The notes beneath the pieces are model-generated. The model made no database searches and had not been told where the DNA came from. It was given only the letters and a program-made list of their open reading frames with translations. Made by a program: the position numbers and the translations under genes. From Alphaproteobacteria bacterium (lineage in GTDB: Bacteria; Pseudomonadota; Alphaproteobacteria; CAAHEQ01; UBA3637), in NCBI GenBank assembly GCA_045118155.1, contig JBGUXS010000078.1:443-64442 (forward strand): a DNA stretch of 64,000 nucleotides, written 5' to 3'. Positions 1 through 64,000 of the stretch are shown here, piece by piece. The stretch's first letter is position 1, and each line of letters opens with the position of its first letter.

Positions 1-608
1 TTCTATTTTACAATCTTAAGTATTATTTGGAATTTCCTTTACAAACTTTATTCCTTTGGCAAGGGGGGATGTCTTTTCATGGGGGCCTGATAGGGGTTAT
101 CATCGCAACATTTTTATTTGCTAGGAAAAAACATATTCCAGTCCTAGCTTTGGGCGATATTTTATGTTGTGTTGCCCCGATTGGTTTATTTTTGGGGCGT
201 CTTGCTAATTTTGTAAACGCTGAACTATATGGGCGTATTACGACATCCGTTCCATGGGCAGTTATTTTTCCTGGGCAAACCCTTCCCCGCCATCCTAGTC
301 AAATTTACGAAGCTTTATGTGAAGGGTTCATTTTGTTCTGTGTTTTAAACAGCCTCTGGTGGTTTTCGGCAAAATACCGAGAAAAAAATGGATTTTTCAC
401 AGGGCTGTTTTTCTTGCTCTATGGTTTAATGCGTTTTGGATTAGAATTTTTCAGAGAGCCCGATGCCCATCTTGGATTTGTATTAGGACGATTAAGCATG
501 GGGCAAGTTCTTTGTATTCCTATGGTTATAGGGGGACTTTATTTGATACGTAACGCCTCAACCAAAGTCCAATTCAAGCGTCTGGTAAAAAGGGGAAAAA
601 ATGACTAA
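1..608 (+). CDS. lgt: prolipoprotein diacylglyceryl transferase Lgt, 5'-truncated by the window edge
   Basis: Frame 3 is open from nt 3. Motifs GGMSFHGGLIGVI, RLANFVNAELYGR and HPSQIYE match the middle and C-terminal parts of Lgt. Confidence 0.9.
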   Translation, partial: LFYNLKYYLEFPLQTLFLWQGGMSFHGGLIGVIIATFLFARKKHIPVLALGDILCCVAPIGLFLGRLANFVNAELYGRITTSVPWAVIFPGQTLPRHPSQIYEALCEGFILFCVLNSLWWFSAKYREKNGFFTGLFFLLYGLMRFGLEFFREPDAHLGFVLGRLSMGQVLCIPMVIGGLYLIRNASTKVQFKRLVKRGKND

Positions 609-1188
609 CTTTCGTCGTCGTTATACTTGGATTCAAAATATCGGACGTTTACTTAAAAAGAAGCTAATTATCCCCCTGTGGCGTTCGCCACATCCCCCAG
701 AATACAAAGCTCTAGGGGTGGCTATTGGGTTAGGATGGGCCATGACCCCTTTAGTTGGAGTACAAATGTACCTAGTCTGGATGACATGGTTAATCATGAA
801 AAAAGTCTTTAACAAACCATTTTCTTTGGCTTTGGGATTAGCTTGGACGTGGGTAACCAATGTTTTTACAATGGTGCCCATTTATTACGTTTTTTATCTA
901 ACAGGGCGGTTAATGATGGGAAAGGGGCTAACCGAAGATCATTCTGTTAAACAACAAATTGCAGCAATTTTTTTAGGTCCTCAATCCTTTGTTCAAAAAT
1001 GGGGAGATTTTTTCAAGGCTTTAATGAAAGAATGGGGTATTACAATGATGATGGGGTGTATCCCTTTTATTATTGCGGCTCTACTTTTAGGGTATTATGT
1101 AACTCTTAGGTACGAATCCTTACGAGAACATCATCGTCAATTACGTCAGCAAAAAAGGGAACAAAATGGAACAACCAGAAAATTTTAA
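601..1188 (+). CDS. DUF2062-family membrane protein
   Basis: SPHxxALGxAIGxxxxxTPxxG followed by TM helices, typical of DUF2062. The start overlaps the lgt stop. Confidence 0.7.
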   Translation: MTNFRRRYTWIQNIGRLLKKKLIIPLWRSPHPPEYKALGVAIGLGWAMTPLVGVQMYLVWMTWLIMKKVFNKPFSLALGLAWTWVTNVFTMVPIYYVFYLTGRLMMGKGLTEDHSVKQQIAAIFLGPQSFVQKWGDFFKALMKEWGITMMMGCIPFIIAALLLGYYVTLRYESLREHHRQLRQQKREQNGTTRKF

Positions 1189-1804
1189 GGATTTATCCCA
1201 AATTACGGGTTATTTTTTAAATAAGGAAGAATCTTTGACTGGGGCAGAAGATTTAGCCTTGATGAAACAAGTACACGGGTCAACTGTTCTGGTCATTGAT
1301 AAAGCACCGGATCCGGAAAATCCCCCCATGGCAGATGGTTTTATTACACAAACACCGGGATTAAAATTAGCGGTAAAAACGGCTGATTGTATTCCTTTAC
1401 TTATTGCTGACCCTTTACAAAAAACCGTTGGTGCCTTTCATGTGGGATGGAAACCAGGCCTCTTGGGTATTGTAGAAAGTGCTATCCTTACTTTTCAAAA
1501 ATTGGGGAGTCAACCTCAACATTTGGTCGCCGCTTTAGGGCCTGCTCTAGGGAAGCCAAGCTTTCCCGTCAGCAAAGAAATGATGCAACTGTATCCCGAA
1601 CCAGAACGCATTTTTTTTGAACAAAAGGAAGAAGGTATCTTTTTTGACAATACCGCCTATATCATCTATCGTTTAAAACGGGCAGGAATCCAAAATATTT
1701 GGGCCAGTTCCACTAACACTTACCGAGATTTGACCTATCACAGTTTTCGCCGTGAAAATGGGGCCAAAGGGCGACAATATAGTATTATTTTTCTAAATAC
1801 TTAG
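1166..1804 (+). CDS. pgeF: YfiH/PgeF-family laccase-domain protein (peptidoglycan editing factor / purine nucleoside phosphorylase LACC1 family)
   Basis: QVHG, ADGFIT, TADCIPLL and AFHVGWKPG motifs. Confidence 0.8.
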   Translation: MEQPENFKDLSQITGYFLNKEESLTGAEDLALMKQVHGSTVLVIDKAPDPENPPMADGFITQTPGLKLAVKTADCIPLLIADPLQKTVGAFHVGWKPGLLGIVESAILTFQKLGSQPQHLVAALGPALGKPSFPVSKEMMQLYPEPERIFFEQKEEGIFFDNTAYIIYRLKRAGIQNIWASSTNTYRDLTYHSFRRENGAKGRQYSIIFLNT

Positions 1805-2142
1805 GGCATTTGATTTCGCATAAGGGCCAAAATGGCATCAAAATCATCATTTTCCGCAACTTGATTACGATGAGTTTTGTGACATGTTTGACATTGATAT
1901 AAAATATACATCTTCCCATTTTTTTGTTCCACACCAATAGGTTTTAATACTCCTTGACAAGGATTAGCCCTATCTCCCGGAGAAATATCAACGTGCTTAC
2001 TTGTCAGACATTTAGGACAATGATCGGTGTACCCATTTCCCTTCACAAATGTTCCACAGACACAACAAATAAAATCTTCTTGAGTTCGTTGAAAGCGCTT
2101 TACCATAAGAGGTATTTTAAGCGATTTATAGGTAAAATTCAA
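1801..2142 (-). CDS. RNHCP-domain zinc-ribbon protein
   Basis: Cys-rich: CCVCG...DHCPKCL...CQTCHKTHRN. 113 aa. Convergent with pgeF, overlapping it by 4 nt. Confidence 0.65.
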   Translation of the reverse strand: MNFTYKSLKIPLMVKRFQRTQEDFICCVCGTFVKGNGYTDHCPKCLTSKHVDISPGDRANPCQGVLKPIGVEQKNGKMYILYQCQTCHKTHRNQVAENDDFDAILALMRNQMP

Positions 2143-2144
2143 TA

Positions 2145-2179
2145 TTTTACTAGAAAAAAGCTTTTATTACGTGTATAAT
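2145..2179 (+). promoter_or_regulatory. putative promoter for the 2199-6524 operon; -10 TATAAT at 2174-2179 preceded by TG
   Basis: gtgTATAAT lies 20 nt upstream of ATG 2199. No good -35 was found. Confidence 0.35.
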
Positions 2180-2198
2180 ATATCCGAAAGGGTTTGGT

Positions 2199-3341
2199 AT
2201 GCAGAAAAAACGCACCTTTATTATTGGACTTATTTGGGGGCTAATCTTCTTTTGGTGGCTGCACAATTTTTTTTACTTGAATTGGTATTTTCGGTTTTAC
2301 AGTCCCAAAGCTTGGGTTTATTTACTTCATGAATTCAAGTACGGTTGGCGGGTACGGGCCGTTTCCGATTGGATCTTTATTTTTACCCTTATTTTCGCAT
2401 TACCTCTGTTTTTCTGGGGGTGGTATCTATGCTTAAAAATCAAATGGTTGGCTCTTTTTAAATGGATAAAAAAACAATTTTTAAAACTTACCAACAAAAA
2501 ATCAACTGTTGTAAAAAAACAAATGAAGTTAGCCGCTAAAAAAAGTGTGCAAAAAGAACGCCCCCCTGCCCTTGCAACCCCCAAAGTAACTAGTCCCGAA
2601 AAGAAAATGCAAAAAATGCCATCTTCTGCCATCAAAAAAGAAGAAATCGATTTAGATTTTTCTGCTAAAGAAGAATTTTTGAAAGAAGAAAACATTCAAA
2701 CGGCACCTCCTGCCAAAGAACATCGGGCCCCGGATCCACCAAAAGGGGGACCTTCTTTCCTATTTGAAGATGATGATATCCCGCAACAAAACAATGATGT
2801 TCGGGCCGACACACTGTTGTCTGAAATAAAAATGCCAGAACGAGAACGAACACAAGAAAATATCCCAGATATTATTCACGCGCATGGCTTTAAGCCCATC
2901 ACGGCCATTGTGCATCCAGATATTTCTTTTGCGGCCGTTTCTTCAGATACCCTTTTGGTTGCTTTTGTGGATGAAGAACCAGGAGATTGGCTAGCCGATG
3001 AAGAAGATTTTGAAGGGGAAGACCCCTTGTGGTTTTCAGAAAGTTTTCATCGGGTTTCCCCAGTTTTTAAACTATTAAAAGTTGCTAAAAAAATCAGGGC
3101 TCAGTTAGAAAATCAAGGACTTTCTCATAAAGTAATTCCTTACTTAATTGAAAAAATGGGAAATATTATTAACGTAGAAGATATGCAAGAAACGTGGAAA
3201 GAACTGGGGGTCATTGTCTGCCGAACAGATGTTGGGGGGGATGAAACATTACCCACAGTAGAAGCTTCTTTCCCGCAAGCAAAAGATGTTGCAGAAGCTG
3301 CTGATTTAGATATAATAAAAGAAATTTTAAAAAAGTTATAG
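2199..3341 (+). CDS. hypothetical membrane-anchored protein: two N-terminal TM helices, a Lys-rich linker and a strongly acidic C-terminal domain; first gene of the coupling-protein operon
   Basis: TM helices FIIGLIWGLIFFWWL and WIFIFTLIFALPLFFWGWYL. KK-rich stretch from about residue 90 to 150. D/E-rich C-terminal half. Stop lies 9 nt before the next start, with the RBS AGGGGGAAAAG inside its 3' end. Confidence 0.6.
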   Translation: MQKKRTFIIGLIWGLIFFWWLHNFFYLNWYFRFYSPKAWVYLLHEFKYGWRVRAVSDWIFIFTLIFALPLFFWGWYLCLKIKWLALFKWIKKQFLKLTNKKSTVVKKQMKLAAKKSVQKERPPALATPKVTSPEKKMQKMPSSAIKKEEIDLDFSAKEEFLKEENIQTAPPAKEHRAPDPPKGGPSFLFEDDDIPQQNNDVRADTLLSEIKMPERERTQENIPDIIHAHGFKPITAIVHPDISFAAVSSDTLLVAFVDEEPGDWLADEEDFEGEDPLWFSESFHRVSPVFKLLKVAKKIRAQLENQGLSHKVIPYLIEKMGNIINVEDMQETWKELGVIVCRTDVGGDETLPTVEASFPQAKDVAEAADLDIIKEILKKL

Positions 3342-3350
3342 GGGGAAAAG

Positions 3351-5522
3351 TTGGGCGCCTCTGACGCGATGTACACCGAACGTAAAAAATATACGTACTA
3401 TGTGGCAGCTATCGTAGTACTGGCTCTTTTTGTATCTTGGATAATGCTGTTAATTACAATTCCTTTACAAGCTTTTATCCGTCAAGGGTTAGATATTGAA
3501 GCTTGGAATTACAGTGTTTCCTTTTGGACACATGCTTGGCATCCAAAAGTCATTTTTCAAGTCCTCAATAGTTGGTTTGATTCCCTAAAAACGTTAAAAA
3601 ATCCCCATTGGACTTTATATTTACCCTTTTTATCCTTTTTTATTGGCTTTATCGTTTTAGTGATAGGGCTAAAAAAGAATCCCTTTGAATACACACCAAA
3701 TATTTTTGGGAATGGACGTTTAGCCACTTATGCTGATGTCAAAAAAATGAAATTATTTACTGGGTTCTGCATCGTTTTGGGACGTTTTAAAGGCAAGTTA
3801 TTAAAAATGCCAGAAACCTTAGCGGCCTTAGTTGTTGCGCCACCGGGGACTGGTAAAACCGCTGGGGTGGTGATTCCCACCATTTTTGAATCCCCAGGAT
3901 TGAGTATTATTGTAAACGACCCTAAACCAGAATTATGTTATACCACAACCGGATATCGGGCACAACAAGGGCCTGTGTTCGTTATTAACTGGGGGGCCGA
4001 TGATGAACCAGAAAAAGGGATTTTCTTCCCTAGTTGGAATCCACTTTCTGCTTCATGCTTACCAGCACCAGGTCCCGCCAGAGATATGTACATAGACTCT
4101 ATGGTGGCTATTTTGGTAGAAGTTAATGAAAAAGATCCTCACTGGGGGAAAACTGGGCGAAATGCTATGTCTGGTTTTTTGAACTTTATCGCCAGTAAAT
4201 GTGAACGGGCACTTGCTAACGATTACTTTACTTCACGTTTAATGGACGATTTATTTGATGATGAAGACGCGGCCGTTTTAGAAACATACTATGCGGATAT
4301 GAACGATCCTGATACAGGGTCTGCTTTACAGGCATTAAAAAATGGGTCTATGACACGGGAATCTTACGTCCCTATCGGTACATGGGCGGGGCTACCTTCT
4401 GTTTGGCAAGGAAAAGAACCTTGTATTGCTATGATTTTGGACTGGCTGACGGAAATGCAAATGAAAATCAATGCCGATATTAAACGCCGTATGGATGAAG
4501 GGGATCAAATGGCGGCCATGGCAGACCCCATGCGGGATCTATTGGAAAGTGCCATCAGTGAAGCAGCCCGCTATGGCTATGCCAGACGTTCTGTCACAGA
4601 ACTCAATCAATTATCCGCCACACCGGATAAGGAACGGGGGTCTATTTTATCCACGGCCCTTTCTGGGATCAGTATTTTTAAAAACTCGGCAGTGCGTTCT
4701 AGAACTAAGTTCAGTGACATTACTTTCCGTGATTTACGTGGGATGCGTGATCCTATTACAGGGGAACAAAAACCTATTTCGGTTTATCTATCCGTTAACC
4801 AGGTAGATGCCCAAGCCTTAAATGTCATTACTGGGATTTTTGTTGAATTGATGAGCAGTTTCTTAATCGCGAACCCCCCAAATTTTGTTGGGGCAGGCGG
4901 GAAAAAGGCGGGACCATTTCCTGTTTTATTTGTGCTTGACGAGTTTCCACAAATGCCAAAATTGGATGCTGTGAAAAACGGGCCTGCCGTAGGGCGGGGA
5001 CAGAAAGTTTCTTATTTGCTCATTGGGCAGGATCTTGGACAGATTTCTGGTAAATACGGGAAAGATGATTTGGAAACAATCATTACAACAACAGCCGCTA
5101 AAGTCATTCTTTCTCAAAACAACGAACAAACCGCTGAACGTTTTACAAAAATGATTGGGACTAAAACGATTCAAGTAACAAGTTCTAGCCGAACTGAAGG
5201 GATTTCCAACCAAAATAACCCCTTTGCGGCAAACGTAAGCCGTTCCTACCAAAGCTCAAACGTGGTCCAAGTATCTGATATGATGAGCTTAGATATGCTT
5301 AAACAATACGTTTTATTCCAAGGATATCTAAACCATCCTATCTTAGCGGATGCCCCTCGTTATTACTTAGATAAAGTCATGCAAAAGAAAGCGGCCATTC
5401 CCCCTTCCCCATTTGTTCCGTATTGGATTGTAGCGCAACGGGAAGATACCGATTTAGAAACATTAAAAGCTTTGATGCAAGAGGAATTAGCAGATTTGGA
5501 TATTATCATAGAGGATGAATAA
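3351..5522 (+). CDS. virD4: type IV secretion coupling protein (VirD4/TraG/DotL family ATPase)
   Basis: Two N-terminal TM helices. Walker A VVAPPGTGKTAGVVIPT. Walker B VLFVLDEFPQMPKLD. NDPKPEL motif. Acidic C-terminal tail. TTG start at 3351; alternative ATG at 3369. Confidence 0.8.
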   Translation: MGASDAMYTERKKYTYYVAAIVVLALFVSWIMLLITIPLQAFIRQGLDIEAWNYSVSFWTHAWHPKVIFQVLNSWFDSLKTLKNPHWTLYLPFLSFFIGFIVLVIGLKKNPFEYTPNIFGNGRLATYADVKKMKLFTGFCIVLGRFKGKLLKMPETLAALVVAPPGTGKTAGVVIPTIFESPGLSIIVNDPKPELCYTTTGYRAQQGPVFVINWGADDEPEKGIFFPSWNPLSASCLPAPGPARDMYIDSMVAILVEVNEKDPHWGKTGRNAMSGFLNFIASKCERALANDYFTSRLMDDLFDDEDAAVLETYYADMNDPDTGSALQALKNGSMTRESYVPIGTWAGLPSVWQGKEPCIAMILDWLTEMQMKINADIKRRMDEGDQMAAMADPMRDLLESAISEAARYGYARRSVTELNQLSATPDKERGSILSTALSGISIFKNSAVRSRTKFSDITFRDLRGMRDPITGEQKPISVYLSVNQVDAQALNVITGIFVELMSSFLIANPPNFVGAGGKKAGPFPVLFVLDEFPQMPKLDAVKNGPAVGRGQKVSYLLIGQDLGQISGKYGKDDLETIITTTAAKVILSQNNEQTAERFTKMIGTKTIQVTSSSRTEGISNQNNPFAANVSRSYQSSNVVQVSDMMSLDMLKQYVLFQGYLNHPILADAPRYYLDKVMQKKAAIPPSPFVPYWIVAQREDTDLETLKALMQEELADLDIIIEDE

Positions 5523-6064
5523 TGACGGAAGATTTTAAGTTTGAAGATGGTCTAGGACAGGATTATTGGATTCGTGAATTTCATAAAATTCCCTTTCCAG
5601 GAATGGAATTGTTTGAAGTAACTTTTTTTAGACGTATAGAAGGGGCCTATGTGGATAAACATCAGCGCTTTAGAGAAATGGCCGTTGATTTTCTAAAAGA
5701 TTTAGGGAAAGAGGAAGAAGAACTTTATGCTTTTGAATTTTCTGAGGCCGAAGTCGCTTTGATTAAAAAAGGTCGTCTACCAGAAAATTATACTGTCCAT
5801 TTAAAATATCCTTTAGAATACGGTTGTGCATTGATCCCAGAACAATTTGTTTTGATGCCTATTGCCCCTTATTATCGGGATATTAATACTTATATCTTCA
5901 GACAACTTATAACCGATGAAGGAATTAAAAAGCCCCATCACCTTTATGTTCCCACACCAACAGGGCGTATTTATAAACCTTATTCTGGGGATGCAAGTGG
6001 CAGCGGTGGGAAAAGTAATACTTCCCAAATGGCGGCTATGTTTAACCAGGGGCGGGGGCGTTAA
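5522..6064 (+). CDS. hypothetical 180-aa protein with a Gly/Ser-rich basic C-terminus (...SGDASGSGGKSNTSQMAAMFNQGRGR), translationally coupled to virD4 (TAATG)
   Basis: Stop/start overlap with the T4CP gene. No recognisable motifs. Net-positive C-terminal tail. Confidence 0.55.
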   Translation: MTEDFKFEDGLGQDYWIREFHKIPFPGMELFEVTFFRRIEGAYVDKHQRFREMAVDFLKDLGKEEEELYAFEFSEAEVALIKKGRLPENYTVHLKYPLEYGCALIPEQFVLMPIAPYYRDINTYIFRQLITDEGIKKPHHLYVPTPTGRIYKPYSGDASGSGGKSNTSQMAAMFNQGRGR

Positions 6065-6065
6065 T

Positions 6066-6524
6066 ATGAAATTAATACATGTTGTTTTAAAAGCTATTTA
6101 TAAAGATGCCGCTGTTGTTTTTAATCCTGTGGCTTTGACTGATGTTCAAAAGGCCTCTTTTGAAATTGTAAAAAATAAAGGGATTAAAATTCCTAATGAT
6201 TATGCTGCCTTTTTAACAGAAGTTGATGGATTATCCTGGAATGGATTGTATCTTTTTTCCTTAAATGAAAAGGAACGTCAAGATGGCGCTTTTGTGCACC
6301 CTGGCATTCTACAAACATACCATAAGGGCTTAAAAAATCCGATTTTTAAAAACAGGCTTTTATTAGGATACGGCCCTGAAGAAATCATTACATATCATGC
6401 GGGAAAAAAAGAATATCAAATCCTAAGTCAATATGATTACAGAATCCTAGTACGGCTTCCCCGCTTCTTTGATGTACTGTATCACTATACCCATGCTTTA
6501 TTTGAGGATGCCCCTAAGGACTAG
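6066..6524 (+). CDS. SUKH/Smi1-Knr4-like protein (immunity-protein fold), 152 aa
   Basis: IPNDYAAFLTEVDGLSWNGLYLFSL ... LLLGYGPEEIITYH resembles the SMI1/KNR4 (SUKH-1) signature. ATG at 6066 sits 1 nt after the previous stop. The track ORF 5916-6524 is an over-extension into the previous gene. Confidence 0.5.
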   Translation: MKLIHVVLKAIYKDAAVVFNPVALTDVQKASFEIVKNKGIKIPNDYAAFLTEVDGLSWNGLYLFSLNEKERQDGAFVHPGILQTYHKGLKNPIFKNRLLLGYGPEEIITYHAGKKEYQILSQYDYRILVRLPRFFDVLYHYTHALFEDAPKD

Positions 6525-6931
6525 GACAAATCTTGCTTAACATGTGGCGTTTGCAAAAGTTCTTCAATGTGATCGGCCACTTCTAAGGAAGTATCTTTTT
6601 TAAAGATTAAATCTGGCACAATTCTTAACCGGATTTCTTTTCCAATGCGGTAACGAAAAAGGCCTTTATGTGCATTTAACAACTTCACTTGTTCATTCAC
6701 ATCAATTCCCCCGATACCATTTACAAAAACACTTGCGTAACTCAAATCTGGGGAAATGTTAGCTTGTGTGATTTGTAAAGCCCTTGGTTTTAAACCTGAA
6801 ATAAACAAATCCTCTTTAACCAACATCTGTCCAATTAGACGCCGAATGCTTTCTGAAACCCGAAGTTGCCGTTGTGATTGTTCTGACGTTTTCATAGAAG
6901 CTATTATACCTTTTTTTCTTGTTCCTTTCAA
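6521..6931 (-). CDS. rbfA: ribosome-binding factor A
   Basis: RQLRVSESIRRLIGQML...ISPDLSYASVFV...IVPDLIFKKD matches the RbfA pattern. The true start may be the internal Met (MKTSEQ). Confidence 0.8.
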   Translation of the reverse strand: MKGTRKKGIIASMKTSEQSQRQLRVSESIRRLIGQMLVKEDLFISGLKPRALQITQANISPDLSYASVFVNGIGGIDVNEQVKLLNAHKGLFRYRIGKEIRLRIVPDLIFKKDTSLEVADHIEELLQTPHVKQDLS

Positions 6932-6939
6932 GAATCTTT

Positions 6940-7680
6940 TTAGAACAAGTATCTAAGCCCCACCAAAACCGTCTGACTTTTATTTTCAACAGAAATCGGA
7001 GTTTTAGAAACTTTATCTGTCAATGAAATACGGCCTGGATCCATATAACGGTACCCTACATCTAAATCCAAATCCCGACCTAAATGTGTCGTGACACCGG
7101 CGGCTACATTCCAAGCCATTTTATACTTCCATGTTTCATGATTATAATGGTTCGTTCCTTTGTCTGATTGAACACGAATACGGGATTGGCTGACCCCGAT
7201 TCCTCCCCCAATATAAGGGCTAAAAGTATAAGAAGGGAACAAATCATAATAGGCATTCAAAAAATAAGTATTCATTTTAATATTGCTTGCCCGAACCCGT
7301 GTTCCATCATCCAACTTAAATACCGCATCCCTTTTCCCATGAGAATTATAGCTACCTTCAAGTTCCGTCCGCACATTTCCAAGCATTGTTTTGACTTGAA
7401 CCCCCAAAGCCCCGCTTAATTCCATCAGCTCATCCTTTTTTTTCTGAGATTGCCCCCCAATAGCGGGTTCAAAATCCCGTCCTTTATAGCCGATTTTTGC
7501 CTCAACATAAACCCGTTGACTAGGTTCCAAAGAATTATCTTTCAGACTCTCTTCCATATATTTGTTCTTATCATCCATCACGTAAAAATCAGTATCTCCC
7601 GCATAAGAGGCATAGTAGACACCAGCTTGTGCGTAATAACTTGACAAAACAAAAAAAGTAAAAATAAGCTTCTTCATCAT
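6940..7680 (-). CDS. outer-membrane beta-barrel protein (OMP_b-brl / Omp25-opacity-like)
   Basis: Signal peptide MMKKLIFTFFVLSSYYAQA. Alternating hydrophobic beta-strands. C-terminal ...GLRYLF with a terminal Phe. Confidence 0.7.
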   Translation of the reverse strand: MMKKLIFTFFVLSSYYAQAGVYYASYAGDTDFYVMDDKNKYMEESLKDNSLEPSQRVYVEAKIGYKGRDFEPAIGGQSQKKKDELMELSGALGVQVKTMLGNVRTELEGSYNSHGKRDAVFKLDDGTRVRASNIKMNTYFLNAYYDLFPSYTFSPYIGGGIGVSQSRIRVQSDKGTNHYNHETWKYKMAWNVAAGVTTHLGRDLDLDVGYRYMDPGRISLTDKVSKTPISVENKSQTVLVGLRYLF

Positions 7681-7698
7681 TTCATCCTCCTAAACCAA

Positions 7699-9510
7699 TT
7701 AGTCCCGTGTTACTTCGGGAAGGGTAAAATTATTTTCATCAAAAACACAGTATGTTTCAACCCGGGCGCTTAACGTATTGTCCCCCAAAGTTCCCCCTGT
7801 AAAATTCGTGGAACCCGCCCCCGTAACATAGCCAACTTCTATCCCCCATACTCTGGCAATATCCGCTTCGGTTTCTGCCTTTGCTTTATGAACATTATTA
7901 ACAGCCACAGCCACCGTATAGCGCGACACATTTGCATTTGTGACATTTGTGGTAGATCCATTTGTTACACCTTCAAAACTGTTCAAAACGTCCTTTCCGG
8001 TTGTTCGGATCGGGGTAACCACCAAAGCGGCCTTATATCCGGCCGGGCATGCTGGCGTTGTCACATTTGCCCGCAAGCAATTGTTCGTATATCCACTACA
8101 GTTCCCTAAATTAGCTTCTGTCGTTAATTCGGTAATAGATTTTGAAACATAATTCGGCAAGATATCACTTAATCTCGCCCCACCACGAGAAGCCAACTTA
8201 ACATCATTCATCACAGACGTATAAGCTGGATCTACCTGATAATGATCATACGTTTCTGATTCATTAGCAGCTTGAGCATCCACAAATTCAACGGATGAAT
8301 CAATACCTTTTGCAGACACGACTGCATTTTCTACTAACTGACCATCTGCATCATAAGCATTCAGCGTAACTTTCCCCTTGGAAGATCCATCTGTGGCTTC
8401 TTCAGCTTCGGCCTTTAAGACATCACGTCCGGCACTATCTCTGGTAATAATCTGCCCATTAGCATTGACAATAACCCGACGTTTGCCCGTGGCATCATAA
8501 ACGGTCACTGCCCGCTTGTCATTATCCACAGGATCAGTGGAAATAACGGCCGTTGAAACAAAGGCTTGAATTGTTTCCCCATCGTTCACGGGATCATCCA
8601 TAGAAACCGCTTGACGTCCTACATGCAAATCATTGCGGACATAAACATTCCCCGGGGTTCCTGCCAATCCTTCATCCGTTCCGTTTTCAAGATGTTCTGC
8701 CCCTACCCAAAATAAGGGGGCACATTCTTCCCCTGCATCCAAAATTGTATAACCGGTTGCATCTTTTCTAAAGCAATTCGTATTTCCTTCGCCAATAGAA
8801 AAATAGCTCCAAGCATGCAAGTTTTTGAAAGCGGCTTCATCTTCTAAAGAAGAAAAGAGTGCCCCTTCATCAAATCCAGTAAATGCAACATAAGACGGGC
8901 TTACCACAGGTTCCATCATCAAAGATGCCCCTTCTAATTCCCAAGTTCCCATGGTGCCTACAAAATTATCCCCTTGGACGATACCCCCATCAGCCCCAAT
9001 CAAGGCAGCGATACTAGCCGCCCGCTTTAAATTCCATGTTCCTTGCGGCAGTGCCGATGCTTTAGGTAAGATAACTCCATAAAAAGAGGTCCCAACTTTT
9101 GCCCCTTCCGTATTTTCTAAATTTTTCCCAAAAAGGTAAAAATTGTATTTTTCAGCCGTACTTGATGTCAAAACATCCCCTGTGTACGTGTTATAGGTCA
9201 CTGGTAAGTATGTTGCCACATTTTTCCACAACGTGTTATATGAACAATTGGAAGTTTCTGTTCCAGACAATGCACAAACCCCACCACCGGCTGTGGCTAA
9301 TTCTTCAAGTTGCCTATGTTGCGTTTGGATAAAAGAGGAAAAAGCTTCCTTCATCGTACGCATTTCGGTCGCTACATTAACATTGGCTAGTTCCCGATTA
9401 CGTTGTGCCACTTGCCTATACAAAACAGGTCCCAACACCGCCAAGATCCCTAAGACGGCAATAGCTTCTATCATAATAGACCCAGATTGGGTTTTTACAG
9501 CTTTTTTCAT
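7699..9510 (-). CDS. large (603 aa) prepilin-type (class III signal peptide) protein, TadG/pseudopilin/minor-pilin-like putative adhesin
   Basis: N-terminus MKKAVKTQSG|SIMIEAIAVLGILAVLG: basic leader ending in Gly, Glu at +5, then a hydrophobic helix. The remainder is Thr/Asn/Gly/Asp-rich and predicted extracellular. Confidence 0.65.
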   Translation of the reverse strand: MKKAVKTQSGSIMIEAIAVLGILAVLGPVLYRQVAQRNRELANVNVATEMRTMKEAFSSFIQTQHRQLEELATAGGGVCALSGTETSNCSYNTLWKNVATYLPVTYNTYTGDVLTSSTAEKYNFYLFGKNLENTEGAKVGTSFYGVILPKASALPQGTWNLKRAASIAALIGADGGIVQGDNFVGTMGTWELEGASLMMEPVVSPSYVAFTGFDEGALFSSLEDEAAFKNLHAWSYFSIGEGNTNCFRKDATGYTILDAGEECAPLFWVGAEHLENGTDEGLAGTPGNVYVRNDLHVGRQAVSMDDPVNDGETIQAFVSTAVISTDPVDNDKRAVTVYDATGKRRVIVNANGQIITRDSAGRDVLKAEAEEATDGSSKGKVTLNAYDADGQLVENAVVSAKGIDSSVEFVDAQAANESETYDHYQVDPAYTSVMNDVKLASRGGARLSDILPNYVSKSITELTTEANLGNCSGYTNNCLRANVTTPACPAGYKAALVVTPIRTTGKDVLNSFEGVTNGSTTNVTNANVSRYTVAVAVNNVHKAKAETEADIARVWGIEVGYVTGAGSTNFTGGTLGDNTLSARVETYCVFDENNFTLPEVTRD

Positions 9511-9536
9511 GTGGCATTACCCCCTAATTTTTTCCT

Positions 9537-9565
9537 ATTATACACCTTTTTTTATTAAAAGTCAA
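9537..9565 (-). promoter_or_regulatory. consensus sigma70 promoter: TTGACT (9565-9560), 17 nt, TATAAT (9542-9537), driving the pilin-like/OMP genes
   Basis: Minus-strand sequence aaaaatacTTGACTtttaataaaaaaaggtgTATAATagg, followed by RBS agggggtaatgccacATG. Confidence 0.6.
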
Positions 9566-9662
9566 GTATTTTTAAAAAATCCCCCCTCAATTCTCATTCA
9601 ATCACTTTCTGCTTGAGTTTTTTTAGAAAAGAACTATCCTTCAGGACAGGAAGAGGTGCTTT

Positions 9663-10118
9663 ATGTCATATATTACACGAACGCTTGGGGAAGACGAAAA
9701 AGTTCAAGTTGTCGCTAAATTACATTGGATTTGCTATGTTTATCCGACCCTACTTCTTTGCTTATGTTTATTCTGTGGTTTACTGGGATTAGGGGCTAAT
9801 CCTGTTTTCTTACTAATCAGCTTTCTGATTGGGCTTTTGGCTTTTTACCATTTTTTAAATTTAAACGCCATAGAAATGGTTGTCACCAACAGACGGGTTG
9901 TCTGTCGCAAGGGTATTATTGGGATTAAAACTTGGGAACTAAAAAACAATAAGGTAGAATCCATAGAAGTCAAGCAATCTCTAAAAGGGCGTATTCTAGG
10001 TTATGCAACCTTATGGTTTTCTGGCACAGGCACTTCCAAGGTGTGCTTTCAAAACATTAAAAATCCTTGGTCCCTAAAGAAAAAAATAGATTTGATCATT
10101 GGGAAAGACGAAGATTGA
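9663..10118 (+). CDS. bacterial PH-domain (bPH_2, YdbS-like) membrane protein
   Basis: Two TM helices, then NRRVVCRKGIIGIKTWEL...SIEVKQSLKGRILGYATLWF, typical of DUF304/bPH_2. Confidence 0.65.
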   Translation: MSYITRTLGEDEKVQVVAKLHWICYVYPTLLLCLCLFCGLLGLGANPVFLLISFLIGLLAFYHFLNLNAIEMVVTNRRVVCRKGIIGIKTWELKNNKVESIEVKQSLKGRILGYATLWFSGTGTSKVCFQNIKNPWSLKKKIDLIIGKDED

Positions 10119-10150
10119 AAAATGGGCTTGAAAACCAAGCCCATTTTTTG
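10119..10150. terminator. bidirectional rho-independent terminator between the PH-domain gene (+) and rpsI (-)
   Basis: aaaATGGGCTTGaaaacCAAGCCCATtttttt: 9-bp stem, 5-nt loop, with an A-tract on the 5' side and a T-tract on the 3' side. Confidence 0.6.
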
Positions 10151-10163
10151 ATAACCCCAATTT

Positions 10164-10652
10164 TTAACGTTTGGAGAATTGGAACCGTTTTCTGGCCTTG
10201 GAGAACCCAGGCTTTTTCCGTTCCACCACCCGAGAATCCCGTGTTAAGAAACCGGCCCGTTTTAATAAGGTATGAAGTTCTGGTTCAAATAAATCCAAGC
10301 ATTTACTGATCCCATGACGCAAAGCATAAGCTTGCCCAGACAAACCACCACCACAAACGGTACATTGGACATCAAATTCACCAGCCCGGTTCGTAACCAT
10401 AAATGGTTGATTGATAATCATTTGCAACACTGGGCGTGGGAAATATTCAGCCATTTTCCGATCATTAACCGTGATAGTTCCTTTCCCCGGTTTAATTATC
10501 ACGCGGGCAATAGCATTTTTCTTTTTACCCGTGGCCTGAGAACGTCCCAAAGCGTCTTTCTTAGGTTGTCTTTTCGGTGCTTGTTCAGCCGCCGCCGGTG
10601 CTTCTGTCACCGTCTTTAAATCTTGCATTGATGTTACTGTTTCTTTTGTCAT
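10164..10652 (-). CDS. rpsI: 30S ribosomal protein S9
   Basis: C-terminus ...[18 protein letters not shown]. The N-terminal extension may be over-called. Confidence 0.9.
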
Positions 10653-11128
10653 TAAGCACCTCTTTTATTCTTCGGATTTTTAGAAGCAATATCCAACGGG
10701 GTCGGATTTTGCGCCTGATGCGTATGTTCTGCCCCAGCAAAAACACGTAATTTCGTCATTTGTTTTGCCCCTAATGGGTTCCGAGAAATCATGCGTTTTA
10801 CCGCCCGAAATAAAACCTCTTCAGGATGCTTTTCAAACATTTCTTTGATGGTTGTTTCTTTCAATCCACCCAAGTATCCTGAATAGTTATAATACATTTT
10901 TTCTGCCATTTTTTTGCCGGTCAATTTGACCTTAGCCGCATTAATGACCACCACATAGTCCCCGCAATCCTGACTAGGGGTATAACATGGTTTATTCTTC
11001 CCCCGTAAAATTGTGGCAATCTGACTGGCCAAACGCCCTAACACAACACCGTCGGCATCCACCAAATACCATTTGACATCACAATCCGCCGGTTTAAGGG
11101 TTTTCGTTGTTTTTGTTAATGTTGTCAT
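10652..11128 (-). CDS. rplM: 50S ribosomal protein L13
   Basis: [26 protein letters not shown]... Confidence 0.92.
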
Positions 11129-11157
11129 TTGTCATCCTTTTTAAATAATACGTTTTT

Positions 11158-11185
11158 ATTTTAACGTATTTTTTACGAAAGTCAA
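11158..11185 (-). promoter_or_regulatory. putative rplM-rpsI promoter: TTGACT (11185-11180), 16 nt, TAAAAT (11163-11158)
   Basis: Same aaaatacTTGACTtt context as the other promoters in the window. Confidence 0.45.
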
Positions 11186-11203
11186 GTATTTTTTATGTTT
11201 TTT

Positions 11204-11227
11204 GGTGCGGTAATATTATACCGCACC
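11204..11227. other. perfect 24-nt palindrome / 10-bp stem hairpin GGTGCGGTAATATTATACCGCACC in the pnp-rplM spacer
   Basis: Perfect inverted repeat flanked by TTTTTT on the 5' side and AAAAA on the 3' side (plus sense). These flanks are the reverse of a canonical terminator. Confidence 0.5.
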
Positions 11228-11235
11228 AAAAATAC

Positions 11236-13428
11236 TTAATCTTCTTTATTTTCTAGCTTTTGTTCTTCAGTTTTTTCGGATTTATGCTCTTTTTCAGGTT
11301 TTTCTGCCTTTTCCGGCACAGGAATTTCTTCCCCTGTTTCCTGATTAACACACTTCATACTCAAACGAATTTTGCCTTTTTCAAGCCCCATGAATTTGAC
11401 CTTAACACGATCACCTTCTTTTAGAACATCAGTAACTTGTTTTACACGATGTTGGGCAATTTCAGAAATATGTACCAATCCGTCTTGCTTGCCACAGAAG
11501 TTCACAAAAGCCCCAAAATCCATGATTTTCACAACGGTTCCATCATAAATTTGACCAATTTCAGGTTCTGCCACAATATTTTTAATCATGGCTAAAGCTT
11601 TCTGGGCAGATTCTTCAGATAAAGAAGCAATTTGAATCACCCCATTATCATCAATATCAATTTTAGCCCCAGATTGTTCCACAATATCCCGAATCGTTTT
11701 ACCCCCAGATCCAATCACATCTTTAATTTTATCTTTGGCAATTTGGATTAAGGTAAGGCGTGGAGCATGAGCGCTAATTTCTGTCCGAGGTCCCTGCAAT
11801 GTTTCAGCAATTTTTCCCAAGATGAATAACCGCCCTTCTTTAGCTTGTTTTAAGGCTTTTTCCATAATTTCACGTGTAATGGATGTAATTTTAATATCCA
11901 TTTGCAAAGCGGTTACCCCATCGGCAGTTCCAGCCACTTTAAAATCCATATCCCCTAGGTGATCTTCATCCCCCATAATATCGGATAGGATAACAAAGTT
12001 ATCGGCTTCTTTCACAAGCCCCATTGCAATCCCCGCGACTGGCTTTTTCAAAGGGACCCCAGCATCCATTAATGCCAATGTTCCCCCACAAACCGTCGCC
12101 ATAGAAGAAGAACCGTTAGATTCCATAATATCTGAAACTACCCGAATGGAATAAGGGAATTCTTCCTTACTAGGCAACATCGGGTGCAATGCCCGCCAAG
12201 CCAATTTTCCGTGACCGATTTCACGACGTCCCGGACTACCAAGGCGACCAACTTCCCCCACAGAATACGGTGGAAAGTTATAGTGGAGTAAGAAACTTTC
12301 CTTATATTCCCCAGATAGGCAATCCACCACTTGTTCATCATCCGCAGTCCCCAACGTTGCTGTCACTAACGCTTGAGTTTCCCCACGCGTGAATAAAGCC
12401 GATCCATGCGCCCGACTTAACAATCCAACTTCGCTTTCAATCGGCCGAATAGTTTTTGTATCCCGCCCATCAATACGAATCCCCGTGTTTAAAACCGCTT
12501 CCCGCATAACTTTGGATTCCAAAGAATGGAAAATTTGATCACACATGTAAGGTTCCACATCTGGATTGTCGGCAAATAAACCTTGAGCCTTTTCCCGTAA
12601 TTCCGCAAGTTTATCAAGTCTAACCAATTTTTCGTGAATTTGGTAAGCCGCGGCAATATCTGCCCGCAATTCTTTTTCCAATGTTTGTTCCACTAAATCA
12701 AAAGAAGCTGGCTTTTCTGGAACTTCCCAAGCATCTTTAGCACATTCTTCAGCAAGTTCAATAATCATTTTGATAACGGGCTTTAATTGTTCATGCCCAA
12801 AATAAACCGCTTGCAACATGACATCTTCTGGTAATTCTTGTGCTTCGGATTCAACCATTAACACCCCTTCAAGGGTTCCGGCTACAACCAAATCCAACGC
12901 GGATTTTTCAAGATCTTTTGGACTAGGATTTAAGACATAATTTCCATCAATATACCCAACACGTGCCCCCGCGATAGGTCCTAAAAAAGGCAAGCCGGAT
13001 AACGTCAAGGCCGCGGATGACGCAATCATTGCCACAATATCAGCTTGCGTTTCTTTTTCAAAGTTAATTAATGTCGCGGTTACTTGTGTTTCGTTGTTAA
13101 AACCTTTTACAAACAAAGGCCGAATAGGCCGATCAATTAACCGTGATGTTAAAATTTCGTATTCACTAGGCTTTCCTTCCCGTTTGAAAAAGCCCCCAGG
13201 GAAACGCCCCGCCGCATATGTTTTTTCCTGATAATTCACCGTTAGCGGAATAAAATCTTCAAATTTTTCTGGTGGAACCTTACTGGCACATACGGCTGCA
13301 TGTACCATTGTTTCCCCGTATTTTACAATAACGGAACCATCTGCCTGACGTCCAATCTTACCTGTTTCAATACTTAAGGTTTTGTCTCCCCATTGAATTT
13401 CTTTACGATAAATTTTAAATAATGACAT
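11236..13428 (-). CDS. pnp: polynucleotide phosphorylase
   Basis: RNase PH domains, KH and S1 domains. K/E-rich C-terminal extension ([25 protein letters not shown]). Confidence 0.95.
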
Positions 13429-13485
13429 ATTTTCTCTTTCCTTCCAATAAAAAGGGCCTTTACCCTTGCAAAGGCCCTGACAAAC

Positions 13486-13755
13486 TTACTTGCGCAAACC
13501 TAAGCGCCGTAAAATATCTTCATACCTCTTCACTTCTTTCTTTTTCAGGTATGTAAGCAGTGACCGTCGTTCTGCCACCATTTTCAACAATCCACGCCGT
13601 GAATGGAAATCCTTAGCATGTGTTTTCATGTGTTCTGATAAGTCCTTAATCCGTTCGGTTAAAATAGCAATTTGAACCTCTGGTGAACCGGTATCAGTTG
13701 GTGACAAAGCAAATTCTTTGATCAACTGTTGTTTTTTTTCTTTACTTAACGACAT
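13486..13755 (-). CDS. rpsO: 30S ribosomal protein S15
   Basis: 89 aa, ...[23 protein letters not shown]... Confidence 0.92.
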
Positions 13756-14668
13756 CCTCTATCCTTTCTATTTGTTCAATTAACATTCGTTTTGGCTTCA
13801 AGATGTATCCATCCCAAAAGGCCAACACCACACTTTGATTCTGCCAAGTCACAAGAACCATTCCCTTTTTTTCTGGGAGAAGTCCCTGCTTTACACGCAA
13901 TGCCTGTCCTTGGCACAACCGCCTTGCTTCTTCTTCCGAAACGGCCAGAACCAAGATGTCGTCCAGTACGGTCGCAATCGGTTTCAATAACAAGACTCTG
14001 GCATTATACTCTAGTTTTTCAATAAAATCAAGTGAAATCTCTTCCTTTGCCGTAAAGCACCCACAAGAGGTCCGACATAATTTTGAAATTGTGCCACAAC
14101 TCCCTAAGGCCAAGGCCAAATCTCGTCCCAAAGAACGAACATATGTCCCTTTGGAACAACGTACAGAAAAACTAGCTTCATGCCCCGCTTTTTTTAATAA
14201 TTTCAATTCATAAATCTGAATTTCCCTAGAGGCCAATTCAACCTTTTCCCCATTGCGGGCCAAAGCATAGGCCCGCTTTCCCCCTACTTTAAGGGCACTA
14301 TATACGGGGGGAACTTGACGAATTTTCCCTAAAAACTTGGGTAAAATTGCCCTAATTTCCTTTGCCGTTGGAATATAGGTACTTTGGGAAATAACTTCCC
14401 CTTCCAAATCATCGGTAGTGGTCTGTACCCCAAAACGAATGGTAAAATCATAGGCTTTTTCCCCATCCATCACATAAGGAATTAATTTTGTTGCTTTTCC
14501 AAATGCAATCGGCAGCACCCCTGTTGCCAGTGGGTCCAAAGTCCCTGTATGCCCTATTTTAGCAGGATGATAAAGGCGTTTCAAACGCCCAACCACCTGT
14601 GCAGACGTCAAACCCGCTGGTTTATCAATAACCAACCATCCAGATAAAAAATTAATTTCCTTAGGCAT
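13742..14668 (-). CDS. truB: tRNA pseudouridine(55) synthase
   Basis: [17 protein letters not shown]...[16 protein letters not shown]. Confidence 0.92.
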
Positions 14669-15059
14669 GGGCCACCAATGAACGTACCCGTTCTACCATA
14701 GAAAAAAAACCATTCCGACGCGTGGGGGATAAATGATCTTCTAGACCTAAATCCTTAAAAATCCGTTCTATATCCAATTCCCGAATAAAAGCAGCTGTTT
14801 GCCCATTAATTAGGGAAAGTAAAATAGCCTCTAACCCCCGTACAATAAAGGCATCGCTATCGGCAACAAAAAAGAACTTATCCCCTTTTTGCTGAACAGT
14901 AATCCACACTTGTGATTGGCATCCTTGGACCTTATGGGCTTCTGTTTTATCTTCTTCTGGCATCGGGGGTAAACTCTGTCCTAATTCAATTAGGTATTGG
15001 TATTTTTCTTCCCAATCCGTAAATAAAGAAAAATTATCAATTAATTCCTGTTCTGTCAT
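14661..15059 (-). CDS. sufE: SufE-like cysteine desulfuration (sulfur acceptor) protein
   Basis: VQGCQSQVWI active-site Cys motif. 132 aa. Confidence 0.8.
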   Translation of the reverse strand: MTEQELIDNFSLFTDWEEKYQYLIELGQSLPPMPEEDKTEAHKVQGCQSQVWITVQQKGDKFFFVADSDAFIVRGLEAILLSLINGQTAAFIRELDIERIFKDLGLEDHLSPTRRNGFFSMVERVRSLVAHA

Positions 15060-16462
15060 TCAATGTTTTTTAATCCTTCTAGTGTTAATTTTACCTTTAT
15101 TATATCAACACTGCGATTTTTTTCATCAAAAATACGCTTATCCTCTTGTAAAAAAGGACGTAAGTCTTTTAATAATCCAGCATCTTCAGTAGCTTGACAC
15201 GCTGAATTTTGTAAAAATTCTTTTTCTTGAGGGGTTGTTTGAACCGCCACATTTTGTAAATAGGTTTGCATCAAAGTACATTGTTCTTCATCAATCGGTT
15301 TGGCTGGGGGAGAAATAGCATCAAAATTCCGAATAAGAAATTCAATATCTCCAACGGGTTTTTCCTTTTCAATCTGTCCTGTAAAATGCACATCTATAAC
15401 CGCTTGTACACTTTCCAAACTTCCTTTAACATCCAAATCAGCCCCTTTTAGCAGCCCCCAAGAAAAATCTTTAGAAAGCAATTGTTCTACTAATATTTCA
15501 CGATCAAACTTTTTGGCTTTGATAACTAATTTTCCCTTTTCTGGGATAAACCCTTTGGTCGGGACATTCCCTATACACGCGAATGTTAGGTTAATTTCAG
15601 CTTCCTCCCCCTTAAATTCTACTTGCCCTTCTACCTGCGTTAAAATAATCTTTCTGGGGTAAACGGGAAATACTAAATCCGCCTGTGGTATTTCAAATTC
15701 AATTTTTCCTGTATCCGCCAATAACCATGCATTATGTAAAATAGGGGCTAATCCCTGAAACCGTGCTTTTTCCGTTAAAGAAGCCACCGTCCCTTGCACT
15801 TCTTTCCCCGTAAATGTCAACCCCAAAAGGGAGGCTTTTTGTTCAATAACGGGAACATGCCCCAAAAAAGAAAACATATATTTGCCGTTTGCTTCATCCA
15901 CTTTCAATTGCCATTCGGGGCGCGTCAGGTGTACATGGCTAGCACTCCACCGATCTTCGGCAATCAAATCCCAATACGGGTGCCATTTAAATTCATTTTG
16001 CCACTTTTCAACATAGAAAAAATTGGGTTCAAATACCGCGGTTGCAAAACCTTCTAGTTGTTCTTTTGGGGGAAAGTGTCCCCGATATAACGTCGTCCCT
16101 TCTAATTGCCCATCTGGGGTCAATAATACCCCTTGTGTAGGGAAAGTCATTTCATCCGGTGTTTCTTTAAGTGGCATCCAAACGGTCAGAACTTTTTTCT
16201 TCAAGTCTAAATCATTCTTCACAGATGCTTCTGGCAATATTAAACTTGCTTGATCGGCTCGTTGTTGCAAAACAGCCCCCGAAATCCCCAATGCCTTTAA
16301 CTTCGCCCTTAGGGCCTTAGCCAAAGTATCATGATCCGGTCGTGTCAACACAGTGGATGGGGTTACGTAAGACATAGCATTAGGGAAAAAACGCGTTAAC
16401 ACCGCGCCTTGCAAAGCAACTGCCCCTACAAGAGCCAGACGTCCCAATAATTTTGCTAACAT
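15056..16462 (-). CDS. hypothetical secreted/periplasmic protein, 468 aa
   Basis: N-terminal signal-like MLAKLLGRLALVGAVALQGAV. No recognised motifs. Overlaps the sufE start by 4 nt. Confidence 0.55.
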   Translation of the reverse strand: MLAKLLGRLALVGAVALQGAVLTRFFPNAMSYVTPSTVLTRPDHDTLAKALRAKLKALGISGAVLQQRADQASLILPEASVKNDLDLKKKVLTVWMPLKETPDEMTFPTQGVLLTPDGQLEGTTLYRGHFPPKEQLEGFATAVFEPNFFYVEKWQNEFKWHPYWDLIAEDRWSASHVHLTRPEWQLKVDEANGKYMFSFLGHVPVIEQKASLLGLTFTGKEVQGTVASLTEKARFQGLAPILHNAWLLADTGKIEFEIPQADLVFPVYPRKIILTQVEGQVEFKGEEAEINLTFACIGNVPTKGFIPEKGKLVIKAKKFDREILVEQLLSKDFSWGLLKGADLDVKGSLESVQAVIDVHFTGQIEKEKPVGDIEFLIRNFDAISPPAKPIDEEQCTLMQTYLQNVAVQTTPQEKEFLQNSACQATEDAGLLKDLRPFLQEDKRIFDEKNRSVDIIKVKLTLEGLKNIE

Positions 16463-16552
16463 ATTACAGTCTCCATCTTAAGCCTACAAGTATTTATGTA
16501 AAATCACAAGTTTTTTCTTTTATTTTTACATAAAGGGTATAAACTTTTCATC

Positions 16553-17224
16553 ATGACATGGGAACTAAAAGAATTTGATGTCGTACTTAGCACAAATGAA
16601 ACAGCTTGCGACTATCCACCGTTTACAGTTGTTATTGCAGGACGACAACTTAAAGGGCGTGGCCGAATGGGACGTGTTTGGCAAAGTCCATTGGGTAATT
16701 TATATGCCAGCTTCGTTTTCCCTAAAACGCAAACGCCTCCTGCTTTTTTATCATTTTTACTAGGGGTTTCTGTTGTTCAAACCTTGCACAAACCTGTTGC
16801 CTTAAAATGGCCAAATGATATTTTGCTCAATGGGAAAAAATGTGGGGGAATTTTATTAGAACAAGAAGACGATAAAATTATTGCTGGTTTAGGTTTAAAT
16901 CTTAGCTCTTGCCCTAAAAGCGGAGTTATGTATCCTGTGACACATCTAGGATATCGGGGAACCCCCGCTCTTTTTACAAAACGTCTATTAAAAAGCATTG
17001 AAAAAAATTATGAACTTTTAGAAACAAAGGGCTTTCCCTATCTTCGGGAAATATGGCTATCGCACGCTTATGGGCTAAAAGGTCCTGTCAAAGCTGTCTT
17101 GCCCAACAAAGAATTAACAGGCATTTTTTACGATTTAACCCCAAATGGGGAACTTGTTCTTATTACCCCAGATAACAAGAAACATCTTATTTCTTGTGGG
17201 GATATCTTTTTTAAGAAACCTTAA
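16553..17224 (+). CDS. birA: biotin-[acetyl-CoA-carboxylase] ligase (group I, no HTH domain)
   Basis: QLKGRGRMGRVWQSPLGNLYASFVF. Confidence 0.85.
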   Translation: MTWELKEFDVVLSTNETACDYPPFTVVIAGRQLKGRGRMGRVWQSPLGNLYASFVFPKTQTPPAFLSFLLGVSVVQTLHKPVALKWPNDILLNGKKCGGILLEQEDDKIIAGLGLNLSSCPKSGVMYPVTHLGYRGTPALFTKRLLKSIEKNYELLETKGFPYLREIWLSHAYGLKGPVKAVLPNKELTGIFYDLTPNGELVLITPDNKKHLISCGDIFFKKP

Positions 17225-17249
17225 CTTATCACTTTTACGTTCGCATACG

Positions 17250-17285
17250 CTCACCGAACTCCCTCAACGTGAGTTCTCATCTTCT
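17250..17285 (+). terminator. possible weak terminator hairpin after birA (GAACTCcctcaacgtGAGTTC followed by a T-rich stretch)
   Basis: 6-bp stem. The 12-nt right arm is also complementary to part of the adjacent tRNA-Ser. Confidence 0.3.
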
Positions 17286-17303
17286 TTAATATTTACCTTG
17301 AAA

Positions 17304-17393
17304 TGGCGGATGGAGTGAGATTCGAACTCACGTTGGGCGTAAACCCAAACACACTTTCCAGGCGTGCGCCTTCAACCACTCGGCCATCCATCC
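17304..17393 (-). tRNA. tRNA-Ser (anticodon GGA), 90 nt, long variable arm, encoded CCA
   Basis: Cloverleaf read by eye from the reverse complement: acceptor GGATGGA/TCCATCC, D-arm GCCGAGTGGTTGAAGGC, anticodon loop CTGGAAA, long variable arm, T-arm GTGAGTTCGAATCTCAC, 3' GCCA. Confidence 0.85.
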
Positions 17394-17444
17394 ACATTGT
17401 TTATTAAAGCATATTTTTACTCAAAAATCAAGAGATATATTTTC

Positions 17445-18818
17445 CTATCCCCCAAGAGCTTTATAGATATGAATTAAATCCTGATATAAGGCATGGGTTG
17501 CCTGCACAAGTTCTCTTTGGCCAGCAATTAAATTCTGAAAAGCCGTGAGTACTTCAGAAAATGAAATCAACCCCCCAGTATATTTATCATATGTCAACTG
17601 ATAAACTTGTTGTAAATGGCTTAAACTTTGGTGCCTTAAATCATGAGTTTTTAAATCTTGATCTAACTCAACATAGGCATTTTTCACTTCATGAACCGCC
17701 GTCAGTAAAGCCTTTTCATAAGCAAGCAATTTTTCTTCCTTCATTTCTTTTTGAAGGATAATATTCTGTCGTAATACGCCCCAGTGAAACAACGGGGTAC
17801 TTACCCCAGGAAGTAGATGATATGTATAACTTTTATGATTAAGCAAAGAACTGACTTTATTATCTTGAAATCCCAAAAAAGTAGATAAATTGACTTTTGG
17901 GAAAAGCTCAGCAACAGCCATCCCAACAGCCGCATTTTGCCCAATTAATTCTTCTTCGGCGACACGGACATCTGGCCGATTCCGAAGCAATGAAACGCTA
18001 GCATCATACACCCGATTAACATCAAACAAAAACGGCTCTAAAATAATATTATGGGAACTTGCCAACTCTTTATTAAGCGTATTTGGTAAGTTCCCCAATA
18101 ATAAAGCAAGCGTATTTTTCTCTACCTGTTCTTGGGCTTTTAAGCCAGGTAATGCCGCCTTTGTTTCTGCTAACAAATATTTGGCTTGTTCTAATTCTAA
18201 TTTCGTTTCCAAGCCACTTTGATATTTCTTTTGAACCAAGTGTAACAAATCTTCTTGTGTCTTTATATTGCGCTGTAATAGGGATATCTGAGCTTGGACC
18301 ATACGTAATGACATATAAGCTAACGCTAATTGTGCCTGCACAGAAACAAAGACATTTTTTAATGCTTCTTGGGCCCCACGATAACTACTTTCTGCTTGCT
18401 CTGTCTGGCGACGTCCTCCGCCAAAGATATCTAATTCCCAATTGACATCAAAACCAACTTGATAATAATCTTCCTTAAGCAACATTGGCATAGATTTAGG
18501 CTCTTTTACATAGGTATACCCCGCTTCAATATCCACCATCGGTAAATTCTGCACGGATGTCTTTTTTAAAAAAGCACGTGCTTGTCTTAACCGCATAAGC
18601 GCTTGCCCAATATCTAGATTTTGTTCAGCTGTTTTAGTAAGCATACGGGTTAAAGGGGCTTCGTGAAAATCACTTAAATGAAAAGGTGCGTGAACCTGTT
18701 TGTTTTGAGATAAACCTAAAATTTGAGCCACTTCTTTATCTTCAAAAAAGATGGGACGTTGATAATCCGGTCCAACCGTGCACGAAACCAACACAAAAAA
18801 AAGAATAATTTTTTTCAT
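17445..18818 (-). CDS. RND efflux outer-membrane factor lipoprotein (NodT/OprM family)
   Basis: Lipobox LVSC. TolC-family repeats. Last gene of the operon. Confidence 0.85.
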   Translation of the reverse strand: MKKIILFFVLVSCTVGPDYQRPIFFEDKEVAQILGLSQNKQVHAPFHLSDFHEAPLTRMLTKTAEQNLDIGQALMRLRQARAFLKKTSVQNLPMVDIEAGYTYVKEPKSMPMLLKEDYYQVGFDVNWELDIFGGGRRQTEQAESSYRGAQEALKNVFVSVQAQLALAYMSLRMVQAQISLLQRNIKTQEDLLHLVQKKYQSGLETKLELEQAKYLLAETKAALPGLKAQEQVEKNTLALLLGNLPNTLNKELASSHNIILEPFLFDVNRVYDASVSLLRNRPDVRVAEEELIGQNAAVGMAVAELFPKVNLSTFLGFQDNKVSSLLNHKSYTYHLLPGVSTPLFHWGVLRQNIILQKEMKEEKLLAYEKALLTAVHEVKNAYVELDQDLKTHDLRHQSLSHLQQVYQLTYDKYTGGLISFSEVLTAFQNLIAGQRELVQATHALYQDLIHIYKALGG

Positions 18819-21800
18819 ATCTTTTTCCTTTTCCGGCGTATTTTAGGAACCGGAACCTTAAAATAACAGTGACGGCCAATCCCTTCACAAATACCATATA
18901 AGGCCGGAATAAATAAAATCCCAATACATGTAGCCGCTAACATCCCCGCGAATACCGTAACCCCAATGGATATCTGGCTGGAAGCCCCTGCCCCCGTGGC
19001 AAGCAACATAGGGACAACCCCTAAAATAAATGTTAAAGCCGTCATTAATACGGCACGAAAGCGTTCTTTTGCCCCATAAATACAGGATTGAACCAACGAT
19101 TGTCCTTGTCCACGGGCTTGTAAAATAAATTCCACAATTAAAATCGCATTTTTACTAGCAAGACCAATGAGTAATACTAACCCTAGCTGAGCATAAATAC
19201 TTAAAGGAAGGCCCCAAATCATGAGGCCTATCAAGGCCCCTAATAAAGCAAAAACATTTGAAAAAATGACCGAAAATGCCGTTAACCAACTTTCATATAA
19301 CCCAACCAAAAACAAATATCCAAAAATAATTGCCAACACAATTAAAATAAGAACCAAGCCCGATGTTTTAACCTCTTGTAAGCTCAATCCTGTCCAAGCT
19401 AACGCATACTTTGGTCCTAAGTCGTTCACCATTTTTTGCACCTGTTGAATTCCTTGCCCAGAACTCACCTCTTGTTTTGTAGCCGCTGTCACTGGAGCAC
19501 TTAAATACTGGTTAAACCGATACACAATCTTAGGGCTGAGTATGGTTTTGAACTCTATCAAATTTTTAAGGCGCACCATATTTCCACCCAAACTTGGAAC
19601 ATATAAATTTTCAATATTATTTTGATCTTGACGATAGGGGAAAGCCGCTTGTACAATCACTTTGTTAACTTGCCCTTGAACAGGAATATTATTAACATAT
19701 TGAGACCCTAAATTCGCTTGTAATACAGAAAAAATATTAGAAATTGGGACATGATAATTCAACGCTTTTGTACGATCAATTTCCAAAAATAAATGGGGAC
19801 TTCCAGGGGTTAATGTACTAAATCCAAACACAAAATTAGGGCTTTTTCGTATTTTTTGTATAACAGATTGCGTAGATATAAATAATTTTTCAAAAGAAAC
19901 ATCTTCATCTATAGCATTAATTTGAAAAGAAAGGCCATCACTTGTTCCAACGCCAGGAATAGATGGTAAGGCATAAAATTCTATAGATGCTTGCGTATTA
20001 TGCGTATAATTTTCCTGTAAACCATTTAAAATATGTGCTAAAGAAAGTGTTTTTGTTGTTCGTTGTTCCCATGGTTTTAACCCCACTACCCCCATCGCAA
20101 TATTTTCCCCTTGTCCCCCTAAAAAACTAACCCCAACAACAGAAATAAAATAACGAACCCCAGGTAAAGCCAGTATTTTTTGAGATAATTTTTCTAAGAC
20201 CGCTTCTGTCCTATTCCGGCTGGCTGTTTCGGGTAATTGAATATTCGCAAAAATGACCCCCTGATCTTCCTGGGGGATAAAGGAAGTTGGCCTGATAAAA
20301 AACAAGAAAAAAGTTCCAATTAAGGTACAACTAATTAAAAAAGAACTTGTTTTTAGGTGTTCACAAAAAAACCGTACCGCAGATATATATCGCTTTTTTG
20401 TCCACTCTAACATTTCATTAAAAAAATCAAAGATCTTTAAAGGATTCTTACTCTGCCGTCCCAAAAATAAAGCACATAAAGCGGGACTTAACGTCAAGGC
20501 ATTGACCGATGAAAATACAACCGCTGTCGCAATTGTAATTGCAAATTGCTGGTAAATTTTCCCCGTAATCCCCGCCATTAACCCAACAGGAACAAAAATA
20601 GATAACAAGACAAGCGTCGTTGCTATTACCACAGTACTAATATCTTTCATTGCTTGTATAGATGCCTCTTTTGCGGGCAATTTCCTATTTGCCATTAGGT
20701 ATTGCACCCGTTCTACCACAACAATAGCATCATCCACAACCAAACCGATAGCTAAAATAAGGGCAAATAAAGTTAAGATATTAATATCAAATCCTAAGAC
20801 ATAAATAACTGCAAACGTACTGATTAATGATACAGGAATTGTTATCATTGGAATAAATGTCGCAAAGATATTTTGTAAAAAAAGATATACAACCCCAACC
20901 ACCAACAAAAAAGTAATTAATAATGTTTCAATAATCCCTTTTAACGATGCCCGCACAAAATCAGTAGAATCATATACAACTTCTAATTCCAATCCCTCTG
21001 GGAAATGATACGTCAAGGTTTTAATTTCTTGGCGTACTGCCTGCATCGTCTGCAAGGAATTTGTCCCAGGTGTCTGGCTTAAAGCCATAATAACTGCTGG
21101 CTGATTATTAAACAAAGAAGTCATTTGATAGGTATCCGCCCCCCAAGAAACTTCTGCCACATCTTTCAACCTAACAATTCCCCCTTTAGTATCCACAGCA
21201 ACCACAATTTCTTCAAAATCAGAAACACTTTTTAAAAATCCCTTTGCGCTTAAGGTTAAAACAAAAGCATTTGTCACAGGACTTGGGGCTGCCCCCAAAG
21301 ATCCAACACTAGCTTGAACATTCTGATTTTCAATTGCCTGAATAATATCTTGAGAACTTAATCCTAAAGCATTTAACTTCATAGGATTTATCCAAACACG
21401 AATACTATGTTGTGGGCCATAAACTGTTACATCCCCAACCCCATGTACCCGAGATAGTGGATTTTTTAAATAGGTATATGCATAATTACTTAAAAACAAA
21501 TCCGAATAAGAGTTATTTTTCCCTTTTAAAACAAGCATCCCTAGCATATTTGCTGATTGTAATTTTACTTCTATCCCTTCTTGACGAACTATAGGGGGCA
21601 GAATAGGTTCTACCTGTTGTAACCGATTTTGTACTTTAACCTGAGCTATATCAGGGTCGGTCCCAATATTAAAAGTAATGGTCAATTGATAAACACCATT
21701 ATCATTTGAAGTAGAAGACATATATAACATATCTTCAACCCCATTAATTTCATTTTCAATTGGAATAGCCACTGTCTCTGTTAGAATTTGAGCATTTGCA

Positions 21801-21958
21801 CCGGGATAATTAACTGAAACAATCACTTGCGGAGGGGTAATATCTGGATATTGGGAAATTGGCAACACACTTATCGCTAATCCCCCCAACAAAACCATTA
21901 CAATAGCAATAACGGCCGCAAACCTAGGATGAGTAATACAAAATTGGGAACCCGTCAT
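18815..21958 (-). CDS. RND (HAE1/AcrB-family) multidrug efflux transporter
   Basis: 1047 aa, 12-TM RND signature. The N-terminus ...LPISQYPDITPPQVIVSVNYPGA is AcrB-like. Confidence 0.92.
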   Translation of the reverse strand: MTGSQFCITHPRFAAVIAIVMVLLGGLAISVLPISQYPDITPPQVIVSVNYPGANAQILTETVAIPIENEINGVEDMLYMSSTSNDNGVYQLTITFNIGTDPDIAQVKVQNRLQQVEPILPPIVRQEGIEVKLQSANMLGMLVLKGKNNSYSDLFLSNYAYTYLKNPLSRVHGVGDVTVYGPQHSIRVWINPMKLNALGLSSQDIIQAIENQNVQASVGSLGAAPSPVTNAFVLTLSAKGFLKSVSDFEEIVVAVDTKGGIVRLKDVAEVSWGADTYQMTSLFNNQPAVIMALSQTPGTNSLQTMQAVRQEIKTLTYHFPEGLELEVVYDSTDFVRASLKGIIETLLITFLLVVGVVYLFLQNIFATFIPMITIPVSLISTFAVIYVLGFDINILTLFALILAIGLVVDDAIVVVERVQYLMANRKLPAKEASIQAMKDISTVVIATTLVLLSIFVPVGLMAGITGKIYQQFAITIATAVVFSSVNALTLSPALCALFLGRQSKNPLKIFDFFNEMLEWTKKRYISAVRFFCEHLKTSSFLISCTLIGTFFLFFIRPTSFIPQEDQGVIFANIQLPETASRNRTEAVLEKLSQKILALPGVRYFISVVGVSFLGGQGENIAMGVVGLKPWEQRTTKTLSLAHILNGLQENYTHNTQASIEFYALPSIPGVGTSDGLSFQINAIDEDVSFEKLFISTQSVIQKIRKSPNFVFGFSTLTPGSPHLFLEIDRTKALNYHVPISNIFSVLQANLGSQYVNNIPVQGQVNKVIVQAAFPYRQDQNNIENLYVPSLGGNMVRLKNLIEFKTILSPKIVYRFNQYLSAPVTAATKQEVSSGQGIQQVQKMVNDLGPKYALAWTGLSLQEVKTSGLVLILIVLAIIFGYLFLVGLYESWLTAFSVIFSNVFALLGALIGLMIWGLPLSIYAQLGLVLLIGLASKNAILIVEFILQARGQGQSLVQSCIYGAKERFRAVLMTALTFILGVVPMLLATGAGASSQISIGVTVFAGMLAATCIGILFIPALYGICEGIGRHCYFKVPVPKIRRKRKKI

Positions 21959-23136
21959 TCTTCCTCCACTGACGAAGCAATGTTTGCTTTTTTCCCAATA
22001 TTTTCACTTCCCATAGAGGTCATGACGACTTTTTCTCCTGTCGTCAATCCCTTTAAAATAACAACATTTTCTCCCTGAACTGGCCCCAGAGATAATTGCC
22101 GCTTTTCAATAATTTGCTGATTATTTACTATAAAAACAAAAGGGATGTCTTCTTCCCAAGATAATTGATCTAACGACAGAACAAAAACATCATGAAGTGT
22201 TTTTTCTAACAAAACATCCACGTATGCTTGGGTAACAAGTAATCTTTGCCCATTTGAAAAATCAGCATACATCGTTAACGCATTTGTTTTAGAATTAATT
22301 TCATTATTTGTATAACTCAATGTTCCTGTTTCCGGATACCGCCGACCATCCGCTAGTTGCAAAGAGATTGTCCAATCTTCAAATGGCAGATGATGCGCAC
22401 TATATGATTCTACATAATCTTTATCCGAAATAGAAAACATAACCCTAATAGGATCTTCTTGAATAATACGCACCAATGCATCGCTTGAAGGTGCTACATA
22501 ATCCCCCAAAGATACTTTAATCGTTCCAATACGTCCAGAAATAGGGGCACAAATCGTTGTATAATCATAATTGACTTTAGCGACCTGCTCGGCGGCCTTA
22601 GCGGCCTCTAATGAGGCTAAAGCCGATAAAAAAGAAGCTTTTCCTTCATCCAATTGTGCTAAGGCAACCGCTTTTTCCCCTGTTTTTAGCAAACGTTGGT
22701 AATATTGATGCGCATTCACCAAAGTCGCTTCTGCAGATAAAACGTTTGCCTGTTCTAAGGCTAATTTCGCTTTATATTCATCTTGTTTTAAAATAAAAAG
22801 GGTTTGTCCTTCTAAAACATCTGCCCCATCTTCAACCAAAATATCTTCAATAAAACCGGCAAGAAAAGGGTGCACCTCTACGGAATTAATCGGCATCACA
22901 TATCCAATATAACGCCGTTGCAATGTCAATTCCTGTGGAACCATTTTTTTAACTTGGACTGTTAATGGCAAGACCTTTTTTTCTTCAAAAGGAGGGGACA
23001 TAAAACAATATCGCCCAACCCCTAAACTTCCTAAAATACATATCCCCAATATCCAAATCCATTTTTTTAAGCGCGTTCTATGTGCCATGGGGTCCTCATT
23101 TTCGTATTTGTTAAGAAAATACCTAATAAAATACAT
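21955..23136 (-). CDS. RND efflux membrane fusion protein (AcrA/HlyD family)
   Basis: Biotinyl-lipoyl/HlyD_D23 pattern. The true start is probably MAHRTRLKK (about 23088), which overlaps the eamA 3' end by about 20 nt. Confidence 0.85.
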   Translation of the reverse strand: MYFIRYFLNKYENEDPMAHRTRLKKWIWILGICILGSLGVGRYCFMSPPFEEKKVLPLTVQVKKMVPQELTLQRRYIGYVMPINSVEVHPFLAGFIEDILVEDGADVLEGQTLFILKQDEYKAKLALEQANVLSAEATLVNAHQYYQRLLKTGEKAVALAQLDEGKASFLSALASLEAAKAAEQVAKVNYDYTTICAPISGRIGTIKVSLGDYVAPSSDALVRIIQEDPIRVMFSISDKDYVESYSAHHLPFEDWTISLQLADGRRYPETGTLSYTNNEINSKTNALTMYADFSNGQRLLVTQAYVDVLLEKTLHDVFVLSLDQLSWEEDIPFVFIVNNQQIIEKRQLSLGPVQGENVVILKGLTTGEKVVMTSMGSENIGKKANIASSVEEE

Positions 23137-24011
23137 CCACCACCGATAACTTCAGTCCATACAAGAGATTCTTTGAGTAAAAAGAAAGCCTCTATCGTAC
23201 TAAAAATAGGCATTAAATAATACACAACACTTACTTTAATTGATCCTAATTTTTCCAGGGCCTTATTCCAGAAAAAATAAGCCAGAACAGAATTAAAAAT
23301 GCCCATATACAACATAATTCCCAATACACCCCAAGTTAAATGTTCTTGAATCAATGGGAATCGAATCGTTTCATAAATAAAAAACGGTAAGCAACCCAAC
23401 GCCCCCACCACAATTCCAACCGTTAAAAGACTTTCTTGAGACAAAGTTGAAGGTTTGGTGGACATTAAATAGCTATAAAAACCAAAACTACACGCCATAG
23501 CGACCATCCAAAAATCCCCCATTTGAAAAGGAAAATGAAAGATTTCCTGTAAACGACCTTTCAAAATAATTACAAAAACCCCAATAACAGCAAACAACAT
23601 ACCTATCTTTGCTCTCTTGTTAATAAAAGCTCCCCCTAAAAAATGGGCAAACAACAACAAAAAAACGGGCCCTGTAACTGAAATTAAAGACATTTGTACC
23701 GCAGACAGGGTATAACTGGCGTAATAAACACATGTATTGCAAAACGTGATTCCAATTAAAGAAGAATAAAGAATAAACTTCCATTCTCTCTTAAGATACA
23801 TTTTTTCTTTCATGACCCGCTTATACGTAAACGGAACAAGGCAAATTCCAGCAATTGCCCACCTAAAAAATGCTATTTGCCAAGGGGTTAAAATCCCTTG
23901 CAGGGCACTTCCAACAATAACATTAAAACTCCAAAAAAAAACAGCTAGTATCGCCAGCATATATGCCATGTAATATTCCCCTTTAAAAGGGGATATAAGG
24001 GGGGAAAACAA
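23067..24011 (-). CDS. EamA/DMT-family transporter
   Basis: 10 TM helices in two EamA repeats. First gene of the efflux operon. Confidence 0.75.
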   Translation of the reverse strand: MFSPLISPFKGEYYMAYMLAILAVFFWSFNVIVGSALQGILTPWQIAFFRWAIAGICLVPFTYKRVMKEKMYLKREWKFILYSSLIGITFCNTCVYYASYTLSAVQMSLISVTGPVFLLLFAHFLGGAFINKRAKIGMLFAVIGVFVIILKGRLQEIFHFPFQMGDFWMVAMACSFGFYSYLMSTKPSTLSQESLLTVGIVVGALGCLPFFIYETIRFPLIQEHLTWGVLGIMLYMGIFNSVLAYFFWNKALEKLGSIKVSVVYYLMPIFSTIEAFFLLKESLVWTEVIGGGCILLGIFLTNTKMRTPWHIERA

Positions 24012-24035
24012 GAGATACTACATAAACTTTAGTAT

Positions 24036-24069
24036 AAAAAAAGGGGGGAATAATTGCTTCCCCCTTTTC
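24036..24069 (-). terminator. rho-independent terminator after rne (GGGGGGAAtaattgcTTCCCCC; minus sense followed by T7)
   Basis: 7-bp GC-rich stem with a U-tract. The A-tract on the other side makes it potentially bidirectional. Confidence 0.6.
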
Positions 24070-24086
24070 AATAATAATTCTTCAAT

Positions 24087-26123
24087 CTATGGCATTAATT
24101 TATTCCACCAACCTTTTTTCCCTTTTGGACTAGGTTCAGGTGTTTTTTCTGCCTGAGATTCTTGTTCTTTTGAAGATTTTTCTTTAGTTTTTCCTGAAGT
24201 TCTTTTTTTAGGGGCATCAGGTTCTTGACGTCGTTTCGCATCAAATAATACTAAAGATTCCTGAGGGACAACCTTAAATTTTTCTTCAGCAGTTTTTTCT
24301 TCTGTACCCCCATTTCCTTTTTCCTTCTTGGCTTTAAAAGACTTTTTACCCCGTGTATTTTGTTTGTTTTTTTCTTTTGTATCTTTTTCTTCCTTAATTT
24401 GTTCCACTTTTTCTTCTTTTACCGTTTCCTTTTTCTCAGGGGTTGGCTTTTTCTGAAAAATCTTTCTTAACGTACTTGTGGGTTTTTCTTCCACAGGCAA
24501 AGGTTCTTCGCGTTCTGTTTTTTCTAAACGATAATCCGTTAAAACCTGCATATCTGGATCAATCATAATCCGTAAGCTGAATTTGCCTTTTTCTTCTAGT
24601 TCTGTCAACGAAGACCGTGTATTATTCAACAAATACAACGCCACCTTTTCTGGCACAAAAACAATCACATTTTTATTGATAAGTTCTGTTCCGAACCCTT
24701 CTAACAAATGGATCATCCTAATGGCGCAAGATTCCACCGTCCGAACCCGTCCCTTTCCTGCACAACAAGGGCATGGGACATATGAACTTTCCAATACACT
24801 AGAATGTAATCGTTGCCGAGACATTTCCATTAAACCAAAACCCGATATTTTCCCCATTTGAATACGGGCCCGGTCATGACGTAATGCTTCCCGCAAAGCA
24901 CGTTCAATATGTGCATTATTCTTTGGTTCCATCATATCAATAAAATCAATCACAACAAGCCCTGCTAAATCTCTAAGCCGCAATTGACGGGCCAATTCTT
25001 CGCAAGCTTCCAAATTCGTTTTTAAAGCGGTTTCTTCTAAATCCCGTTCCCGAATTGCCCGACCCGAATTCACATCCACCGTTACCATGGCCTCGGTCTG
25101 ATCAATCACTAAATATCCACCAGATTTAAGCTGAGCAACATTGTTATACAAAACCTCTATCTGATTTTCTATTTGGTATTTAGAAAACAATGGGATATCC
25201 CCCCGATATTGAGTTACTTTTTTAGCTTGAGAAGGAAGAAGTAACTTAACAAAATCTTTTACCGATTTAAATGTATCAACCCCTTCTACAAAAACATCTT
25301 CTATATCCGCTGTAAAAACATCCCGCAAAGAACGCTTAATAATATCCCCTTCTTCATGAATCAATTTCGGGGCAATAGAAGATAACGTTTGTTCCCGAAT
25401 TTTCATCCAAGTTTTGATTAAATAATCATAGTCCCGACGAATATCCGTTTTTTTCTTTTCTTGACCGGCTGTTCTAATAATAACACTCATTCCTTCCGGA
25501 ATAGGCAACTTACTGACAATTTCTTTTAAATTCTTACGTTCTTTAACATTCGTAATTTTCCGAGAAATACCAGCCCCTCGCCCATTATTTGGCATCAAAA
25601 CACTATACCGTCCCGCCAAAGAAAGATATGTCGTCAAGGCCGCCCCTTTATTACCACGTTCTTCTTTAATAACTTGGACCAACATGACTTGCCCATGATG
25701 AATCACTTCTTGAATTTTGTATTTTTTAAAAAAAGATGTTTTGGGAATATGAACATCATCCGAAGCCGGGGCAGAAACAACCTCAACATCCCCTTCCACC
25801 GCGGCATCATCTTCCATATCATCACTATCTTTATCTTCTTGGTTAATCAGCTGTTTTAAAGCTTCCTTATCCGCAACTGGAATTTGATAATAATCAGGAT
25901 GAATCCCACTAAACGGTAAAAAACCGTGCCGATGACCACCATAATCTACAAAAGCGGCTTGTAAAGAAGGTTCAACCCGAATAACCTTCGCTAAATAGAT
26001 ATTTCCTTTAATCTGTTTTTTTGTGGATGTATCCACATCCATCTCAACCAATTTCCCATCATCCACGACAGCCACACGGACTTCCTCAGGATGACGCGCA
26101 TCAATAAGCATCTGTTTTGACAT
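24087..26123 (-). CDS. rne: ribonuclease E
   Basis: S1 domain MLIDARHPEEVRVAVVDDGKL. DNase I-like catalytic region and Zn-link CPCCAGKG. K/E-rich C-terminal tail. Start taken at MSKQMLIDA; the track ORF extends to 26297. Confidence 0.9.
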   Translation of the reverse strand: MSKQMLIDARHPEEVRVAVVDDGKLVEMDVDTSTKKQIKGNIYLAKVIRVEPSLQAAFVDYGGHRHGFLPFSGIHPDYYQIPVADKEALKQLINQEDKDSDDMEDDAAVEGDVEVVSAPASDDVHIPKTSFFKKYKIQEVIHHGQVMLVQVIKEERGNKGAALTTYLSLAGRYSVLMPNNGRGAGISRKITNVKERKNLKEIVSKLPIPEGMSVIIRTAGQEKKKTDIRRDYDYLIKTWMKIREQTLSSIAPKLIHEEGDIIKRSLRDVFTADIEDVFVEGVDTFKSVKDFVKLLLPSQAKKVTQYRGDIPLFSKYQIENQIEVLYNNVAQLKSGGYLVIDQTEAMVTVDVNSGRAIRERDLEETALKTNLEACEELARQLRLRDLAGLVVIDFIDMMEPKNNAHIERALREALRHDRARIQMGKISGFGLMEMSRQRLHSSVLESSYVPCPCCAGKGRVRTVESCAIRMIHLLEGFGTELINKNVIVFVPEKVALYLLNNTRSSLTELEEKGKFSLRIMIDPDMQVLTDYRLEKTEREEPLPVEEKPTSTLRKIFQKKPTPEKKETVKEEKVEQIKEEKDTKEKNKQNTRGKKSFKAKKEKGNGGTEEKTAEEKFKVVPQESLVLFDAKRRQEPDAPKKRTSGKTKEKSSKEQESQAEKTPEPSPKGKKGWWNKLMP

Positions 26124-26322
26124 AAATTCCCCACTAATATTTTTTGAAAACAAGGCGTATCGGCGGTAAGGCTTACCCCTAATAAAGTAAAAAGCCCTAA
26201 ATAAATCATCAACATAGTTCCGCCAATCCGTAAAAAAACTTAAAACAATATTTTCTATTGCGTTTGTTATTATACCGATATACAATCCAAGAATCAAGTT
26301 ATTTTTTAAAGGGCCTTTATTT

Positions 26323-27459
26323 ATGCGTATCTTATACTTGTTTTTAATGGCTTTTTTGTTTGCTTTCCCCTCGTTAGGGGTAACGGTTCAAGATGTTCGT
26401 TTTTCGGCATCCTCTCCTCAAAAAGTACGGTTGGTTGCTGATTTATCCGAAAAAACAGAAGCTAAAGTTTTTAGGTTACAAAATCCCCCACGGTTAGTTG
26501 TTGATTTTGAAAAGGCAACTTTTTCTTCTGTTGTTAAAAATAATACTTTTAAACCTGTTGCCTTCATTGAAGGAATTCGTTTAGGGGTTCCTCAACCTAA
26601 TATCGGGCGGCTTGTCTTGGATATTCCCACAAAAGATTTAACCGAAAACCACTTTTTCCTTCCTCCGGGGGCGGGGAAAACTTGGCGTTTTGTCATTGAT
26701 TTAACGTTGGCCGAATCTACAAATTCAGAGGCAACAACTTACCATAAGGGGCTTACACCATTTCCAGCAAAAGCCCCCCGACAAAAAATTGTCATGTTGG
26801 ATCCGGGGCATGGGGGGCAAGATCCAGGGGCGATTTCTTCCACGGGGAAGTATGAAAAACACTTAACACTTTTATTTGCCAATGAAGCTAAAAAAGTGTT
26901 AGAAAAAAAAGGGTATACCGTTTATATGACCCGAACAAATGATACGGCCGTTTCTCTTCGATCCCGTATAGAAAAAGCCCATAAACACAATGCCGATATT
27001 TTTATTTCTATCCACGCCGACAGTGCCAAAAATAAATCCGCAAAAGGATTATCTATTTACACGATTTCTGAAAAAGCCTCTGATGCAGAAGCAGCCGCCT
27101 TAGCCGAACGTGAAAACAAAGCGGATATCATTTTAGGGATCAATCTAGAAGAATACCAAGAATCTATTGGCAACATTTTAATTGACTTAGCTAAACGCGA
27201 TACTATGGATAAATCTGCCCAATATGCAGAACTCTTTGTCAAGGAAGTTAAGCATACCGCCCAACTAAAAACCACCCCTCATCGCTTTGCTGGATTTGTG
27301 GTTTTAAAATCACCAAACATACCATCTGTTCTAATAGAACTTGGATATCTTTCCAACAAGAAAGAAGAAAAGATGCTTCAAAAGAAATCCTACCGAGCCG
27401 AAATCATTACTGCCCTTGCTAAAGGCTTAGATCAATACTTTAAAGAATTGGGGGATTGA
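26323..27459 (+). CDS. amiC: N-acetylmuramoyl-L-alanine amidase (AMIN + Amidase_3)
   Basis: Signal peptide, then an AMIN-like N-domain. MLDPGHGGQDPGA...HADS Amidase_3 motifs. Confidence 0.85.
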   Translation: MRILYLFLMAFLFAFPSLGVTVQDVRFSASSPQKVRLVADLSEKTEAKVFRLQNPPRLVVDFEKATFSSVVKNNTFKPVAFIEGIRLGVPQPNIGRLVLDIPTKDLTENHFFLPPGAGKTWRFVIDLTLAESTNSEATTYHKGLTPFPAKAPRQKIVMLDPGHGGQDPGAISSTGKYEKHLTLLFANEAKKVLEKKGYTVYMTRTNDTAVSLRSRIEKAHKHNADIFISIHADSAKNKSAKGLSIYTISEKASDAEAAALAERENKADIILGINLEEYQESIGNILIDLAKRDTMDKSAQYAELFVKEVKHTAQLKTTPHRFAGFVVLKSPNIPSVLIELGYLSNKKEEKMLQKKSYRAEIITALAKGLDQYFKELGD

Positions 27460-27758
27460 TGCCACCATTTTTAAGCCCTGATGAAGATTCGTGTCTTTTA
27501 CACATTTTATTGGTTCCTAATGCTAAAGAAAATAAGATTTATGGTCTTTTTAATGAACGATTAAAACTTTATATTTCTGCCCCAGCTGTGGACGGAAAAG
27601 CGAATAAAGCTTTAATTAAATACCTGGCTGATCTCTTTAACCTAAAAAAAAATCAGATTTCCTTGATACAAGGGGAAAGATCCCATCAAAAAACAGTACG
27701 ACTAGATGCCCCTATTGACCACATCTGTACTTGTTTAAGTCAACATATTTCCGTGTAA
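27456..27758 (+). CDS. DUF167 (YggU) family protein
   Basis: LKLYISAPAVDGKANKALIKYLADLF... Confidence 0.7.
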   Translation: MMPPFLSPDEDSCLLHILLVPNAKENKIYGLFNERLKLYISAPAVDGKANKALIKYLADLFNLKKNQISLIQGERSHQKTVRLDAPIDHICTCLSQHISV

Positions 27759-28805
27759 AATACGTGTAATCTCGCTTCCTTGCATCAAAGAAAAACCTAA
27801 GGCTTGGGCTTGTTGTATTTCTTGAGGGGTTTGAATATCAAACAAGATAATTTTTTCTTTAGGATAATTCAAAGTAGCAGCCCATTTCATCTGTTGACTA
27901 TTAATCTTTAGGTAATGCATCGGGATTTTATCCCATGCTAAATAGGATATTTCCTCCGGAATGCGTAATAAAAAGAGGGATTGTTGATAACAAGGTATTT
28001 TTTGAATACTTTGCCATAAATCCCGTTCCCAAAGAAAATCTGATAAACTTATTTCATAAGAAATACCTTGATGTTGATACAATTGGTGCATTTCCTGATA
28101 AACGGGTTGGGTTAAAAGATAAGGACTCGCAGAAAAAACTCCTCCTTGTGTTTTGGGCAATTCCTTTTTTAAAATTTTTGTATACAGCGCATTCTTAAAG
28201 GCCCTTTTCAAATATGTATCAGAATCCAATATCACCTTTGGAAATAGAACTTGACGGACATCAATATCTTTACAAAAAACACTGGTAAATACAGGAACCA
28301 TCTCGGTTAAATCATGAACCTGACAAATGCATTGATGCCGTGTTAAATGTGAAACATCCGCTGTTTTTAGCTCTGATAAAATATGTGTGAGAGTTGGGGT
28401 ATCCAAGGGCAATGAAGGAATTTTTTGAAGCACTTTTAAATCAGAAAAATCTGCTGTTGGGGTTAGCTCTTGATGATTAATTTTATGGATCAAAGCATTA
28501 AAATCTGTGATTAAATTAAAAAATGATAATTTATGTTCTTGGAAAAAGGATTTTTCCAGCCCCTTTAATTTCAAGGAAAGCAACATCATATCCTGTAATT
28601 TATTATGGGCAAAAAAGGCAACGCTATCCCCTTCGCTTAAAAAGAACAATTTCGTTTGATATGTCTGTTCAAAAGAACTCAAAAAATGCAAAAGAACCTT
28701 TTTTTTCTCATCTTCTTTAGGTAAAGGAATATAAAGAGCATGCCCTTTAAATGTTCTTTTTTCAAGATATTTGAGATAGTCAAAAACACTATTATACCGC
28801 ATCAT
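27735..28805 (-). CDS. hypothetical protein with a degenerate EAL-like C-terminal domain
   Basis: C-terminal ...YLKINSQQM...KIILFDIQTPQEIQQAQALGFSLMQG mirrors the EAL end (KID...EGVE...GCD..QG) but lacks the catalytic residues. Confidence 0.5.
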   Translation of the reverse strand: MMRYNSVFDYLKYLEKRTFKGHALYIPLPKEDEKKKVLLHFLSSFEQTYQTKLFFLSEGDSVAFFAHNKLQDMMLLSLKLKGLEKSFFQEHKLSFFNLITDFNALIHKINHQELTPTADFSDLKVLQKIPSLPLDTPTLTHILSELKTADVSHLTRHQCICQVHDLTEMVPVFTSVFCKDIDVRQVLFPKVILDSDTYLKRAFKNALYTKILKKELPKTQGGVFSASPYLLTQPVYQEMHQLYQHQGISYEISLSDFLWERDLWQSIQKIPCYQQSLFLLRIPEEISYLAWDKIPMHYLKINSQQMKWAATLNYPKEKIILFDIQTPQEIQQAQALGFSLMQGSEITRILHGNMLT

Positions 28806-29874
28806 ATCCCCTTAAATGTTGCACACACACGCATTGTGATGCTTGATGCGGGATCGCCCCCATTTGCATACACGTTTGTAAAGCACAATCTCCCCCATAT
28901 GGACACGTTTTTTTTCGAGAAGCCGCATGAATCAAATCAATAAAATCACCTTGAAAAAAGGTATATGGGGAAGACAGAATTTGAGTTAATTTTTCTTGCG
29001 TATCCACTCCTGTTACAAAAACAGGAACATGATTGATTGATTGTGTTAAACAAACTTCTACGGGAAGAAGTAAAAAATCAGCTTCTAATAAATCAAAACG
29101 ATAAAAGGCCGTTTCTGCAGTAATGCCCCCAATACCTAACCGATACTGTTTTCCTGGACGAGTTAGGGCTTCCTTATACAGATTTTTATTTAACAAGACT
29201 TCTGCAATATCTAAAATAATCCAAACTGGGTCATTATTTTCAATCCAAGCACTTTCCAACGTTCCTTGCACCATCAAAGGCAATGTCGTTTGTTTAAACA
29301 GCTCTTTATTTGGGTGTTGCAATAATTGTTTCTGTATTTTCTGAACTAACCACATTGGAAGCTGATCCATATTGTTTTTTAAGGTCCATGTATATCCCCA
29401 CAGAGAGTTGCTCCCCTTTTGATAAATTACCCGCCTAAACCAACTATTTTTTTCGGGAATATCTTTTAAAAAAGCCTCATAATCAACCTCTTGATTCGTT
29501 TGCTTTTTAGCTATCTGAATCAGGGACAAAACCCCCATCAAATCCTGTGGTAAATGGAACAAGCGTACATTTTCTTCTTTTTTTCCTGTTTGAATTTGAA
29601 AAAATGTTTGAATTTGGCGCATCACATCCACAACTTGATGTTCATCAAGATCAACCCCTATTAATAAACGATCTTGTTGTTCAAATGTAAAAAGCCGACA
29701 ATATTCATACGCTAATAACGGTTCTAATAAATGTTCTATGACGTGCATCAACCTTTCGGCCCCTGGCAGACCTAATAATTGACTTGTCCCTATCCAAAGG
29801 ACAACCGACGGTGTTTCTAAAGCAGCGACACGCTTTATTGTTTCTAAGGCCAGTTGTTCTTGTGTCTCATACAT
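28792..29874 (-). CDS. hypothetical protein with a degenerate EAL-like domain and a Cys-rich C-terminal tail
   Basis: YRLGIGGITAETAFYRFDLLEADFLLLPVEV...VPVFVTGVDTQEKL...FQGDF parallels the EAL DDFGTG...KIDRSF...EGVET...QGY layout. Tail TCPYGGDCALQTCMQMG...QCVCVQH. Confidence 0.5.
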   Translation of the reverse strand: MYETQEQLALETIKRVAALETPSVVLWIGTSQLLGLPGAERLMHVIEHLLEPLLAYEYCRLFTFEQQDRLLIGVDLDEHQVVDVMRQIQTFFQIQTGKKEENVRLFHLPQDLMGVLSLIQIAKKQTNQEVDYEAFLKDIPEKNSWFRRVIYQKGSNSLWGYTWTLKNNMDQLPMWLVQKIQKQLLQHPNKELFKQTTLPLMVQGTLESAWIENNDPVWIILDIAEVLLNKNLYKEALTRPGKQYRLGIGGITAETAFYRFDLLEADFLLLPVEVCLTQSINHVPVFVTGVDTQEKLTQILSSPYTFFQGDFIDLIHAASRKKTCPYGGDCALQTCMQMGAIPHQASQCVCVQHLRGYDAV

Positions 29875-29980
29875 TTTTTCTTCCTAAACTTGAGCTTTCA
29901 GTATAAAGGATATCCTTGAAAAAACAACTTGTTTTTTTGGGAAAAATCTTGCATACTCCTTTCAATAGGAGGAATCACAC

Positions 29981-31951
29981 ATGCATTACTTAACAGGGGA
30001 AGAAGTTTCTGTCACATCCTTAAAAACAATAGCCCAAGAATTTGGTTTTATGTTGTGGCCGCACCCCGATGATCCTTTCTTATTGCATAAAACACCCTAT
30101 CAAAGTTTTCCAGAAATGCTTTCTGTCCTTACAGATCATATTACAGAAAAAAAACTTAATTCCCTCTTCACTTTCCCTGTTTCTTTCATCTTAGATGCGA
30201 ATGCACAATCTGAATCCTTACATAACTTCTTTAAATATCAAGCCCGTAACCAATTGGATAAAACCATCGGTGTCTTGCTAACTTGCCCCGTTATTTACGC
30301 CTGTGATGTTGCGCAAATTTTTACCGAAGCCTTACATCAACGATTACACTTTCCTAGCACACGTTACAGTAATATTCATATGGCTATTCATGAAGCGCTC
30401 GTCAATGGTTTAGTGCATGGAAATCTAAAACTACCTAGTTCTTTACGGCAATCAGCTCGTGATTTCGTTGATTACGCCCGCATTGTTAATGAACGCTTAT
30501 TAGACCCTGCCTATGCTAATAAATCCATCAGTATTTGGGCTACTTGGAATACCTCTAGATTGGAAATTAAGATTCGGGACGAAGGGGCTGGATATACGGT
30601 TTTACCCCCCCATAAAAAACATGTGGCAGAAAAACGTTCTGGACGGGGGCTTTATCTAATTGCCGGAACTGCTGATTCCTGCACAATTGATGATTTTGGG
30701 CGAGAAATCACATTATCTTTTATTCTAAATAATCTAAACAACGAACAAGATATCGGGGTTTCTGAAAATGCGGCTTTACTGCATGATCCTGTAACCGATT
30801 TTTCGGATTGTCGTATTTTAATCATTGAAGATAACCCCAGTAATCAAATCTTGGTTTCACAACTTTTAAACGTGGTTGGAATTGGTCATATTGAAACAGC
30901 TCAAGATGGGGTTGAAGGCCTTGAAAAAGCATTCAGTATGAAACCAGACTTAGTCATTTTGGACATCACTATGCCCCGAATGAATGGATATGAAGTACTT
31001 CACCAACTCAGAACAAATCAAGATACGGCCTCTATCCCGGTTTTAATTCAAACGGCTTCTGATACACGGGCAGCACGGGATAAAACTTTTAGTGCGGGGG
31101 CAACAGACTTTATCACAAAGCCATTAAATCCTTTGGAATTTTTCTCTCGGATACGGGTACACTTAGAAAATAGATTACTTGTAAAACATCTTGAAACGAA
31201 ACTCGCTCAAATCAATGAAGAACTAGAACTTGCCCAAAAAATGCAAGAAAGTTTATTACCCCCCACGGAAGCACTTCAAGATATCAGCCAACGTTATCAT
31301 CTAGATATTTCTTATACGTTCTTACCTTCTTCCCATTTAGGGGGGGATTTCTGGCAAATTTTTCCATTGGCTAAAGATAAGGTCGCTTTTTATATTTGCG
31401 ATTTTTCGGGACATGGGGTAAGTGCTGCCATGAATACGTTCCGATTACACACCTTAATCGGGCAAATGGATATGACGGCATTGAAAAAGCCTTCCGAATT
31501 TCTTTTTATGCTTAATAATTCTTTGGTCAACTTGTTGCCCAGGGGACAATTTGCTACTTTCTTCTTTGGTATTTTAAACAAGCGACAAGGAACATTAACA
31601 TATGCTGGGGCCAGTTCGCCCTTCCCTATTTTGGTTAAGGACAACAAACCCTCTTTCTTAGATACTTCCGGGATGCCTTTGGGAATTTTAAAGGACGTTA
31701 CTTATAAAGATAAAAAGGTACCATTTTCCAAAGAAATGGGCATTTTACTATACAGTGACTCTTTCACTGAACAACAAAATAAAGAAGGAAATCGCCTTGA
31801 TTATGATGGTTTTATGAAAATGACTCAGACGTGTTTCTCAGAAAAAACATCTCAACAAGTCATTGCCCAAATCATGCAAAAATTTCATGAATTTTCTGAC
31901 ACCCCTAGTACCGATGATATTACGGCTGTCTATTTGAAAGGCCTCTTATGA
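29981..31951 (+). CDS. multidomain signalling protein: RsbW-like HATPase_c_2 kinase domain, receiver (REC) domain and PP2C/SpoIIE phosphatase
   Basis: N-box IHEALVNGLVHGN, G-boxes IRDEGAGY and GRGLYLIAG. REC domain ILIIEDNP...DLVILDITMP...ITKP. PP2C domain GGDFW...ICDFSGHGVSAAM...DDITAV. Confidence 0.75.
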   Translation: MHYLTGEEVSVTSLKTIAQEFGFMLWPHPDDPFLLHKTPYQSFPEMLSVLTDHITEKKLNSLFTFPVSFILDANAQSESLHNFFKYQARNQLDKTIGVLLTCPVIYACDVAQIFTEALHQRLHFPSTRYSNIHMAIHEALVNGLVHGNLKLPSSLRQSARDFVDYARIVNERLLDPAYANKSISIWATWNTSRLEIKIRDEGAGYTVLPPHKKHVAEKRSGRGLYLIAGTADSCTIDDFGREITLSFILNNLNNEQDIGVSENAALLHDPVTDFSDCRILIIEDNPSNQILVSQLLNVVGIGHIETAQDGVEGLEKAFSMKPDLVILDITMPRMNGYEVLHQLRTNQDTASIPVLIQTASDTRAARDKTFSAGATDFITKPLNPLEFFSRIRVHLENRLLVKHLETKLAQINEELELAQKMQESLLPPTEALQDISQRYHLDISYTFLPSSHLGGDFWQIFPLAKDKVAFYICDFSGHGVSAAMNTFRLHTLIGQMDMTALKKPSEFLFMLNNSLVNLLPRGQFATFFFGILNKRQGTLTYAGASSPFPILVKDNKPSFLDTSGMPLGILKDVTYKDKKVPFSKEMGILLYSDSFTEQQNKEGNRLDYDGFMKMTQTCFSEKTSQQVIAQIMQKFHEFSDTPSTDDITAVYLKGLL

Positions 31952-32655
31952 TTCGGGTGTATATAGAGGCTCTGGACCCTAAAAAACCAACACCTCTTTC
32001 TGTGGATCACTATCATTATTTGGCCCACGTTATGCGTTTAAAAGCGGGGGACAGTTTTTTAGCGTTTAATCAACTTCAAGGGGAATTTTTAGCTGTATTT
32101 CAACCTAAAAACAAAAAAGAAGGTCATCTTTTACTACAAAAACAAACGCGTTTACCAGAACAACCTCGTCCGCCTGTAACACTTTATATCGCCCCTATCC
32201 GAAAAGAAAAAATGGAACTTGTGTTACAAAAGGCAACAGAAATTGGCGTAGAGATCATCCAACCTATTTTAACGAAACATACATGCCATCGGCCTTTATC
32301 AAAAGAACGGGCGGATATTATTATAAAAGAAGCGGTAGAACAATCTGAACGGCTGACATTACCTAATTGGCTTCCCCCTATATCTTTGGAAGAACTTCTT
32401 ATTAAACGTTCAACAGATATCCCTCTTTTTTACCTATCCGAACGAGGGGAAACGCAACATATTTCTTTGCCCGCCCCTCCTATAAGCTTTCTTATCGGAC
32501 CAGAAGGGGGATTTTCTAAGGAAGAAATTACCTTATTAGGTCAACAAAAAAACGCCCAAGCTATCAACCTAGGCGCTTTTATTCTACGGGCGGAAACAGC
32601 CGCTATTGCTATGCTAGCGACCTACCGCTTTCATAAACTGTTTTATACAGCTTGA
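31948..32655 (+). CDS. rsmE: 16S rRNA (uracil1498-N3)-methyltransferase
   Basis: MIRVYIE...HYLAHVMRLKAGDSFLAFNQLQGEF... with a C-terminal SPOUT fold. Confidence 0.8.
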   Translation: MIRVYIEALDPKKPTPLSVDHYHYLAHVMRLKAGDSFLAFNQLQGEFLAVFQPKNKKEGHLLLQKQTRLPEQPRPPVTLYIAPIRKEKMELVLQKATEIGVEIIQPILTKHTCHRPLSKERADIIIKEAVEQSERLTLPNWLPPISLEELLIKRSTDIPLFYLSERGETQHISLPAPPISFLIGPEGGFSKEEITLLGQQKNAQAINLGAFILRAETAAIAMLATYRFHKLFYTA

Positions 32656-32831
32656 CGTAGTTTTTCCTCACAGCAACACTTTTCTTCAACAAACCATATA
32701 CGATCTTCAAATTCGGATTTTTTCCCCTTATTGAATTGGCTAACAGGACGAAAATACCCCATAACCCGTGTCCAACATTCCACCGCTTGACGTTCATTAG
32801 AAAATTTTTCTAAAATTTGGTTATCTGTCAT
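32643..32831 (-). CDS. stand-alone glycyl-radical domain (NrdD C-terminal-like) small protein, 62 aa
   Basis: RVMGYFRPVSQFNKGKKSEFEDRIWF matches the class III RNR glycyl-radical motif (RVCGY...N.GK..E..DR). ATGA overlap with the nrdD stop. Confidence 0.6.
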   Translation of the reverse strand: MTDNQILEKFSNERQAVECWTRVMGYFRPVSQFNKGKKSEFEDRIWFVEEKCCCEEKLRQAV

Positions 32832-34897
32832 GCTTTGTTCTCCTTTTCTGCAAGTTCTTGACGTTTTTTTTCAATGAGTTCCGCATCACACTTTGGGCAG
32901 AACTTGTGTTCCCCACTAATATACCCATGCTTGGGGCAAATAGAATAGACAGGGGTAATAGAAACATAAGGAAGATGATAATTTTCTAATACCCGTCTAA
33001 TAAGTGATTTACAAACACTTGCTGAAGAAATCCGTTCATTCATATACAGGTGCAAAACCGTTCCCCCTGTATACTGTGTTTGCAATTCATCTTGATAATC
33101 CAACGCTTTAAACGGATCATCTGTGAAGTTCTGTGGTAATTGAGAAGAGTTTGTATAATAGGGGGCCTCTTTCTTTCCTGCTTGAATAATACCAGGATAG
33201 CGTTTTTGATCTTCTTTGGCAAAACGATATGTTGTCCCTTCAGCTGGCGTTGCTTCCAAATTGTACATATTTCCTGTTTCTGCTTGGAAATCCAGCATTT
33301 TTTCCCGAATATGTGTTAAAAATTCTTTAGCCATCGCCCGCCCTTTTTCCGAAGCAATGTATTCTTCATCATTAGTAAAGTTCCGAATCATTTCATTAAT
33401 ACCATTAACCCCAATCGTGGAAAAATGATTTCGGAATGTTCCTAAATATCGCCGTGTATAAGGATACAACCCCCGATCCATGTGCATTGAAATGGTTTTA
33501 CGTTTAATTTCTAAGGAAGTCTTCGCTAATTCCAGTAATTCATCCAAACGTTTATACAATTCCTCTTTCTTCCCCTTATACAGGTATCCCAAACGGGCAC
33601 AGTTAATTGTAACAACCCCAATAGACCCCGTTTGTTCTGCTGAACCAAATAAACCACCACCTCGTTTTTTCAATTCCGTCAAATCCAACCGTAACCGACA
33701 ACACATTGAACGAATATCTGAAGGCTTCATATCAGAACTAACATAGTTTGAAAAATAGGGTAATCCATATTTAGCCGTCATTTCAAATAACAATTCCGTA
33801 TTTTCAGAATCCCATGGGAATTCATTTGTAATATTGTATGTCGGGATAGGGAAAGTAAACGGCCGCCCTTTGGCATCCCCACTTCCCATAACTTCTAAAT
33901 AAGCCCTATTAATCATATCCATTTCTTTTTGCAGATCACCATAAACAAAATCTTGTTCCACCCCCCCAATGATAGGGTGCCGATTCTTCAAATCTTCAGG
34001 GCAATTCCAATCAAAAGTTAAGTTCGTAAAGGGTGTCTGTGTCCCCCAACGCGATGGTACATTCAAGTTAAAGATGAAGGATTGCATCGCTTGTTTTACT
34101 TCTTCATAAGGTAATTTTTCAATTCGTATAAATGGTGCTAAGTACGTATCCACAGAAGAAAACGCCTGTGCCCCAGCCCATTCATTCTGCAAAGTCCCCA
34201 AGAAATTAATCATCTGGCTAAACGCAGAAACAAGGTGTTTTGGCGGTTTAGATTCTGTCTTATTGGGAACCCCATTAAAACCTTCTTCTAATAAAACCCT
34301 TAAGGACCACCCTGCACAATACCCACTCAACATATCCAAATCATGAATATGATAATCCCCATTTCGGTGAGCTTCCCCAATTTCTGGCGTATACACGTGG
34401 CTCAACCAATAATTGGCCACCACCTTTCCTGCCGTATTTAAAATCAATCCCCCTAAGGAATATCCTTGATTAGCATTTGCGTTCACCCGCCAATCTGACC
34501 GATCTAAATATTCATTAATAGAAGCCACCGCATCAATAACCGTTTTCTTATCATTCCGCATTTTTCCGCGTTGTTCACGGTACACGATATAAGCCCGGGC
34601 AGTTTTGTAATAATTAGAGGAAATTAAAACCTGTTCAACCACATCTTGAATTTGCTCAATATTAGGATAAACCCCGAAAGCAAACCGATGCTTTAAAACC
34701 TTAATAACTTGTCTTGTTAATAACCACGCTTCATCTTGACCGAATTCAGCCGTTGCTTCCCCAGCTTTCAAAATAGCAACCATAATTTTAGTCACATCAA
34801 ACGGATACTGTTGCCCATCCCGTTTAATTACATAGCTCAACGGACTAATATCAATGGTTACATTTAGCGGCTGGGCTCCTGTCAAAACTTGCAACAT
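32828..34897 (-). CDS. nrdD: anaerobic (class III) ribonucleoside-triphosphate reductase, large catalytic part without a glycyl-radical domain
   Basis: N-terminal ATP-cone (VIKRDGQQYPFDVTKI...AYIVYREQR). SMCCRLRLD region. C-terminal Zn ribbon CPKHG...CPKC. The ORF ends before any RVxGY motif. Confidence 0.75.
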   Translation of the reverse strand: MLQVLTGAQPLNVTIDISPLSYVIKRDGQQYPFDVTKIMVAILKAGEATAEFGQDEAWLLTRQVIKVLKHRFAFGVYPNIEQIQDVVEQVLISSNYYKTARAYIVYREQRGKMRNDKKTVIDAVASINEYLDRSDWRVNANANQGYSLGGLILNTAGKVVANYWLSHVYTPEIGEAHRNGDYHIHDLDMLSGYCAGWSLRVLLEEGFNGVPNKTESKPPKHLVSAFSQMINFLGTLQNEWAGAQAFSSVDTYLAPFIRIEKLPYEEVKQAMQSFIFNLNVPSRWGTQTPFTNLTFDWNCPEDLKNRHPIIGGVEQDFVYGDLQKEMDMINRAYLEVMGSGDAKGRPFTFPIPTYNITNEFPWDSENTELLFEMTAKYGLPYFSNYVSSDMKPSDIRSMCCRLRLDLTELKKRGGGLFGSAEQTGSIGVVTINCARLGYLYKGKKEELYKRLDELLELAKTSLEIKRKTISMHMDRGLYPYTRRYLGTFRNHFSTIGVNGINEMIRNFTNDEEYIASEKGRAMAKEFLTHIREKMLDFQAETGNMYNLEATPAEGTTYRFAKEDQKRYPGIIQAGKKEAPYYTNSSQLPQNFTDDPFKALDYQDELQTQYTGGTVLHLYMNERISSASVCKSLIRRVLENYHLPYVSITPVYSICPKHGYISGEHKFCPKCDAELIEKKRQELAEKENKA

Positions 34898-35056
34898 ATA
34901 GTCTTTCCTTTCTTAAAAATTACTAAATATAGTTGTTTTACTCCTTTTTTTCTTTTTCTAGTCAACCGTTTTTCTCCCCCAAAGTCAATAGCTATTTTAA
35001 AAATAAAACAACTTTTTTTTAAACTCATTGAAAAATAGAAATATTTTTTAATGAAT

Positions 35057-35758
35057 CTATAACAAGCCCTCACGCATCAAAGATGTTACGGATTCTTTTC
35101 CTATGATTAAACTATCAAAAATATCTATATGCAATGGACGTAAAACAGCCTTTATTAGGCGGGTAGCTGTAATATCTTCTTCCGAGGGAATGGCCTCCCC
35201 TGACGGATGATTATGCACCAAAATGATATGACTAGCCCGTTCCACAATAGCCCGTTGTGCAATAACTTCCACAGGGATATGAACCATACGTTTTCCCCCT
35301 TTTTGAATAAGTTCATCTTTCAACAGGTACAATTGGGCATCCAATATCAATAAATGCAGTTCTTCCTCTGTTTTGTGGGCATAATTTAAATGGCAATAAT
35401 CCACTAGATTATCCCAATTTTCTAAAATGGGACGTTGAATCACTTCTAATTTTTTAGCCCGTAACGTCAATTCTAAACAAAACTTAAAAAAGGCCGCAGA
35501 TGTTTCTTGTAATCCTTTTATACTTACTAATTCTTCAACAGGGGCTTGCAAAATTCCCAAAATACTTTGAAAACGATCCATCAGTCGTTTTGCAATAGGG
35601 CGTACATCACATCTAGGGATCACAAACATCAAGCCCAATTCAACAAGATCTGTATCAGAAAGGGCCTCTGGTAACGTCAAAAACCGTGTCCGTAACTTCT
35701 GCCGATGTCCCGTATGGATATACCCAGCATCTTTGGTGGTCTTTGACGTTGTTTTCAT
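35057..35758 (-). CDS. radC: RadC-family JAB/MPN domain protein
   Basis: HNHPSGEAIPSEEDITATRLI JAMM motif. Confidence 0.85.
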   Translation of the reverse strand: MKTTSKTTKDAGYIHTGHRQKLRTRFLTLPEALSDTDLVELGLMFVIPRCDVRPIAKRLMDRFQSILGILQAPVEELVSIKGLQETSAAFFKFCLELTLRAKKLEVIQRPILENWDNLVDYCHLNYAHKTEEELHLLILDAQLYLLKDELIQKGGKRMVHIPVEVIAQRAIVERASHIILVHNHPSGEAIPSEEDITATRLIKAVLRPLHIDIFDSLIIGKESVTSLMREGLL

Positions 35759-36567
35759 TACCTTTCTTCCGCTTGCAGTATATTATTTTTAGAAGGATTT
35801 TTAACAAAGTTCAAAATATCTTGGACATATATATTCTTTCCTAAAGTAGGATCTTCTTCTACCTGTTGTATACGTTCAACAAATGTTGTTCCTTCCTTTT
35901 TGGTAAACAACGCCTTATACGCTTTTTGCAAAACGAAGATATCTTCTTTAGACATACCACGACGTTGCAACCCAATTAAATTGAGCCCTGCTAAATGCGA
36001 AGGGATTCCCCCTAGGGCTATCCCATAAGGAATCACATCCCGTGTAATTCCACACATAGCCCCTATCATCGCACCTTTCCCAATTCTGGTAAATTGCAAA
36101 ACCCCTGCCATCCCCCCAACAGTCACATTATCTTCTACTTTTACATGACCAGCTAAGCTAGCATTATTACTCATAACAATATTGTTTCCTAATTTGCAAT
36201 CATGAGCAATGTGGCTATACGCCAAAAAGAAATTATCATTTCCAATACGGGTAATATTATCATCTACATCTGATCCCCCGATGTGAACAGTAACCCCTTC
36301 TCTAAAAGTGTTTCTATCCCCAATAATTAACAAACCATCCGTTGCATCACAACGTTTATGTTGATGCATTCCCCCAATGGTTGCGAACTGGTACACCGTA
36401 CATCCAGAACCCATCGTTGTATGCCCATCAATCACCGCATGAGAAATTACTTTACAACCTGCCCCCATTTTAACAAAAGGACCTATCGTACAAAAGGGCC
36501 CTATTTCAACATCTTCTGCAAGTTCTGCTTTTGGATCAACAATACTAGTAGGATGAATTTTAACCAT
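35758..36567 (-). CDS. lpxA: acyl-ACP-UDP-N-acetylglucosamine O-acyltransferase
   Basis: Hexapeptide-repeat LbH fold, IHPTSIVDPKAEL... Confidence 0.9.
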   Translation of the reverse strand: MVKIHPTSIVDPKAELAEDVEIGPFCTIGPFVKMGAGCKVISHAVIDGHTTMGSGCTVYQFATIGGMHQHKRCDATDGLLIIGDRNTFREGVTVHIGGSDVDDNITRIGNDNFFLAYSHIAHDCKLGNNIVMSNNASLAGHVKVEDNVTVGGMAGVLQFTRIGKGAMIGAMCGITRDVIPYGIALGGIPSHLAGLNLIGLQRRGMSKEDIFVLQKAYKALFTKKEGTTFVERIQQVEEDPTLGKNIYVQDILNFVKNPSKNNILQAEER

Positions 36568-36576
36568 AATCCCTCC

Positions 36577-37050
36577 TTATGCTTTTTTCAACATCATAGC
36601 ACTAAAGACACACTGTGAAACAAGCTTTCCATCCACATAAGCTTGTCCCCGGAATTTAAACACATTTCTAACGACTTGTTCTTTTGTTACCTTCATTTCC
36701 AAAACATCCCCTGGGACAACAGGTTTTCTAAATTTCGCATCATCTAATGTCATAAAGTACACCATCTGATTATAGCGTTCTTCTTCAGGTAACATCATCA
36801 AGACAACAATTCCTGCAGTTTGTGCCATTGCTTCAATCTGCAAAACCCCTGGCATAACTGGATTTTCTGGGAAATGGCCTTGAAAAAAAGGTTCGTTAAT
36901 GGTAATATTTTTTACACCCGTTCCACTAACCCCAGGAACAATATCTTTAACTCTATCAATCATGATAAACGGATACCGATGCGGCAGCATCTTTAAAATG
37001 GTATCTATTCTAATTTCTGGTAACGTTTCTTCCATAGCCGTATCTGTCAT
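36577..37050 (-). CDS. fabZ: 3-hydroxyacyl-ACP dehydratase
   Basis: [13 protein letters not shown]...GHFP...PGVL hotdog motifs. Confidence 0.9.
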
Positions 37051-38126
37051 TTATGACTCCTTTTCAATACCCAAAGTTTTATTTTATCTTTCCACGAAAG
37101 GGGGACCCCTTGTTTCTTTTCCCCTAATTTTTGGATAAGAAGTTGCTGGCGTACCCAATCCAGCTTAGGCTGCGCCGGAGATCCCAAAACCGTCATACCT
37201 GCTGGGACATCCCGCATCACCCCAGATTGTGCCCCAATTTGCGCTCCTGTCCCAATATTTAAGTGTCCTGCAAAACCAACTTGTCCCCCAACGGTTACAA
37301 AATCACCAAATGTACAACTGCCCGCAATACCCACTTGTGCCACAATAACGCAACACCTTCCTAATTTTACGTTATGAGCAACTTGAACAAGATTATCAAT
37401 GCGTGTTCCAGAACCTATTTCTGTATCTCCCATAGCCCCGCGATCAACGGTGGTACAGGCGCCAATTTCAACATCATCTCCAATCTTAACGCGCCCCAAT
37501 TGAGGGCATTTTGTGGGACCAAATTTTGGGGACATCGCAAATCCAAAACCATCCTGCCCAATCATTGCCCCAGGATAAATATAAACTTTATTTCCCATAT
37601 CACAATGCGAAACAACCGCATTAGCCCCAATAATACACCCAGCCCCCATATGGACCCCAGCTTGAACAACGGCATTAGCTTGAATATGGCATCCTGAACC
37701 TATAACAGTATCCGCCCCCACAAAGGCCCCAGCATCAATTTGACATCCTTCCCCAATCTTGGCTGTGGGATCAATAAATGCCTTATCTGAAATTCCCGGA
37801 GTTATTGAATAAGGATAAAACGCCTGAGCTAACAAGCCATATGACCGATGAGGATCAACAGCTATTAAAGCTATGGTTCCTTCCGGCACCAAAGACAAAA
37901 ACTTTTCTGGGACAATCACCGCCCCAGCTTTTGTTTGTTTTAGGCTTTCTCGCACTGAAGGAATAAAGGCCCAGGAAACATCATCAGGGCCTGCTTCATC
38001 TAATGAAGCAACATCTTGCATAACCCTTCCCAAAGCATTGGTATCTGAAACTTTAACATCTGCGATACGGGCAACTTCTTCTAATGTAAAAGGACCCTTT
38101 TTATCAAAAAAACGTTTATCGGCCAT
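37047..38126 (-). CDS. lpxD: UDP-3-O-acylglucosamine N-acyltransferase
   Basis: LbH repeats. N-terminal [14 protein letters not shown]. Confidence 0.9.
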
Positions 38127-38140
38127 TTGTATTTTTATCC

Positions 38141-38713
38141 TTATGGTAAATGAAATTGCGTGGGATCAGGATAAACCACCTTAATTTCTTTTTTATTTAA
38201 AATTTTAATAACATCTTCTGTCATATCATAATGCTTTCCTGTATAAACCAATGTCCCCCGAAGCAAAATGATATCATACCCCTTTTTATCCCCGATCTCT
38301 CGGATAATATTTACCGCCGCTTCGTCCACTTCCTTGGAAGCAACTTGTGTGGCCTGCATAATACGTTGAGCCTCTTCTTGATAACGGGCTTGTAATTTTT
38401 CCATTTTCTTTTGCAAAGCCACTAATTTATCTTGGCTAGGCTTTTTACTCTTCCTTAAATCTTGTTCTTCTTTATCTAAAACCGCCTTTTCGGCCATTAA
38501 CTTTACTCGCCAAACATCTTCATATTTCTTTTGTTCCGCGGCAATTGTCTGATAAGCCTTTGCTTCATCCCGTAATTTTTGCCCATCCAAAATGCCAATC
38601 TTCATCCCACTTGGACGCATAAAAAGGAAAAGAATAAATGCCCCCAAGACAATTAAAATGATTTTGAAATAACGCCGAACAAATGGCAGAATTTTTTGTG
38701 CTGACTGTGTCAT
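38141..38713 (-). CDS. skp: periplasmic chaperone Skp/OmpH
   Basis: 190 aa, signal anchor, coiled-coil KE-rich body. Conserved position between bamA and lpxD. Confidence 0.8.
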
Positions 38714-40977
38714 TAGAATCCCTTTCCAAAGTTTAACCTAAACACTCTGCGATTATCCTCTTTTGCTTTTTTGATTGGGAAAGCAAAATCAAGATTAATC
38801 GTTCCCATCGGGGATTGCCAAACAATCCCTGTTCCAACAGAAACACGAACATCATCAGAATATACCATTGTATTCGGGTCATAATCATCCGGTTTCCCTA
38901 AGATACCAGCGTCCGTAAACAATTTTCCTTTAATTCCAAGTTCTTTAGGAAGCCCTAGTGGGAATGTTAATTCCATAGAAGCTGTCGTATACCACAAGCC
39001 CCCTAAGAAGTCATCACCTTGTTTAGCACCAACACCACCATATTCAAACCCACGAAGTAATGAATCCCCTAAAATATACCGGTTATTGATACGGACTGAT
39101 TGCCCCCCCAATCCCCAAATTTTTCCTGCATCACCCCGTACAGAGAAAACAACATCGTCCATCACCGGGAAGTACCGGATTCCCATCACATTAACACGGA
39201 AGAATTTTGTATCTCCACCGACACCGGCAAAATCTGTGCCAATTGATGTATAATACCCTTGGGTCGGATCCATTTTATTATCTCGTTTATCATAATACAA
39301 TTCTTGGCCAATCATAGAAGTTGAATAAGAACCGGCTTGTCCTTTAATATAAAGTGAAGCATCTTCTTTAATATCAGTGACTTTATCTCGTTTTAATGTA
39401 TAGCGCACAACCTGTCCTAAATAGTCATTGTAATGCCACCCAAAAGATAAGACCCCACCAGTACTCCGTGATTTATAGGAACTGTAATCTTCATTATCTT
39501 CTGTTGTATGGAACAATGAGATTCCCGCTGAAACATTTTGATCCATAAAATAAGGATCACTTAGATTAATTTGATATTGGGTTTCACGTTGCGACCACAT
39601 AACATCAAATCCAGCGGTTTTACCTGTCCCTAAGATATTACGCTCTTGAATACCAGTTTCAAACAACATCCCATCATAAGATGACCATCCAATCCCAACA
39701 TTAAAGGCCCCTGTTGATTTTTCCACAACATCCAACATAACATCCGTTTTGGCGGCACTTCCTGAAACAGGAACAACCTTAAAATCGGCCTTTTCAAAAT
39801 ACCCTAAATTATCCACCCGTTGTTTAGATAGCTGAATACGGGCAGGACTGTATGCATCTCCTTCTTTGAATCTCAACTCACGCCGAACAACTTTATCCAA
39901 TGTCCGCGTATTTCCCCGAATGTCAATCCGGTTTACAAACACCTTTTCTCCTTCAGCAACATTGAAAACAACTTGAACCGTTCTGTCTGTCGGGTTTGTA
40001 TTCAACATGGGCTGTACATCAGCAAAAGCATACCCGGAATTTGAAAATTTATCTAACAAATTAGAGATACTGGCCTCTATTCTATCGGCATTGAACCAGT
40101 TTCCTTCTTCCACTTCCAACAAATCCATCAGTTCAGAAGTATCCCCTTGGTATTCCGGTAAATTAACTTGGATTTTGGGCTTTGCAAATTTATACCGTTC
40201 TCCTTCGGTAAGATCCATATTCACAATAAATGCTTGCCGATCAGGGGTTAATTCCGCCCATGCCTTATTCACTTTAAAATCAACATATCCATGGTTCAAA
40301 TAAAACCGCCGTAATGCTTCTTGGTCATAATTCAACCGATCTGGGTCATATGTATCTGTAGAGGCAAAAAAACGGTACCAAGCGTATTCTTTACTAATCA
40401 AAGCGGCTTTTAAATCATCTGCTTTATAGGCCTTATTTCCAATGAAGTTTATTTTTTTAATAAACGTTTGATCCCCTTCGGTAATTTCATAGATAACATC
40501 TACCCTATTTTCATCTTTCTTAATAATTTTAGGAACAATTGTGGCCCCATAACGACCATGGCGTTGATATAACTGTAACATCCGTTCCACGTCATTTTGC
40601 ATTTTAGCCTTTGTCCAAACAGCCCGCGGTTTTAATGAAATTTCTGGACGTAACATCGTATCTTCTAGCTTTCGGTTCCCTTCAAAGAAGAGCTCATTGA
40701 CAATAGGATTTTCCTGAACTTGAACCCTAGCAATCCCTTGATTCATCGTTACTTTTACTTCAGAAAAAAGGCCTGTATCAAATAATGTCTTAACGGCCTC
40801 GTCTAAATCCGAACTTGATAGCACTTTGCCCTTTTGCCAATTTAAATAGTTCATAATTGTTGCATCTTCTATTCTATTAGTTCCCGTAATAGAAACCGCA
40901 TTCAAAACCTGATCAGCGAAGACCGAAGTTGATAACAATAAACTAGAACAAACAAAAGTGTAATACAGTTTTTTCAT
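38713..40977 (-). CDS. bamA: outer-membrane protein assembly factor BamA
   Basis: Signal peptide MKKLYYTFVCSSLLLSTSVFA, POTRA repeats, C-terminal beta-barrel ...FRLNFGKGF. Start set at MKKLYY; the track extends 28 codons further. Confidence 0.9.
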   Translation of the reverse strand: MKKLYYTFVCSSLLLSTSVFADQVLNAVSITGTNRIEDATIMNYLNWQKGKVLSSSDLDEAVKTLFDTGLFSEVKVTMNQGIARVQVQENPIVNELFFEGNRKLEDTMLRPEISLKPRAVWTKAKMQNDVERMLQLYQRHGRYGATIVPKIIKKDENRVDVIYEITEGDQTFIKKINFIGNKAYKADDLKAALISKEYAWYRFFASTDTYDPDRLNYDQEALRRFYLNHGYVDFKVNKAWAELTPDRQAFIVNMDLTEGERYKFAKPKIQVNLPEYQGDTSELMDLLEVEEGNWFNADRIEASISNLLDKFSNSGYAFADVQPMLNTNPTDRTVQVVFNVAEGEKVFVNRIDIRGNTRTLDKVVRRELRFKEGDAYSPARIQLSKQRVDNLGYFEKADFKVVPVSGSAAKTDVMLDVVEKSTGAFNVGIGWSSYDGMLFETGIQERNILGTGKTAGFDVMWSQRETQYQINLSDPYFMDQNVSAGISLFHTTEDNEDYSSYKSRSTGGVLSFGWHYNDYLGQVVRYTLKRDKVTDIKEDASLYIKGQAGSYSTSMIGQELYYDKRDNKMDPTQGYYTSIGTDFAGVGGDTKFFRVNVMGIRYFPVMDDVVFSVRGDAGKIWGLGGQSVRINNRYILGDSLLRGFEYGGVGAKQGDDFLGGLWYTTASMELTFPLGLPKELGIKGKLFTDAGILGKPDDYDPNTMVYSDDVRVSVGTGIVWQSPMGTINLDFAFPIKKAKEDNRRVFRLNFGKGF

Positions 40978-42068
40978 CCAAAAATCCTTTGCACAATTCG
41001 TGGTATATCTAATACCAGAGTAAACACAAGAAGTCCCCCTAACACAGCACAACCTACCCAAACAAGTACTGTCTGTAAGCGAACCGACACAGAACGACCT
41101 GTCAGCCCTTCCACAAGATACATTGCAAGATGTCCCCCATCCAACAATGGTATCGGTAATAAATTCATAAAACCAACTGCAATTGAAATATTAACAATAA
41201 ACAATAAAAGGGTTAATCCCCCACCTAATAAAGCATCCCCAGAAGCTTCAGCAATTCCCAACGGACCCCGCATTTCTTTTGCTGAACGTTTATGTAAAAT
41301 CATTTGTTTTAAATAAACAACCATATCCCATGTTGTCTGTCCTATAATCTGTCCTGAACGTCCTAAAGCCGCCAGCAAAGAAAACTTCTTTTGGCCAATT
41401 TCAACCTTAGGGGATGACTTAATTCCCAACATAGGGGTTCCTTCAACTTCTTCAAGTTTCGGGATGATAATGTCTTCTATTTTTCCTTCCCGCTGAACTT
41501 GAATAGCTAGCGGTTGCCCTTTTTCTTGTGCCAAAACAAAACGTAAAATATCCCGATAGCTTTCAACCCCTTTTTGATTCATTGTCAAAATACGATCCCC
41601 AGAAACAATCCCCGCCCGTTCAGCCGGCAACCCTGGCATCACTTCTCCAACAACAGGGGGAACAATTGCTTCCCCAATACACAAGAGCATCCCAGCCAAT
41701 ACAATCCACGCAAAAAAGTAATTCATCCCTGGTCCCGCCGCAATAATCAGTGCCCGTTGCCACCGGGGTTTAGATAAGAACATCTTTTTACGTTCAGACG
41801 CGGGAATTTTGGTATCTTTTTGGGTCATACTGGCCGCATCCCCGTCCCCTAACATCTTCACATATCCCCCTAGAGGAATCGCCCCGATTTTCCAAAGAGT
41901 TCCCTTCTTGTCTTTTCTGGAAAACAATGTCTTTCCAAATCCAATGGAAAATTCCTCAACCTGAACACCACAGCATCGGGCCACAAAAAAATGTCCCCCT
42001 TCATGAACAAGGACAATGATAGATAAGACAACAACAAAAGCCGTGAGATAAATACAGGCTTGTATCAT
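40974..42068 (-). CDS. rseP: RIP zinc metalloprotease RseP
   Basis: HEGGHFFVAR (HExxH), LGGYVKM, PDZ domain. Start probably MIQACI (ATGA overlap with cdsA); the track start is 42092. Confidence 0.88.
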   Translation of the reverse strand: MIQACIYLTAFVVVLSIIVLVHEGGHFFVARCCGVQVEEFSIGFGKTLFSRKDKKGTLWKIGAIPLGGYVKMLGDGDAASMTQKDTKIPASERKKMFLSKPRWQRALIIAAGPGMNYFFAWIVLAGMLLCIGEAIVPPVVGEVMPGLPAERAGIVSGDRILTMNQKGVESYRDILRFVLAQEKGQPLAIQVQREGKIEDIIIPKLEEVEGTPMLGIKSSPKVEIGQKKFSLLAALGRSGQIIGQTTWDMVVYLKQMILHKRSAKEMRGPLGIAEASGDALLGGGLTLLLFIVNISIAVGFMNLLPIPLLDGGHLAMYLVEGLTGRSVSVRLQTVLVWVGCAVLGGLLVFTLVLDIPRIVQRIFG

Positions 42069-42898
42069 GAAAACCACCCCTGCGTAAAGCACAACACAAA
42101 CAGTGCCAATCCCATTGCAGCAAACAACAATCCATCCACTCTATCAAACAACCCCCCATGCCCTGGGATTAAATTACTAGAATCTTTTAAATCTAATTGA
42201 CGCTTAATAAATGATTCAAAAAAGTCCCCAACTTGGGAAACGACCGCCAAAATACCGGCAGATATAGTCAACAATGTCCGCCATGGAATATTGACCGTTC
42301 CTTCTTGTGGATCATTCCCCATCCACAGGGCAAACAGAAAAGCCACCAGCATAGCAAATCCAACCCCACCGATAAGTCCAGACCACGTTTTATTCGGGCT
42401 AATCCGGGGACAAATCTTAGGCCCTTTTACTGTCGTCCCCACAAGGTAAGCCCCTATATCTGTTGCCCAAACCACAAAAAACAACCATAAAACAATATCC
42501 CGAGAAATCGATCCTTCAATGAAGTATAAATAGCTCAATGACACCACCGGAAGACAAATATAAGGCACCCCAAAAGCTAGCGCAATATTGAAACGGGATT
42601 TCCAAAAGATAAAGGCCGTTGATAACCCAACAACCCAAAGGGCAAATGAAGGATTATCTGGGGTCAAAAAGGCGCATAAACATACACTTAAAGTCATCAG
42701 TAATGCATTAATCGTAATGTTTCTGGAAATCATGTGTTCCCATTCCCAACACAACCCCGTTCCTAAAACAGCAAGTAAAATGGAATATGCCGGAATAGAA
42801 AAGTTTTCATAAATGGGTTTTCCAAACCAAACAATAGCCACCACCATAGGTGCTAGCACAAAAGAAGAGATAATACGTTTTGCAAGTTGAGAATTCAT
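42065..42898 (-). CDS. cdsA: phosphatidate cytidylyltransferase
   Basis: CTP_transf_1 C-terminal motif SFIKRQLDLKDSSNLIPGHGGLFDRVDGLLF. Start taken at MNSQLAKRIIS; the track ORF is over-extended to 43048. Confidence 0.88.
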   Translation of the reverse strand: MNSQLAKRIISSFVLAPMVVAIVWFGKPIYENFSIPAYSILLAVLGTGLCWEWEHMISRNITINALLMTLSVCLCAFLTPDNPSFALWVVGLSTAFIFWKSRFNIALAFGVPYICLPVVSLSYLYFIEGSISRDIVLWLFFVVWATDIGAYLVGTTVKGPKICPRISPNKTWSGLIGGVGFAMLVAFLFALWMGNDPQEGTVNIPWRTLLTISAGILAVVSQVGDFFESFIKRQLDLKDSSNLIPGHGGLFDRVDGLLFAAMGLALFVLCFTQGWFS

Positions 42899-43050
42899 TT
42901 TCAATCCTTTTCCTGTTTTGCGGATTTTCGCAGATTTACACGCCCTTGTCAAATATTTTTTATCCTTAAAAAGAAATGCCATTTTTTTTAAAAAAACTGT
43001 TGTCTTTTTACGAAAAGAAGTATATGAATGGTTTAATACTAGAAACATGA

Positions 43051-44112
<1,062 letters not shown>

Positions 44113-44120
44113 GAGGGTTC

Positions 44121-44972
44121 ATGGAAAACAGGGCTTTTCGTGTAAAACGGATGCGGGCGCAACTAAAACGGTTTGCGCCTGTCCTGTTTTTAATGATCGC
44201 CCTTTTTTCACTTTGGTTTGCAAAAAGTTCTTTGCCCGCGGTTGAATACGCGCGGCGTTGGACACTAAATACTGTCACCCCGGTATGGGCTGTTATCATA
44301 ACTCCTTTAAATTGGATTAACGCAGGGATTGATCATATCCAAGATTTCTTCCTAACTTATCTTGAAAATGACAAATTAAAACAAGAAAATGCGACGTTAA
44401 AGCAAAATATGGTTTTATTTGACTATCTAAAAATGGAAAATGAACGTTTGAAAAAACAGTATCATTATATTGATCTACCCATTGTTTCTATCGTATCAGC
44501 ACCGGTTCTTTCTTCTGAAACAGAAAAAGCACAAACCCTTTTAACCCCTGCTGGGACAAAAGACGGAATAAAAAAAGGATTTGTGGCGCTTTCCCCTCAA
44601 GGACTTGTCGGACGTGTTCTGTCCACGGGTTATGGATACAGTCGTATTTTATTACTAACTGATTTAACATCACGTATTCCCGTTATGGTGGGGCCACAAC
44701 GTTTTTTAGCTCTAGCCATTGGAACAGATGAAGATACATTAACCCTAACGGCGTTACCCGATGACGTATGCTACAATATTGGGGATGAAGTTTTAACATC
44801 AGGACATGGGGGTGTTTTCCCCGCCGGCTTGCGGGTTGGAACCATTGTTGATATTCAAGAAGACATTATTACCGTTCGTCCTACTTTCTCAAAAGAACAG
44901 GTTGAAACAATCCAACTTATTGATTTTGGTTTAACAGGATTACTATCCGAAGCCACATCATGTCAGGAGTAA
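44121..44972 (+). CDS. mreC: rod shape-determining protein MreC
   Basis: Coiled-coil N-terminus, then MreC beta domains. Conserved position. Confidence 0.85.
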   Translation: MENRAFRVKRMRAQLKRFAPVLFLMIALFSLWFAKSSLPAVEYARRWTLNTVTPVWAVIITPLNWINAGIDHIQDFFLTYLENDKLKQENATLKQNMVLFDYLKMENERLKKQYHYIDLPIVSIVSAPVLSSETEKAQTLLTPAGTKDGIKKGFVALSPQGLVGRVLSTGYGYSRILLLTDLTSRIPVMVGPQRFLALAIGTDEDTLTLTALPDDVCYNIGDEVLTSGHGGVFPAGLRVGTIVDIQEDIITVRPTFSKEQVETIQLIDFGLTGLLSEATSCQE

Positions 44973-45472
44973 GCATGCAAGCGCATCCTTGGTATGTTCA
45001 AAAAACTTTTTTACCCCTTCTAGGATGTTTATTCATTTTGTTACAACATGTCAATGGCTTTCATACAATTCCTGTTATGCCGACTATGATTTTCTTTTTT
45101 GCCTTATTTAACCCACCCCTTTTGCCTTTACTAACTGTTGTTGTTTTAGGAATTTTTGCAGACTTAATAGCTTCTAACTTTTTTGGGCTAAATACTTTTA
45201 TTTTTGTTTTTATTTTTTTTGCAGCAAACTTTTTCAAACGCTTTTTAAGCGATTTAAGTTTTTGGGGAATTTGGACTTTTTTCACCCTATTAAATGGCCT
45301 TATTTTTACGTTTAACGCCTTCATTTTTCTTCTTTCTTTTAATCACTTTCCGATTCTTCCATTCCTTCAAGAATGGATAGCATCCTGTTTCTTTTTCCCG
45401 ATATTCATGTTAATGTGTAATCGTTGCAATACTTGGCTAACTGGGGGGGATTATGATCGCTTGGAAGTATGA
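44960..45472 (+). CDS. mreD: rod shape-determining protein MreD
   Basis: 170-aa polytopic membrane protein following mreC. Confidence 0.75.
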   Translation: MSGVSMQAHPWYVQKTFLPLLGCLFILLQHVNGFHTIPVMPTMIFFFALFNPPLLPLLTVVVLGIFADLIASNFFGLNTFIFVFIFFAANFFKRFLSDLSFWGIWTFFTLLNGLIFTFNAFIFLLSFNHFPILPFLQEWIASCFFFPIFMLMCNRCNTWLTGGDYDRLEV

Positions 45473-47267
45473 AAAAGCGCAAGTCATTTTGCACCGTTTA
45501 GTTGCATTAGCGTGCATATTTTTCCTCATTTTTGTCATTTTGGTTTTACGTCTTTGTTATTTACAAATTTTTCAAGGCGAAAAATTTAAATTGCTTGCAG
45601 ATAAAAATCGCATTTCCGTTCGCGCAACCTTACCAATCCGTGGGACCATCTATGATCGGAACGGAATAAAGTTGGCAGAAAACAAAAAAAATTTTCGGGC
45701 AATTTTTATTCGTGAAGGCATCAAGAACTATAAGAAAGTTTTGGATAAATTTTCCTTACTCGTTTCTTTAAGCACAGAAGAACGGGCCCACATAGAAAAA
45801 GAATTAAAAAAGGTGCGGCCCTTTATGCCAGTTATGTTAAAAGATAATCTATCCTATCAGGAAATTGCCGCCTTAAGCTTAAACGCTCCTGACCTCCCTG
45901 GTATTCAGTTAGAAGAAGGGTTAACGCGGGTTTACCCCTTTGCTGAAAATACAGCACATGTTTTGGGATATTTGTCTATTCCCAGTGAAGATGATCTAAA
46001 AGAAAATGAACTTTTAAGTACTTTAACGGGTTATAAAATTGGATCCACTGGGATGGAAAAAGTTCTAGAAAACCACTTAATGGGCACCCCTGGTCTTTTA
46101 AAATCAGAAATCAATGCTTATGGACGCACAGTTCGTATTCTAGAAAAGGTCCCCCCCTTAGCTGGGGAAAATATTATGTTAACACTTGATGCACGTTTAC
46201 AACAATATGGGCTAGATGTATTTGGGGAACAAGCGGGTTCTGCTATTGTCATGGATATCCATACTGGGGAAATCTTAATGCTAATTTCGGCCCCTAGTTT
46301 TGATCCCAACTTATTTTTAATGCCCGTTTCCAGTAAAGATTGGACCGCGTTAAATACAAATAAGAAAAAACCTCTCACGAATAAAGCCCTCAGTGGCACT
46401 TATTCCCCAGGATCTATTTTTAAAATAGTAGTGGCTTTGGCTGGTTTAGAAAGTGGGGATATTAAATTAAATGAAAAAGAATATTGTTCGGGAAAAGTAA
46501 AATTGGGTCAACGCACTTTCCACTGTTGGAAAGAACATGGTCATGGAAATTTGGATGTCATCGGGGCACTCCGGGAATCTTGCGACGTCTTCTTTTATAA
46601 AAAAGCTCAAGAAATCGGGGTGGATAAAATTGTTGAAACAGCTCATAAACTTGGATTTGGAGAATTAACTGGCATTGAATTAATTGGTGAAAAAAAGGGA
46701 TTATTACCATCTAGGCAATGGAAGCAGGCGGTTAAAAAAGATGGATGGCGCATGGGGGATACCTTTAATTTAAGCATTGGACAAGGTTTCTTAAGTGCCA
46801 CCCCCCTACAAATGCTTCAAGCGGCTTCCATTATTGCAGCAGATGGGGTGAAGGTCCAACCTCATCTTTTAAAAACAAGTACACCATTCCCAGTACAAGA
46901 AGTCCCTTTTAAAAAAGATCATTTAGCTATTGTGCGCAAAGGGATGAACGAAGTTGTAAATGACCCGCATGGAACGGCCCATCGTTCAGCTTTTAATTTG
47001 GATGGGTTAAAAATGGCAGGGAAAACCGCTAGTACCCAAGTACGGGGAATCTCTTTAAAAGAACGTTTAGAAGGGGTAAAAAAACAAGAGGAACTGCCAT
47101 GGGAATATCGTGACCACGGGATGTTTGTTGCTTTTGCCCCAACAGATAATCCCCGTTATGCCGCTATTGTCGTCGTTGAACATGGGGGGGGAGGTTCCAA
47201 AGCAGCCGCCCCAATTGCTTCTAAACTTTTGAAAAAAGTATTACAGTTAGAAAAAGGACAAAACTGA
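45453..47267 (+). CDS. mrdA: penicillin-binding protein 2 (elongasome transpeptidase)
   Basis: PBP dimerisation and transpeptidase domains. SIFK (SxxK) and KTAS (KTG-like) motifs. Confidence 0.9.
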   Translation: MIAWKYEKAQVILHRLVALACIFFLIFVILVLRLCYLQIFQGEKFKLLADKNRISVRATLPIRGTIYDRNGIKLAENKKNFRAIFIREGIKNYKKVLDKFSLLVSLSTEERAHIEKELKKVRPFMPVMLKDNLSYQEIAALSLNAPDLPGIQLEEGLTRVYPFAENTAHVLGYLSIPSEDDLKENELLSTLTGYKIGSTGMEKVLENHLMGTPGLLKSEINAYGRTVRILEKVPPLAGENIMLTLDARLQQYGLDVFGEQAGSAIVMDIHTGEILMLISAPSFDPNLFLMPVSSKDWTALNTNKKKPLTNKALSGTYSPGSIFKIVVALAGLESGDIKLNEKEYCSGKVKLGQRTFHCWKEHGHGNLDVIGALRESCDVFFYKKAQEIGVDKIVETAHKLGFGELTGIELIGEKKGLLPSRQWKQAVKKDGWRMGDTFNLSIGQGFLSATPLQMLQAASIIAADGVKVQPHLLKTSTPFPVQEVPFKKDHLAIVRKGMNEVVNDPHGTAHRSAFNLDGLKMAGKTASTQVRGISLKERLEGVKKQEELPWEYRDHGMFVAFAPTDNPRYAAIVVVEHGGGGSKAAAPIASKLLKKVLQLEKGQN

Positions 47268-48430
47268 TGGGCTTTTTTAGGGAACGAAACTGTTATTTAA
47301 AAGATTACAATTTATCTTTTAAGGATAAATGTAAACGATTCAGTTTTATATTTACATTTTATATTTTTTGTGTGGTTGGAATAGGTTTAGGTATTCTTTA
47401 TTCTGTTGGTGGGGGTAATTGGTCTCCATGGGCCCTCAAACAACTTATGCGTTTTTTGTTGGGACTTGCGCTTTATTTAATAATCGCTTTTACAAATTTA
47501 CGCATGTGGATGAAATATGCTTACTGGATTTATGGGATTACTTTGGCATTACTTGTCGGGGTAGAAGTTATGGGGACTATCGGAATGGGCGCCCAACGAT
47601 GGTTGGATTTAGGGGTATTTCAATTACAACCTTCAGAACTAATGAAAATAACACTTATTTTAGCATTGGCCAGGTATTTTCACGGAGCCGGCCTAGAAGA
47701 TATCCGAACTATCCGTTCGGCTTTAATTCCCATTGGCATGATTCTTGTTCCAACGGCTTTGATTTTAAAACAACCTGATTTGGGGACAGCCCTTATGTTG
47801 ATTTTTGCTGGTAGCATGATGTTATTTTTAGCCGGTGTTCAGATTTGGAAATTTATTTGTGTCGGGATTTTAGGGGCAACATCTGTTCCTATTTTATGGT
47901 CTTTTTTACACGATTATCAAAAACAACGCGTTTTAACCTTTTTAAATCCCGAAAAAGATCCGCTAGGGGCTGGATATCACATCATGCAATCAAAAATTGC
48001 TTTAGGATCCGGGGGACTTTGGGGAAAAGGTTTTCTAGAAGGCACTCAAAGCCGCTTAAATTTCTTACCCGAAAAACAAACCGATTTTATTTTTACCGTT
48101 TTATCTGAAGAATTTGGGTTTGTAGGATCTATGATTTTATTAGCCCTATTTGCCCTTATTATTTTATATGGTTTTATTATTACTGTACGATGTACTAATT
48201 TTTTTGGGAAATTTTTAGCTTTTGGATTAACCGCAAATTTTGCTTTGTATATTTTTATTAATGTCGGTATGGTCATGGGGTTATTACCGGTTGTAGGCGT
48301 TCCCTTACCACTTGTTTCTTACGGGGGAACCGCCATGTTAACCTTAATGATGGGCTTTGGGTTAATTCAGTGTGTTCATATCAACAGCGACATGGAAATA
48401 GGACGACGAGGATCCATTGATGATGAATGA
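47267..48430 (+). CDS. mrdB: rod shape-determining protein RodA (SEDS family)
   Basis: FtsW/RodA 10-TM pattern. ATGA overlap with mrdA. Confidence 0.9.
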   Translation: MGFFRERNCYLKDYNLSFKDKCKRFSFIFTFYIFCVVGIGLGILYSVGGGNWSPWALKQLMRFLLGLALYLIIAFTNLRMWMKYAYWIYGITLALLVGVEVMGTIGMGAQRWLDLGVFQLQPSELMKITLILALARYFHGAGLEDIRTIRSALIPIGMILVPTALILKQPDLGTALMLIFAGSMMLFLAGVQIWKFICVGILGATSVPILWSFLHDYQKQRVLTFLNPEKDPLGAGYHIMQSKIALGSGGLWGKGFLEGTQSRLNFLPEKQTDFIFTVLSEEFGFVGSMILLALFALIILYGFIITVRCTNFFGKFLAFGLTANFALYIFINVGMVMGLLPVVGVPLPLVSYGGTAMLTLMMGFGLIQCVHINSDMEIGRRGSIDDE

Positions 48431-50171
48431 TATCAACACCCTGCTAGATCAAGCGTTTGATGCCTATAATCGTCAAGATTTCACAACCGCCGAAGCTATG
48501 GCACGCCTGGTTCTTTCCATGGCACATGAAGAACCAGATGCCCTGTACTTATTGGGACTTTTAGCTTTCAAATCCTACACTTTCAAGCAATCGGAATTAT
48601 TTTTAACTCAAGCTCATTTTTTACGTCCTGATAATGAAAACTATACCCTAGCGTTAGCTTTTACTTTACAATGTTTAGGTCAGGGAGAACGAGCCCTAGC
48701 CTTATATCAGCCATATTCAGAAAATGCCGAAGCCCTTTCTCAAACAGGGATGATCCATCTTATGTATCATCGCATTCCTTTTGCAAAAACGGCCTTTCAA
48801 AAAGCCCTATCTCTAGATCCCGCCCTCCCTTCGGCTTGGATTGGGAAAGCTTTGATAGAAAAAACAAAGGGACATCTTAAAACCGCCGAAGAAATTTTAA
48901 AAAAAATGCCTCTTAAAAACCAAGATACTTTTAAACAATTAGGATATATTTATAGAGAACAAGGGGATTTGAAAAAAGCTGTATCTGCCTTTGAGAAAGC
49001 CTTAACTTATGCACAAAGCCCTGACGCGTGGCATATTTTAGGCCAAATCTATTGTGAATTAAATCATCCTAAAAAAGCATTAGATGCCTATAACAACGCT
49101 TTAAAAATAACCCCAAATAATCCGGATATTCTTGTGGATAAGGCGACCCTTTGTCCAGAAAAACAAGCTAAATCTCTATATGAACAAGCTCTACAGGAAA
49201 ATCCTAATTATATTCCGGCTTTACACAATCTAGCTTGCTTATATACAAAACAAAAAGAAACCGCAAAAGCTTTGGATTTATATCAACGCATTATACAATT
49301 AAATCCTCAGCATCTACCTTCCTTATATAATCTCGCCATTATTTTAGAAGAAGAATCTTCATGGTCAGAGGCTTTAGGCCTTTATTTTAATTTACTGGTT
49401 TTAAAGGCCGATTTTTCAGATTTACCTTTTAGAATTTCTGCTTGCATTACCGAATTATTTCAAACAGGAAAAGAGGGGGAAAAAGAAGCGCTTCGTTTTG
49501 CCAAAGGTTGGATTAAACACTTTGCAAAAGATCCTATTGCTCTTCATACTTATGCTGTTTTAACCCATAAAAAAGGGGTAAATTCTCTAGATTATTTGAA
49601 GAGATTTTACAATCATTTTTCAGGCACCTATGATGACACCATGCATCTTTTACAGGCTGAATCTTTAAATATCATTTTAAAAAATCTGCCCAAAACTTCT
49701 TTTCACAATATTTTAGATTTGGGTTGTGGAACGGGAAAATTTGGATCTCTTTATAAACAACCATTTAAAACACTAACAGGGGTAGATTTATCTGAAGAAA
49801 TGCTAAAGAAAGCCCCTAAGAAATATACACATCTTATATGTCAAGATATCTTTACTTATTTAACCAAAACAAAAAAAACGTTTGATTTAATTATTTTGGC
49901 TGAAGTTGCTTGTTATATCGCAGATATGGAATCTCTTCTCAAAAATCTTGTTCCTCATATGAAAAAGGGAACTTTTTTAGCTCTAACAACTGAAACCGCC
50001 CTAAAACAACAAACATTATCCCCTTATGGCCGGTGGGCATACCCAGATGAAAAAATTGAAAAAATTCTGCATAACTTGGGATTAAAACTGATAAGAAAAA
50101 CTTCCTTTCCCTTAAGAAAAGAAAAGGAAGTTATTTTACCCGGAACGTTCTTTTTAATTCAAAGAACTTAA
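48417..50171 (+). CDS. TPR-repeat protein fused to a class I SAM-dependent methyltransferase domain
   Basis: About 9 TPR-like repeats, then [12 protein letters not shown] (motif I) ... FDLIILAEV. Confidence 0.7.
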
Positions 50172-51611
50172 TTTTTTTTCAAACAATTGATTCGCTAAAC
50201 CCGGATTCACTTTGCCACCAGATGCTTTCATAATCTGTCCGATGAACCACCCTTTCAACTTATCTTTCCCGGCTTTAATTTCGGCAATTTTATCTTGGTT
50301 CTGCGCTATAATTTCATCAATAATTTTTTCAATTGCCCCTGTATCAGAAACTTGCTTTAACCCTTTTTCTTCAACCAATGTTTCAGGGTCTTTACCTGTT
50401 TCAATCATCAATTCAAAGACATCTTTTGCAATCTTCCCCGAAATCACTCCTTCGGTAATTAAATGAACTAATGCCCCCAAATTTTCAGATGAAATTGGGG
50501 ATTCCAAAATACTAAGGCCTTGTTTATTCAAATAAGCAAATAAATCCCCCATAACCCAGTTCGCCACTTTTTTCGCATCGGCCTTTTGACACGCCCGTTC
50601 AAAATAGGCCGCTGTATCCATATCCATCGTTAAAATACGAGCATCATATTCCGGAAGGCCTAATTCTTCCATATACCGTTTCTTTTTAGCTTCCGGTAAT
50701 TCCGGCAAAGTGGCCCGAATTTTATCCACATACTCTTGTGTTAAAATTACAGGGGGCAAATCTGGATCCGGGAAATAACGATAATCATTCGCATTTTCCT
50801 TACCCCGCATAGACCGCGTTTCCATCGCATCAGAATCAAACAATCTGGTTTCCTGAATAACCGTTCCCCCAGCATCATAAAGATCTACCTGACGTTGCGC
50901 CTCTATTTCAATAGCCTGCATGACAAACCGGATAGAATTCATATTTTTCACTTCCACCCGTGTTCGCAACGTTTTTTCCCCGACTTTACGGACAGATACA
51001 TTGGCATCGCACCGCAAAGACCCTTCATCCATATTGCCATCACATGTTTTAAGGGCCCGCACAATCGCCCGTAATTGCCGTAAATAAGCCCCTGCTTCTT
51101 CTGGGGAATGCATATCGGGTTTAGACACAATTTCCATGAGTCCCACCCCGCACCGATTCAGGTCAATAAAGGAATGGACTGGATCCATGTCATGAATAGA
51201 TTTTGCTGCATCCTGTTCCAAGTGTAACCGTTCCACCCCGATTTTTTTCGTACCTTCTTCGGTGGTAATTTCAACAAATCCTTCCCCAACAATTGGATGA
51301 TATAACTGTGAAATCTGATAACCCGAAGGTAAATCTGCATAAAAATAATTCTTTCTGTCAAAACGGGAATATAAATTAATTTTGGCGTTTAAACCCATCC
51401 CCGTTTTCACACATTGTTCCACACATTTTTCATTTAAAACCGGCAACATCCCCGGGAACGCCGCATCCACAAAAGACACATGTGTATTTTGTTCCGCCCC
51501 AACTTTCGTGGACGCCCCTGAAAACACCTTAGATTCAGAAATAATCTGACAGTGGACTTCCAAACCAATAACTAATTCCCACTCGGCATCTTTTCCTTTA
51601 ATTGTGTACAT
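50154..51611 (-). CDS. gatB: Asp/Glu-tRNA(Asn/Gln) amidotransferase subunit B
   Basis: [12 protein letters not shown]..., GatB/YqeY C-terminal domain. Confidence 0.95.
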
Positions 51612-51614
51612 GAT

Positions 51615-53096
51615 TTATCCTTTCACCCGATGCGGGATTAATGGCATTTCTGCCCCATTTTCTAGCGCTTGTGCTACCTGGAAAACCGTTGTTTCATCAA
51701 AATGTCGTCCTATAACTTGAAGTCCTATCGGCAATCCATTTTTTCCAAACCCAACAGGAACCGCAACACTAGGTACCCCAGCCAACGAAGACGGTGTTGT
51801 AAAAACATCAGCTAAATACGCATCCAACGCACTCATATTTTTCATTTCCTGTTCAGAAATCGCCGTCGTTGGGGATGTTGGTACTAACAAAGCATCCACT
51901 TTATTATACACATCCATAAAGTCATTATAAATCAAACGACGCACCTTTTGTGCCCGCGTATAATAGGCATCATAGAATCCCGCAGATAACACAAAAGTTC
52001 CCAAGAAAATACGGCGTTGTACTTCTTCACCAAACCCTAAAGAACGTGTTTTTGTATAAAGTTCATCCAGTGTTTTTCCTGTTTCCCGAATGGTATAACG
52101 CACCCCATCATACCGGGCTAAATTAGAAGAAGCTTCGGCGGGACTAATAATATAATAAACCGGCAAAGCATATTGCGTATGGGGCAAACTAACATCCAAA
52201 ATTTCCGCCCCAGCCTCTTTCAAAATCCGAACCCCTTTATCCCAAACAGAGGCGACATCTGGGTTAAGCCCCTCTAACCGATATTCCTTTGGGATCCCAA
52301 TTTTCAACCCTTTAATCCCTTTTTTGCAAAGGGCCGCAAAATCTGGAACCAACTGGTTCGCTGAGGTAGAATCTTTGGCATCATATCCCGCCATATTTTG
52401 AAGCATCAAAGCCCCATCTTCCACGGAACGCGCCAAGACCCCCGCTTGATCCAAAGAAGAAGCATACGCCACAATTCCCCATCTAGAACACCGCCCATAA
52501 GTCGGTTTTACCCCAACAATACCACAAAAGCTAGCTGGTTGCCGGGAAGATCCCCCTGTATCTGTACCGGTTGCCGCCATACAAAGGCCCCCGGCCACTG
52601 CCGCAGCTGGTCCCCCAGATGATCCCCCAGGAACAAGGGTGTAATTTCCGTTTTCATCCGTCCACGGATTCTTGGTTAAGCCAAAATAACTGGTAATTGT
52701 AGAAACCCCCATTGCGAATTCATCGGTATTAACTTTTCCCAAAACAACGGTTCCGGCTTTTTGCAATTTTTCAGAAACTGTGGATTCATAAGGGGGAATA
52801 AATTCGCTTAAAATCCTAGAGGCCGCCGTTGTCCGAACCCCTTTTGTACAAAACACATCTTTATGTGCGATAGGGATTCCTTCCAACGCCCCGGCTTGTC
52901 CTTTTGCCCGGCGCGCATCACTTTCTTCCGCTTGTTTTAATGCCAATTCTGGGGTTTGTGTAATAAACGCATTTAAGGTTTTATCTGCCCGTTCCATTTC
53001 CGCAATATAGGCCTTGGTTAATTCCACAGAAGAAATTTCTTTTTTATCTAAAAGATCTAAAGCTTGGGCAACACGTAAATCTATCAAATCCGTCAT
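51615..53096 (-). CDS. gatA: Asp/Glu-tRNA(Asn/Gln) amidotransferase subunit A
   Basis: Amidase signature GGSSGGPAAAVA. Confidence 0.95.
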   Translation of the reverse strand: MTDLIDLRVAQALDLLDKKEISSVELTKAYIAEMERADKTLNAFITQTPELALKQAEESDARRAKGQAGALEGIPIAHKDVFCTKGVRTTAASRILSEFIPPYESTVSEKLQKAGTVVLGKVNTDEFAMGVSTITSYFGLTKNPWTDENGNYTLVPGGSSGGPAAAVAGGLCMAATGTDTGGSSRQPASFCGIVGVKPTYGRCSRWGIVAYASSLDQAGVLARSVEDGALMLQNMAGYDAKDSTSANQLVPDFAALCKKGIKGLKIGIPKEYRLEGLNPDVASVWDKGVRILKEAGAEILDVSLPHTQYALPVYYIISPAEASSNLARYDGVRYTIRETGKTLDELYTKTRSLGFGEEVQRRIFLGTFVLSAGFYDAYYTRAQKVRRLIYNDFMDVYNKVDALLVPTSPTTAISEQEMKNMSALDAYLADVFTTPSSLAGVPSVAVPVGFGKNGLPIGLQVIGRHFDETTVFQVAQALENGAEMPLIPHRVKG

Positions 53097-53100
53097 TTTC

Positions 53101-53388
53101 TTACTCCACTACCTTGGGGACAACATAAAATCCATGAACAGCATCAGGGGAATTCGCCATTAATTCTTCCTGTAAATTCCCAGTGGTCACCTCATCCGCC
53201 CGTTGGACATTTTTTTCTTCTGCGACACTGTAAAGTGGCTCAATCCCATCAACATTGACCTGTTGCAACTGCTCCACCCACTTTAAAATATCTTCCATTT
53301 CGTGAATAAATTTTTCCTGTTTTTCTTCTGGGATATTAAGCCGCGCCAGCTGTGCAATCCCTTTTACCGTTTTTGTATCAAAATGCAT
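53101..53388 (-). CDS. gatC: Asp/Glu-tRNA(Asn/Gln) amidotransferase subunit C
   Basis: 95 aa. Conserved gatCAB order. Confidence 0.85.
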   Translation of the reverse strand: MHFDTKTVKGIAQLARLNIPEEKQEKFIHEMEDILKWVEQLQQVNVDGIEPLYSVAEEKNVQRADEVTTGNLQEELMANSPDAVHGFYVVPKVVE

Positions 53389-53412
53389 TAAATGCCCCTC
53401 CTAGAAGTCTTT

Positions 53413-53441
53413 TTTATACATTTTTTCCGTTTAAAAGTCAA
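53413..53441 (-). promoter_or_regulatory. gatCAB promoter: TTGACT (53441-53436), 17 nt, TATAAA (53418-53413)
   Basis: Minus-strand sequence aaaaaaacTTGACTtttaaacggaaaaaatgTATAAAaaagacttctAGGAGGGGcatttaATG. Confidence 0.55.
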
Positions 53442-53517
53442 GTTTTTTTCATAAAAGCATTTTCTGCCTTTACTTTTCATCTCTTTTTGATTATGCTTGT
53501 TTCTACAAGGGGGTAAT

Positions 53518-53805
53518 ATGCGGGAACCTATTTTAAAAGCGGTCAGTATGCCGGCGCGTATTTTATGGGCGCCGTCGGTTCCGGCGTTGTTAAACATGGT
53601 TTGTCAATTACCTTTCATGTTGTTCTATGCGGGACAAGGGGGCAACCCTTTGCTATTCATGGGAACTATCATCGGGGTTCATGCCTTAATTGCTCTTTAT
53701 GCCGCGAAAGAACCTCATTTATCTAATATGTTCAAAGCCCAAGGTCCTTTCTTTAAGAAAAGTTCACAAATGTATACCTCATCAGGAAGAAAATACGCCC
53801 CATGA
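53518..53805 (+). CDS. virB3: type IV secretion system protein VirB3 (TrbD-like)
   Basis: Two TM helices. ILKAVSMPARILWAPSVPALLNMV...LLFMGTIIGVHALIALYAAKEPHL matches the VirB3 family. RBS AAGGGGG. ATGA overlap with virB4. Confidence 0.75.
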   Translation: MREPILKAVSMPARILWAPSVPALLNMVCQLPFMLFYAGQGGNPLLFMGTIIGVHALIALYAAKEPHLSNMFKAQGPFFKKSSQMYTSSGRKYAP

Positions 53806-56237
53806 ATCAAACAGATGTTTTCGCCCTTATTTTACAAAATGCTTCCTCTACGGGGTTACTTATTGCCTTGTTAGGAGTATTAGCACTTGTTTTTGTCATG
53901 GTTGTATTTGTGACCTCCTTAGGAAATATGTTACTTCCCAAACCAAAAGAAACCCTTGTTTCTGATTTTCTTCCTTTTTCAAGGCTAGACCCAGATGGTG
54001 CCACCATTTACATGCGTAATGGTACTTTGGCTCGTGTTTTTGAATTAACAGGAACGGATACCACTTTAGCAAGTGATATTGAACGTAAAGCCTTAATGGA
54101 AAAACGGCAACAATGGATTGATTCACTAAGTGAATTAGAAATTATTTGCAGGGTTATTACGATTCGTGAAAAAATTCCTTTAGCCGAAGAAACACTACAT
54201 CCAGATAATCCTTTGCTCAATAAAGTGTCAGAACTTTGGTTGAACAGTTTACACCGTATTTTCAGAAACAAACATTACCTAATTCTTTCCGTTAATGATC
54301 GTAAGGATGCCATTAATGATTTAATTCAGGCAACAAATGCGACTCTTTCTATTTTAGATGTTTATCATCCTATTCTTATTTCTGAAAAAACCCCAGATAA
54401 ACATCAAGACAAAAGCCCCTTTTGGGTTTTTTCACAACTTGTCAGCCCCGTATCAAACCCCAAACCCATTGTAGGCTTTGAAAAAGGGGAAGAACTTAAT
54501 TCCTTTTTAACGTCTGACTATATCCACTTCACAAAAGATGAAGGGATTATCCGTTTCTTTTCTGGGGATAGGGAAAAATTAGCCATTTGTATCGGTATTC
54601 GTAAGCCTGGGGATTTCATGGATGAACAAATGGTTGCCCGTATTTTAGGAATTGATTGTGAAGTTGTTATTACACACAATATCCATGCTATTCCAAAAGC
54701 AAAAGGAAACCTGTTAATGATTCAACAACGCCGTATGGCTTACTTAACAAGTTTTTCTGAAAGTGTACGTTCCCAATATAATACCGCCATGCAATTAATG
54801 GATCCTTCTGATATTAATTCACAAACCCTTAATGAATATTCTATGTCTATTATGGTTTATGGGGAATCTAAGGAAGAACTTGTTTTTGGACAACAGGAAG
54901 TTGAAAAAATATGCCGACTTTACGGGGTGACCCCTGTGCGAGAAGGTTGGATTACTCAAGCTGTTTTCTTTTCTCAAATTCCCTCTTATGAAGTATATCC
55001 ACGTACATACTTGTATTTATCGCGGGTAGTGGCGTGTTCCATTTGCATGGATAAAACAACTGAAGGCCGGCAAAAATCTGATTGGGGGCCTGTGCCTATT
55101 TCTTACTTCCGGACTATTACGGGGACCCCTTACGCTTTCCAATTTCATGTAACAGAAGAACCCTATGCTGTGGCACATACAGCCCTTATTGGTCCAACGG
55201 GACAAGGGAAAACAACCTTATTTTCATTTTTAGCAGGCCAATCTTCCCGTATTCCAGATTTACGGACTTATTTCTTTGACCGTAACAATGGGGCCAAAGT
55301 TTTTGCTTTATTACAAGGGGCTCCTTATGTGCGGTTTGATGGGGGGGACAATGCTGTTGCCTTAAATCCTTTCTTTATGCCAGATTCCCCTGAAAACAGG
55401 GCATTTTTACGATCTTGGTTACGCTCTATTACTGGCTGTACAGATGCTTTTTCCGAAGAAGAAATTGCCCGAGCCGTTACAACAGCTTATGACTATTTAA
55501 AACCAGAAGAACGTCTTTTGAAGAACTTGTATAAAAGCTCTTTTTCCTTAAACGGAGATATGCGCCGTGAACTAAAACGTTGGGTCAGTGATGATCAATA
55601 TGGTCGGATCTTTAATGCCGAAGAAGATAAATTAGATATTGATAACCGCTATACTGGTTTTGATTTTACGCATATTTTCCAAGATGGGACGTTGGCTCCT
55701 GCTGTCATCAGTTATATCATGTACCGCATTCATGAATTAGCTAGTTTAAAAGGGACCCCCTCGTTAGTGATGATTGATGAAACGGCCCCTATGTTAGAAC
55801 ATCCTATGTTCCGAGACAATTTCATTGTAGGCCTTCGGGAAGGACGAAAGAAACGACAAGCATTCTTATGTGCTTTCCAGCAACCTCGCTTTTTAGATGA
55901 AAACGGTTTAGGGGATGTGATTCGTGGCCAATGTCAAACCATTATTTTCTTTAGAAATTTACAGGCAACCCCCGCGGATTATGAATCTTGGAATTTAACC
56001 CCAAGTGAACTAAACTTTATTCTAGGAAAAGAATTTATTGATCATAAATACGCCATCCTTGTCAAACGGCCCGCTGTTAATGAATCTGTTATCTTAGATA
56101 TTAATTTGGGGGGATTAGGTCCCTACTTAAAAATTTATTCTTCTGGGAATAAAAATGTGGCCTTAGTTGAACGTCTTAGTCATGAACTAAAATATGCTAA
56201 AGATATCCTACAACAATATCTACAGTTATCTGATTAG
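53802..56237 (+). CDS. virB4: type IV secretion system ATPase VirB4 (TrbE-like), 811 aa
   Basis: Walker A LIGPTGQGKTT. Walker B SLVMIDETAPML. N-terminal TM helix. CagE/TrbE/VirB4 architecture. Confidence 0.88.
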   Translation: MNQTDVFALILQNASSTGLLIALLGVLALVFVMVVFVTSLGNMLLPKPKETLVSDFLPFSRLDPDGATIYMRNGTLARVFELTGTDTTLASDIERKALMEKRQQWIDSLSELEIICRVITIREKIPLAEETLHPDNPLLNKVSELWLNSLHRIFRNKHYLILSVNDRKDAINDLIQATNATLSILDVYHPILISEKTPDKHQDKSPFWVFSQLVSPVSNPKPIVGFEKGEELNSFLTSDYIHFTKDEGIIRFFSGDREKLAICIGIRKPGDFMDEQMVARILGIDCEVVITHNIHAIPKAKGNLLMIQQRRMAYLTSFSESVRSQYNTAMQLMDPSDINSQTLNEYSMSIMVYGESKEELVFGQQEVEKICRLYGVTPVREGWITQAVFFSQIPSYEVYPRTYLYLSRVVACSICMDKTTEGRQKSDWGPVPISYFRTITGTPYAFQFHVTEEPYAVAHTALIGPTGQGKTTLFSFLAGQSSRIPDLRTYFFDRNNGAKVFALLQGAPYVRFDGGDNAVALNPFFMPDSPENRAFLRSWLRSITGCTDAFSEEEIARAVTTAYDYLKPEERLLKNLYKSSFSLNGDMRRELKRWVSDDQYGRIFNAEEDKLDIDNRYTGFDFTHIFQDGTLAPAVISYIMYRIHELASLKGTPSLVMIDETAPMLEHPMFRDNFIVGLREGRKKRQAFLCAFQQPRFLDENGLGDVIRGQCQTIIFFRNLQATPADYESWNLTPSELNFILGKEFIDHKYAILVKRPAVNESVILDINLGGLGPYLKIYSSGNKNVALVERLSHELKYAKDILQQYLQLSD

Positions 56238-56617
56238 CATTCAATAACAACAAACGCCATAGCTTGTTTATCATCACTCAAAGAAATATGTAGATAACTA
56301 TTGGGGTAAGATTCTAAAAGTGTTTGTCGCGCTTTTTCAGAAAGCTTGATAATGGGCTTTCCATTATCCGTGTTTAAAATACTAATGTCTTGCCAAGAAA
56401 GCTTCATTCCAATTCCAACCCCTAAGGCCTTTGCAACCGCTTCTTTTCCTGCAAATCTTTTAGCATAAAATCTAACTTGCCTAGTATAAGATAACTCTTC
56501 TGCATACTGTCTTTCTTCGGGGGTAAATAAACGATGCAGCACTTTGTTTCCAAAGCGCTGCATTAAAAATTGCATTCGTTCTATTTCTAAGATATCTGTG
56601 CCGATACCTAAAATCAT
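56234..56617 (-). CDS. acpS: holo-[acyl-carrier-protein] synthase
   Basis: MILGIGTDILEIERM... 4'-phosphopantetheinyl transferase. Confidence 0.88.
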   Translation of the reverse strand: MILGIGTDILEIERMQFLMQRFGNKVLHRLFTPEERQYAEELSYTRQVRFYAKRFAGKEAVAKALGVGIGMKLSWQDISILNTDNGKPIIKLSEKARQTLLESYPNSYLHISLSDDKQAMAFVVIEC

Positions 56618-56625
56618 TGGGGTAT

Positions 56626-56976
56626 TTAAACCTCGTCCACAACTTGAAAGGAACCCGTTTCTGCAAGTTCCTCATCTGAATAAATGGCATCCCCCATCAA
56701 TTCGGCATCCACAGCTTTCAATTCTTCTGCATCGGCTACACTTTCTTTAACCGGGGTATAGCGTTGTAATTTATCCACCATTGTTTCGCGCACCGCATCC
56801 AAATCCACAGCCCCTTGTTCAATTTCACGTAAGGCTATCACTGTATTCTTATCACCATCTTTTTCAACGGTTGGGGCAACCCCTAATCCCAAAGATTTCG
56901 CCCGGCCAACCGCCAAAACGACCAATTCAAATCTGTTAGGAACTTTTTTAACACATTCTTGAATACAAGCGTCCAT
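56626..56976 (-). CDS. rpoZ: DNA-directed RNA polymerase subunit omega
   Basis: VPNRFELVVLAVGRAKSL. Confidence 0.85.
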   Translation of the reverse strand: MDACIQECVKKVPNRFELVVLAVGRAKSLGLGVAPTVEKDGDKNTVIALREIEQGAVDLDAVRETMVDKLQRYTPVKESVADAEELKAVDAELMGDAIYSDEELAETGSFQVVDEV

Positions 56977-56996
56977 ATGTATCCTCCGCCTAAAAG

Positions 56997-57161
56997 TTAT
57001 TTGACCTTCTTTTCTACAAATTCGACGTGTTTTCTGGCCTTACGGTCATATTTACGAACTTTCATTTTTTCGGTTTTACGTGAACTTTTTTTCGTAACGT
57101 AAAACACACCTGTTCCAGCCGTACTTTCAAGTTTAATTTCAATTGTTGTTGGTTTTGCCAT
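56997..57161 (-). CDS. rpmG: 50S ribosomal protein L33 (not in the ORF track, 54 aa)
   Basis: Hand translation of the reverse complement: [54 protein letters not shown], which matches the L33 consensus. Confidence 0.85.
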
Positions 57162-57197
57162 ACTCTATACCCTTCCTTAAACATAAAATCTCTTGTT

Positions 57198-57226
57198 ATC
57201 ATACTTAAAATTTTCTTAAAAGTCAA
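57198..57226 (-). promoter_or_regulatory. rpmG-rpoZ-acpS promoter: TTGACT (57226-57221), 17 nt, TATGAT (57203-57198)
   Basis: Minus-strand sequence ttttttcTTGACTtttaagaaaattttaagTATGATaac. Confidence 0.5.
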
Positions 57227-57322
57227 GAAAAAAAGTAAAAAAGCGTTTTTTTTAAATTTTAATCACATTTTATGCTTGCTTTTCCCACAAAAAAAAGGTT
57301 GAATGATGCGCAGAGGAGAATT

Positions 57323-58063
57323 ATGAAAAAAATACTGTTGTGTCTTGGTCTTATACTATCTCTTCCCCTGGGGGCAGAGGAGTTGTTTTGGACATTTGAT
57401 AACACGGGAAAAGAATCCCCTGTTCCCCCTGATTGTGATGGGGTTTTTAACGAGGAATTAGGACGTTTTGTTTTGCCAACCCCAGAAGAATTATATACGG
57501 CGGGGAATGCCTATTTCTTTAAAAGGGAAGATGAACAACGTAACGCAGGGTATTGTTTTGTGGCGGCTGCCTTACAGGGGCATTTGAACGCTCAGTACAC
57601 ACTCGCTCAGCTTTACAGCAAGGGGATGGTTTTGCCTAAGGATGATTTAGCCGCCTATAAATGGGCTTTTATTGCGGGGTTGCAAGGACATAAAGCCGCT
57701 GAACGACTAGCGGTTTCTTTGGAACAATATCTAACAACTGAAGACATCATGAAGGCCACAGATGAAGCTCAGGAATTTTTAAAAACGTTGCCGACGAAAA
57801 CACAACAAACATTGGCGGGATTAGATGCTGAATTAGAAAGTAAGCAGGCCTATCTTGATCAAATTTATGCTGATATTGATAACGAATTGAACATTACTTT
57901 ACCCGAAGTTAAAATAGATGATTCTTTAAATCCTATTTTCCCGGATGAAGAAGAAACAGTGATTTCCAAAAAAGTCCCTACCGAAAAAAAAGCTGCAAAA
58001 ACAAAACGGGAATCTGTTTTAAAGCCTCTTGATAACATCTTTACTCAAAAAGATCGGCCATGA
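57323..58063 (+). CDS. secreted Sel1-repeat (TPR-like) protein
   Basis: Signal peptide MKKILLCLGLILSLPLGA. Sel1-like repeats GNAYFF...AQLYSKGMVLPKDDLAAYKWAFIAGLQGH. The track start 57272 is over-extended. Confidence 0.7.
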   Translation: MKKILLCLGLILSLPLGAEELFWTFDNTGKESPVPPDCDGVFNEELGRFVLPTPEELYTAGNAYFFKREDEQRNAGYCFVAAALQGHLNAQYTLAQLYSKGMVLPKDDLAAYKWAFIAGLQGHKAAERLAVSLEQYLTTEDIMKATDEAQEFLKTLPTKTQQTLAGLDAELESKQAYLDQIYADIDNELNITLPEVKIDDSLNPIFPDEEETVISKKVPTEKKAAKTKRESVLKPLDNIFTQKDRP

Positions 58064-58392
58064 AGCGTTTTTTATTTACCTTATGTTTTTTTGTGCTTTC
58101 AAACGTATATGCTGATTTTTTACCTTTCACACAAGATATCCCTTTAATGCCCAATTTAGTTCTTCAAGAAGATTATTTATCTTTTGATACTCCCTCGGGG
58201 CAAATACTTAATTTATCGGCTAAAACACCCCTTCCTTGTCAAAAAGTTTTTGATTTTTATTCCCAGACTTTACCCGCGTTGGGGTGGCAAGAAGAAAAAA
58301 AAGGATTTTTTAAAAGAAATGAAGATACTTTGTCCCTTTCCTGCAAAGCATCAACGGTCACTTTTGAAATAACATTTGAAAATCCTTCTTAA
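58060..58392 (+). CDS. small secreted hypothetical protein (110 aa, 2 Cys)
   Basis: Signal peptide MKRFLFTLCFFVLSNVYA. ATGA-coupled to the Sel1 gene. Confidence 0.5.
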   Translation: MKRFLFTLCFFVLSNVYADFLPFTQDIPLMPNLVLQEDYLSFDTPSGQILNLSAKTPLPCQKVFDFYSQTLPALGWQEEKKGFFKRNEDTLSLSCKASTVTFEITFENPS

Positions 58393-58428
58393 TTCAGCTA
58401 TACTGTTTAGCGGAAGGAAGTAAGGTTA

Positions 58429-61400
58429 ATGATATCCCCCCCGTTTATTCATCTGCACGTTCATACCGCATATTCTTTGTTAGAAGGGGCCATCAAAGTA
58501 GAACATCTTGTTGAAAAAACCGTCCAAGATGGTTTGCCGGCTGTTGCGATGACGGACAAGGGCAATGTCTTTGGGGCGATGGCTCTGGCTCACAGTGCAA
58601 CCGATAGCGGGATTCAACCTATTTTGGGATGTGAATTACTCATTCGTTTAGACGACCCTACCCGTAAATTTGGAGAACCTCAATTTAAAAAACTTGTTGT
58701 GCTAGTCAAAAATGAAGAAGGCTATACCAGTATTCGCCATTTATTCAGAACCTATTACATGGGTCCTGGAAAAGAAGAAGTTCCCCATTTGACTCTAGAT
58801 GAATTTATATCTCAACCCCAGGGGCTTATCGTGCTTACTGGGGGACCGGATGGATTAATAAACACCTGCTTACTCAATAAATGGGATGAACAAGCTAAAT
58901 CTATCTTAAAAACACTTCAAAATGCTTTTCCTAACCGTCTTTATATTGAATTGCAACGTCATGGGACCGAAGAAGAAATTAAAACTGAACCCTTGCTTTT
59001 ACAATTAGCCCTAGATTTTAATTTACCGATTGTGGCAACAAATGAGCCTTTTTTTGAAGATGCGGCTATGTATGAAGCCCATGATGCTTACTTATGTATC
59101 GCCGATAAAACTTATGTTGTTGAACAAAACAGACGACGGGTAACTCCTGAACATTACTTAAAAACCGCCACCCAAATGACAGAACTTTTTTCGGATTTAC
59201 CAGAGGCATTAGAAAATACCGTTAAAATTGCTCAGCAATGTTATTTCATGGCAACAAAAAAGAAACCCGCCTTCCCAATTTTTGATTGTGGGGAATACAC
59301 CGAAGATGATTTATTAGATAAAAATGCCCACGAAGGGTTAAAATTACGGGTAGGGCACTTACCCCCTGAAGAACAAAAAGTTTATTTTGATCGCTTAGAA
59401 TATGAATTAGGCATTATTAAAAAAATGGGCTTTTCTGGTTATTTTTTAATCGTGGCTGATTTTATTAACTGGTCAAAGAACAATGGTGTTCCCGTAGGAC
59501 CAGGACGGGGATCTGGGGCTGGATCCGTTGTGGCATGGTCCATTAAAATTACAGGAATCAACCCTTTAAGATTTCATCTGCTATTTGAACGTTTTTTAAA
59601 CCCAGAACGGGTTTCTATGCCCGATTTTGATGTTGATTTTTGTCAGGAAAACCGTGAAAAAACAATTGAATACGTACAGAAAAAATACGGTTTTGATCAT
59701 GTGGCTCAGATCATCACTTTTGGTAAATTACAGGCCAAAGCCGTCATTCGTGATGTCGGCCGCGTTTTACAAGTTCCGCATCCCGTTGTGGATAGATTAG
59801 CTAAATTGGTTCCCAACACATTAAACATTACCTTAAAAGAAGCGTTAGAAGTAGAACCAGAATTGCAAAAGCAAGCTGACGCTGATGAAATGATTGCGCA
59901 TTTACTAAAGATTGCTTTGCAATTAGAAGGGCTTTATCGTAACACATCCACACATGCAGCTGGGGTTGTGATTGGGGATAAACCTTTGGAAGAAATTATC
60001 CCTATTTATAAGGACCCAAGTTCCGATATGCCCGTTACTCAGTATAATATGAAATACGTTGAAGATGCTAGCCTTATTAAATTTGACTTCTTAGGATTAA
60101 AAACACTGACAACTATTGCAAAAACAATGGGATTACTGGGGGACAAAGGCAATTTTAATATTCAAGACCTTCCCTTAGACGACCCCGAAACCTATAAATT
60201 ATTCAAGGCCGCTACAACGGTTGGTGTTTTCCAGTTAGAATCCGCAGGAATGCGCCAAATTTTACGGGATATGCAACCTGATACGATTGAAGATATTATT
60301 GCCCTAATTTCTTTATTCCGACCAGGGCCAATGGACAATATCCCCACCTATATTGCCCGTAAAAAAGGCCTGGAAGAACCTGATTATATGCATCCAATGT
60401 TGGAATCCATTTTAAAAGAAACCTATGGAATTATGGTGTATCAGGAACAAGTCATGCAGATTTCCCAAAAGATGGCTGGATACACTTTGGGGGGGGCCGA
60501 TTTACTACGCCGAGCCATGGGGAAAAAGAAAAAAGAAGAAATGGCAAAGCAACGAGATATTTTTATTGAAGGGGCTAAGAAAAACGGGGTTACCAAAGAA
60601 ACAGCAGAAACCGTTTTTGATAAAATGGCCAAATTTGCAGAATATGGTTTTAACAAATCTCACGCAGCGGCTTATGCCTATATTTCTTATCAAACGGCTT
60701 ATTTGAAAGCCCATTATCCGGCTGAATTCATGGCAGCCACCATGACTTTAGATAAAACAAACACGGATAAATTGGCGGTATTTAAAGCAGATATTACTAA
60801 ATTTGGGGTAGAGGTTGTCTCCCCAGATATTAATTTATCTGAAGTTGATTTTTCTGTGAAAGATGGAAAAATTATCTATGCCCTCTCTGCGATTAAAAAC
60901 GTCGGGGAAGCTGGGATGGCACAAATTGTAGAAGAACGTAAGAAAAATGGTCCTTTTAAATCTTTGCAAGATTTATTTTCTAGGGTAGATGCGTCTGCCT
61001 TCAATCGGCGCTATCTAGAACAAATGATTAAAGCCGGCGTATTTGATTCCTTACATAATAACAGGGCTCAGCTTTTTAACAATATTGATAAAATGTTAGC
61101 CTATGCCACAGGAACAACAGAACAACGCAATTCTAGTCAAATTAGTTTATTCGGGGAACAAACATTAGCGGAATTAAAGCTAGATCCTGCCACCTCATGG
61201 CCTATGTTAGAACAACTAGAGTATGAAAAAGAAGCGTTTGGTTTTTATCTTTCTCATCACCCTTTGGATATGTATGAAGGTGTTTTTGAACGTTTAAGAA
61301 TTGTCCCATCAACCGATATTGAATCAATGGTTCAAAATGTGGGGGCTATCTGCGTTAATGTAGCTGGAATTGTCGCTGGTTTTAGGGAACGTATAAATCA

Positions 61401-61833
61401 AAAAGGGAAAAAATTTGCTTTTGTTTCTTTAGCCGATAAAAGCGGACTATTAGATATTGGTTGTTTCGCAGAAAGTTATGAACTGTACAAAGATTTATTA
61501 AAATCTGGAAAACCCGTTTTACTAACAATAACCGCGGATTACAATAAAGAAGGGAACGCTATTCGTTCTTCTGTTCAAAAGGTAGAATATTTAGAAGATG
61601 CTGTTTCTAAAACACATTCTGTTCTACTTATTCATTTGAATCAATCACAGGCTTTACCGGAAATAAAAAAAGTACTTTCCACTTTGGCACCTGGAAACAA
61701 TGGGGTCTATTTTTTACTAGAAACACCTCTTGCCGATGTAGAAATCGGCCTTAAAGAAAAATACGCCATCCACACGGACACAATTGAAATTTTAAAGCGT
61801 ATTCCCGGGATTTCAGAAATTCAAGCCGTCTAA
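58429..61833 (+). CDS. dnaE: DNA polymerase III subunit alpha
   Basis: PHP domain (HLHVHTAYSLLEGA), polymerase core, OB fold. 1134 aa. Confidence 0.95.
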   Translation: MISPPFIHLHVHTAYSLLEGAIKVEHLVEKTVQDGLPAVAMTDKGNVFGAMALAHSATDSGIQPILGCELLIRLDDPTRKFGEPQFKKLVVLVKNEEGYTSIRHLFRTYYMGPGKEEVPHLTLDEFISQPQGLIVLTGGPDGLINTCLLNKWDEQAKSILKTLQNAFPNRLYIELQRHGTEEEIKTEPLLLQLALDFNLPIVATNEPFFEDAAMYEAHDAYLCIADKTYVVEQNRRRVTPEHYLKTATQMTELFSDLPEALENTVKIAQQCYFMATKKKPAFPIFDCGEYTEDDLLDKNAHEGLKLRVGHLPPEEQKVYFDRLEYELGIIKKMGFSGYFLIVADFINWSKNNGVPVGPGRGSGAGSVVAWSIKITGINPLRFHLLFERFLNPERVSMPDFDVDFCQENREKTIEYVQKKYGFDHVAQIITFGKLQAKAVIRDVGRVLQVPHPVVDRLAKLVPNTLNITLKEALEVEPELQKQADADEMIAHLLKIALQLEGLYRNTSTHAAGVVIGDKPLEEIIPIYKDPSSDMPVTQYNMKYVEDASLIKFDFLGLKTLTTIAKTMGLLGDKGNFNIQDLPLDDPETYKLFKAATTVGVFQLESAGMRQILRDMQPDTIEDIIALISLFRPGPMDNIPTYIARKKGLEEPDYMHPMLESILKETYGIMVYQEQVMQISQKMAGYTLGGADLLRRAMGKKKKEEMAKQRDIFIEGAKKNGVTKETAETVFDKMAKFAEYGFNKSHAAAYAYISYQTAYLKAHYPAEFMAATMTLDKTNTDKLAVFKADITKFGVEVVSPDINLSEVDFSVKDGKIIYALSAIKNVGEAGMAQIVEERKKNGPFKSLQDLFSRVDASAFNRRYLEQMIKAGVFDSLHNNRAQLFNNIDKMLAYATGTTEQRNSSQISLFGEQTLAELKLDPATSWPMLEQLEYEKEAFGFYLSHHPLDMYEGVFERLRIVPSTDIESMVQNVGAICVNVAGIVAGFRERINQKGKKFAFVSLADKSGLLDIGCFAESYELYKDLLKSGKPVLLTITADYNKEGNAIRSSVQKVEYLEDAVSKTHSVLLIHLNQSQALPEIKKVLSTLAPGNNGVYFLLETPLADVEIGLKEKYAIHTDTIEILKRIPGISEIQAV

Positions 61834-62048
61834 AATTTTTCAATATCTTCCGGCAAAATTGACATATTCCAATCATAGGAAATTTCCCCTTCGTCGTCAT
61901 TTTTATAAATGACCCCTAGGAATTCTTTTCCTACAAACACCTCACTGGGGGAATCTTTTCCTTCTCCTTCTGTAACACGAATTTCAGGATTCCAAAACAG
62001 TTGTTGCAAATACGTTTGGACTTTTTCCATTTCTTGTGCAGTCATCAT
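61830..62048 (-). CDS. DUF3126-family small protein
   Basis: MTAQEMEKVQTYLQQLF.NP.IRV...EVFVGKEFLGVIYKNDDEGEISYDWNMSI. The track start is over-extended. Confidence 0.55.
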   Translation of the reverse strand: MMTAQEMEKVQTYLQQLFWNPEIRVTEGEGKDSPSEVFVGKEFLGVIYKNDDEGEISYDWNMSILPEDIEKF

Positions 62049-62093
62049 GTTTTTTTCCTTTCTATTTAAGGGCATTTGTATCATAATAGAAGA

Positions 62094-63050
62094 ATGATAA
62101 AAAAGCAAGTTTTTCGTGATAAAAATCCAAATCTAATTTCCATTGCTCCAATGTTAGATTATACGGATACTTTTTTCCGCCTTTTTTTTAGGCATATTTG
62201 TGTTCATGCTATGCTTTATACAGAAATGCTTCCCATCGGGGCGGTTTTACATCAACCACAAACTTTTTTAAAAGCCCAACGCACCCCTGGCCCATTAACG
62301 GCACAACTAGGGGGAAATAATCCGGGGGAACTTGCAGAATGTGCCTACCGGCTAGAACAAGCGGGTTTTGATGGGGTCAATTTAAATGCAGGTTGTCCAT
62401 CTGAACGGGTACAAGCAGGGTCTTTTGGGGCATCGTTAATGAAAACCCCAGAAGTTATTGCTGATTGTTATCAAGCCATGGCGTCCAAAGTTAAGATCCC
62501 TGTATCTATTAAAACCCGTCTAGGATTCGTTGGGGAAGATTTAGCAGAAAAAACCCAAAATCTAACCAAAATTTTATATCAGGCAGGGTGTCGACACCTG
62601 ATTTTTCACGCTAGACCCGCCGCTTTAAACAAATCCCCGAAAGAAAATCGGCAAAATTTACCCTTGCATTATGAAATTGTGTATAAAATCAAGGCAAAAT
62701 ATCCAGATTTATCTATCACGTTAAACGGCTCTATTTTATCAGACGAGGCCATTCATACTCATTTACAGCATGTGGACGGCGTTATGATTGGCCGGTGGGC
62801 TTATGGGAATCCATATGCTTTAACAAGAATAGATAAGGATTATTTTGGGGATGATCATCCCATTTTAAAACGAACAGAAATTTTAGAAAAAATGATACCT
62901 ATTCTTGAAAAAGCCCCTGCTTTTTTAGAAGCCGCCAAAAGTATGATGGGATTGTTTCACGGGACACCATATGCAAAAAAATACAAAAATGTTCTCATGG
63001 CACGGGATTTAGGCCTTTTAAAAGAATGGCTTACCACCATAAAAGAATGA
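62094..63050 (+). CDS. dusA: tRNA-dihydrouridine synthase A
   Basis: IAPMLDYTDTFFR...NLNAGCPS...K..R.G TIM-barrel Dus motifs. Confidence 0.85.
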   Translation: MIKKQVFRDKNPNLISIAPMLDYTDTFFRLFFRHICVHAMLYTEMLPIGAVLHQPQTFLKAQRTPGPLTAQLGGNNPGELAECAYRLEQAGFDGVNLNAGCPSERVQAGSFGASLMKTPEVIADCYQAMASKVKIPVSIKTRLGFVGEDLAEKTQNLTKILYQAGCRHLIFHARPAALNKSPKENRQNLPLHYEIVYKIKAKYPDLSITLNGSILSDEAIHTHLQHVDGVMIGRWAYGNPYALTRIDKDYFGDDHPILKRTEILEKMIPILEKAPAFLEAAKSMMGLFHGTPYAKKYKNVLMARDLGLLKEWLTTIKE

Positions 63051-63159
63051 AACATCAACTTTCCGCGATTATAGGAAAAATATTGCGCAAAAAGGGGATA
63101 TCCTCGCATAAATCATCGCTCACCCTATCCATAAAAAATGCCCTATTTTGGGGCTTTTC

Positions 63160-63340
63160 TAAGCTAAAGGTGGCTGGATTAGGGATCAACGAATGACGGA
63201 ACGGATAGTTGGTGAGAACAAGCTGCTAAGCACAGTTTGAACCTTACGACGTGAGGAGGACCCGTTTACGGGAGTACCCAACCGAATCCGTCCACTTACC
63301 ACTTAGCAACACCCCAATATGCGGTCTTCGTATAACACAA
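63160..63340. ncRNA. candidate structured RNA in a locally GC-rich part of the 390-bp dusA-ORF63443 spacer; class and strand unresolved
   Basis: Local base composition differs from all other intergenic DNA in the window. Nested complementarity: gacggaacgg...ccgaatccgtcc, cccgtttacggg hairpin, gctaag...cttagc. No ORF. Confidence 0.3.
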
Positions 63341-63388
63341 ATTTTATAAATCACAAGAAAAATATAAGAAGAATAGGCCATATTGCAC

Positions 63389-63416
63389 TTGACTTTTTAA
63401 AATGAAAATATACTCT
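63389..63416 (+). promoter_or_regulatory. possible promoter of ORF 63443: TTGACT (63389-63394), 14-16 nt, TATACT
   Basis: gcacTTGACTttttaaaatgaaaaTATACTct. The spacer is suboptimal. Confidence 0.35.
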
Positions 63417-63442
63417 GTTATCAAAGAACAAAGGACATTTAT

Positions 63443-63808
63443 ATGTCACAGGAACGCATACCCAAAGACAAGGTAGAAATTATTACCTTAAGGCGTTTCT
63501 CTCACAGATTATTTTGCTTACCTTACACCGAAAAACAAAAAATAAAAGAACAAGTTTTACACATGTCTTCGGCACTTAAACTGGCTCTACTCGCTAAAAA
63601 CTGTTTAACCTTAGAAAAAAATCTTAACCCCTTAGAAAGCTATACCATCACTCCAGAACAATTTAAAAAAAATTTTTATACGCCGGCGCGTCTACTGTTT
63701 GATCACCCTGAATATCAGGCCCTTTTTATTTCTTTTCTTTTTACAGATCATTTGGTCACTAAACAAAAAGCATTTCCTAAAAAAGAAAAACTGCTTTCTG
63801 CTTGCTAA
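63443..63808 (+). CDS. hypothetical protein, 121 aa
   Basis: Open frame with an upstream promoter-like element. No motifs. Confidence 0.45.
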   Translation: MSQERIPKDKVEIITLRRFSHRLFCLPYTEKQKIKEQVLHMSSALKLALLAKNCLTLEKNLNPLESYTITPEQFKKNFYTPARLLFDHPEYQALFISFLFTDHLVTKQKAFPKKEKLLSAC

Positions 63809-63849
63809 ATAACAAAAATATTTTATTTTATAGTTAGGAGGATTTTTCT

Positions 63850-64000
63850 ATGATACAAATGCAACCACTTTCTTTTGAATTAAACGATTTGGAACCGATT
63901 ATTAGTGCCAAAACAATTGATTTTCATTACAATAAGCATTATGCCACCTATGTACAAACAGCGAATGATTTGTGTGCCAAGACACCCCTTGCTGACTTAC
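63850..64000 (+). CDS. sodB: Fe/Mn superoxide dismutase, N-terminal fragment (runs off the window)
   Basis: Strong RBS TAGGAGGA. LSFELNDLEPIISAKTIDFHYNKHYATYV resembles the SOD N-terminal helix (LPYA.DALEP.IS..T.E.HH.KHH..YV). Confidence 0.7.
   Translation, partial: MIQMQPLSFELNDLEPIISAKTIDFHYNKHYATYVQTANDLCAKTPLADL

What the first reader, a model, noticed from the sequence alone, without database searches (positions are those of the whole stretch)
53518..56237. Isolated virB3-virB4 pair between gatCAB and rpmG-rpoZ-acpS, with an N-terminal TM helix on VirB4
Only the inner-membrane ATPase module of a type IV system is present here. It is flanked on both sides by convergent housekeeping operons and overlaps acpS tail-to-tail by 4 nt. 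Scattered T4SS genes are characteristic of Rickettsiales-like genomes, but there virB3-virB4 is normally followed by virB6 paralogues, which are absent here. VirB4 itself begins with a predicted TM segment (LLIALLGVLALVFVMVVFV) even though a separate VirB3 exists.
Basis: partly seen in the sequence, partly recalled or inferred. Interest (0 to 1): 0.5.

Follow-up and report, generated by a model that had tools for sequence, protein, structure and literature searches.

The report
Lone virB3-virB4 islet of scattered T4SS
This is an intact, strongly conserved VirB3-VirB4 gene pair, the inner-membrane motor of a type IV secretion system, and its partner genes lie scattered elsewhere on the chromosome of an uncultured gut alphaproteobacterium, much as in Rickettsia but in a lineage where I found no published description of it.

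Summary
A 95-aa VirB3 (53518-53805) is translationally coupled (ATGA) to an 811-aa VirB4 (53802-56237). The pair lies between gatCAB and acpS-rpoZ-rpmG, and virB4 overlaps acpS tail-to-tail by 4 nt. One correction: gatCAB is divergent from virB3 (head-to-head), not convergent.

The pair is not a relic. Walker A and B motifs are intact here and in 24/24 relatives. A sister strain shows 27 nucleotide differences in virB4 and no amino-acid change. The pair is kept in 24 species-level MAGs of a gut/rumen alphaproteobacterial clade (VirB4 59-86% identical).

It is not alone either. The same window carries a VirD4 coupling-protein module (2199-6524). In some relatives virB2 sits directly upstream of virB3, and one has tandem VirB6-like paralogues near virD4. 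Sister lineages and related gut MAGs have virB7-B8-B9 next to virB4, a lone virB11, or a virB8-B9-B10-B11 island.

The N-terminal TM helix of VirB4 is a subfamily trait. All 24 relatives have it, as do the closest plasmid VirB4s, which also have a separate VirB3, and 94/123 database representatives.

Best reading: the motor islet of a vertically inherited, dispersed P-type T4SS. The full inventory in this particular genome was not shown.

The parts
53389..53517 (.). 129-bp region between divergent gatC and virB3, containing the virB3 ribosome-binding site (AAGGGGG, 53507-53513). Presumed promoter region.
   Evidence: Read directly from the sequence. The consensus scan found no sigma-70-like site in this region, so the promoter is inferred, not shown.
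53518..53805 (+). virB3: a 95-aa inner-membrane protein with two hydrophobic segments (about residues 19-38 and 44-62) and basic N- and C-terminal tails. Predicted as a hairpin with both ends in the cytoplasm.
   Evidence: phmmer hit to the NCBI-annotated VirB3 of Microvirga pMVF16-3, E=1.9e-7. 12 of 19 aligned sequences (17 clade orthologues plus two plasmid VirB3s) hit Pfam VirB3 PF05101, best E=3.7e-5; the window copy itself does not. Conserved start motif M-x-E-P-I-L-K-A-V-A-M-P-P-R and K-E-P-H-L-S motif. Always immediately upstream of virB4 in the 24 relatives. No nucleotide difference from strain L025.
53802..56237 (+). virB4: an 811-aa T4SS ATPase. Its start overlaps the virB3 stop (ATGA), which suggests translational coupling.
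   Evidence: TIGR00929 E=7.5e-112, PF03135 E=5e-12. R388 TrwK E=4e-33. Foldseek top 14 hits are TrwK chains. 27 nucleotide differences from strain L025 with no amino-acid change. GC and GC3 typical of the window.
53856..53912 (+). N-terminal transmembrane anchor of VirB4 (residues 19-37), followed by the conserved LPKPKET...DFLPF motif (53934-53978). Predicted N-terminus out, ATPase in the cytoplasm.
   Evidence: Hydropathy 2.4. AF2 helix over residues 17-44. Conserved in 24/24 relatives, in the Microvirga and Erythrobacter plasmid VirB4s, and in 94/123 representatives. The orientation is inferred from the lysines after the helix and from the need for a cytoplasmic ATPase.
55191..55214 (+). 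Walker A motif (GPTGQGKT, residues 464-471).
   Evidence: Present in 24/24 relatives and invariant in alignment A2.
55764..55781 (+). Walker B motif (LVMIDE, residues 655-660). It aligns with the DE of TrwK.
   Evidence: Present in 24/24 relatives.
56234..56237 (.). 4-nt convergent overlap between the virB4 stop (TAG, 56235-56237) and the acpS stop (TAA on the minus strand, 56234-56236).
   Evidence: No terminator-like site lies between the two genes. The junction is specific to this species: downstream neighbours differ in all 24 relatives.
2199..3341 (+). 380-aa membrane protein of unknown family, the first gene of the conserved virD4 module.
   Evidence: Homologues lie directly upstream of VirD4 in L031 (E=2e-43) and L032 (E=1e-75). 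No Pfam, NCBIfam or PDB match.
3351..5522 (+). virD4: a 723-aa type IV coupling protein with two N-terminal TM segments, Walker A at 3840-3860 and Walker B at 4929-4946. It is the second T4SS islet in the window.
   Evidence: PF02534 E=3e-54, TraG-D_C E=1e-22. Its closest plasmid relatives are the same two plasmids as for VirB4 (E=1e-98 and 1e-108). 61-79% identity across the clade.
5522..6064 (+). 180-aa ORF of unknown function, conserved downstream of virD4.
   Evidence: Homologues follow VirD4 in L031 and L032 (E=1e-20 to 1e-30) and the ORF is called in L037/L038. No family or PDB match. AF2 failed, pLDDT 39.
6066..6524 (+). 152-aa ORF weakly matching SUKH/SMI1-KNR4 (YrhA family). Possibly an immunity-type or adaptor protein.
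   Evidence: NCBIfam NF038335 E=7e-13 (48.7 bits, below the cutoff of 55). Pfam SUKH_6 E=0.0065. Conserved after VirD4 in L031 and L032.

Best explanation
The pair encodes the inner-membrane motor of a chromosomal, vertically inherited P-type (VirB/D4-like, MPF-T) type IV secretion system. The genes of that system have been dispersed among housekeeping genes.

Shown:
- VirB3 and VirB4 are intact, under strong purifying selection, and always adjacent.
- A VirD4 coupling protein of the same plasmid-related ancestry lies in the same window.
- Other members of the clade have virB2 upstream of virB3 and tandem VirB6-like paralogues near virD4.
- Sister lineages have virB7-virB8-virB9 downstream of virB4 or a lone virB11. 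Related gut MAGs, whose membership of the clade is inferred, have a virB8-B9-B10-B11 island.

Inferred from established knowledge of VirB4 (R388 cryo-EM structures; Agrobacterium genetics, cited in PMC4027160):
- Translational coupling yields VirB3 and VirB4 in matched amounts.
- The VirB3 hairpin and the VirB4 N-terminal helix anchor a VirB4 hexamer at the cytoplasmic face of the inner membrane.
- VirB4 docks VirB6 and VirB8, extracts VirB2 pilin from the membrane, and together with VirB11 and VirD4 powers substrate transfer through a VirB7/9/10 outer-membrane complex encoded elsewhere.

The cargo is unknown. I favour secreted proteins (effectors or toxins aimed at eukaryotic or bacterial cells) over plasmid-style conjugation, because no relaxase was found and the genes sit at chromosomal housekeeping sites in every lineage examined.
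For: Identity and integrity.

Purifying selection: 27 nucleotide differences against 0 amino-acid changes in virB4 and none in virB3 versus strain L025, while flanking genes differ by 0.3-1.4%. VirB4 is 62-73% identical across the 24 related loci, comparable with GatA (66-72%) at the same loci.

Long residence: composition matches the window, and gatCAB lies next to virB3 in 9 relatives and about 6 kb away in a tenth.

Same machine, dispersed:
- VirD4 is in the window and its best plasmid matches are the same Microvirga and Erythrobacter plasmids as for VirB4.
- VirB4 and VirD4 accession numbers lie about 700-1000 apart in two cases, suggesting the same MAG, and three contig lengths coincide.
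- virB2 is upstream of virB3 in L010, L011, L013 and L014.
- L031 has three tandem VirB6/TrbL-like paralogues near virD4.
- Sister lineage L034 has virB3-virB4-virB7-virB8-virB9 between lon and an aspartate kinase gene. Sister lineage L033 has the pair alone plus a lone virB11.
- L035/L036 carry a virB8-virB9-1138aa-virB10-virB11 island with a TrbL gene nearby.

Diderm envelope genes in the window (BamA, Skp, LpxA/D, an outer-membrane efflux protein) mean an outer-membrane T4SS complex would be needed.
Against: The remaining T4SS genes (virB2, B6, B8-B11) were not shown for this genome. None lies in the 64-kb window or in about 9 kb of extensions.

The VirB8-11 island (L035/L036) could not be tied to a VirB4-bearing contig or MAG of the clade. 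The tie rests on sampling depth and rate arguments.

The other VirB11 groups found (group A, P0424, L043) may belong to sister lineages. TruB of L043 is only 37% identical to the window's, against 53% for an in-clade locus.

The window's VirB3 fails the Pfam model on its own. VirB4 scores below NCBIfam's curated cutoff, 375 against 643 bits.

No expression or functional data exist.
Confidence: 0.8

Rival explanations
1. Orphan or moonlighting module. VirB3-VirB4, perhaps with VirD4, works without a complete envelope-spanning T4SS in this genome. It might act as a minimal inner-membrane translocase, or together with another surface machine such as the type IVb-pilus-like system that sits next to virB2-B3-B4 in some relatives.
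For: No VirB6/8/9/10/11 in the window or its extensions. A secretin/TcpQ/PilO/T2SSE cluster lies head-to-head with virB2-virB3-virB4 in L010-L014. The window carries a 603-aa type-IV-pilin-like protein. The link between the VirB8-11 island and this clade is only inferred.
Against: VirB2 and VirB6 paralogues occur within the clade, VirB7/8/9 and VirB11 in sister lineages, and a VirB8-11 island in related gut MAGs. Only about 74 kb of this genome was seen; a related contig reaches 1.95 Mb. To my knowledge no VirB4 has been shown to work without VirB6/VirB8.
Confidence: 0.1
2. Decaying remnant of an integrated conjugative element or plasmid, no longer functional.
For: The closest non-clade relatives are contiguous plasmid T4SS operons with a MobA/MobL relaxase. 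Only fragments of such an operon are present here.
Against: Intact ORFs and catalytic motifs in 24/24 relatives. 27 nucleotide differences with no amino-acid change. 59-86% identity maintained across species whose GC ranges from 31 to 51%. Host-like composition. No integrase, relaxase or repeats at the locus.
Confidence: 0.03
3. The dispersed T4SS is real, but it transfers or takes up DNA (conjugation, DNA release, or ComB-like competence) rather than secreting protein effectors.
For: Ancestry among conjugative plasmid systems. VirD4 matches DNA-transfer coupling-protein families. The giant VirB10 of L035 scores slightly better against the ComB10 model than the VirB10 model. From my own knowledge, the Helicobacter ComB system is likewise split into comB2-B3-B4 and comB6-B10 operons.
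Against: phmmer with the two plasmid relaxases found no relaxase in the window or any locus searched. From my own knowledge, ComB systems lack VirD4 and VirB11, whereas VirD4 is present in this clade and VirB11 in related lineages. The neighbourhood hints point to protein cargo: a SUKH-like ORF after VirD4, a 1051-1069-aa M23-peptidase protein beside VirB6 in L035/L036, and an ankyrin-repeat protein in L033. All of these are weak.
Confidence: 0.15

Closest known systems
Rickettsiales vir homologue (rvh) T4SS 'archipelago', islet A (virB3-virB4a-virB6a-e)
   Same: A chromosomal P-type T4SS split into islets among housekeeping genes. A 95-aa VirB3 sits directly upstream of VirB4. Multicopy, enlarged VirB6-like proteins occur in at least one clade member (L031). 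The host is an alphaproteobacterium. (PMC2653234; PMC10002696.)
   Different: virB6 does not follow virB4 here. virD4 is separate from virB8-virB11. virB11 stands alone in several related lineages. No VirB4, VirB8 or VirB9 duplication was seen. The closest sequence relatives are alphaproteobacterial plasmid systems, not a recognised rvh set. VirB8 of sister lineage L034 matches Bartonella VirB8 structures (E about 1e-7) and returns no other match at E<=0.01 apart from a weak TrwG hit. The organism is an extracellular-habitat gut/rumen MAG lineage. Relatedness to rvh could not be tested, because no Rickettsiales sequences were available.
Contiguous VirB/D4-type (MPF-T) operons on alphaproteobacterial plasmids (Microvirga sp. 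VF16 pMVF16-3; Erythrobacter aureus YH-07 plasmid)
   Same: These are the best sequence matches outside the uncultured lineages for VirB4 (39% and 35%), VirD4 and VirB3. They share a separate VirB3, the N-terminal hydrophobic segment on VirB4 and the LPxPxET..DF(L/M)PF motif.
   Different: The plasmids carry virB2-B3-B4-...-B11-virD4 as one operon next to a MobA/MobL relaxase. Here the genes are dispersed on a chromosome and no relaxase was found.
R388 TrwM/TrwK (VirB3/VirB4) of the solved T4SS inner-membrane complex
   Same: The only solved homologue found by sequence (E=4e-33, residues 201-770) and the top fold match. It is the structural template for how VirB3 and VirB4 work together.
   Different: About 17-19% identity in the structural alignments. 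The sequence alignment to TrwK starts only at query residue 201, so the first 200 residues, including the TM helix, have no sequence match to TrwK.
TrbD/TrbE of IncP/Ti Trb systems
   Same: A VirB4-family ATPase with N-terminal membrane segments alongside a separate VirB3 homologue (my own knowledge). The Pfam family name VirB4_TrbE_N points the same way.
   Different: TrbE models score far lower than VirB4 models: 86-107 bits against 149-375 bits.
Helicobacter pylori ComB competence T4SS (comB2-B3-B4 and comB6-B10 operons)
   Same: VirB2-B3-B4 homologues are encoded apart from the VirB6-B10 homologues (my own knowledge). Relatives L010-L014 have exactly a virB2-virB3-virB4 trio.
   Different: ComB has no VirD4 or VirB11, whereas VirD4 is present in this clade and VirB11 in related lineages. 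There is no specific sequence affinity for VirB4.
Xanthomonadales bacteria-killing X-T4SS
   Same: A chromosomal VirB/D4 system delivering toxins that have immunity partners. Peptidase_M23 and peptidoglycan-binding domains are the search criteria used for its effectors (PMC9352585). Here there is a SUKH-like ORF after VirD4 and an M23 giant protein beside VirB6 in L035.
   Different: No XVIPCD-type effector or extended VirB7 was looked for or found. The hints are weak and partly come from other genomes.

Membership tests
VirB4/TrbE/CagE T4SS ATPase | N-terminal VirB4 domain (Pfam PF03135) and overall match to the VirB4_CagE model | tested here: met
   PF03135 E=5e-12, 46.6 bits against a cutoff of 21. 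TIGR00929 E=7.5e-112 over residues 169-806, but 375 bits is below NCBIfam's curated 643-bit cutoff, so this is a divergent member.
VirB4/TrbE/CagE T4SS ATPase | C-terminal RecA-like ATPase with Walker A and Walker B motifs | tested here: met
   GPTGQGKT (464-471) and LVMIDE (655-660), conserved in 24/24 relatives and aligned to TrwK.
VirB4/TrbE/CagE T4SS ATPase | Fold like solved VirB4 | tested here: met
   AF2 model with mean pLDDT 61. Foldseek top 14 hits are R388 TrwK chains (E=2.5e-23, probability 1.0), followed by Thermoanaerobacter VirB4. The global TM-score is only 0.34 because the model is of moderate quality.
VirB4/TrbE/CagE T4SS ATPase | Subclass: VirB4 (MPF-T) rather than TrbE or TraC | tested here: met
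   VirB4 equivalog models score 199 and 149 bits, TrbE models 86-107 bits, F-type TraC 39 bits. No tree was built.
VirB4/TrbE/CagE T4SS ATPase | ATP hydrolysis and hexamer assembly at the inner membrane | not testable with these tools
   Needs biochemistry or structural work.
VirB3 (PF05101) | Match to the family model | tested here: inconclusive
   The window protein gives no hit at E<=1. 12 of 19 aligned sequences (17 orthologues plus two plasmid VirB3s) hit PF05101, best E=3.7e-5. phmmer to the annotated Microvirga VirB3 gives E=1.9e-7. A profile search of the PDB found nothing.
VirB3 (PF05101) | Small protein (about 95-110 aa) with two transmembrane segments | tested here: met
   95 aa with hydrophobic stretches at about 19-38 and 44-62. 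Two TMDs are typical of VirB3 (PMC4027160).
VirB3 (PF05101) | Gene immediately upstream of, or fused to, virB4 | tested here: met
   ATGA overlap here, and adjacency in all 24 relatives and in L033 and L034.
VirB3 (PF05101) | Conserved N-terminal '(G/A/T)L(S/T)RP' motif | tested here: not met
   The corresponding stretch is A-V-(S/A)-M-P-(A/P)-R, so P/R residues are present but the published motif (PMC2653234) is not matched literally.
Rickettsiales rvh T4SS | virB3-virB4-virB6 paralogues contiguous (islet A) | tested here: not met
   virB4 is followed by acpS here and by unrelated genes in the relatives.
Rickettsiales rvh T4SS | Multicopy VirB6 | tested here: inconclusive
   Three tandem TrbL-like paralogues in clade member L031, 24-30% identical to one another. 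None in the window.
Rickettsiales rvh T4SS | Duplicated VirB4, VirB8 and VirB9; no VirB5 | not testable with these tools
   This needs a whole-genome inventory. Only one VirB4 type was seen among the top 120 homologues, and single virB8 and virB9 genes in L034 and L035.
Rickettsiales rvh T4SS | virB8-virB11 contiguous with virD4 (islet C) | tested here: not met
   virD4 sits in its own module with no neighbouring virB gene in the window or L032; in L031 its only T4SS neighbours are VirB6-like genes about 5 kb away. The island in L035 ends at virB11.
Conjugative MPF-T system (plasmid or ICE) | Relaxase and coupling protein together with a co-located T4SS operon on a mobile element | tested here: not met
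   phmmer with two relaxases found none in the window or the loci searched. The flanks are housekeeping genes and the composition is host-like.

The most novel reading that the evidence does not exclude
A widespread clade of uncultured human-gut and rumen Alphaproteobacteria has domesticated a plasmid-type VirB/D4 system into a vertically inherited, Rickettsia-style 'archipelago'. One of its VirB11 sequences occurs in more than 4000 sample blocks of the collection, including a 1.95-Mb contig. The islets are virB(2)-B3-B4, a virD4 module with a SUKH-like partner, multicopy VirB6, a 1544-aa VirB10, and in related lineages a lone virB11. The dispersal would have arisen independently of, or before, that of the Rickettsiales rvh system. 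The machine would deliver proteins into host, protist or rival bacterial cells. T4SS finders that require gene co-location, and current annotation ('hypothetical protein', 'TadA'), would miss it.
Probability: 0.5. Interest if true: 0.6.

Novelty: new member of a known kind. Interest (0 to 1): 0.4.

Why it matters
VirB4 is the universal marker of type IV secretion. Here it sits alone among translation and lipid-synthesis genes and is annotated as 'hypothetical protein' in public MAGs.

If the dispersed system is complete, a common but uncultured gut alphaproteobacterial lineage has a contact-dependent secretion machine that automated surveys probably overlook. From my own knowledge, such tools expect co-located genes.

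It would also be a second example, outside the Rickettsiales, of a T4SS broken into conserved islets. That bears on whether such dispersal marks domestication of conjugation machinery for host or competitor interaction. The rvh system has been called a Rickettsiales signature (PMC10002696).

Tried and rejected
- **Walking along the source contig.** Exact-sequence look-ups with the first and last complete ORFs of the window found nothing. P0121 (VirD4) gave only 6.6 kb more upstream, with no T4SS genes.
- **Tying by GC content.** The clade spans 31-51% GC, so GC is uninformative.
- **Tying by shared housekeeping genes.** L043 shares truB, rpsO and pnp with the window, but TruB is only 37% identical, so L043 is probably outside the clade.
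- **Metagenome scan for VirB11 loci.** The scan failed with a tool error and the cap was consumed.
- **VirB3 profile against the PDB.** No hit, even at E<=10.
- **VirB8 of L034 against the PDB, to probe rvh affinity.** Only Bartonella VirB8 and a weak TrwG hit.
- **AF2 of the 180-aa ORF after VirD4.** pLDDT 39, unusable, so no fold search was run. PDB sequence searches for the three VirD4-module ORFs found nothing.
- **Literature searches** for RF32 or gut Alphaproteobacteria together with T4SS returned nothing relevant.
- **Recent horizontal transfer** was considered and rejected: composition is host-like and gatCAB synteny is shared across species.
- **Promoter and terminator scan.** The counts did not exceed those in shuffled sequence.


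Full report
**1. What is at the coordinates**

The mechanical ORF list gives a plus-strand ORF at 53497-53805 and another at 53802-56237. The first has an ATG at 53518, preceded by AAGGGGG four nt upstream. From that start it encodes 95 aa, the same start as in all orthologues. Its stop overlaps the start of the 811-aa ORF as ATGA.

The 811-aa protein is a VirB4-family ATPase.
- It matches TIGR00929 at E=7.5e-112 and PF03135 at E=5e-12.
- VirB4 equivalog models score 199 and 149 bits, TrbE models 86-107 bits and F-type TraC 39 bits.
- R388 TrwK is the only solved homologue found by sequence (E=4e-33).
- An AF2 model built from a 24-sequence alignment (mean pLDDT 61) returns TrwK chains as its 14 best Foldseek hits, E=2.5e-23.
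- Walker A (GPTGQGKT, residues 464-471) and Walker B (LVMIDE, residues 655-660) are intact.

It is strongly hydrophobic, and AF2 draws one long helix over residues 17-44.

To the left lie gatC, gatA and gatB on the minus strand. To the right lie acpS, rpoZ and rpmG on the minus strand, followed by two unassigned ORFs and dnaE. The virB4 stop (56235-56237) and the acpS stop (56234-56236, minus strand) give a 4-nt convergent overlap.

One descriptive error in the finding: gatC and virB3 are divergent. They start 129 bp apart and point away from each other. They are not convergent.

**2. Is the small ORF VirB3?**

On its own it hits neither Pfam nor NCBIfam. The following evidence supports the assignment:
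- phmmer with the NCBI-annotated 'VirB3 family' protein of Microvirga plasmid pMVF16-3 finds it at E=1.9e-7, and finds its orthologues at down to 7.6e-12.
- 12 of 19 aligned sequences (17 clade orthologues plus two plasmid VirB3s) hit PF05101, best E=3.7e-5.
- It has the size of Rickettsia VirB3, 95 aa (PMC2653234).
- It has two hydrophobic segments, as is typical for VirB3 (PMC4027160).
- It sits directly upstream of virB4 in every genome examined.

The published (G/A/T)L(S/T)RP motif is not matched literally; the clade has AV(A/S)MP(P/A)R instead. I accept it as a divergent VirB3.

**3. Whose genome, and is the pair kept?**

The exact VirB4 protein occurs on five public contigs, among them a 234.6-kb ENA gut-metagenome contig with the same gene order. 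The top 120 database homologues (65-95% identity) are nearly all unnamed or labelled 'Alphaproteobacteria bacterium', two are labelled Lactobacillales, and where named they are called 'hypothetical protein'.

A scan of one genome per GTDB species returned 24 loci, from human-gut (Brazil, Hadza, Nepal and others), rumen and other gut MAGs. In all 24, virB3 and virB4 are adjacent. In 9 of them gatCAB lies directly next to virB3; in a tenth it is about 6 kb away. Downstream neighbours differ everywhere. They are mostly housekeeping genes, and occasionally large ORFs with no known domain.

Clade VirB4s are 59-86% identical to one another. All of them are 42-44% identical to the nearest sister lineage (L033), about 40% to L034, and 32-39% to the nearest plasmid proteins. 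Locus GC ranges from 31 to 51%. This is therefore an old, diverse clade.

**4. Functional or relic?**

Against strain L025, virB4 has 27 nucleotide differences and not one amino-acid change. virB3 has no differences. Flanking housekeeping genes differ by 0.3-1.4%. If roughly three quarters of random changes were non-synonymous, 27 silent changes out of 27 would be vanishingly unlikely by chance; this is my own estimate.

VirB4 is about as conserved across the related loci (62-73%) as GatA (66-72%). Walker motifs are present in 24/24 relatives. GC and GC3 of virB4 (0.385 and 0.296) lie within the window's spread of 0.395 +/- 0.027 and 0.328 +/- 0.032. The relic and recent-transfer readings are rejected.

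**5. The N-terminal TM helix**

All 24 relatives have the helix, followed by a conserved LPxPxET...DFLPF motif. The Microvirga and Erythrobacter plasmid VirB4s have the same features, and both also have a separate VirB3.

Among the 123 full-length representatives (50%-identity clusters) most similar to the query, 94 have a hydrophobic 19-mer within the first 80 residues. Of the 30 closest, 29 do. The collection's precomputed Pfam marks list PF27097 'VirB4_TrbE_N' for this protein, as a weak hit.

The helix is therefore a subfamily trait, not an anomaly. With lysines right after the helix and an ATPase that must be cytoplasmic, I infer an N-out, C-in anchor. For VirB3 I infer a hairpin with both basic tails in the cytoplasm. 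That gives three TM helices per VirB3-VirB4 unit. This topology is inferred, not tested.

**6. Is it really alone?**

Nearly all other ORFs of the window were scanned against Pfam. The only other T4SS gene is a VirD4 coupling protein at 3351-5522 (PF02534 E=3e-54, TraG-D_C E=1e-22).

VirD4's best plasmid matches are the same two plasmids as for VirB4 (E=1e-98 and 1e-108). It is conserved at 61-79% across the clade. It is embedded in a conserved four-gene module:
- a 380-aa membrane protein (2199-3341);
- VirD4 itself;
- a 180-aa ORF (5522-6064);
- a 152-aa ORF (6066-6524) that weakly matches SUKH/SMI1-KNR4 (YrhA family E=7e-13, SUKH_6 E=0.0065).

VirB4 and VirD4 have NCBI accession numbers about 700-1000 apart in two cases, which suggests the same MAG.

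No VirB2, B6, B8, B9, B10 or B11 is found in the window, nor in the 6.6 kb upstream (L037) or the 2.2 kb downstream (L025) of it.

**7. Where the other parts are in relatives**

The closest plasmid systems are ordinary contiguous operons: virB2-B3-B4-...-B7-B8-B9-B10-B11-virD4 next to a MobA/MobL relaxase.

Within the clade:
- L010, L011, L013 and L014 have a typical VirB2 pilin gene directly upstream of virB3.
- L031 has a TrbL/VirB6 protein of 714 aa followed by two more VirB6-like paralogues. The three are 24-30% identical to one another, polytopic, and lie 5 kb from virD4.

In sister lineages:
- L034 (VirB4 about 40% identical) has virB3-virB4-virB7(60 aa)-virB8-virB9 between lon and an aspartate kinase gene.
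- L033 (VirB4 about 44% identical, GC 28%) has the pair alone, a lone virB11 3 kb upstream, and an ankyrin-repeat protein.

A search with that VirB11 found two heavily sampled groups in 'Alphaproteobacteria bacterium' gut MAGs.
- Group B (P0501) is seen in more than 4000 sample blocks, including a 1.95-Mb contig. There virB11 closes an island: virB8, virB9, a 1138-aa ORF, a 1544-aa VirB10, then virB11. An 837-aa TrbL and a 1051-1069-aa Peptidase_M23 protein lie 7-10 kb away.
- In group A, in P0424 and in L043, virB11 stands alone beside lptF/G, as it does in L033.

I could not place any of these VirB11 loci on a contig or MAG that also carries a clade VirB4. L043 is probably outside the clade, because its TruB is 37% identical to the window's against 53% for an in-clade locus.

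That group B belongs to the VirB4 clade is an inference. It rests on equal sampling depth and on rates. L033 against the clade is 63% identical for VirB11 and 43% for VirB4. An in-clade VirB4 range of 59-86% therefore predicts roughly 73-91% for VirB11, and group B spans 86-100%. I put this at about 0.8.

**8. Explanation**

The most economical reading is as follows. A plasmid-type VirB/D4 system entered the chromosome of an ancestor of these lineages. It was kept by selection and broken into islets by rearrangement. The window shows two of them: virB3-virB4, and the virD4 module.

Two observations fit stepwise break-up. Different lineages show different degrees of dispersal (B2-B3-B4; B3-B4-B7-B8-B9; B3-B4 alone). 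And the islets recur near truB-rpsO-pnp in the window, L005, L033 and L043.

Mechanistically, the pair should supply the VirB4 hexamer that anchors the inner-membrane complex and drives pilin extraction and substrate transfer together with VirB11 and VirD4. This rests on general T4SS knowledge (PMC4027160; R388 structures).

The substrate is unknown. The absence of a relaxase and the housekeeping chromosomal context argue for protein secretion. The SUKH-like ORF after VirD4 and the M23-peptidase giant protein beside VirB6 hint at an antibacterial role; M23 was one of the search criteria used for bacteria-killing T4SS effectors in PMC9352585. The ankyrin-repeat protein in L033 hints at a eukaryotic target. 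None of these hints is strong.

**9. Comparison and novelty**

The system works like, and resembles in layout, the Rickettsiales rvh 'archipelago' (PMC2653234; hallmarks in PMC10002696). It fails the arrangement features that could be tested. virB6 does not follow virB4. virD4 is not joined to virB8-virB11. The duplication hallmarks could not be tested. I therefore do not file it as rvh.

By sequence it is a divergent member of the VirB4 (MPF-T) family whose nearest named relatives are alphaproteobacterial plasmid systems.

Literature searches found no description of a T4SS in this gut lineage. That library lacks much of the subscription literature, however.

For the finding as stated, this is a new member of a known kind, and the TM-helix point is ordinary. 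The wider picture is moderately interesting, but it has not been demonstrated for this particular genome. That picture is a prevalent gut clade with a conserved, dispersed T4SS that annotation pipelines label 'hypothetical protein' or 'TadA'.

Noticed in passing
window 2199-6524 (+): A conserved four-gene VirD4 module sits among housekeeping genes (lgt, DUF2062, rbfA), about 48 kb from virB3-virB4. It consists of a 380-aa membrane protein of no known family, VirD4 (3351-5522), a 180-aa ORF and a 152-aa ORF. The same four genes occur in L031, L032, L037 and L038.
   Followed up: yes
window 6066-6524 (+): The 152-aa ORF after VirD4 weakly matches SUKH/SMI1-KNR4 (NCBIfam YrhA family E=7e-13, below cutoff; Pfam SUKH_6 E=0.0065). 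From my own knowledge this superfamily often provides immunity proteins, so the 180-aa ORF before it could be a toxin or effector. AF2 of the 180-aa ORF failed (pLDDT 39).
   Followed up: partly
window 7699-9510 (-): A 603-aa protein with a type IV prepilin-like N-terminus (MKKAVKTQSG|SIMIEAIAVLGILAV, with Glu at +5) and a large C-terminal part of no known family. There is only a weak ComGG minor-pilin hit (E=0.0026).
   Followed up: partly
L010, L011, L013, L014 (about 9 kb upstream of virB2-virB3-virB4): In four relatives a type IVb-pilus-like cluster lies head-to-head with virB2-virB3-virB4. It contains a TcpQ-like protein, a secretin, PAP_PilO and a 574-aa T2SSE ATPase.
   Followed up: partly
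L035 and L036, 1-20969: An island of virB8, virB9 (563 aa), a 1138-aa ORF with no domain, a 1544-aa VirB10 (TrbI domain only at residues ~1230-1430) and virB11. On the other strand lie four no-domain ORFs, an HTH regulator, an 837-aa TrbL/VirB6 and a 1051-1069-aa Peptidase_M23 protein.
   Followed up: partly
L031 1-9868: Three tandem VirB6/TrbL-like paralogues (714, 540 and at least 474 aa, 24-30% identical). Four consecutive 350-371-aa ORFs lie upstream of VirD4; the two nearest match the window's 380-aa ORF.
   Followed up: partly
L033 6129-7094; L039/L040 10001-10966; L041 8204-9169; L043 10001-10966: A lone virB11 sits at the same place, beside lptF/G and a ~270-300-aa unknown ORF, in at least four lineages. 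T4SS islets also recur within about 10 kb of truB-rpsO-pnp: virD4 in the window, virB3-B4 in L005 and L033, and virB11 in L043.
   Followed up: partly
L033 346-1362 (-): A 338-aa ankyrin-repeat protein lies about 8 kb from virB3-virB4 in the low-GC (28%) sister lineage. One MAG of that lineage is labelled 'Rickettsiales bacterium' at NCBI (P0406).
   Followed up: no
L032 1-6800: T7-like prophage genes (head-tail connector, capsid, scaffold, nozzle-like) lie within about 2 kb of the VirD4 module in one relative.
   Followed up: no
L017 12461-17173; L024 12455-14419; L023 12452-14260; L014 12490-14478: Large ORFs (602-1570 aa) with no Pfam domain lie directly downstream of virB4 in four relatives. 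They do not cluster with one another.
   Followed up: partly
window 57272-58392 (+): Two overlapping ORFs between rpmG and dnaE: 263 aa with weak Sel1/TPR-like NCBIfam hits, and 110 aa with no family. Both are conserved in the sister strain.
   Followed up: partly
window 27735-29874 (-) and 29981-31951 (+): Two adjacent ORFs of 356 and 360 aa with no family lie head-to-head with a 656-aa HATPase_c_2 + response-regulator receiver + SpoIIE (PP2C phosphatase) protein.
   Followed up: no
public annotation: NCBI names the clade's VirB4 'hypothetical protein' and its VirB11 'Flp pilus assembly complex ATPase component TadA'. Two MAGs of the clade are labelled Lactobacillales.
   Followed up: no

Follow-up and report, generated by a model that had tools for sequence, protein, structure and literature searches.

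In the 64-kb window analysed here (the whole stretch of DNA, 64,000 nt long, from an uncultured alphaproteobacterium), a spacer of 392 bp separates dusA, with its stop codon at 63048-63050, from ORF121, which starts at 63443. ORF121 itself (63443-63808) had no match in Pfam. A first-pass annotation, made from the sequence by eye, had described the spacer as GC-rich and free of ORFs, and both descriptions hold. The open reading frames that overlap it are all 56 aa or shorter, and the GC content of 63150-63349 is 0.47-0.51 in 100-nt windows, compared with 0.27-0.38 in the rest of the spacer and a mean of 0.39 for the window. The stretch 63166-63316, which we refer to as the core, has a GC content of 0.51, a value reached by just 1.0% of all 151-nt windows. 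Of the 10 segments that lie outside ORFs and measure 100 nt or more, only one, the tRNA-Ser segment at 17225-17444, holds a comparably GC-rich stretch. Elsewhere, 13429-13741 is a segment of 313 bp without an ORF of at least 90 aa; its GC content of 0.40 rises to no more than 0.45 in any 100 nt, and Rfam at the gathering threshold gave no match there. The complementary stretches from which nested helices had been proposed in the spacer were found at the positions given for them: gacggaacgg at 63195-63204, ccgaatccgtcc at 63282-63293, cccgtttacggg at 63261-63272 and cttagc at 63302-63307.

Searches against known families identified little at this site. Rfam at the gathering threshold returned tRNA-Ser alone for the whole window, and at E up to 10 the interval 62950-63550 gave chance-level matches only (STAXI at 19 bits, mir-644 and STnc430). 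ARAGORN detected neither a tmRNA nor a second tRNA in the window, and Rfam called no tRNA at 63166-63316, whether at the gathering score or with E up to 10. The first-pass annotation had seen no sign of tmRNA, RNase P or SRP RNA, and that judgement is upheld by Rfam, for 6S RNA as well, and by the tmRNA search of ARAGORN. The spacer core is not repeated elsewhere in the 64-kb window. A blastn search of a 361-bp segment against plasmids and phages found no match, nor did five exact-pattern scans of viral contigs, and a 19-mer scan of a genome collection gave only two chance matches, in the high-GC genomes L004 and L005. A 19-mer scan of metagenomes returned two informative loci, L007 and L008, in addition to a chance match, L006.

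Homology to a tRNA-Gln(CUG) transcription unit

The L007 locus differs from the window locus in genomic context and matches the spacer core at 88%. It holds an intact tRNA-Gln(CUG) gene at 2373-2447 (called by ARAGORN; 60.1 bits with the Rfam tRNA model). In alignment A3, the minus strand of the window aligns with this gene through the promoter, the 5' half, the 3' part and the terminator flank, with identities of 27/33 in the 5' half, 15/15 in TTCCGTCATTCGTTG and 12/12 in AATCCAGCCACC. A second copy, hereafter copy A (L007 2102-2322; also L014 5760-5980), shares its 5' half and sits directly upstream of the intact gene; with copy A the alignment of the window extends across an 82-nt insertion as well. 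The window terminator is homologous to the terminator that follows the intact tRNA-Gln in L007 (A3), and since the flank beyond it is also homologous to L007, the copied unit spans ~63113 to ~63362. A tRNA-Gln transcription unit of ~250 bp thus lies antisense between dusA and ORF121 (Table 1).

Table 1. Features of the dusA-ORF121 spacer and its variants (window positions unless a locus is named)
Feature	Position	Strand	Basis or remark
Segment of ~343 bp (boundaries +/-3)	63045..63388	.	A1; present in window, L001, L020; absent L002
Flank beyond terminator (AUGGAUAGGGUGAGCGAUGA...), homologous to the sequence after tRNA-Gln in L007	63113..63139	-	blastn, A3 columns 320-341
Two-way terminator, hairpin 63140-63154	63131..63160	both	terminator scan
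Pseudo-tRNA derived from tRNA-Gln(CUG), 151 nt including the insertion	63166..63316	-	A3 vs L007 copies
tRNA 3' part, U UCCGU CAUUC GUUGA UCCCUAAU CCAGC CACCUUU	63166..63201	-	A3
82-nt anticodon-loop insertion replacing U35 G36 A37	63202..63283	-	A3, A5
tRNA 5' half, UGGGGUG UU GCUA AGUGGUA AGUG G ACGGA UUC	63284..63316	-	A3
Promoter-like element, -35 TTGTGA 63356-63351, 16-nt spacer, -10 TATACG 63334-63329	63329..63356	-	A3 columns 22-50
TTGACT-14-TATACT	63389..63414	+	upstream of ORF121; homologous to dusA 3' end (CTTGACTTCTGA) in L002; A1
PNPOx-like gene	L008 3526-4285; L017 4133-4639; L021 1196-1702		very AT-rich DNA

The promoter-like element carries TG at -15/-14 in its spacer, and a 12-nt leader precedes the tRNA 5' half. 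Its -10 hexamer is TATACG in the window and TATACT in both L007 copies, the final T having been lost in the window lineage; a simple promoter scan did not report the minus-strand TTGTGA-16-TATACG. The 5' half spans the acceptor 5' strand, the D arm, the anticodon-stem 5' strand and the first three bases of the loop, and the 3' part spans the anticodon-stem 3' strand, the variable loop, the T arm and the acceptor 3' strand. On the minus strand the terminator reads GCCCCAAAAUAGGGC followed by AUUUUUUAU, at the end of the tRNA cassette; on the plus strand it reads GCCCUAUUUUGGGGC followed by UUUUCU, at the end of dusA. The terminator stem is shifted yet kept in L001.

What remains of the tRNA is far from a cloverleaf. 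The anticodon loop is UUC-(82 nt)-U instead of UUCUGAU, and the anticodon is gone. In the D stem, GCUA/AGUG, U12.G23 is the sole possible pair. The T loop, UCCCUAAU, is non-canonical and 8 nt long, with A.C at the stem end, and the acceptor strands UGGGGUG/CACCUUU form four Watson-Crick pairs, two G.U pairs and one U.U. CCA is not encoded: AGC follows the acceptor 3' strand, compared with CACCCCA-G-CCA in the intact L007 copy. With its anticodon, cloverleaf features and CCA lost, the window copy cannot act as a tRNA. ARAGORN in intron mode found no tRNA in it, and when the insert was replaced by TGA the window, L001 and L008 copies were left uncalled even with the threshold relaxed to 85%.

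The homology also accounts for helices that had been seen by eye. The helix between gacggaacgg and ccgaatccgtcc arises because the tRNA anticodon stem (ACGGA/UCCGU) closes the insertion, and the cccgtttacggg hairpin sits within the 82-nt insertion (A3). A T-arm motif had indeed been invisible because the T loop is degenerate, with UCCCUAAU in place of UUCGAAU. The first-pass annotation had proposed a structured RNA of no recognised class, by implication on the plus strand; the origin from an RNA gene stands, whereas alignment A3 goes against both the unknown class and the strand. Nor did a promoter-like element proposed at 63389 survive, as the spacer from TTGACT to TATACT is just 14 nt and the stretch is homologous to the end of dusA in L002.

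Copy A of L007 is in better condition. All four of its stems are kept around two insertions, the 82-nt one in the anticodon loop and another of 72 nt in the T loop, and with both removed in silico ARAGORN calls it tRNA-Gln(ctg). Its promoter, TTGTGA-16-TATACT, is near-consensus. Copy A has no terminator of its own, and would therefore be co-transcribed with the working tRNA. Its folding energy gave z = -2.40 against shuffles. Downstream of the intact tRNA-Gln, L007 2590-2830 holds repeated units, each closing with the tRNA 3' end and then the same junction and terminator (ATCCAGCCACC/TTTAGCTTTAAAAATGCCCC...); among them are tRNA 3' ends in inverted orientation and a T arm whose loop holds an insertion of ~70 nt. 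Among the ORF217 relatives L009-L013 the tRNA-Gln array is absent at the site and an IS110 element is found instead. In L009-L012 (~694-1690), where the ORF217 homologue is 86% identical, 41 nt separate it from the IS110-family transposase gene downstream, which is followed by tandem repeats of the GTCATCCC... type. The HAD-anchored relatives L022-L025 had no tRNA or insert nearby.

Strain variation and rate of change

Syntenic contigs were recovered through DusA homologues. L001, whose DusA is 94% identical, shares the 392-bp spacer. In L002, where DusA is 84% identical, the distance from dusA to the ORF121 homologue (ORF122) is 42 bp, and dusA runs directly into sequence homologous to window 63389 onward (A1). 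L003, where DusA is 61% identical, has neither the spacer nor ORF121, a gene found in the window species and L002 only. The ~343-bp segment that L002 lacks supplies a replacement dusA stop, the TGA at 63048-63050. No terminal inverted repeats could be read at the ends of this segment, and no integrase is present in it in any haplotype, its sole cargo being a PNPOx-like gene.

That gene encodes 168 aa (Pfam PF01243, E = 4.9e-8) and is present in some strains (L008, L017, L018, L019 and L021), between the dusA stop and the pseudo-tRNA terminator, where the window has 40 bp instead. L008 is the same species as the window; L017, L018 and L019 resemble L008, and L020 resembles L001. The part of the spacer replaced by the PNPOx-like segment in L008 contains, in the window, a near-palindrome GGGGATATCCTC (core GGATATCC) at 63093-63104. 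In L021, a deletion between two GAAATTA 7-mers (microhomology) removed the cassette and the first ~11 codons of ORF121; the PNPOx-like gene is kept there, its end fused to about codon 12 of ORF121 (L021 1680-1710). As L021 has lost the ORF121 start, ORF121 may be dispensable too. In this uncultured alphaproteobacterium, the region between dusA and ORF121 is a hot spot for indels.

Several candidate identities were rejected. A housekeeping RNA (tmRNA including the two-piece form, RNase P, SRP or 6S) has no model match in the segment and would be missing in L002; because the segment is absent from this related genome, it is not an essential RNA gene at the site. A multi-copy palindromic element or MITE is at odds with a single copy in the 64-kb window, inverted ends of only 6 bp and a target that was not duplicated, and the ideas of an IS200/IS605 end, an omega-RNA or a MITE were dropped after the tRNA homology emerged. 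An attachment-site remnant of a tRNA-integrating island would duplicate the 3' part of the tRNA alone, at the edge of an island with an integrase, and does not fit a copy in which promoter, 5' half and terminator flank are all represented. The first-pass annotation had itself named an Rfam scan and conservation in relatives as checks on a structured RNA. The spacer has no Rfam match, it is absent from L002 as the nearest other species, and its cassette is deleted in strain L021, results that largely go against the structured-RNA reading.

The core changes between strains at a neutral rate: 3 of its 151 positions (2.0%) differ between the window and L001, and the third codon positions of dnaE differ by 2.2%. 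Overall the two are 98-99% identical, with 99.1% in dnaE (97.8% at third codon positions) and 98.1% in the core. We rejected the idea that selection keeps the core better conserved than the left spacer, as the flank is a divergent tract (~91%) and the core is at genome background. The region 62200-63160, comprising dusA and the left spacer, is 85-93% identical to L001, compared with 97-100% in the rest of the 10-kb overlap, and dusA third codon positions are 79.6% identical, vs. 97.8% in dnaE. These identities suggest that the region is a recombination tract, imported from a lineage further away and ending at the terminator hairpin.

The dusA locus and the tRNA-Gln array co-occur in 3/3 samples that yielded either of them (Ga0310695, ERZ27256887 and SRR9008757). 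The short-read contigs L016, L018 and L019 break off almost exactly, to within a few bases, where unique sequence gives way to the shared sequence (tRNA body and insert), and these breaks are consistent with a two-copy repeat in one genome. Judging by the co-occurrence and the contig breaks, the window and L007 loci probably share one genome, and gene conversion between the copies would therefore be feasible.

The 82-nt insertion and the interpretation of the cassette

The insert is 82/82 identical to the window in L001 and L008, and 81/82 in copy A of L007. Together with the adjacent 15 nt, 96 of 97 positions are identical between the window and copy A, against 12 mismatches among 41 positions in promoter plus leader and 6 among 33 in the 5' half (Fisher p = 6.6e-6 vs. 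the insert stretch). Such a contrast between insert and flanks could be produced by selection, by recent independent insertion or by gene conversion. Once C-to-T changes specific to the window are set aside, however, the two loci nearly agree throughout the tRNA body and not in the insert alone, a further reason to favour gene conversion. Rfam at E up to 10, on both strands of the insert, gave no match, Intron_gpI included. No third copy of the insert was found in the 64-kb window or in ~110 kb of related loci, and a covariance model of its four-way fold (R1), run on ~176 kb of window and loci, recovered known copies only. A literature search found no description of a tRNA loop insertion of this kind.

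The insert is predicted to form three hairpins, which on the plus strand make up a four-way junction closed by GUUGG/CCAAC and CGGAU/AUCCG. For the plus strand of 63195-63290, z was -2.25, with 6/200 shuffles as good and the MFE structure accounting for 21% of the ensemble; for 63140-63340 it was -1.78, with 7/200 shuffles as good. The corresponding minus-strand folds gave z = -1.09 (63195-63290) and -0.45 (63140-63340), and the 151-nt unit, 63166-63316, folded no better than shuffles on the minus strand (z = +0.32). Predicted folding is just modestly above chance, on the plus strand. A single site varies among the insert copies, and it is located in a loop.

We interpret the GC-rich core as a decayed, interrupted paralogue of a whole tRNA-Gln(CUG) transcription unit on the minus strand, most likely a non-functional relic, and give this reading a probability of about 0.7. 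The whole unit (promoter, body, terminator and ~25 nt beyond) would have been copied into the strain-variable dusA-ORF121 segment, and the 82-nt insertion in the anticodon loop removes the anticodon. The window lineage has also lost the D-stem pairing, the canonical T loop, three acceptor pairs, CCA and the key last T of the -10 hexamer. That the insert is so alike at both loci would stem from gene conversion or recent copying within one genome, of which we favour gene conversion. The cassette is presumably little transcribed, or not at all, and without function; some minus-strand transcription is possible, given the near-consensus -35, the TG of an extended -10 and a good minus-strand terminator. 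A present-day role is plausible only for the hairpin at 63140-63154, which may now end dusA transcription.

The probability that the insert conceals a functional or mobile element is low, though not negligible. Stated most generally, the 82 nt would be an undescribed structured element of tRNA-Gln anticodon loops, either a tRNA-scaffolded sRNA or a new site-specific insertion that is not group I, with the window copy as one of two sites that it occupies; we consider this unlikely. In the first of these forms, the insert or its tRNA-like carrier would be a functional small RNA made from the minus strand with the promoter and terminator of the tRNA. The tRNA-derived stems would serve as a scaffold or processing signal, loosely like the tRNA-like and inserted domains of tmRNA, and in L007 the insert RNA would be co-transcribed with the working tRNA-Gln. 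The near-identity of the insert between loci (81-82/82) next to flanks differing by 18-29% would fit a functional RNA, as would the four intact stems of copy A around its two loop inserts (z = -2.40) and the retention of the -35 and the terminator in the window. The scaffold in the window, however, has decayed in the D stem, T loop and acceptor stem, the final T of its -10 is lost, and its 151-nt minus-strand unit has a z of +0.32. The absence of the cassette from L002, its deletion in L021 and the neutral change between strains speak against selection for such an RNA. There is no covariation, the single variable site being in a loop, and scans of viral contigs, the genome collection and metagenomes, together with R1 on the loci, found no copies beyond this one species. 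A functional small RNA is, on balance, improbable.

An insert found at an identical site in two copies with diverged flanks is also what a small mobile or homing element, non-autonomous and directed at the tRNA-Gln anticodon loop, would leave if it had entered twice, recently and independently; the tRNA copy in the window would then be simply its dead host. Its short inverted ends, GGUUGG...CCAACU, and the compact hairpin cluster suit such an element, and the T loop of L007 copy A, itself enlarged by an insertion, shows that such tRNA copies tolerate insertions in their loops. We nevertheless give it a low probability. The two sites known are both in tRNA-Gln paralogues of probably one genome, and no other copy turned up in the 64-kb window, in the ~110 kb of related loci, or among plasmids, phages and viral contigs. 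A clean target-site duplication is missing, the three loop bases UGA having been replaced and not duplicated, and no candidate recombinase lies nearby. A structured RNA of unknown class on the plus strand, either a gene of its own or the intercistronic part of a dusA-ORF121 read-through transcript, seems very unlikely. It would explain why the plus strand folds better than the minus strand (z of -1.78 vs. -0.45, and -2.25 vs. -1.09) and why G.U pairs in two hairpins become A.C mismatches on the minus strand, and with the weak terminator tail UUUUCU, read-through from dusA is conceivable. But two G.U pairs fall on the same strand by chance half the time, the long-range helices are explained as tRNA-derived sequence in antisense (A3), and there is no plus-strand promoter between the hairpin and the core; such an RNA would also have no Rfam match and no conservation beyond the species, and would have been lost in L021.

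The reading of a functional tRNA-Gln gene whose 82-nt intron is spliced out is nearly refuted. Its appeal lies in the position, as the anticodon loop is the site of all known bacterial tRNA introns and group I introns are the interruptions found there (Williams, 2020, bioRxiv 10.1101/2020.01.27.920355). The last base of the insert is also G, in keeping with an intron, but a group I match is absent at E up to 10, plain excision would leave ACGGA-UUCU-UCCGU, a 4-nt loop without an anticodon, and restoring TGA in silico does not turn the window exons into a tRNA. The smallest known group I introns are ~200 nt, and 82 nt is far below this minimum. Bacteria are not known to possess the bulge-helix-bulge splicing endonuclease.

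If the core is indeed a dead tRNA gene on the opposite strand, it offers a clean explanation for a GC-rich, helix-rich spacer in an AT-rich genome that RNA finders miss, and scans that report orphan structured regions should be read with this in mind. Such cases would be caught by comparing the opposite strand with tRNA halves, or by allowing large loop insertions. Should the insert prove functional or mobile, it would add a novel type of interruption to those known from bacterial tRNA genes.

Comparison with known systems

The RtT RNA, or tyrT-operon repeats, of E. coli (RF00391) share with the units described here their derivation from a tRNA, the kept tRNA 3' end and a position adjoining tRNA genes. 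In L007, the stretch 2641-2768 has the architecture of RtT, an inverted and a direct tRNA-Gln 3' end with a T-loop insertion, and scored 22.6 bits (E = 0.1) against the RtT model, with a family threshold of 45 bits; blastn of this RtT-like unit against E. coli genomes gave no match. The window copy ends in a CCAGCCACC/UUUAGC junction, as the repeated units of L007 do. It differs from RtT RNA in giving no match to the model at E up to 10, in having no T-loop insertion, and in possessing a 5' half and a promoter.

Like a bacterial tRNA gene that holds a group I intron, the window copy is interrupted in its 7-nt anticodon loop. The insert in the window differs in that it has no group I core, is 82 nt long, restores no loop on excision and lies between degenerate exons. 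Rickettsia palindromic elements are short hairpin-forming insertions (~80-150 nt) in RNA or protein genes, with many copies per genome. The insert is alike in size, in its hairpins and in its location in a low-GC alphaproteobacterial gene; the many copies per genome contrast with its two known copies, both in tRNA-Gln paralogues.

The closest comparison is with bacterial tRNA pseudogenes and decayed duplicates. Unlike the usual tRNA pseudogene, the window copy is interrupted at the anticodon by an 82-nt insert that is also present in a second paralogue, and its whole unit has moved beside an unrelated gene, dusA, in antisense. Like these pseudogenes, it is homologous to a functional gene, tRNA-Gln(CUG), promoter and terminator included, it has lost cloverleaf features, and it is variably present among strains.
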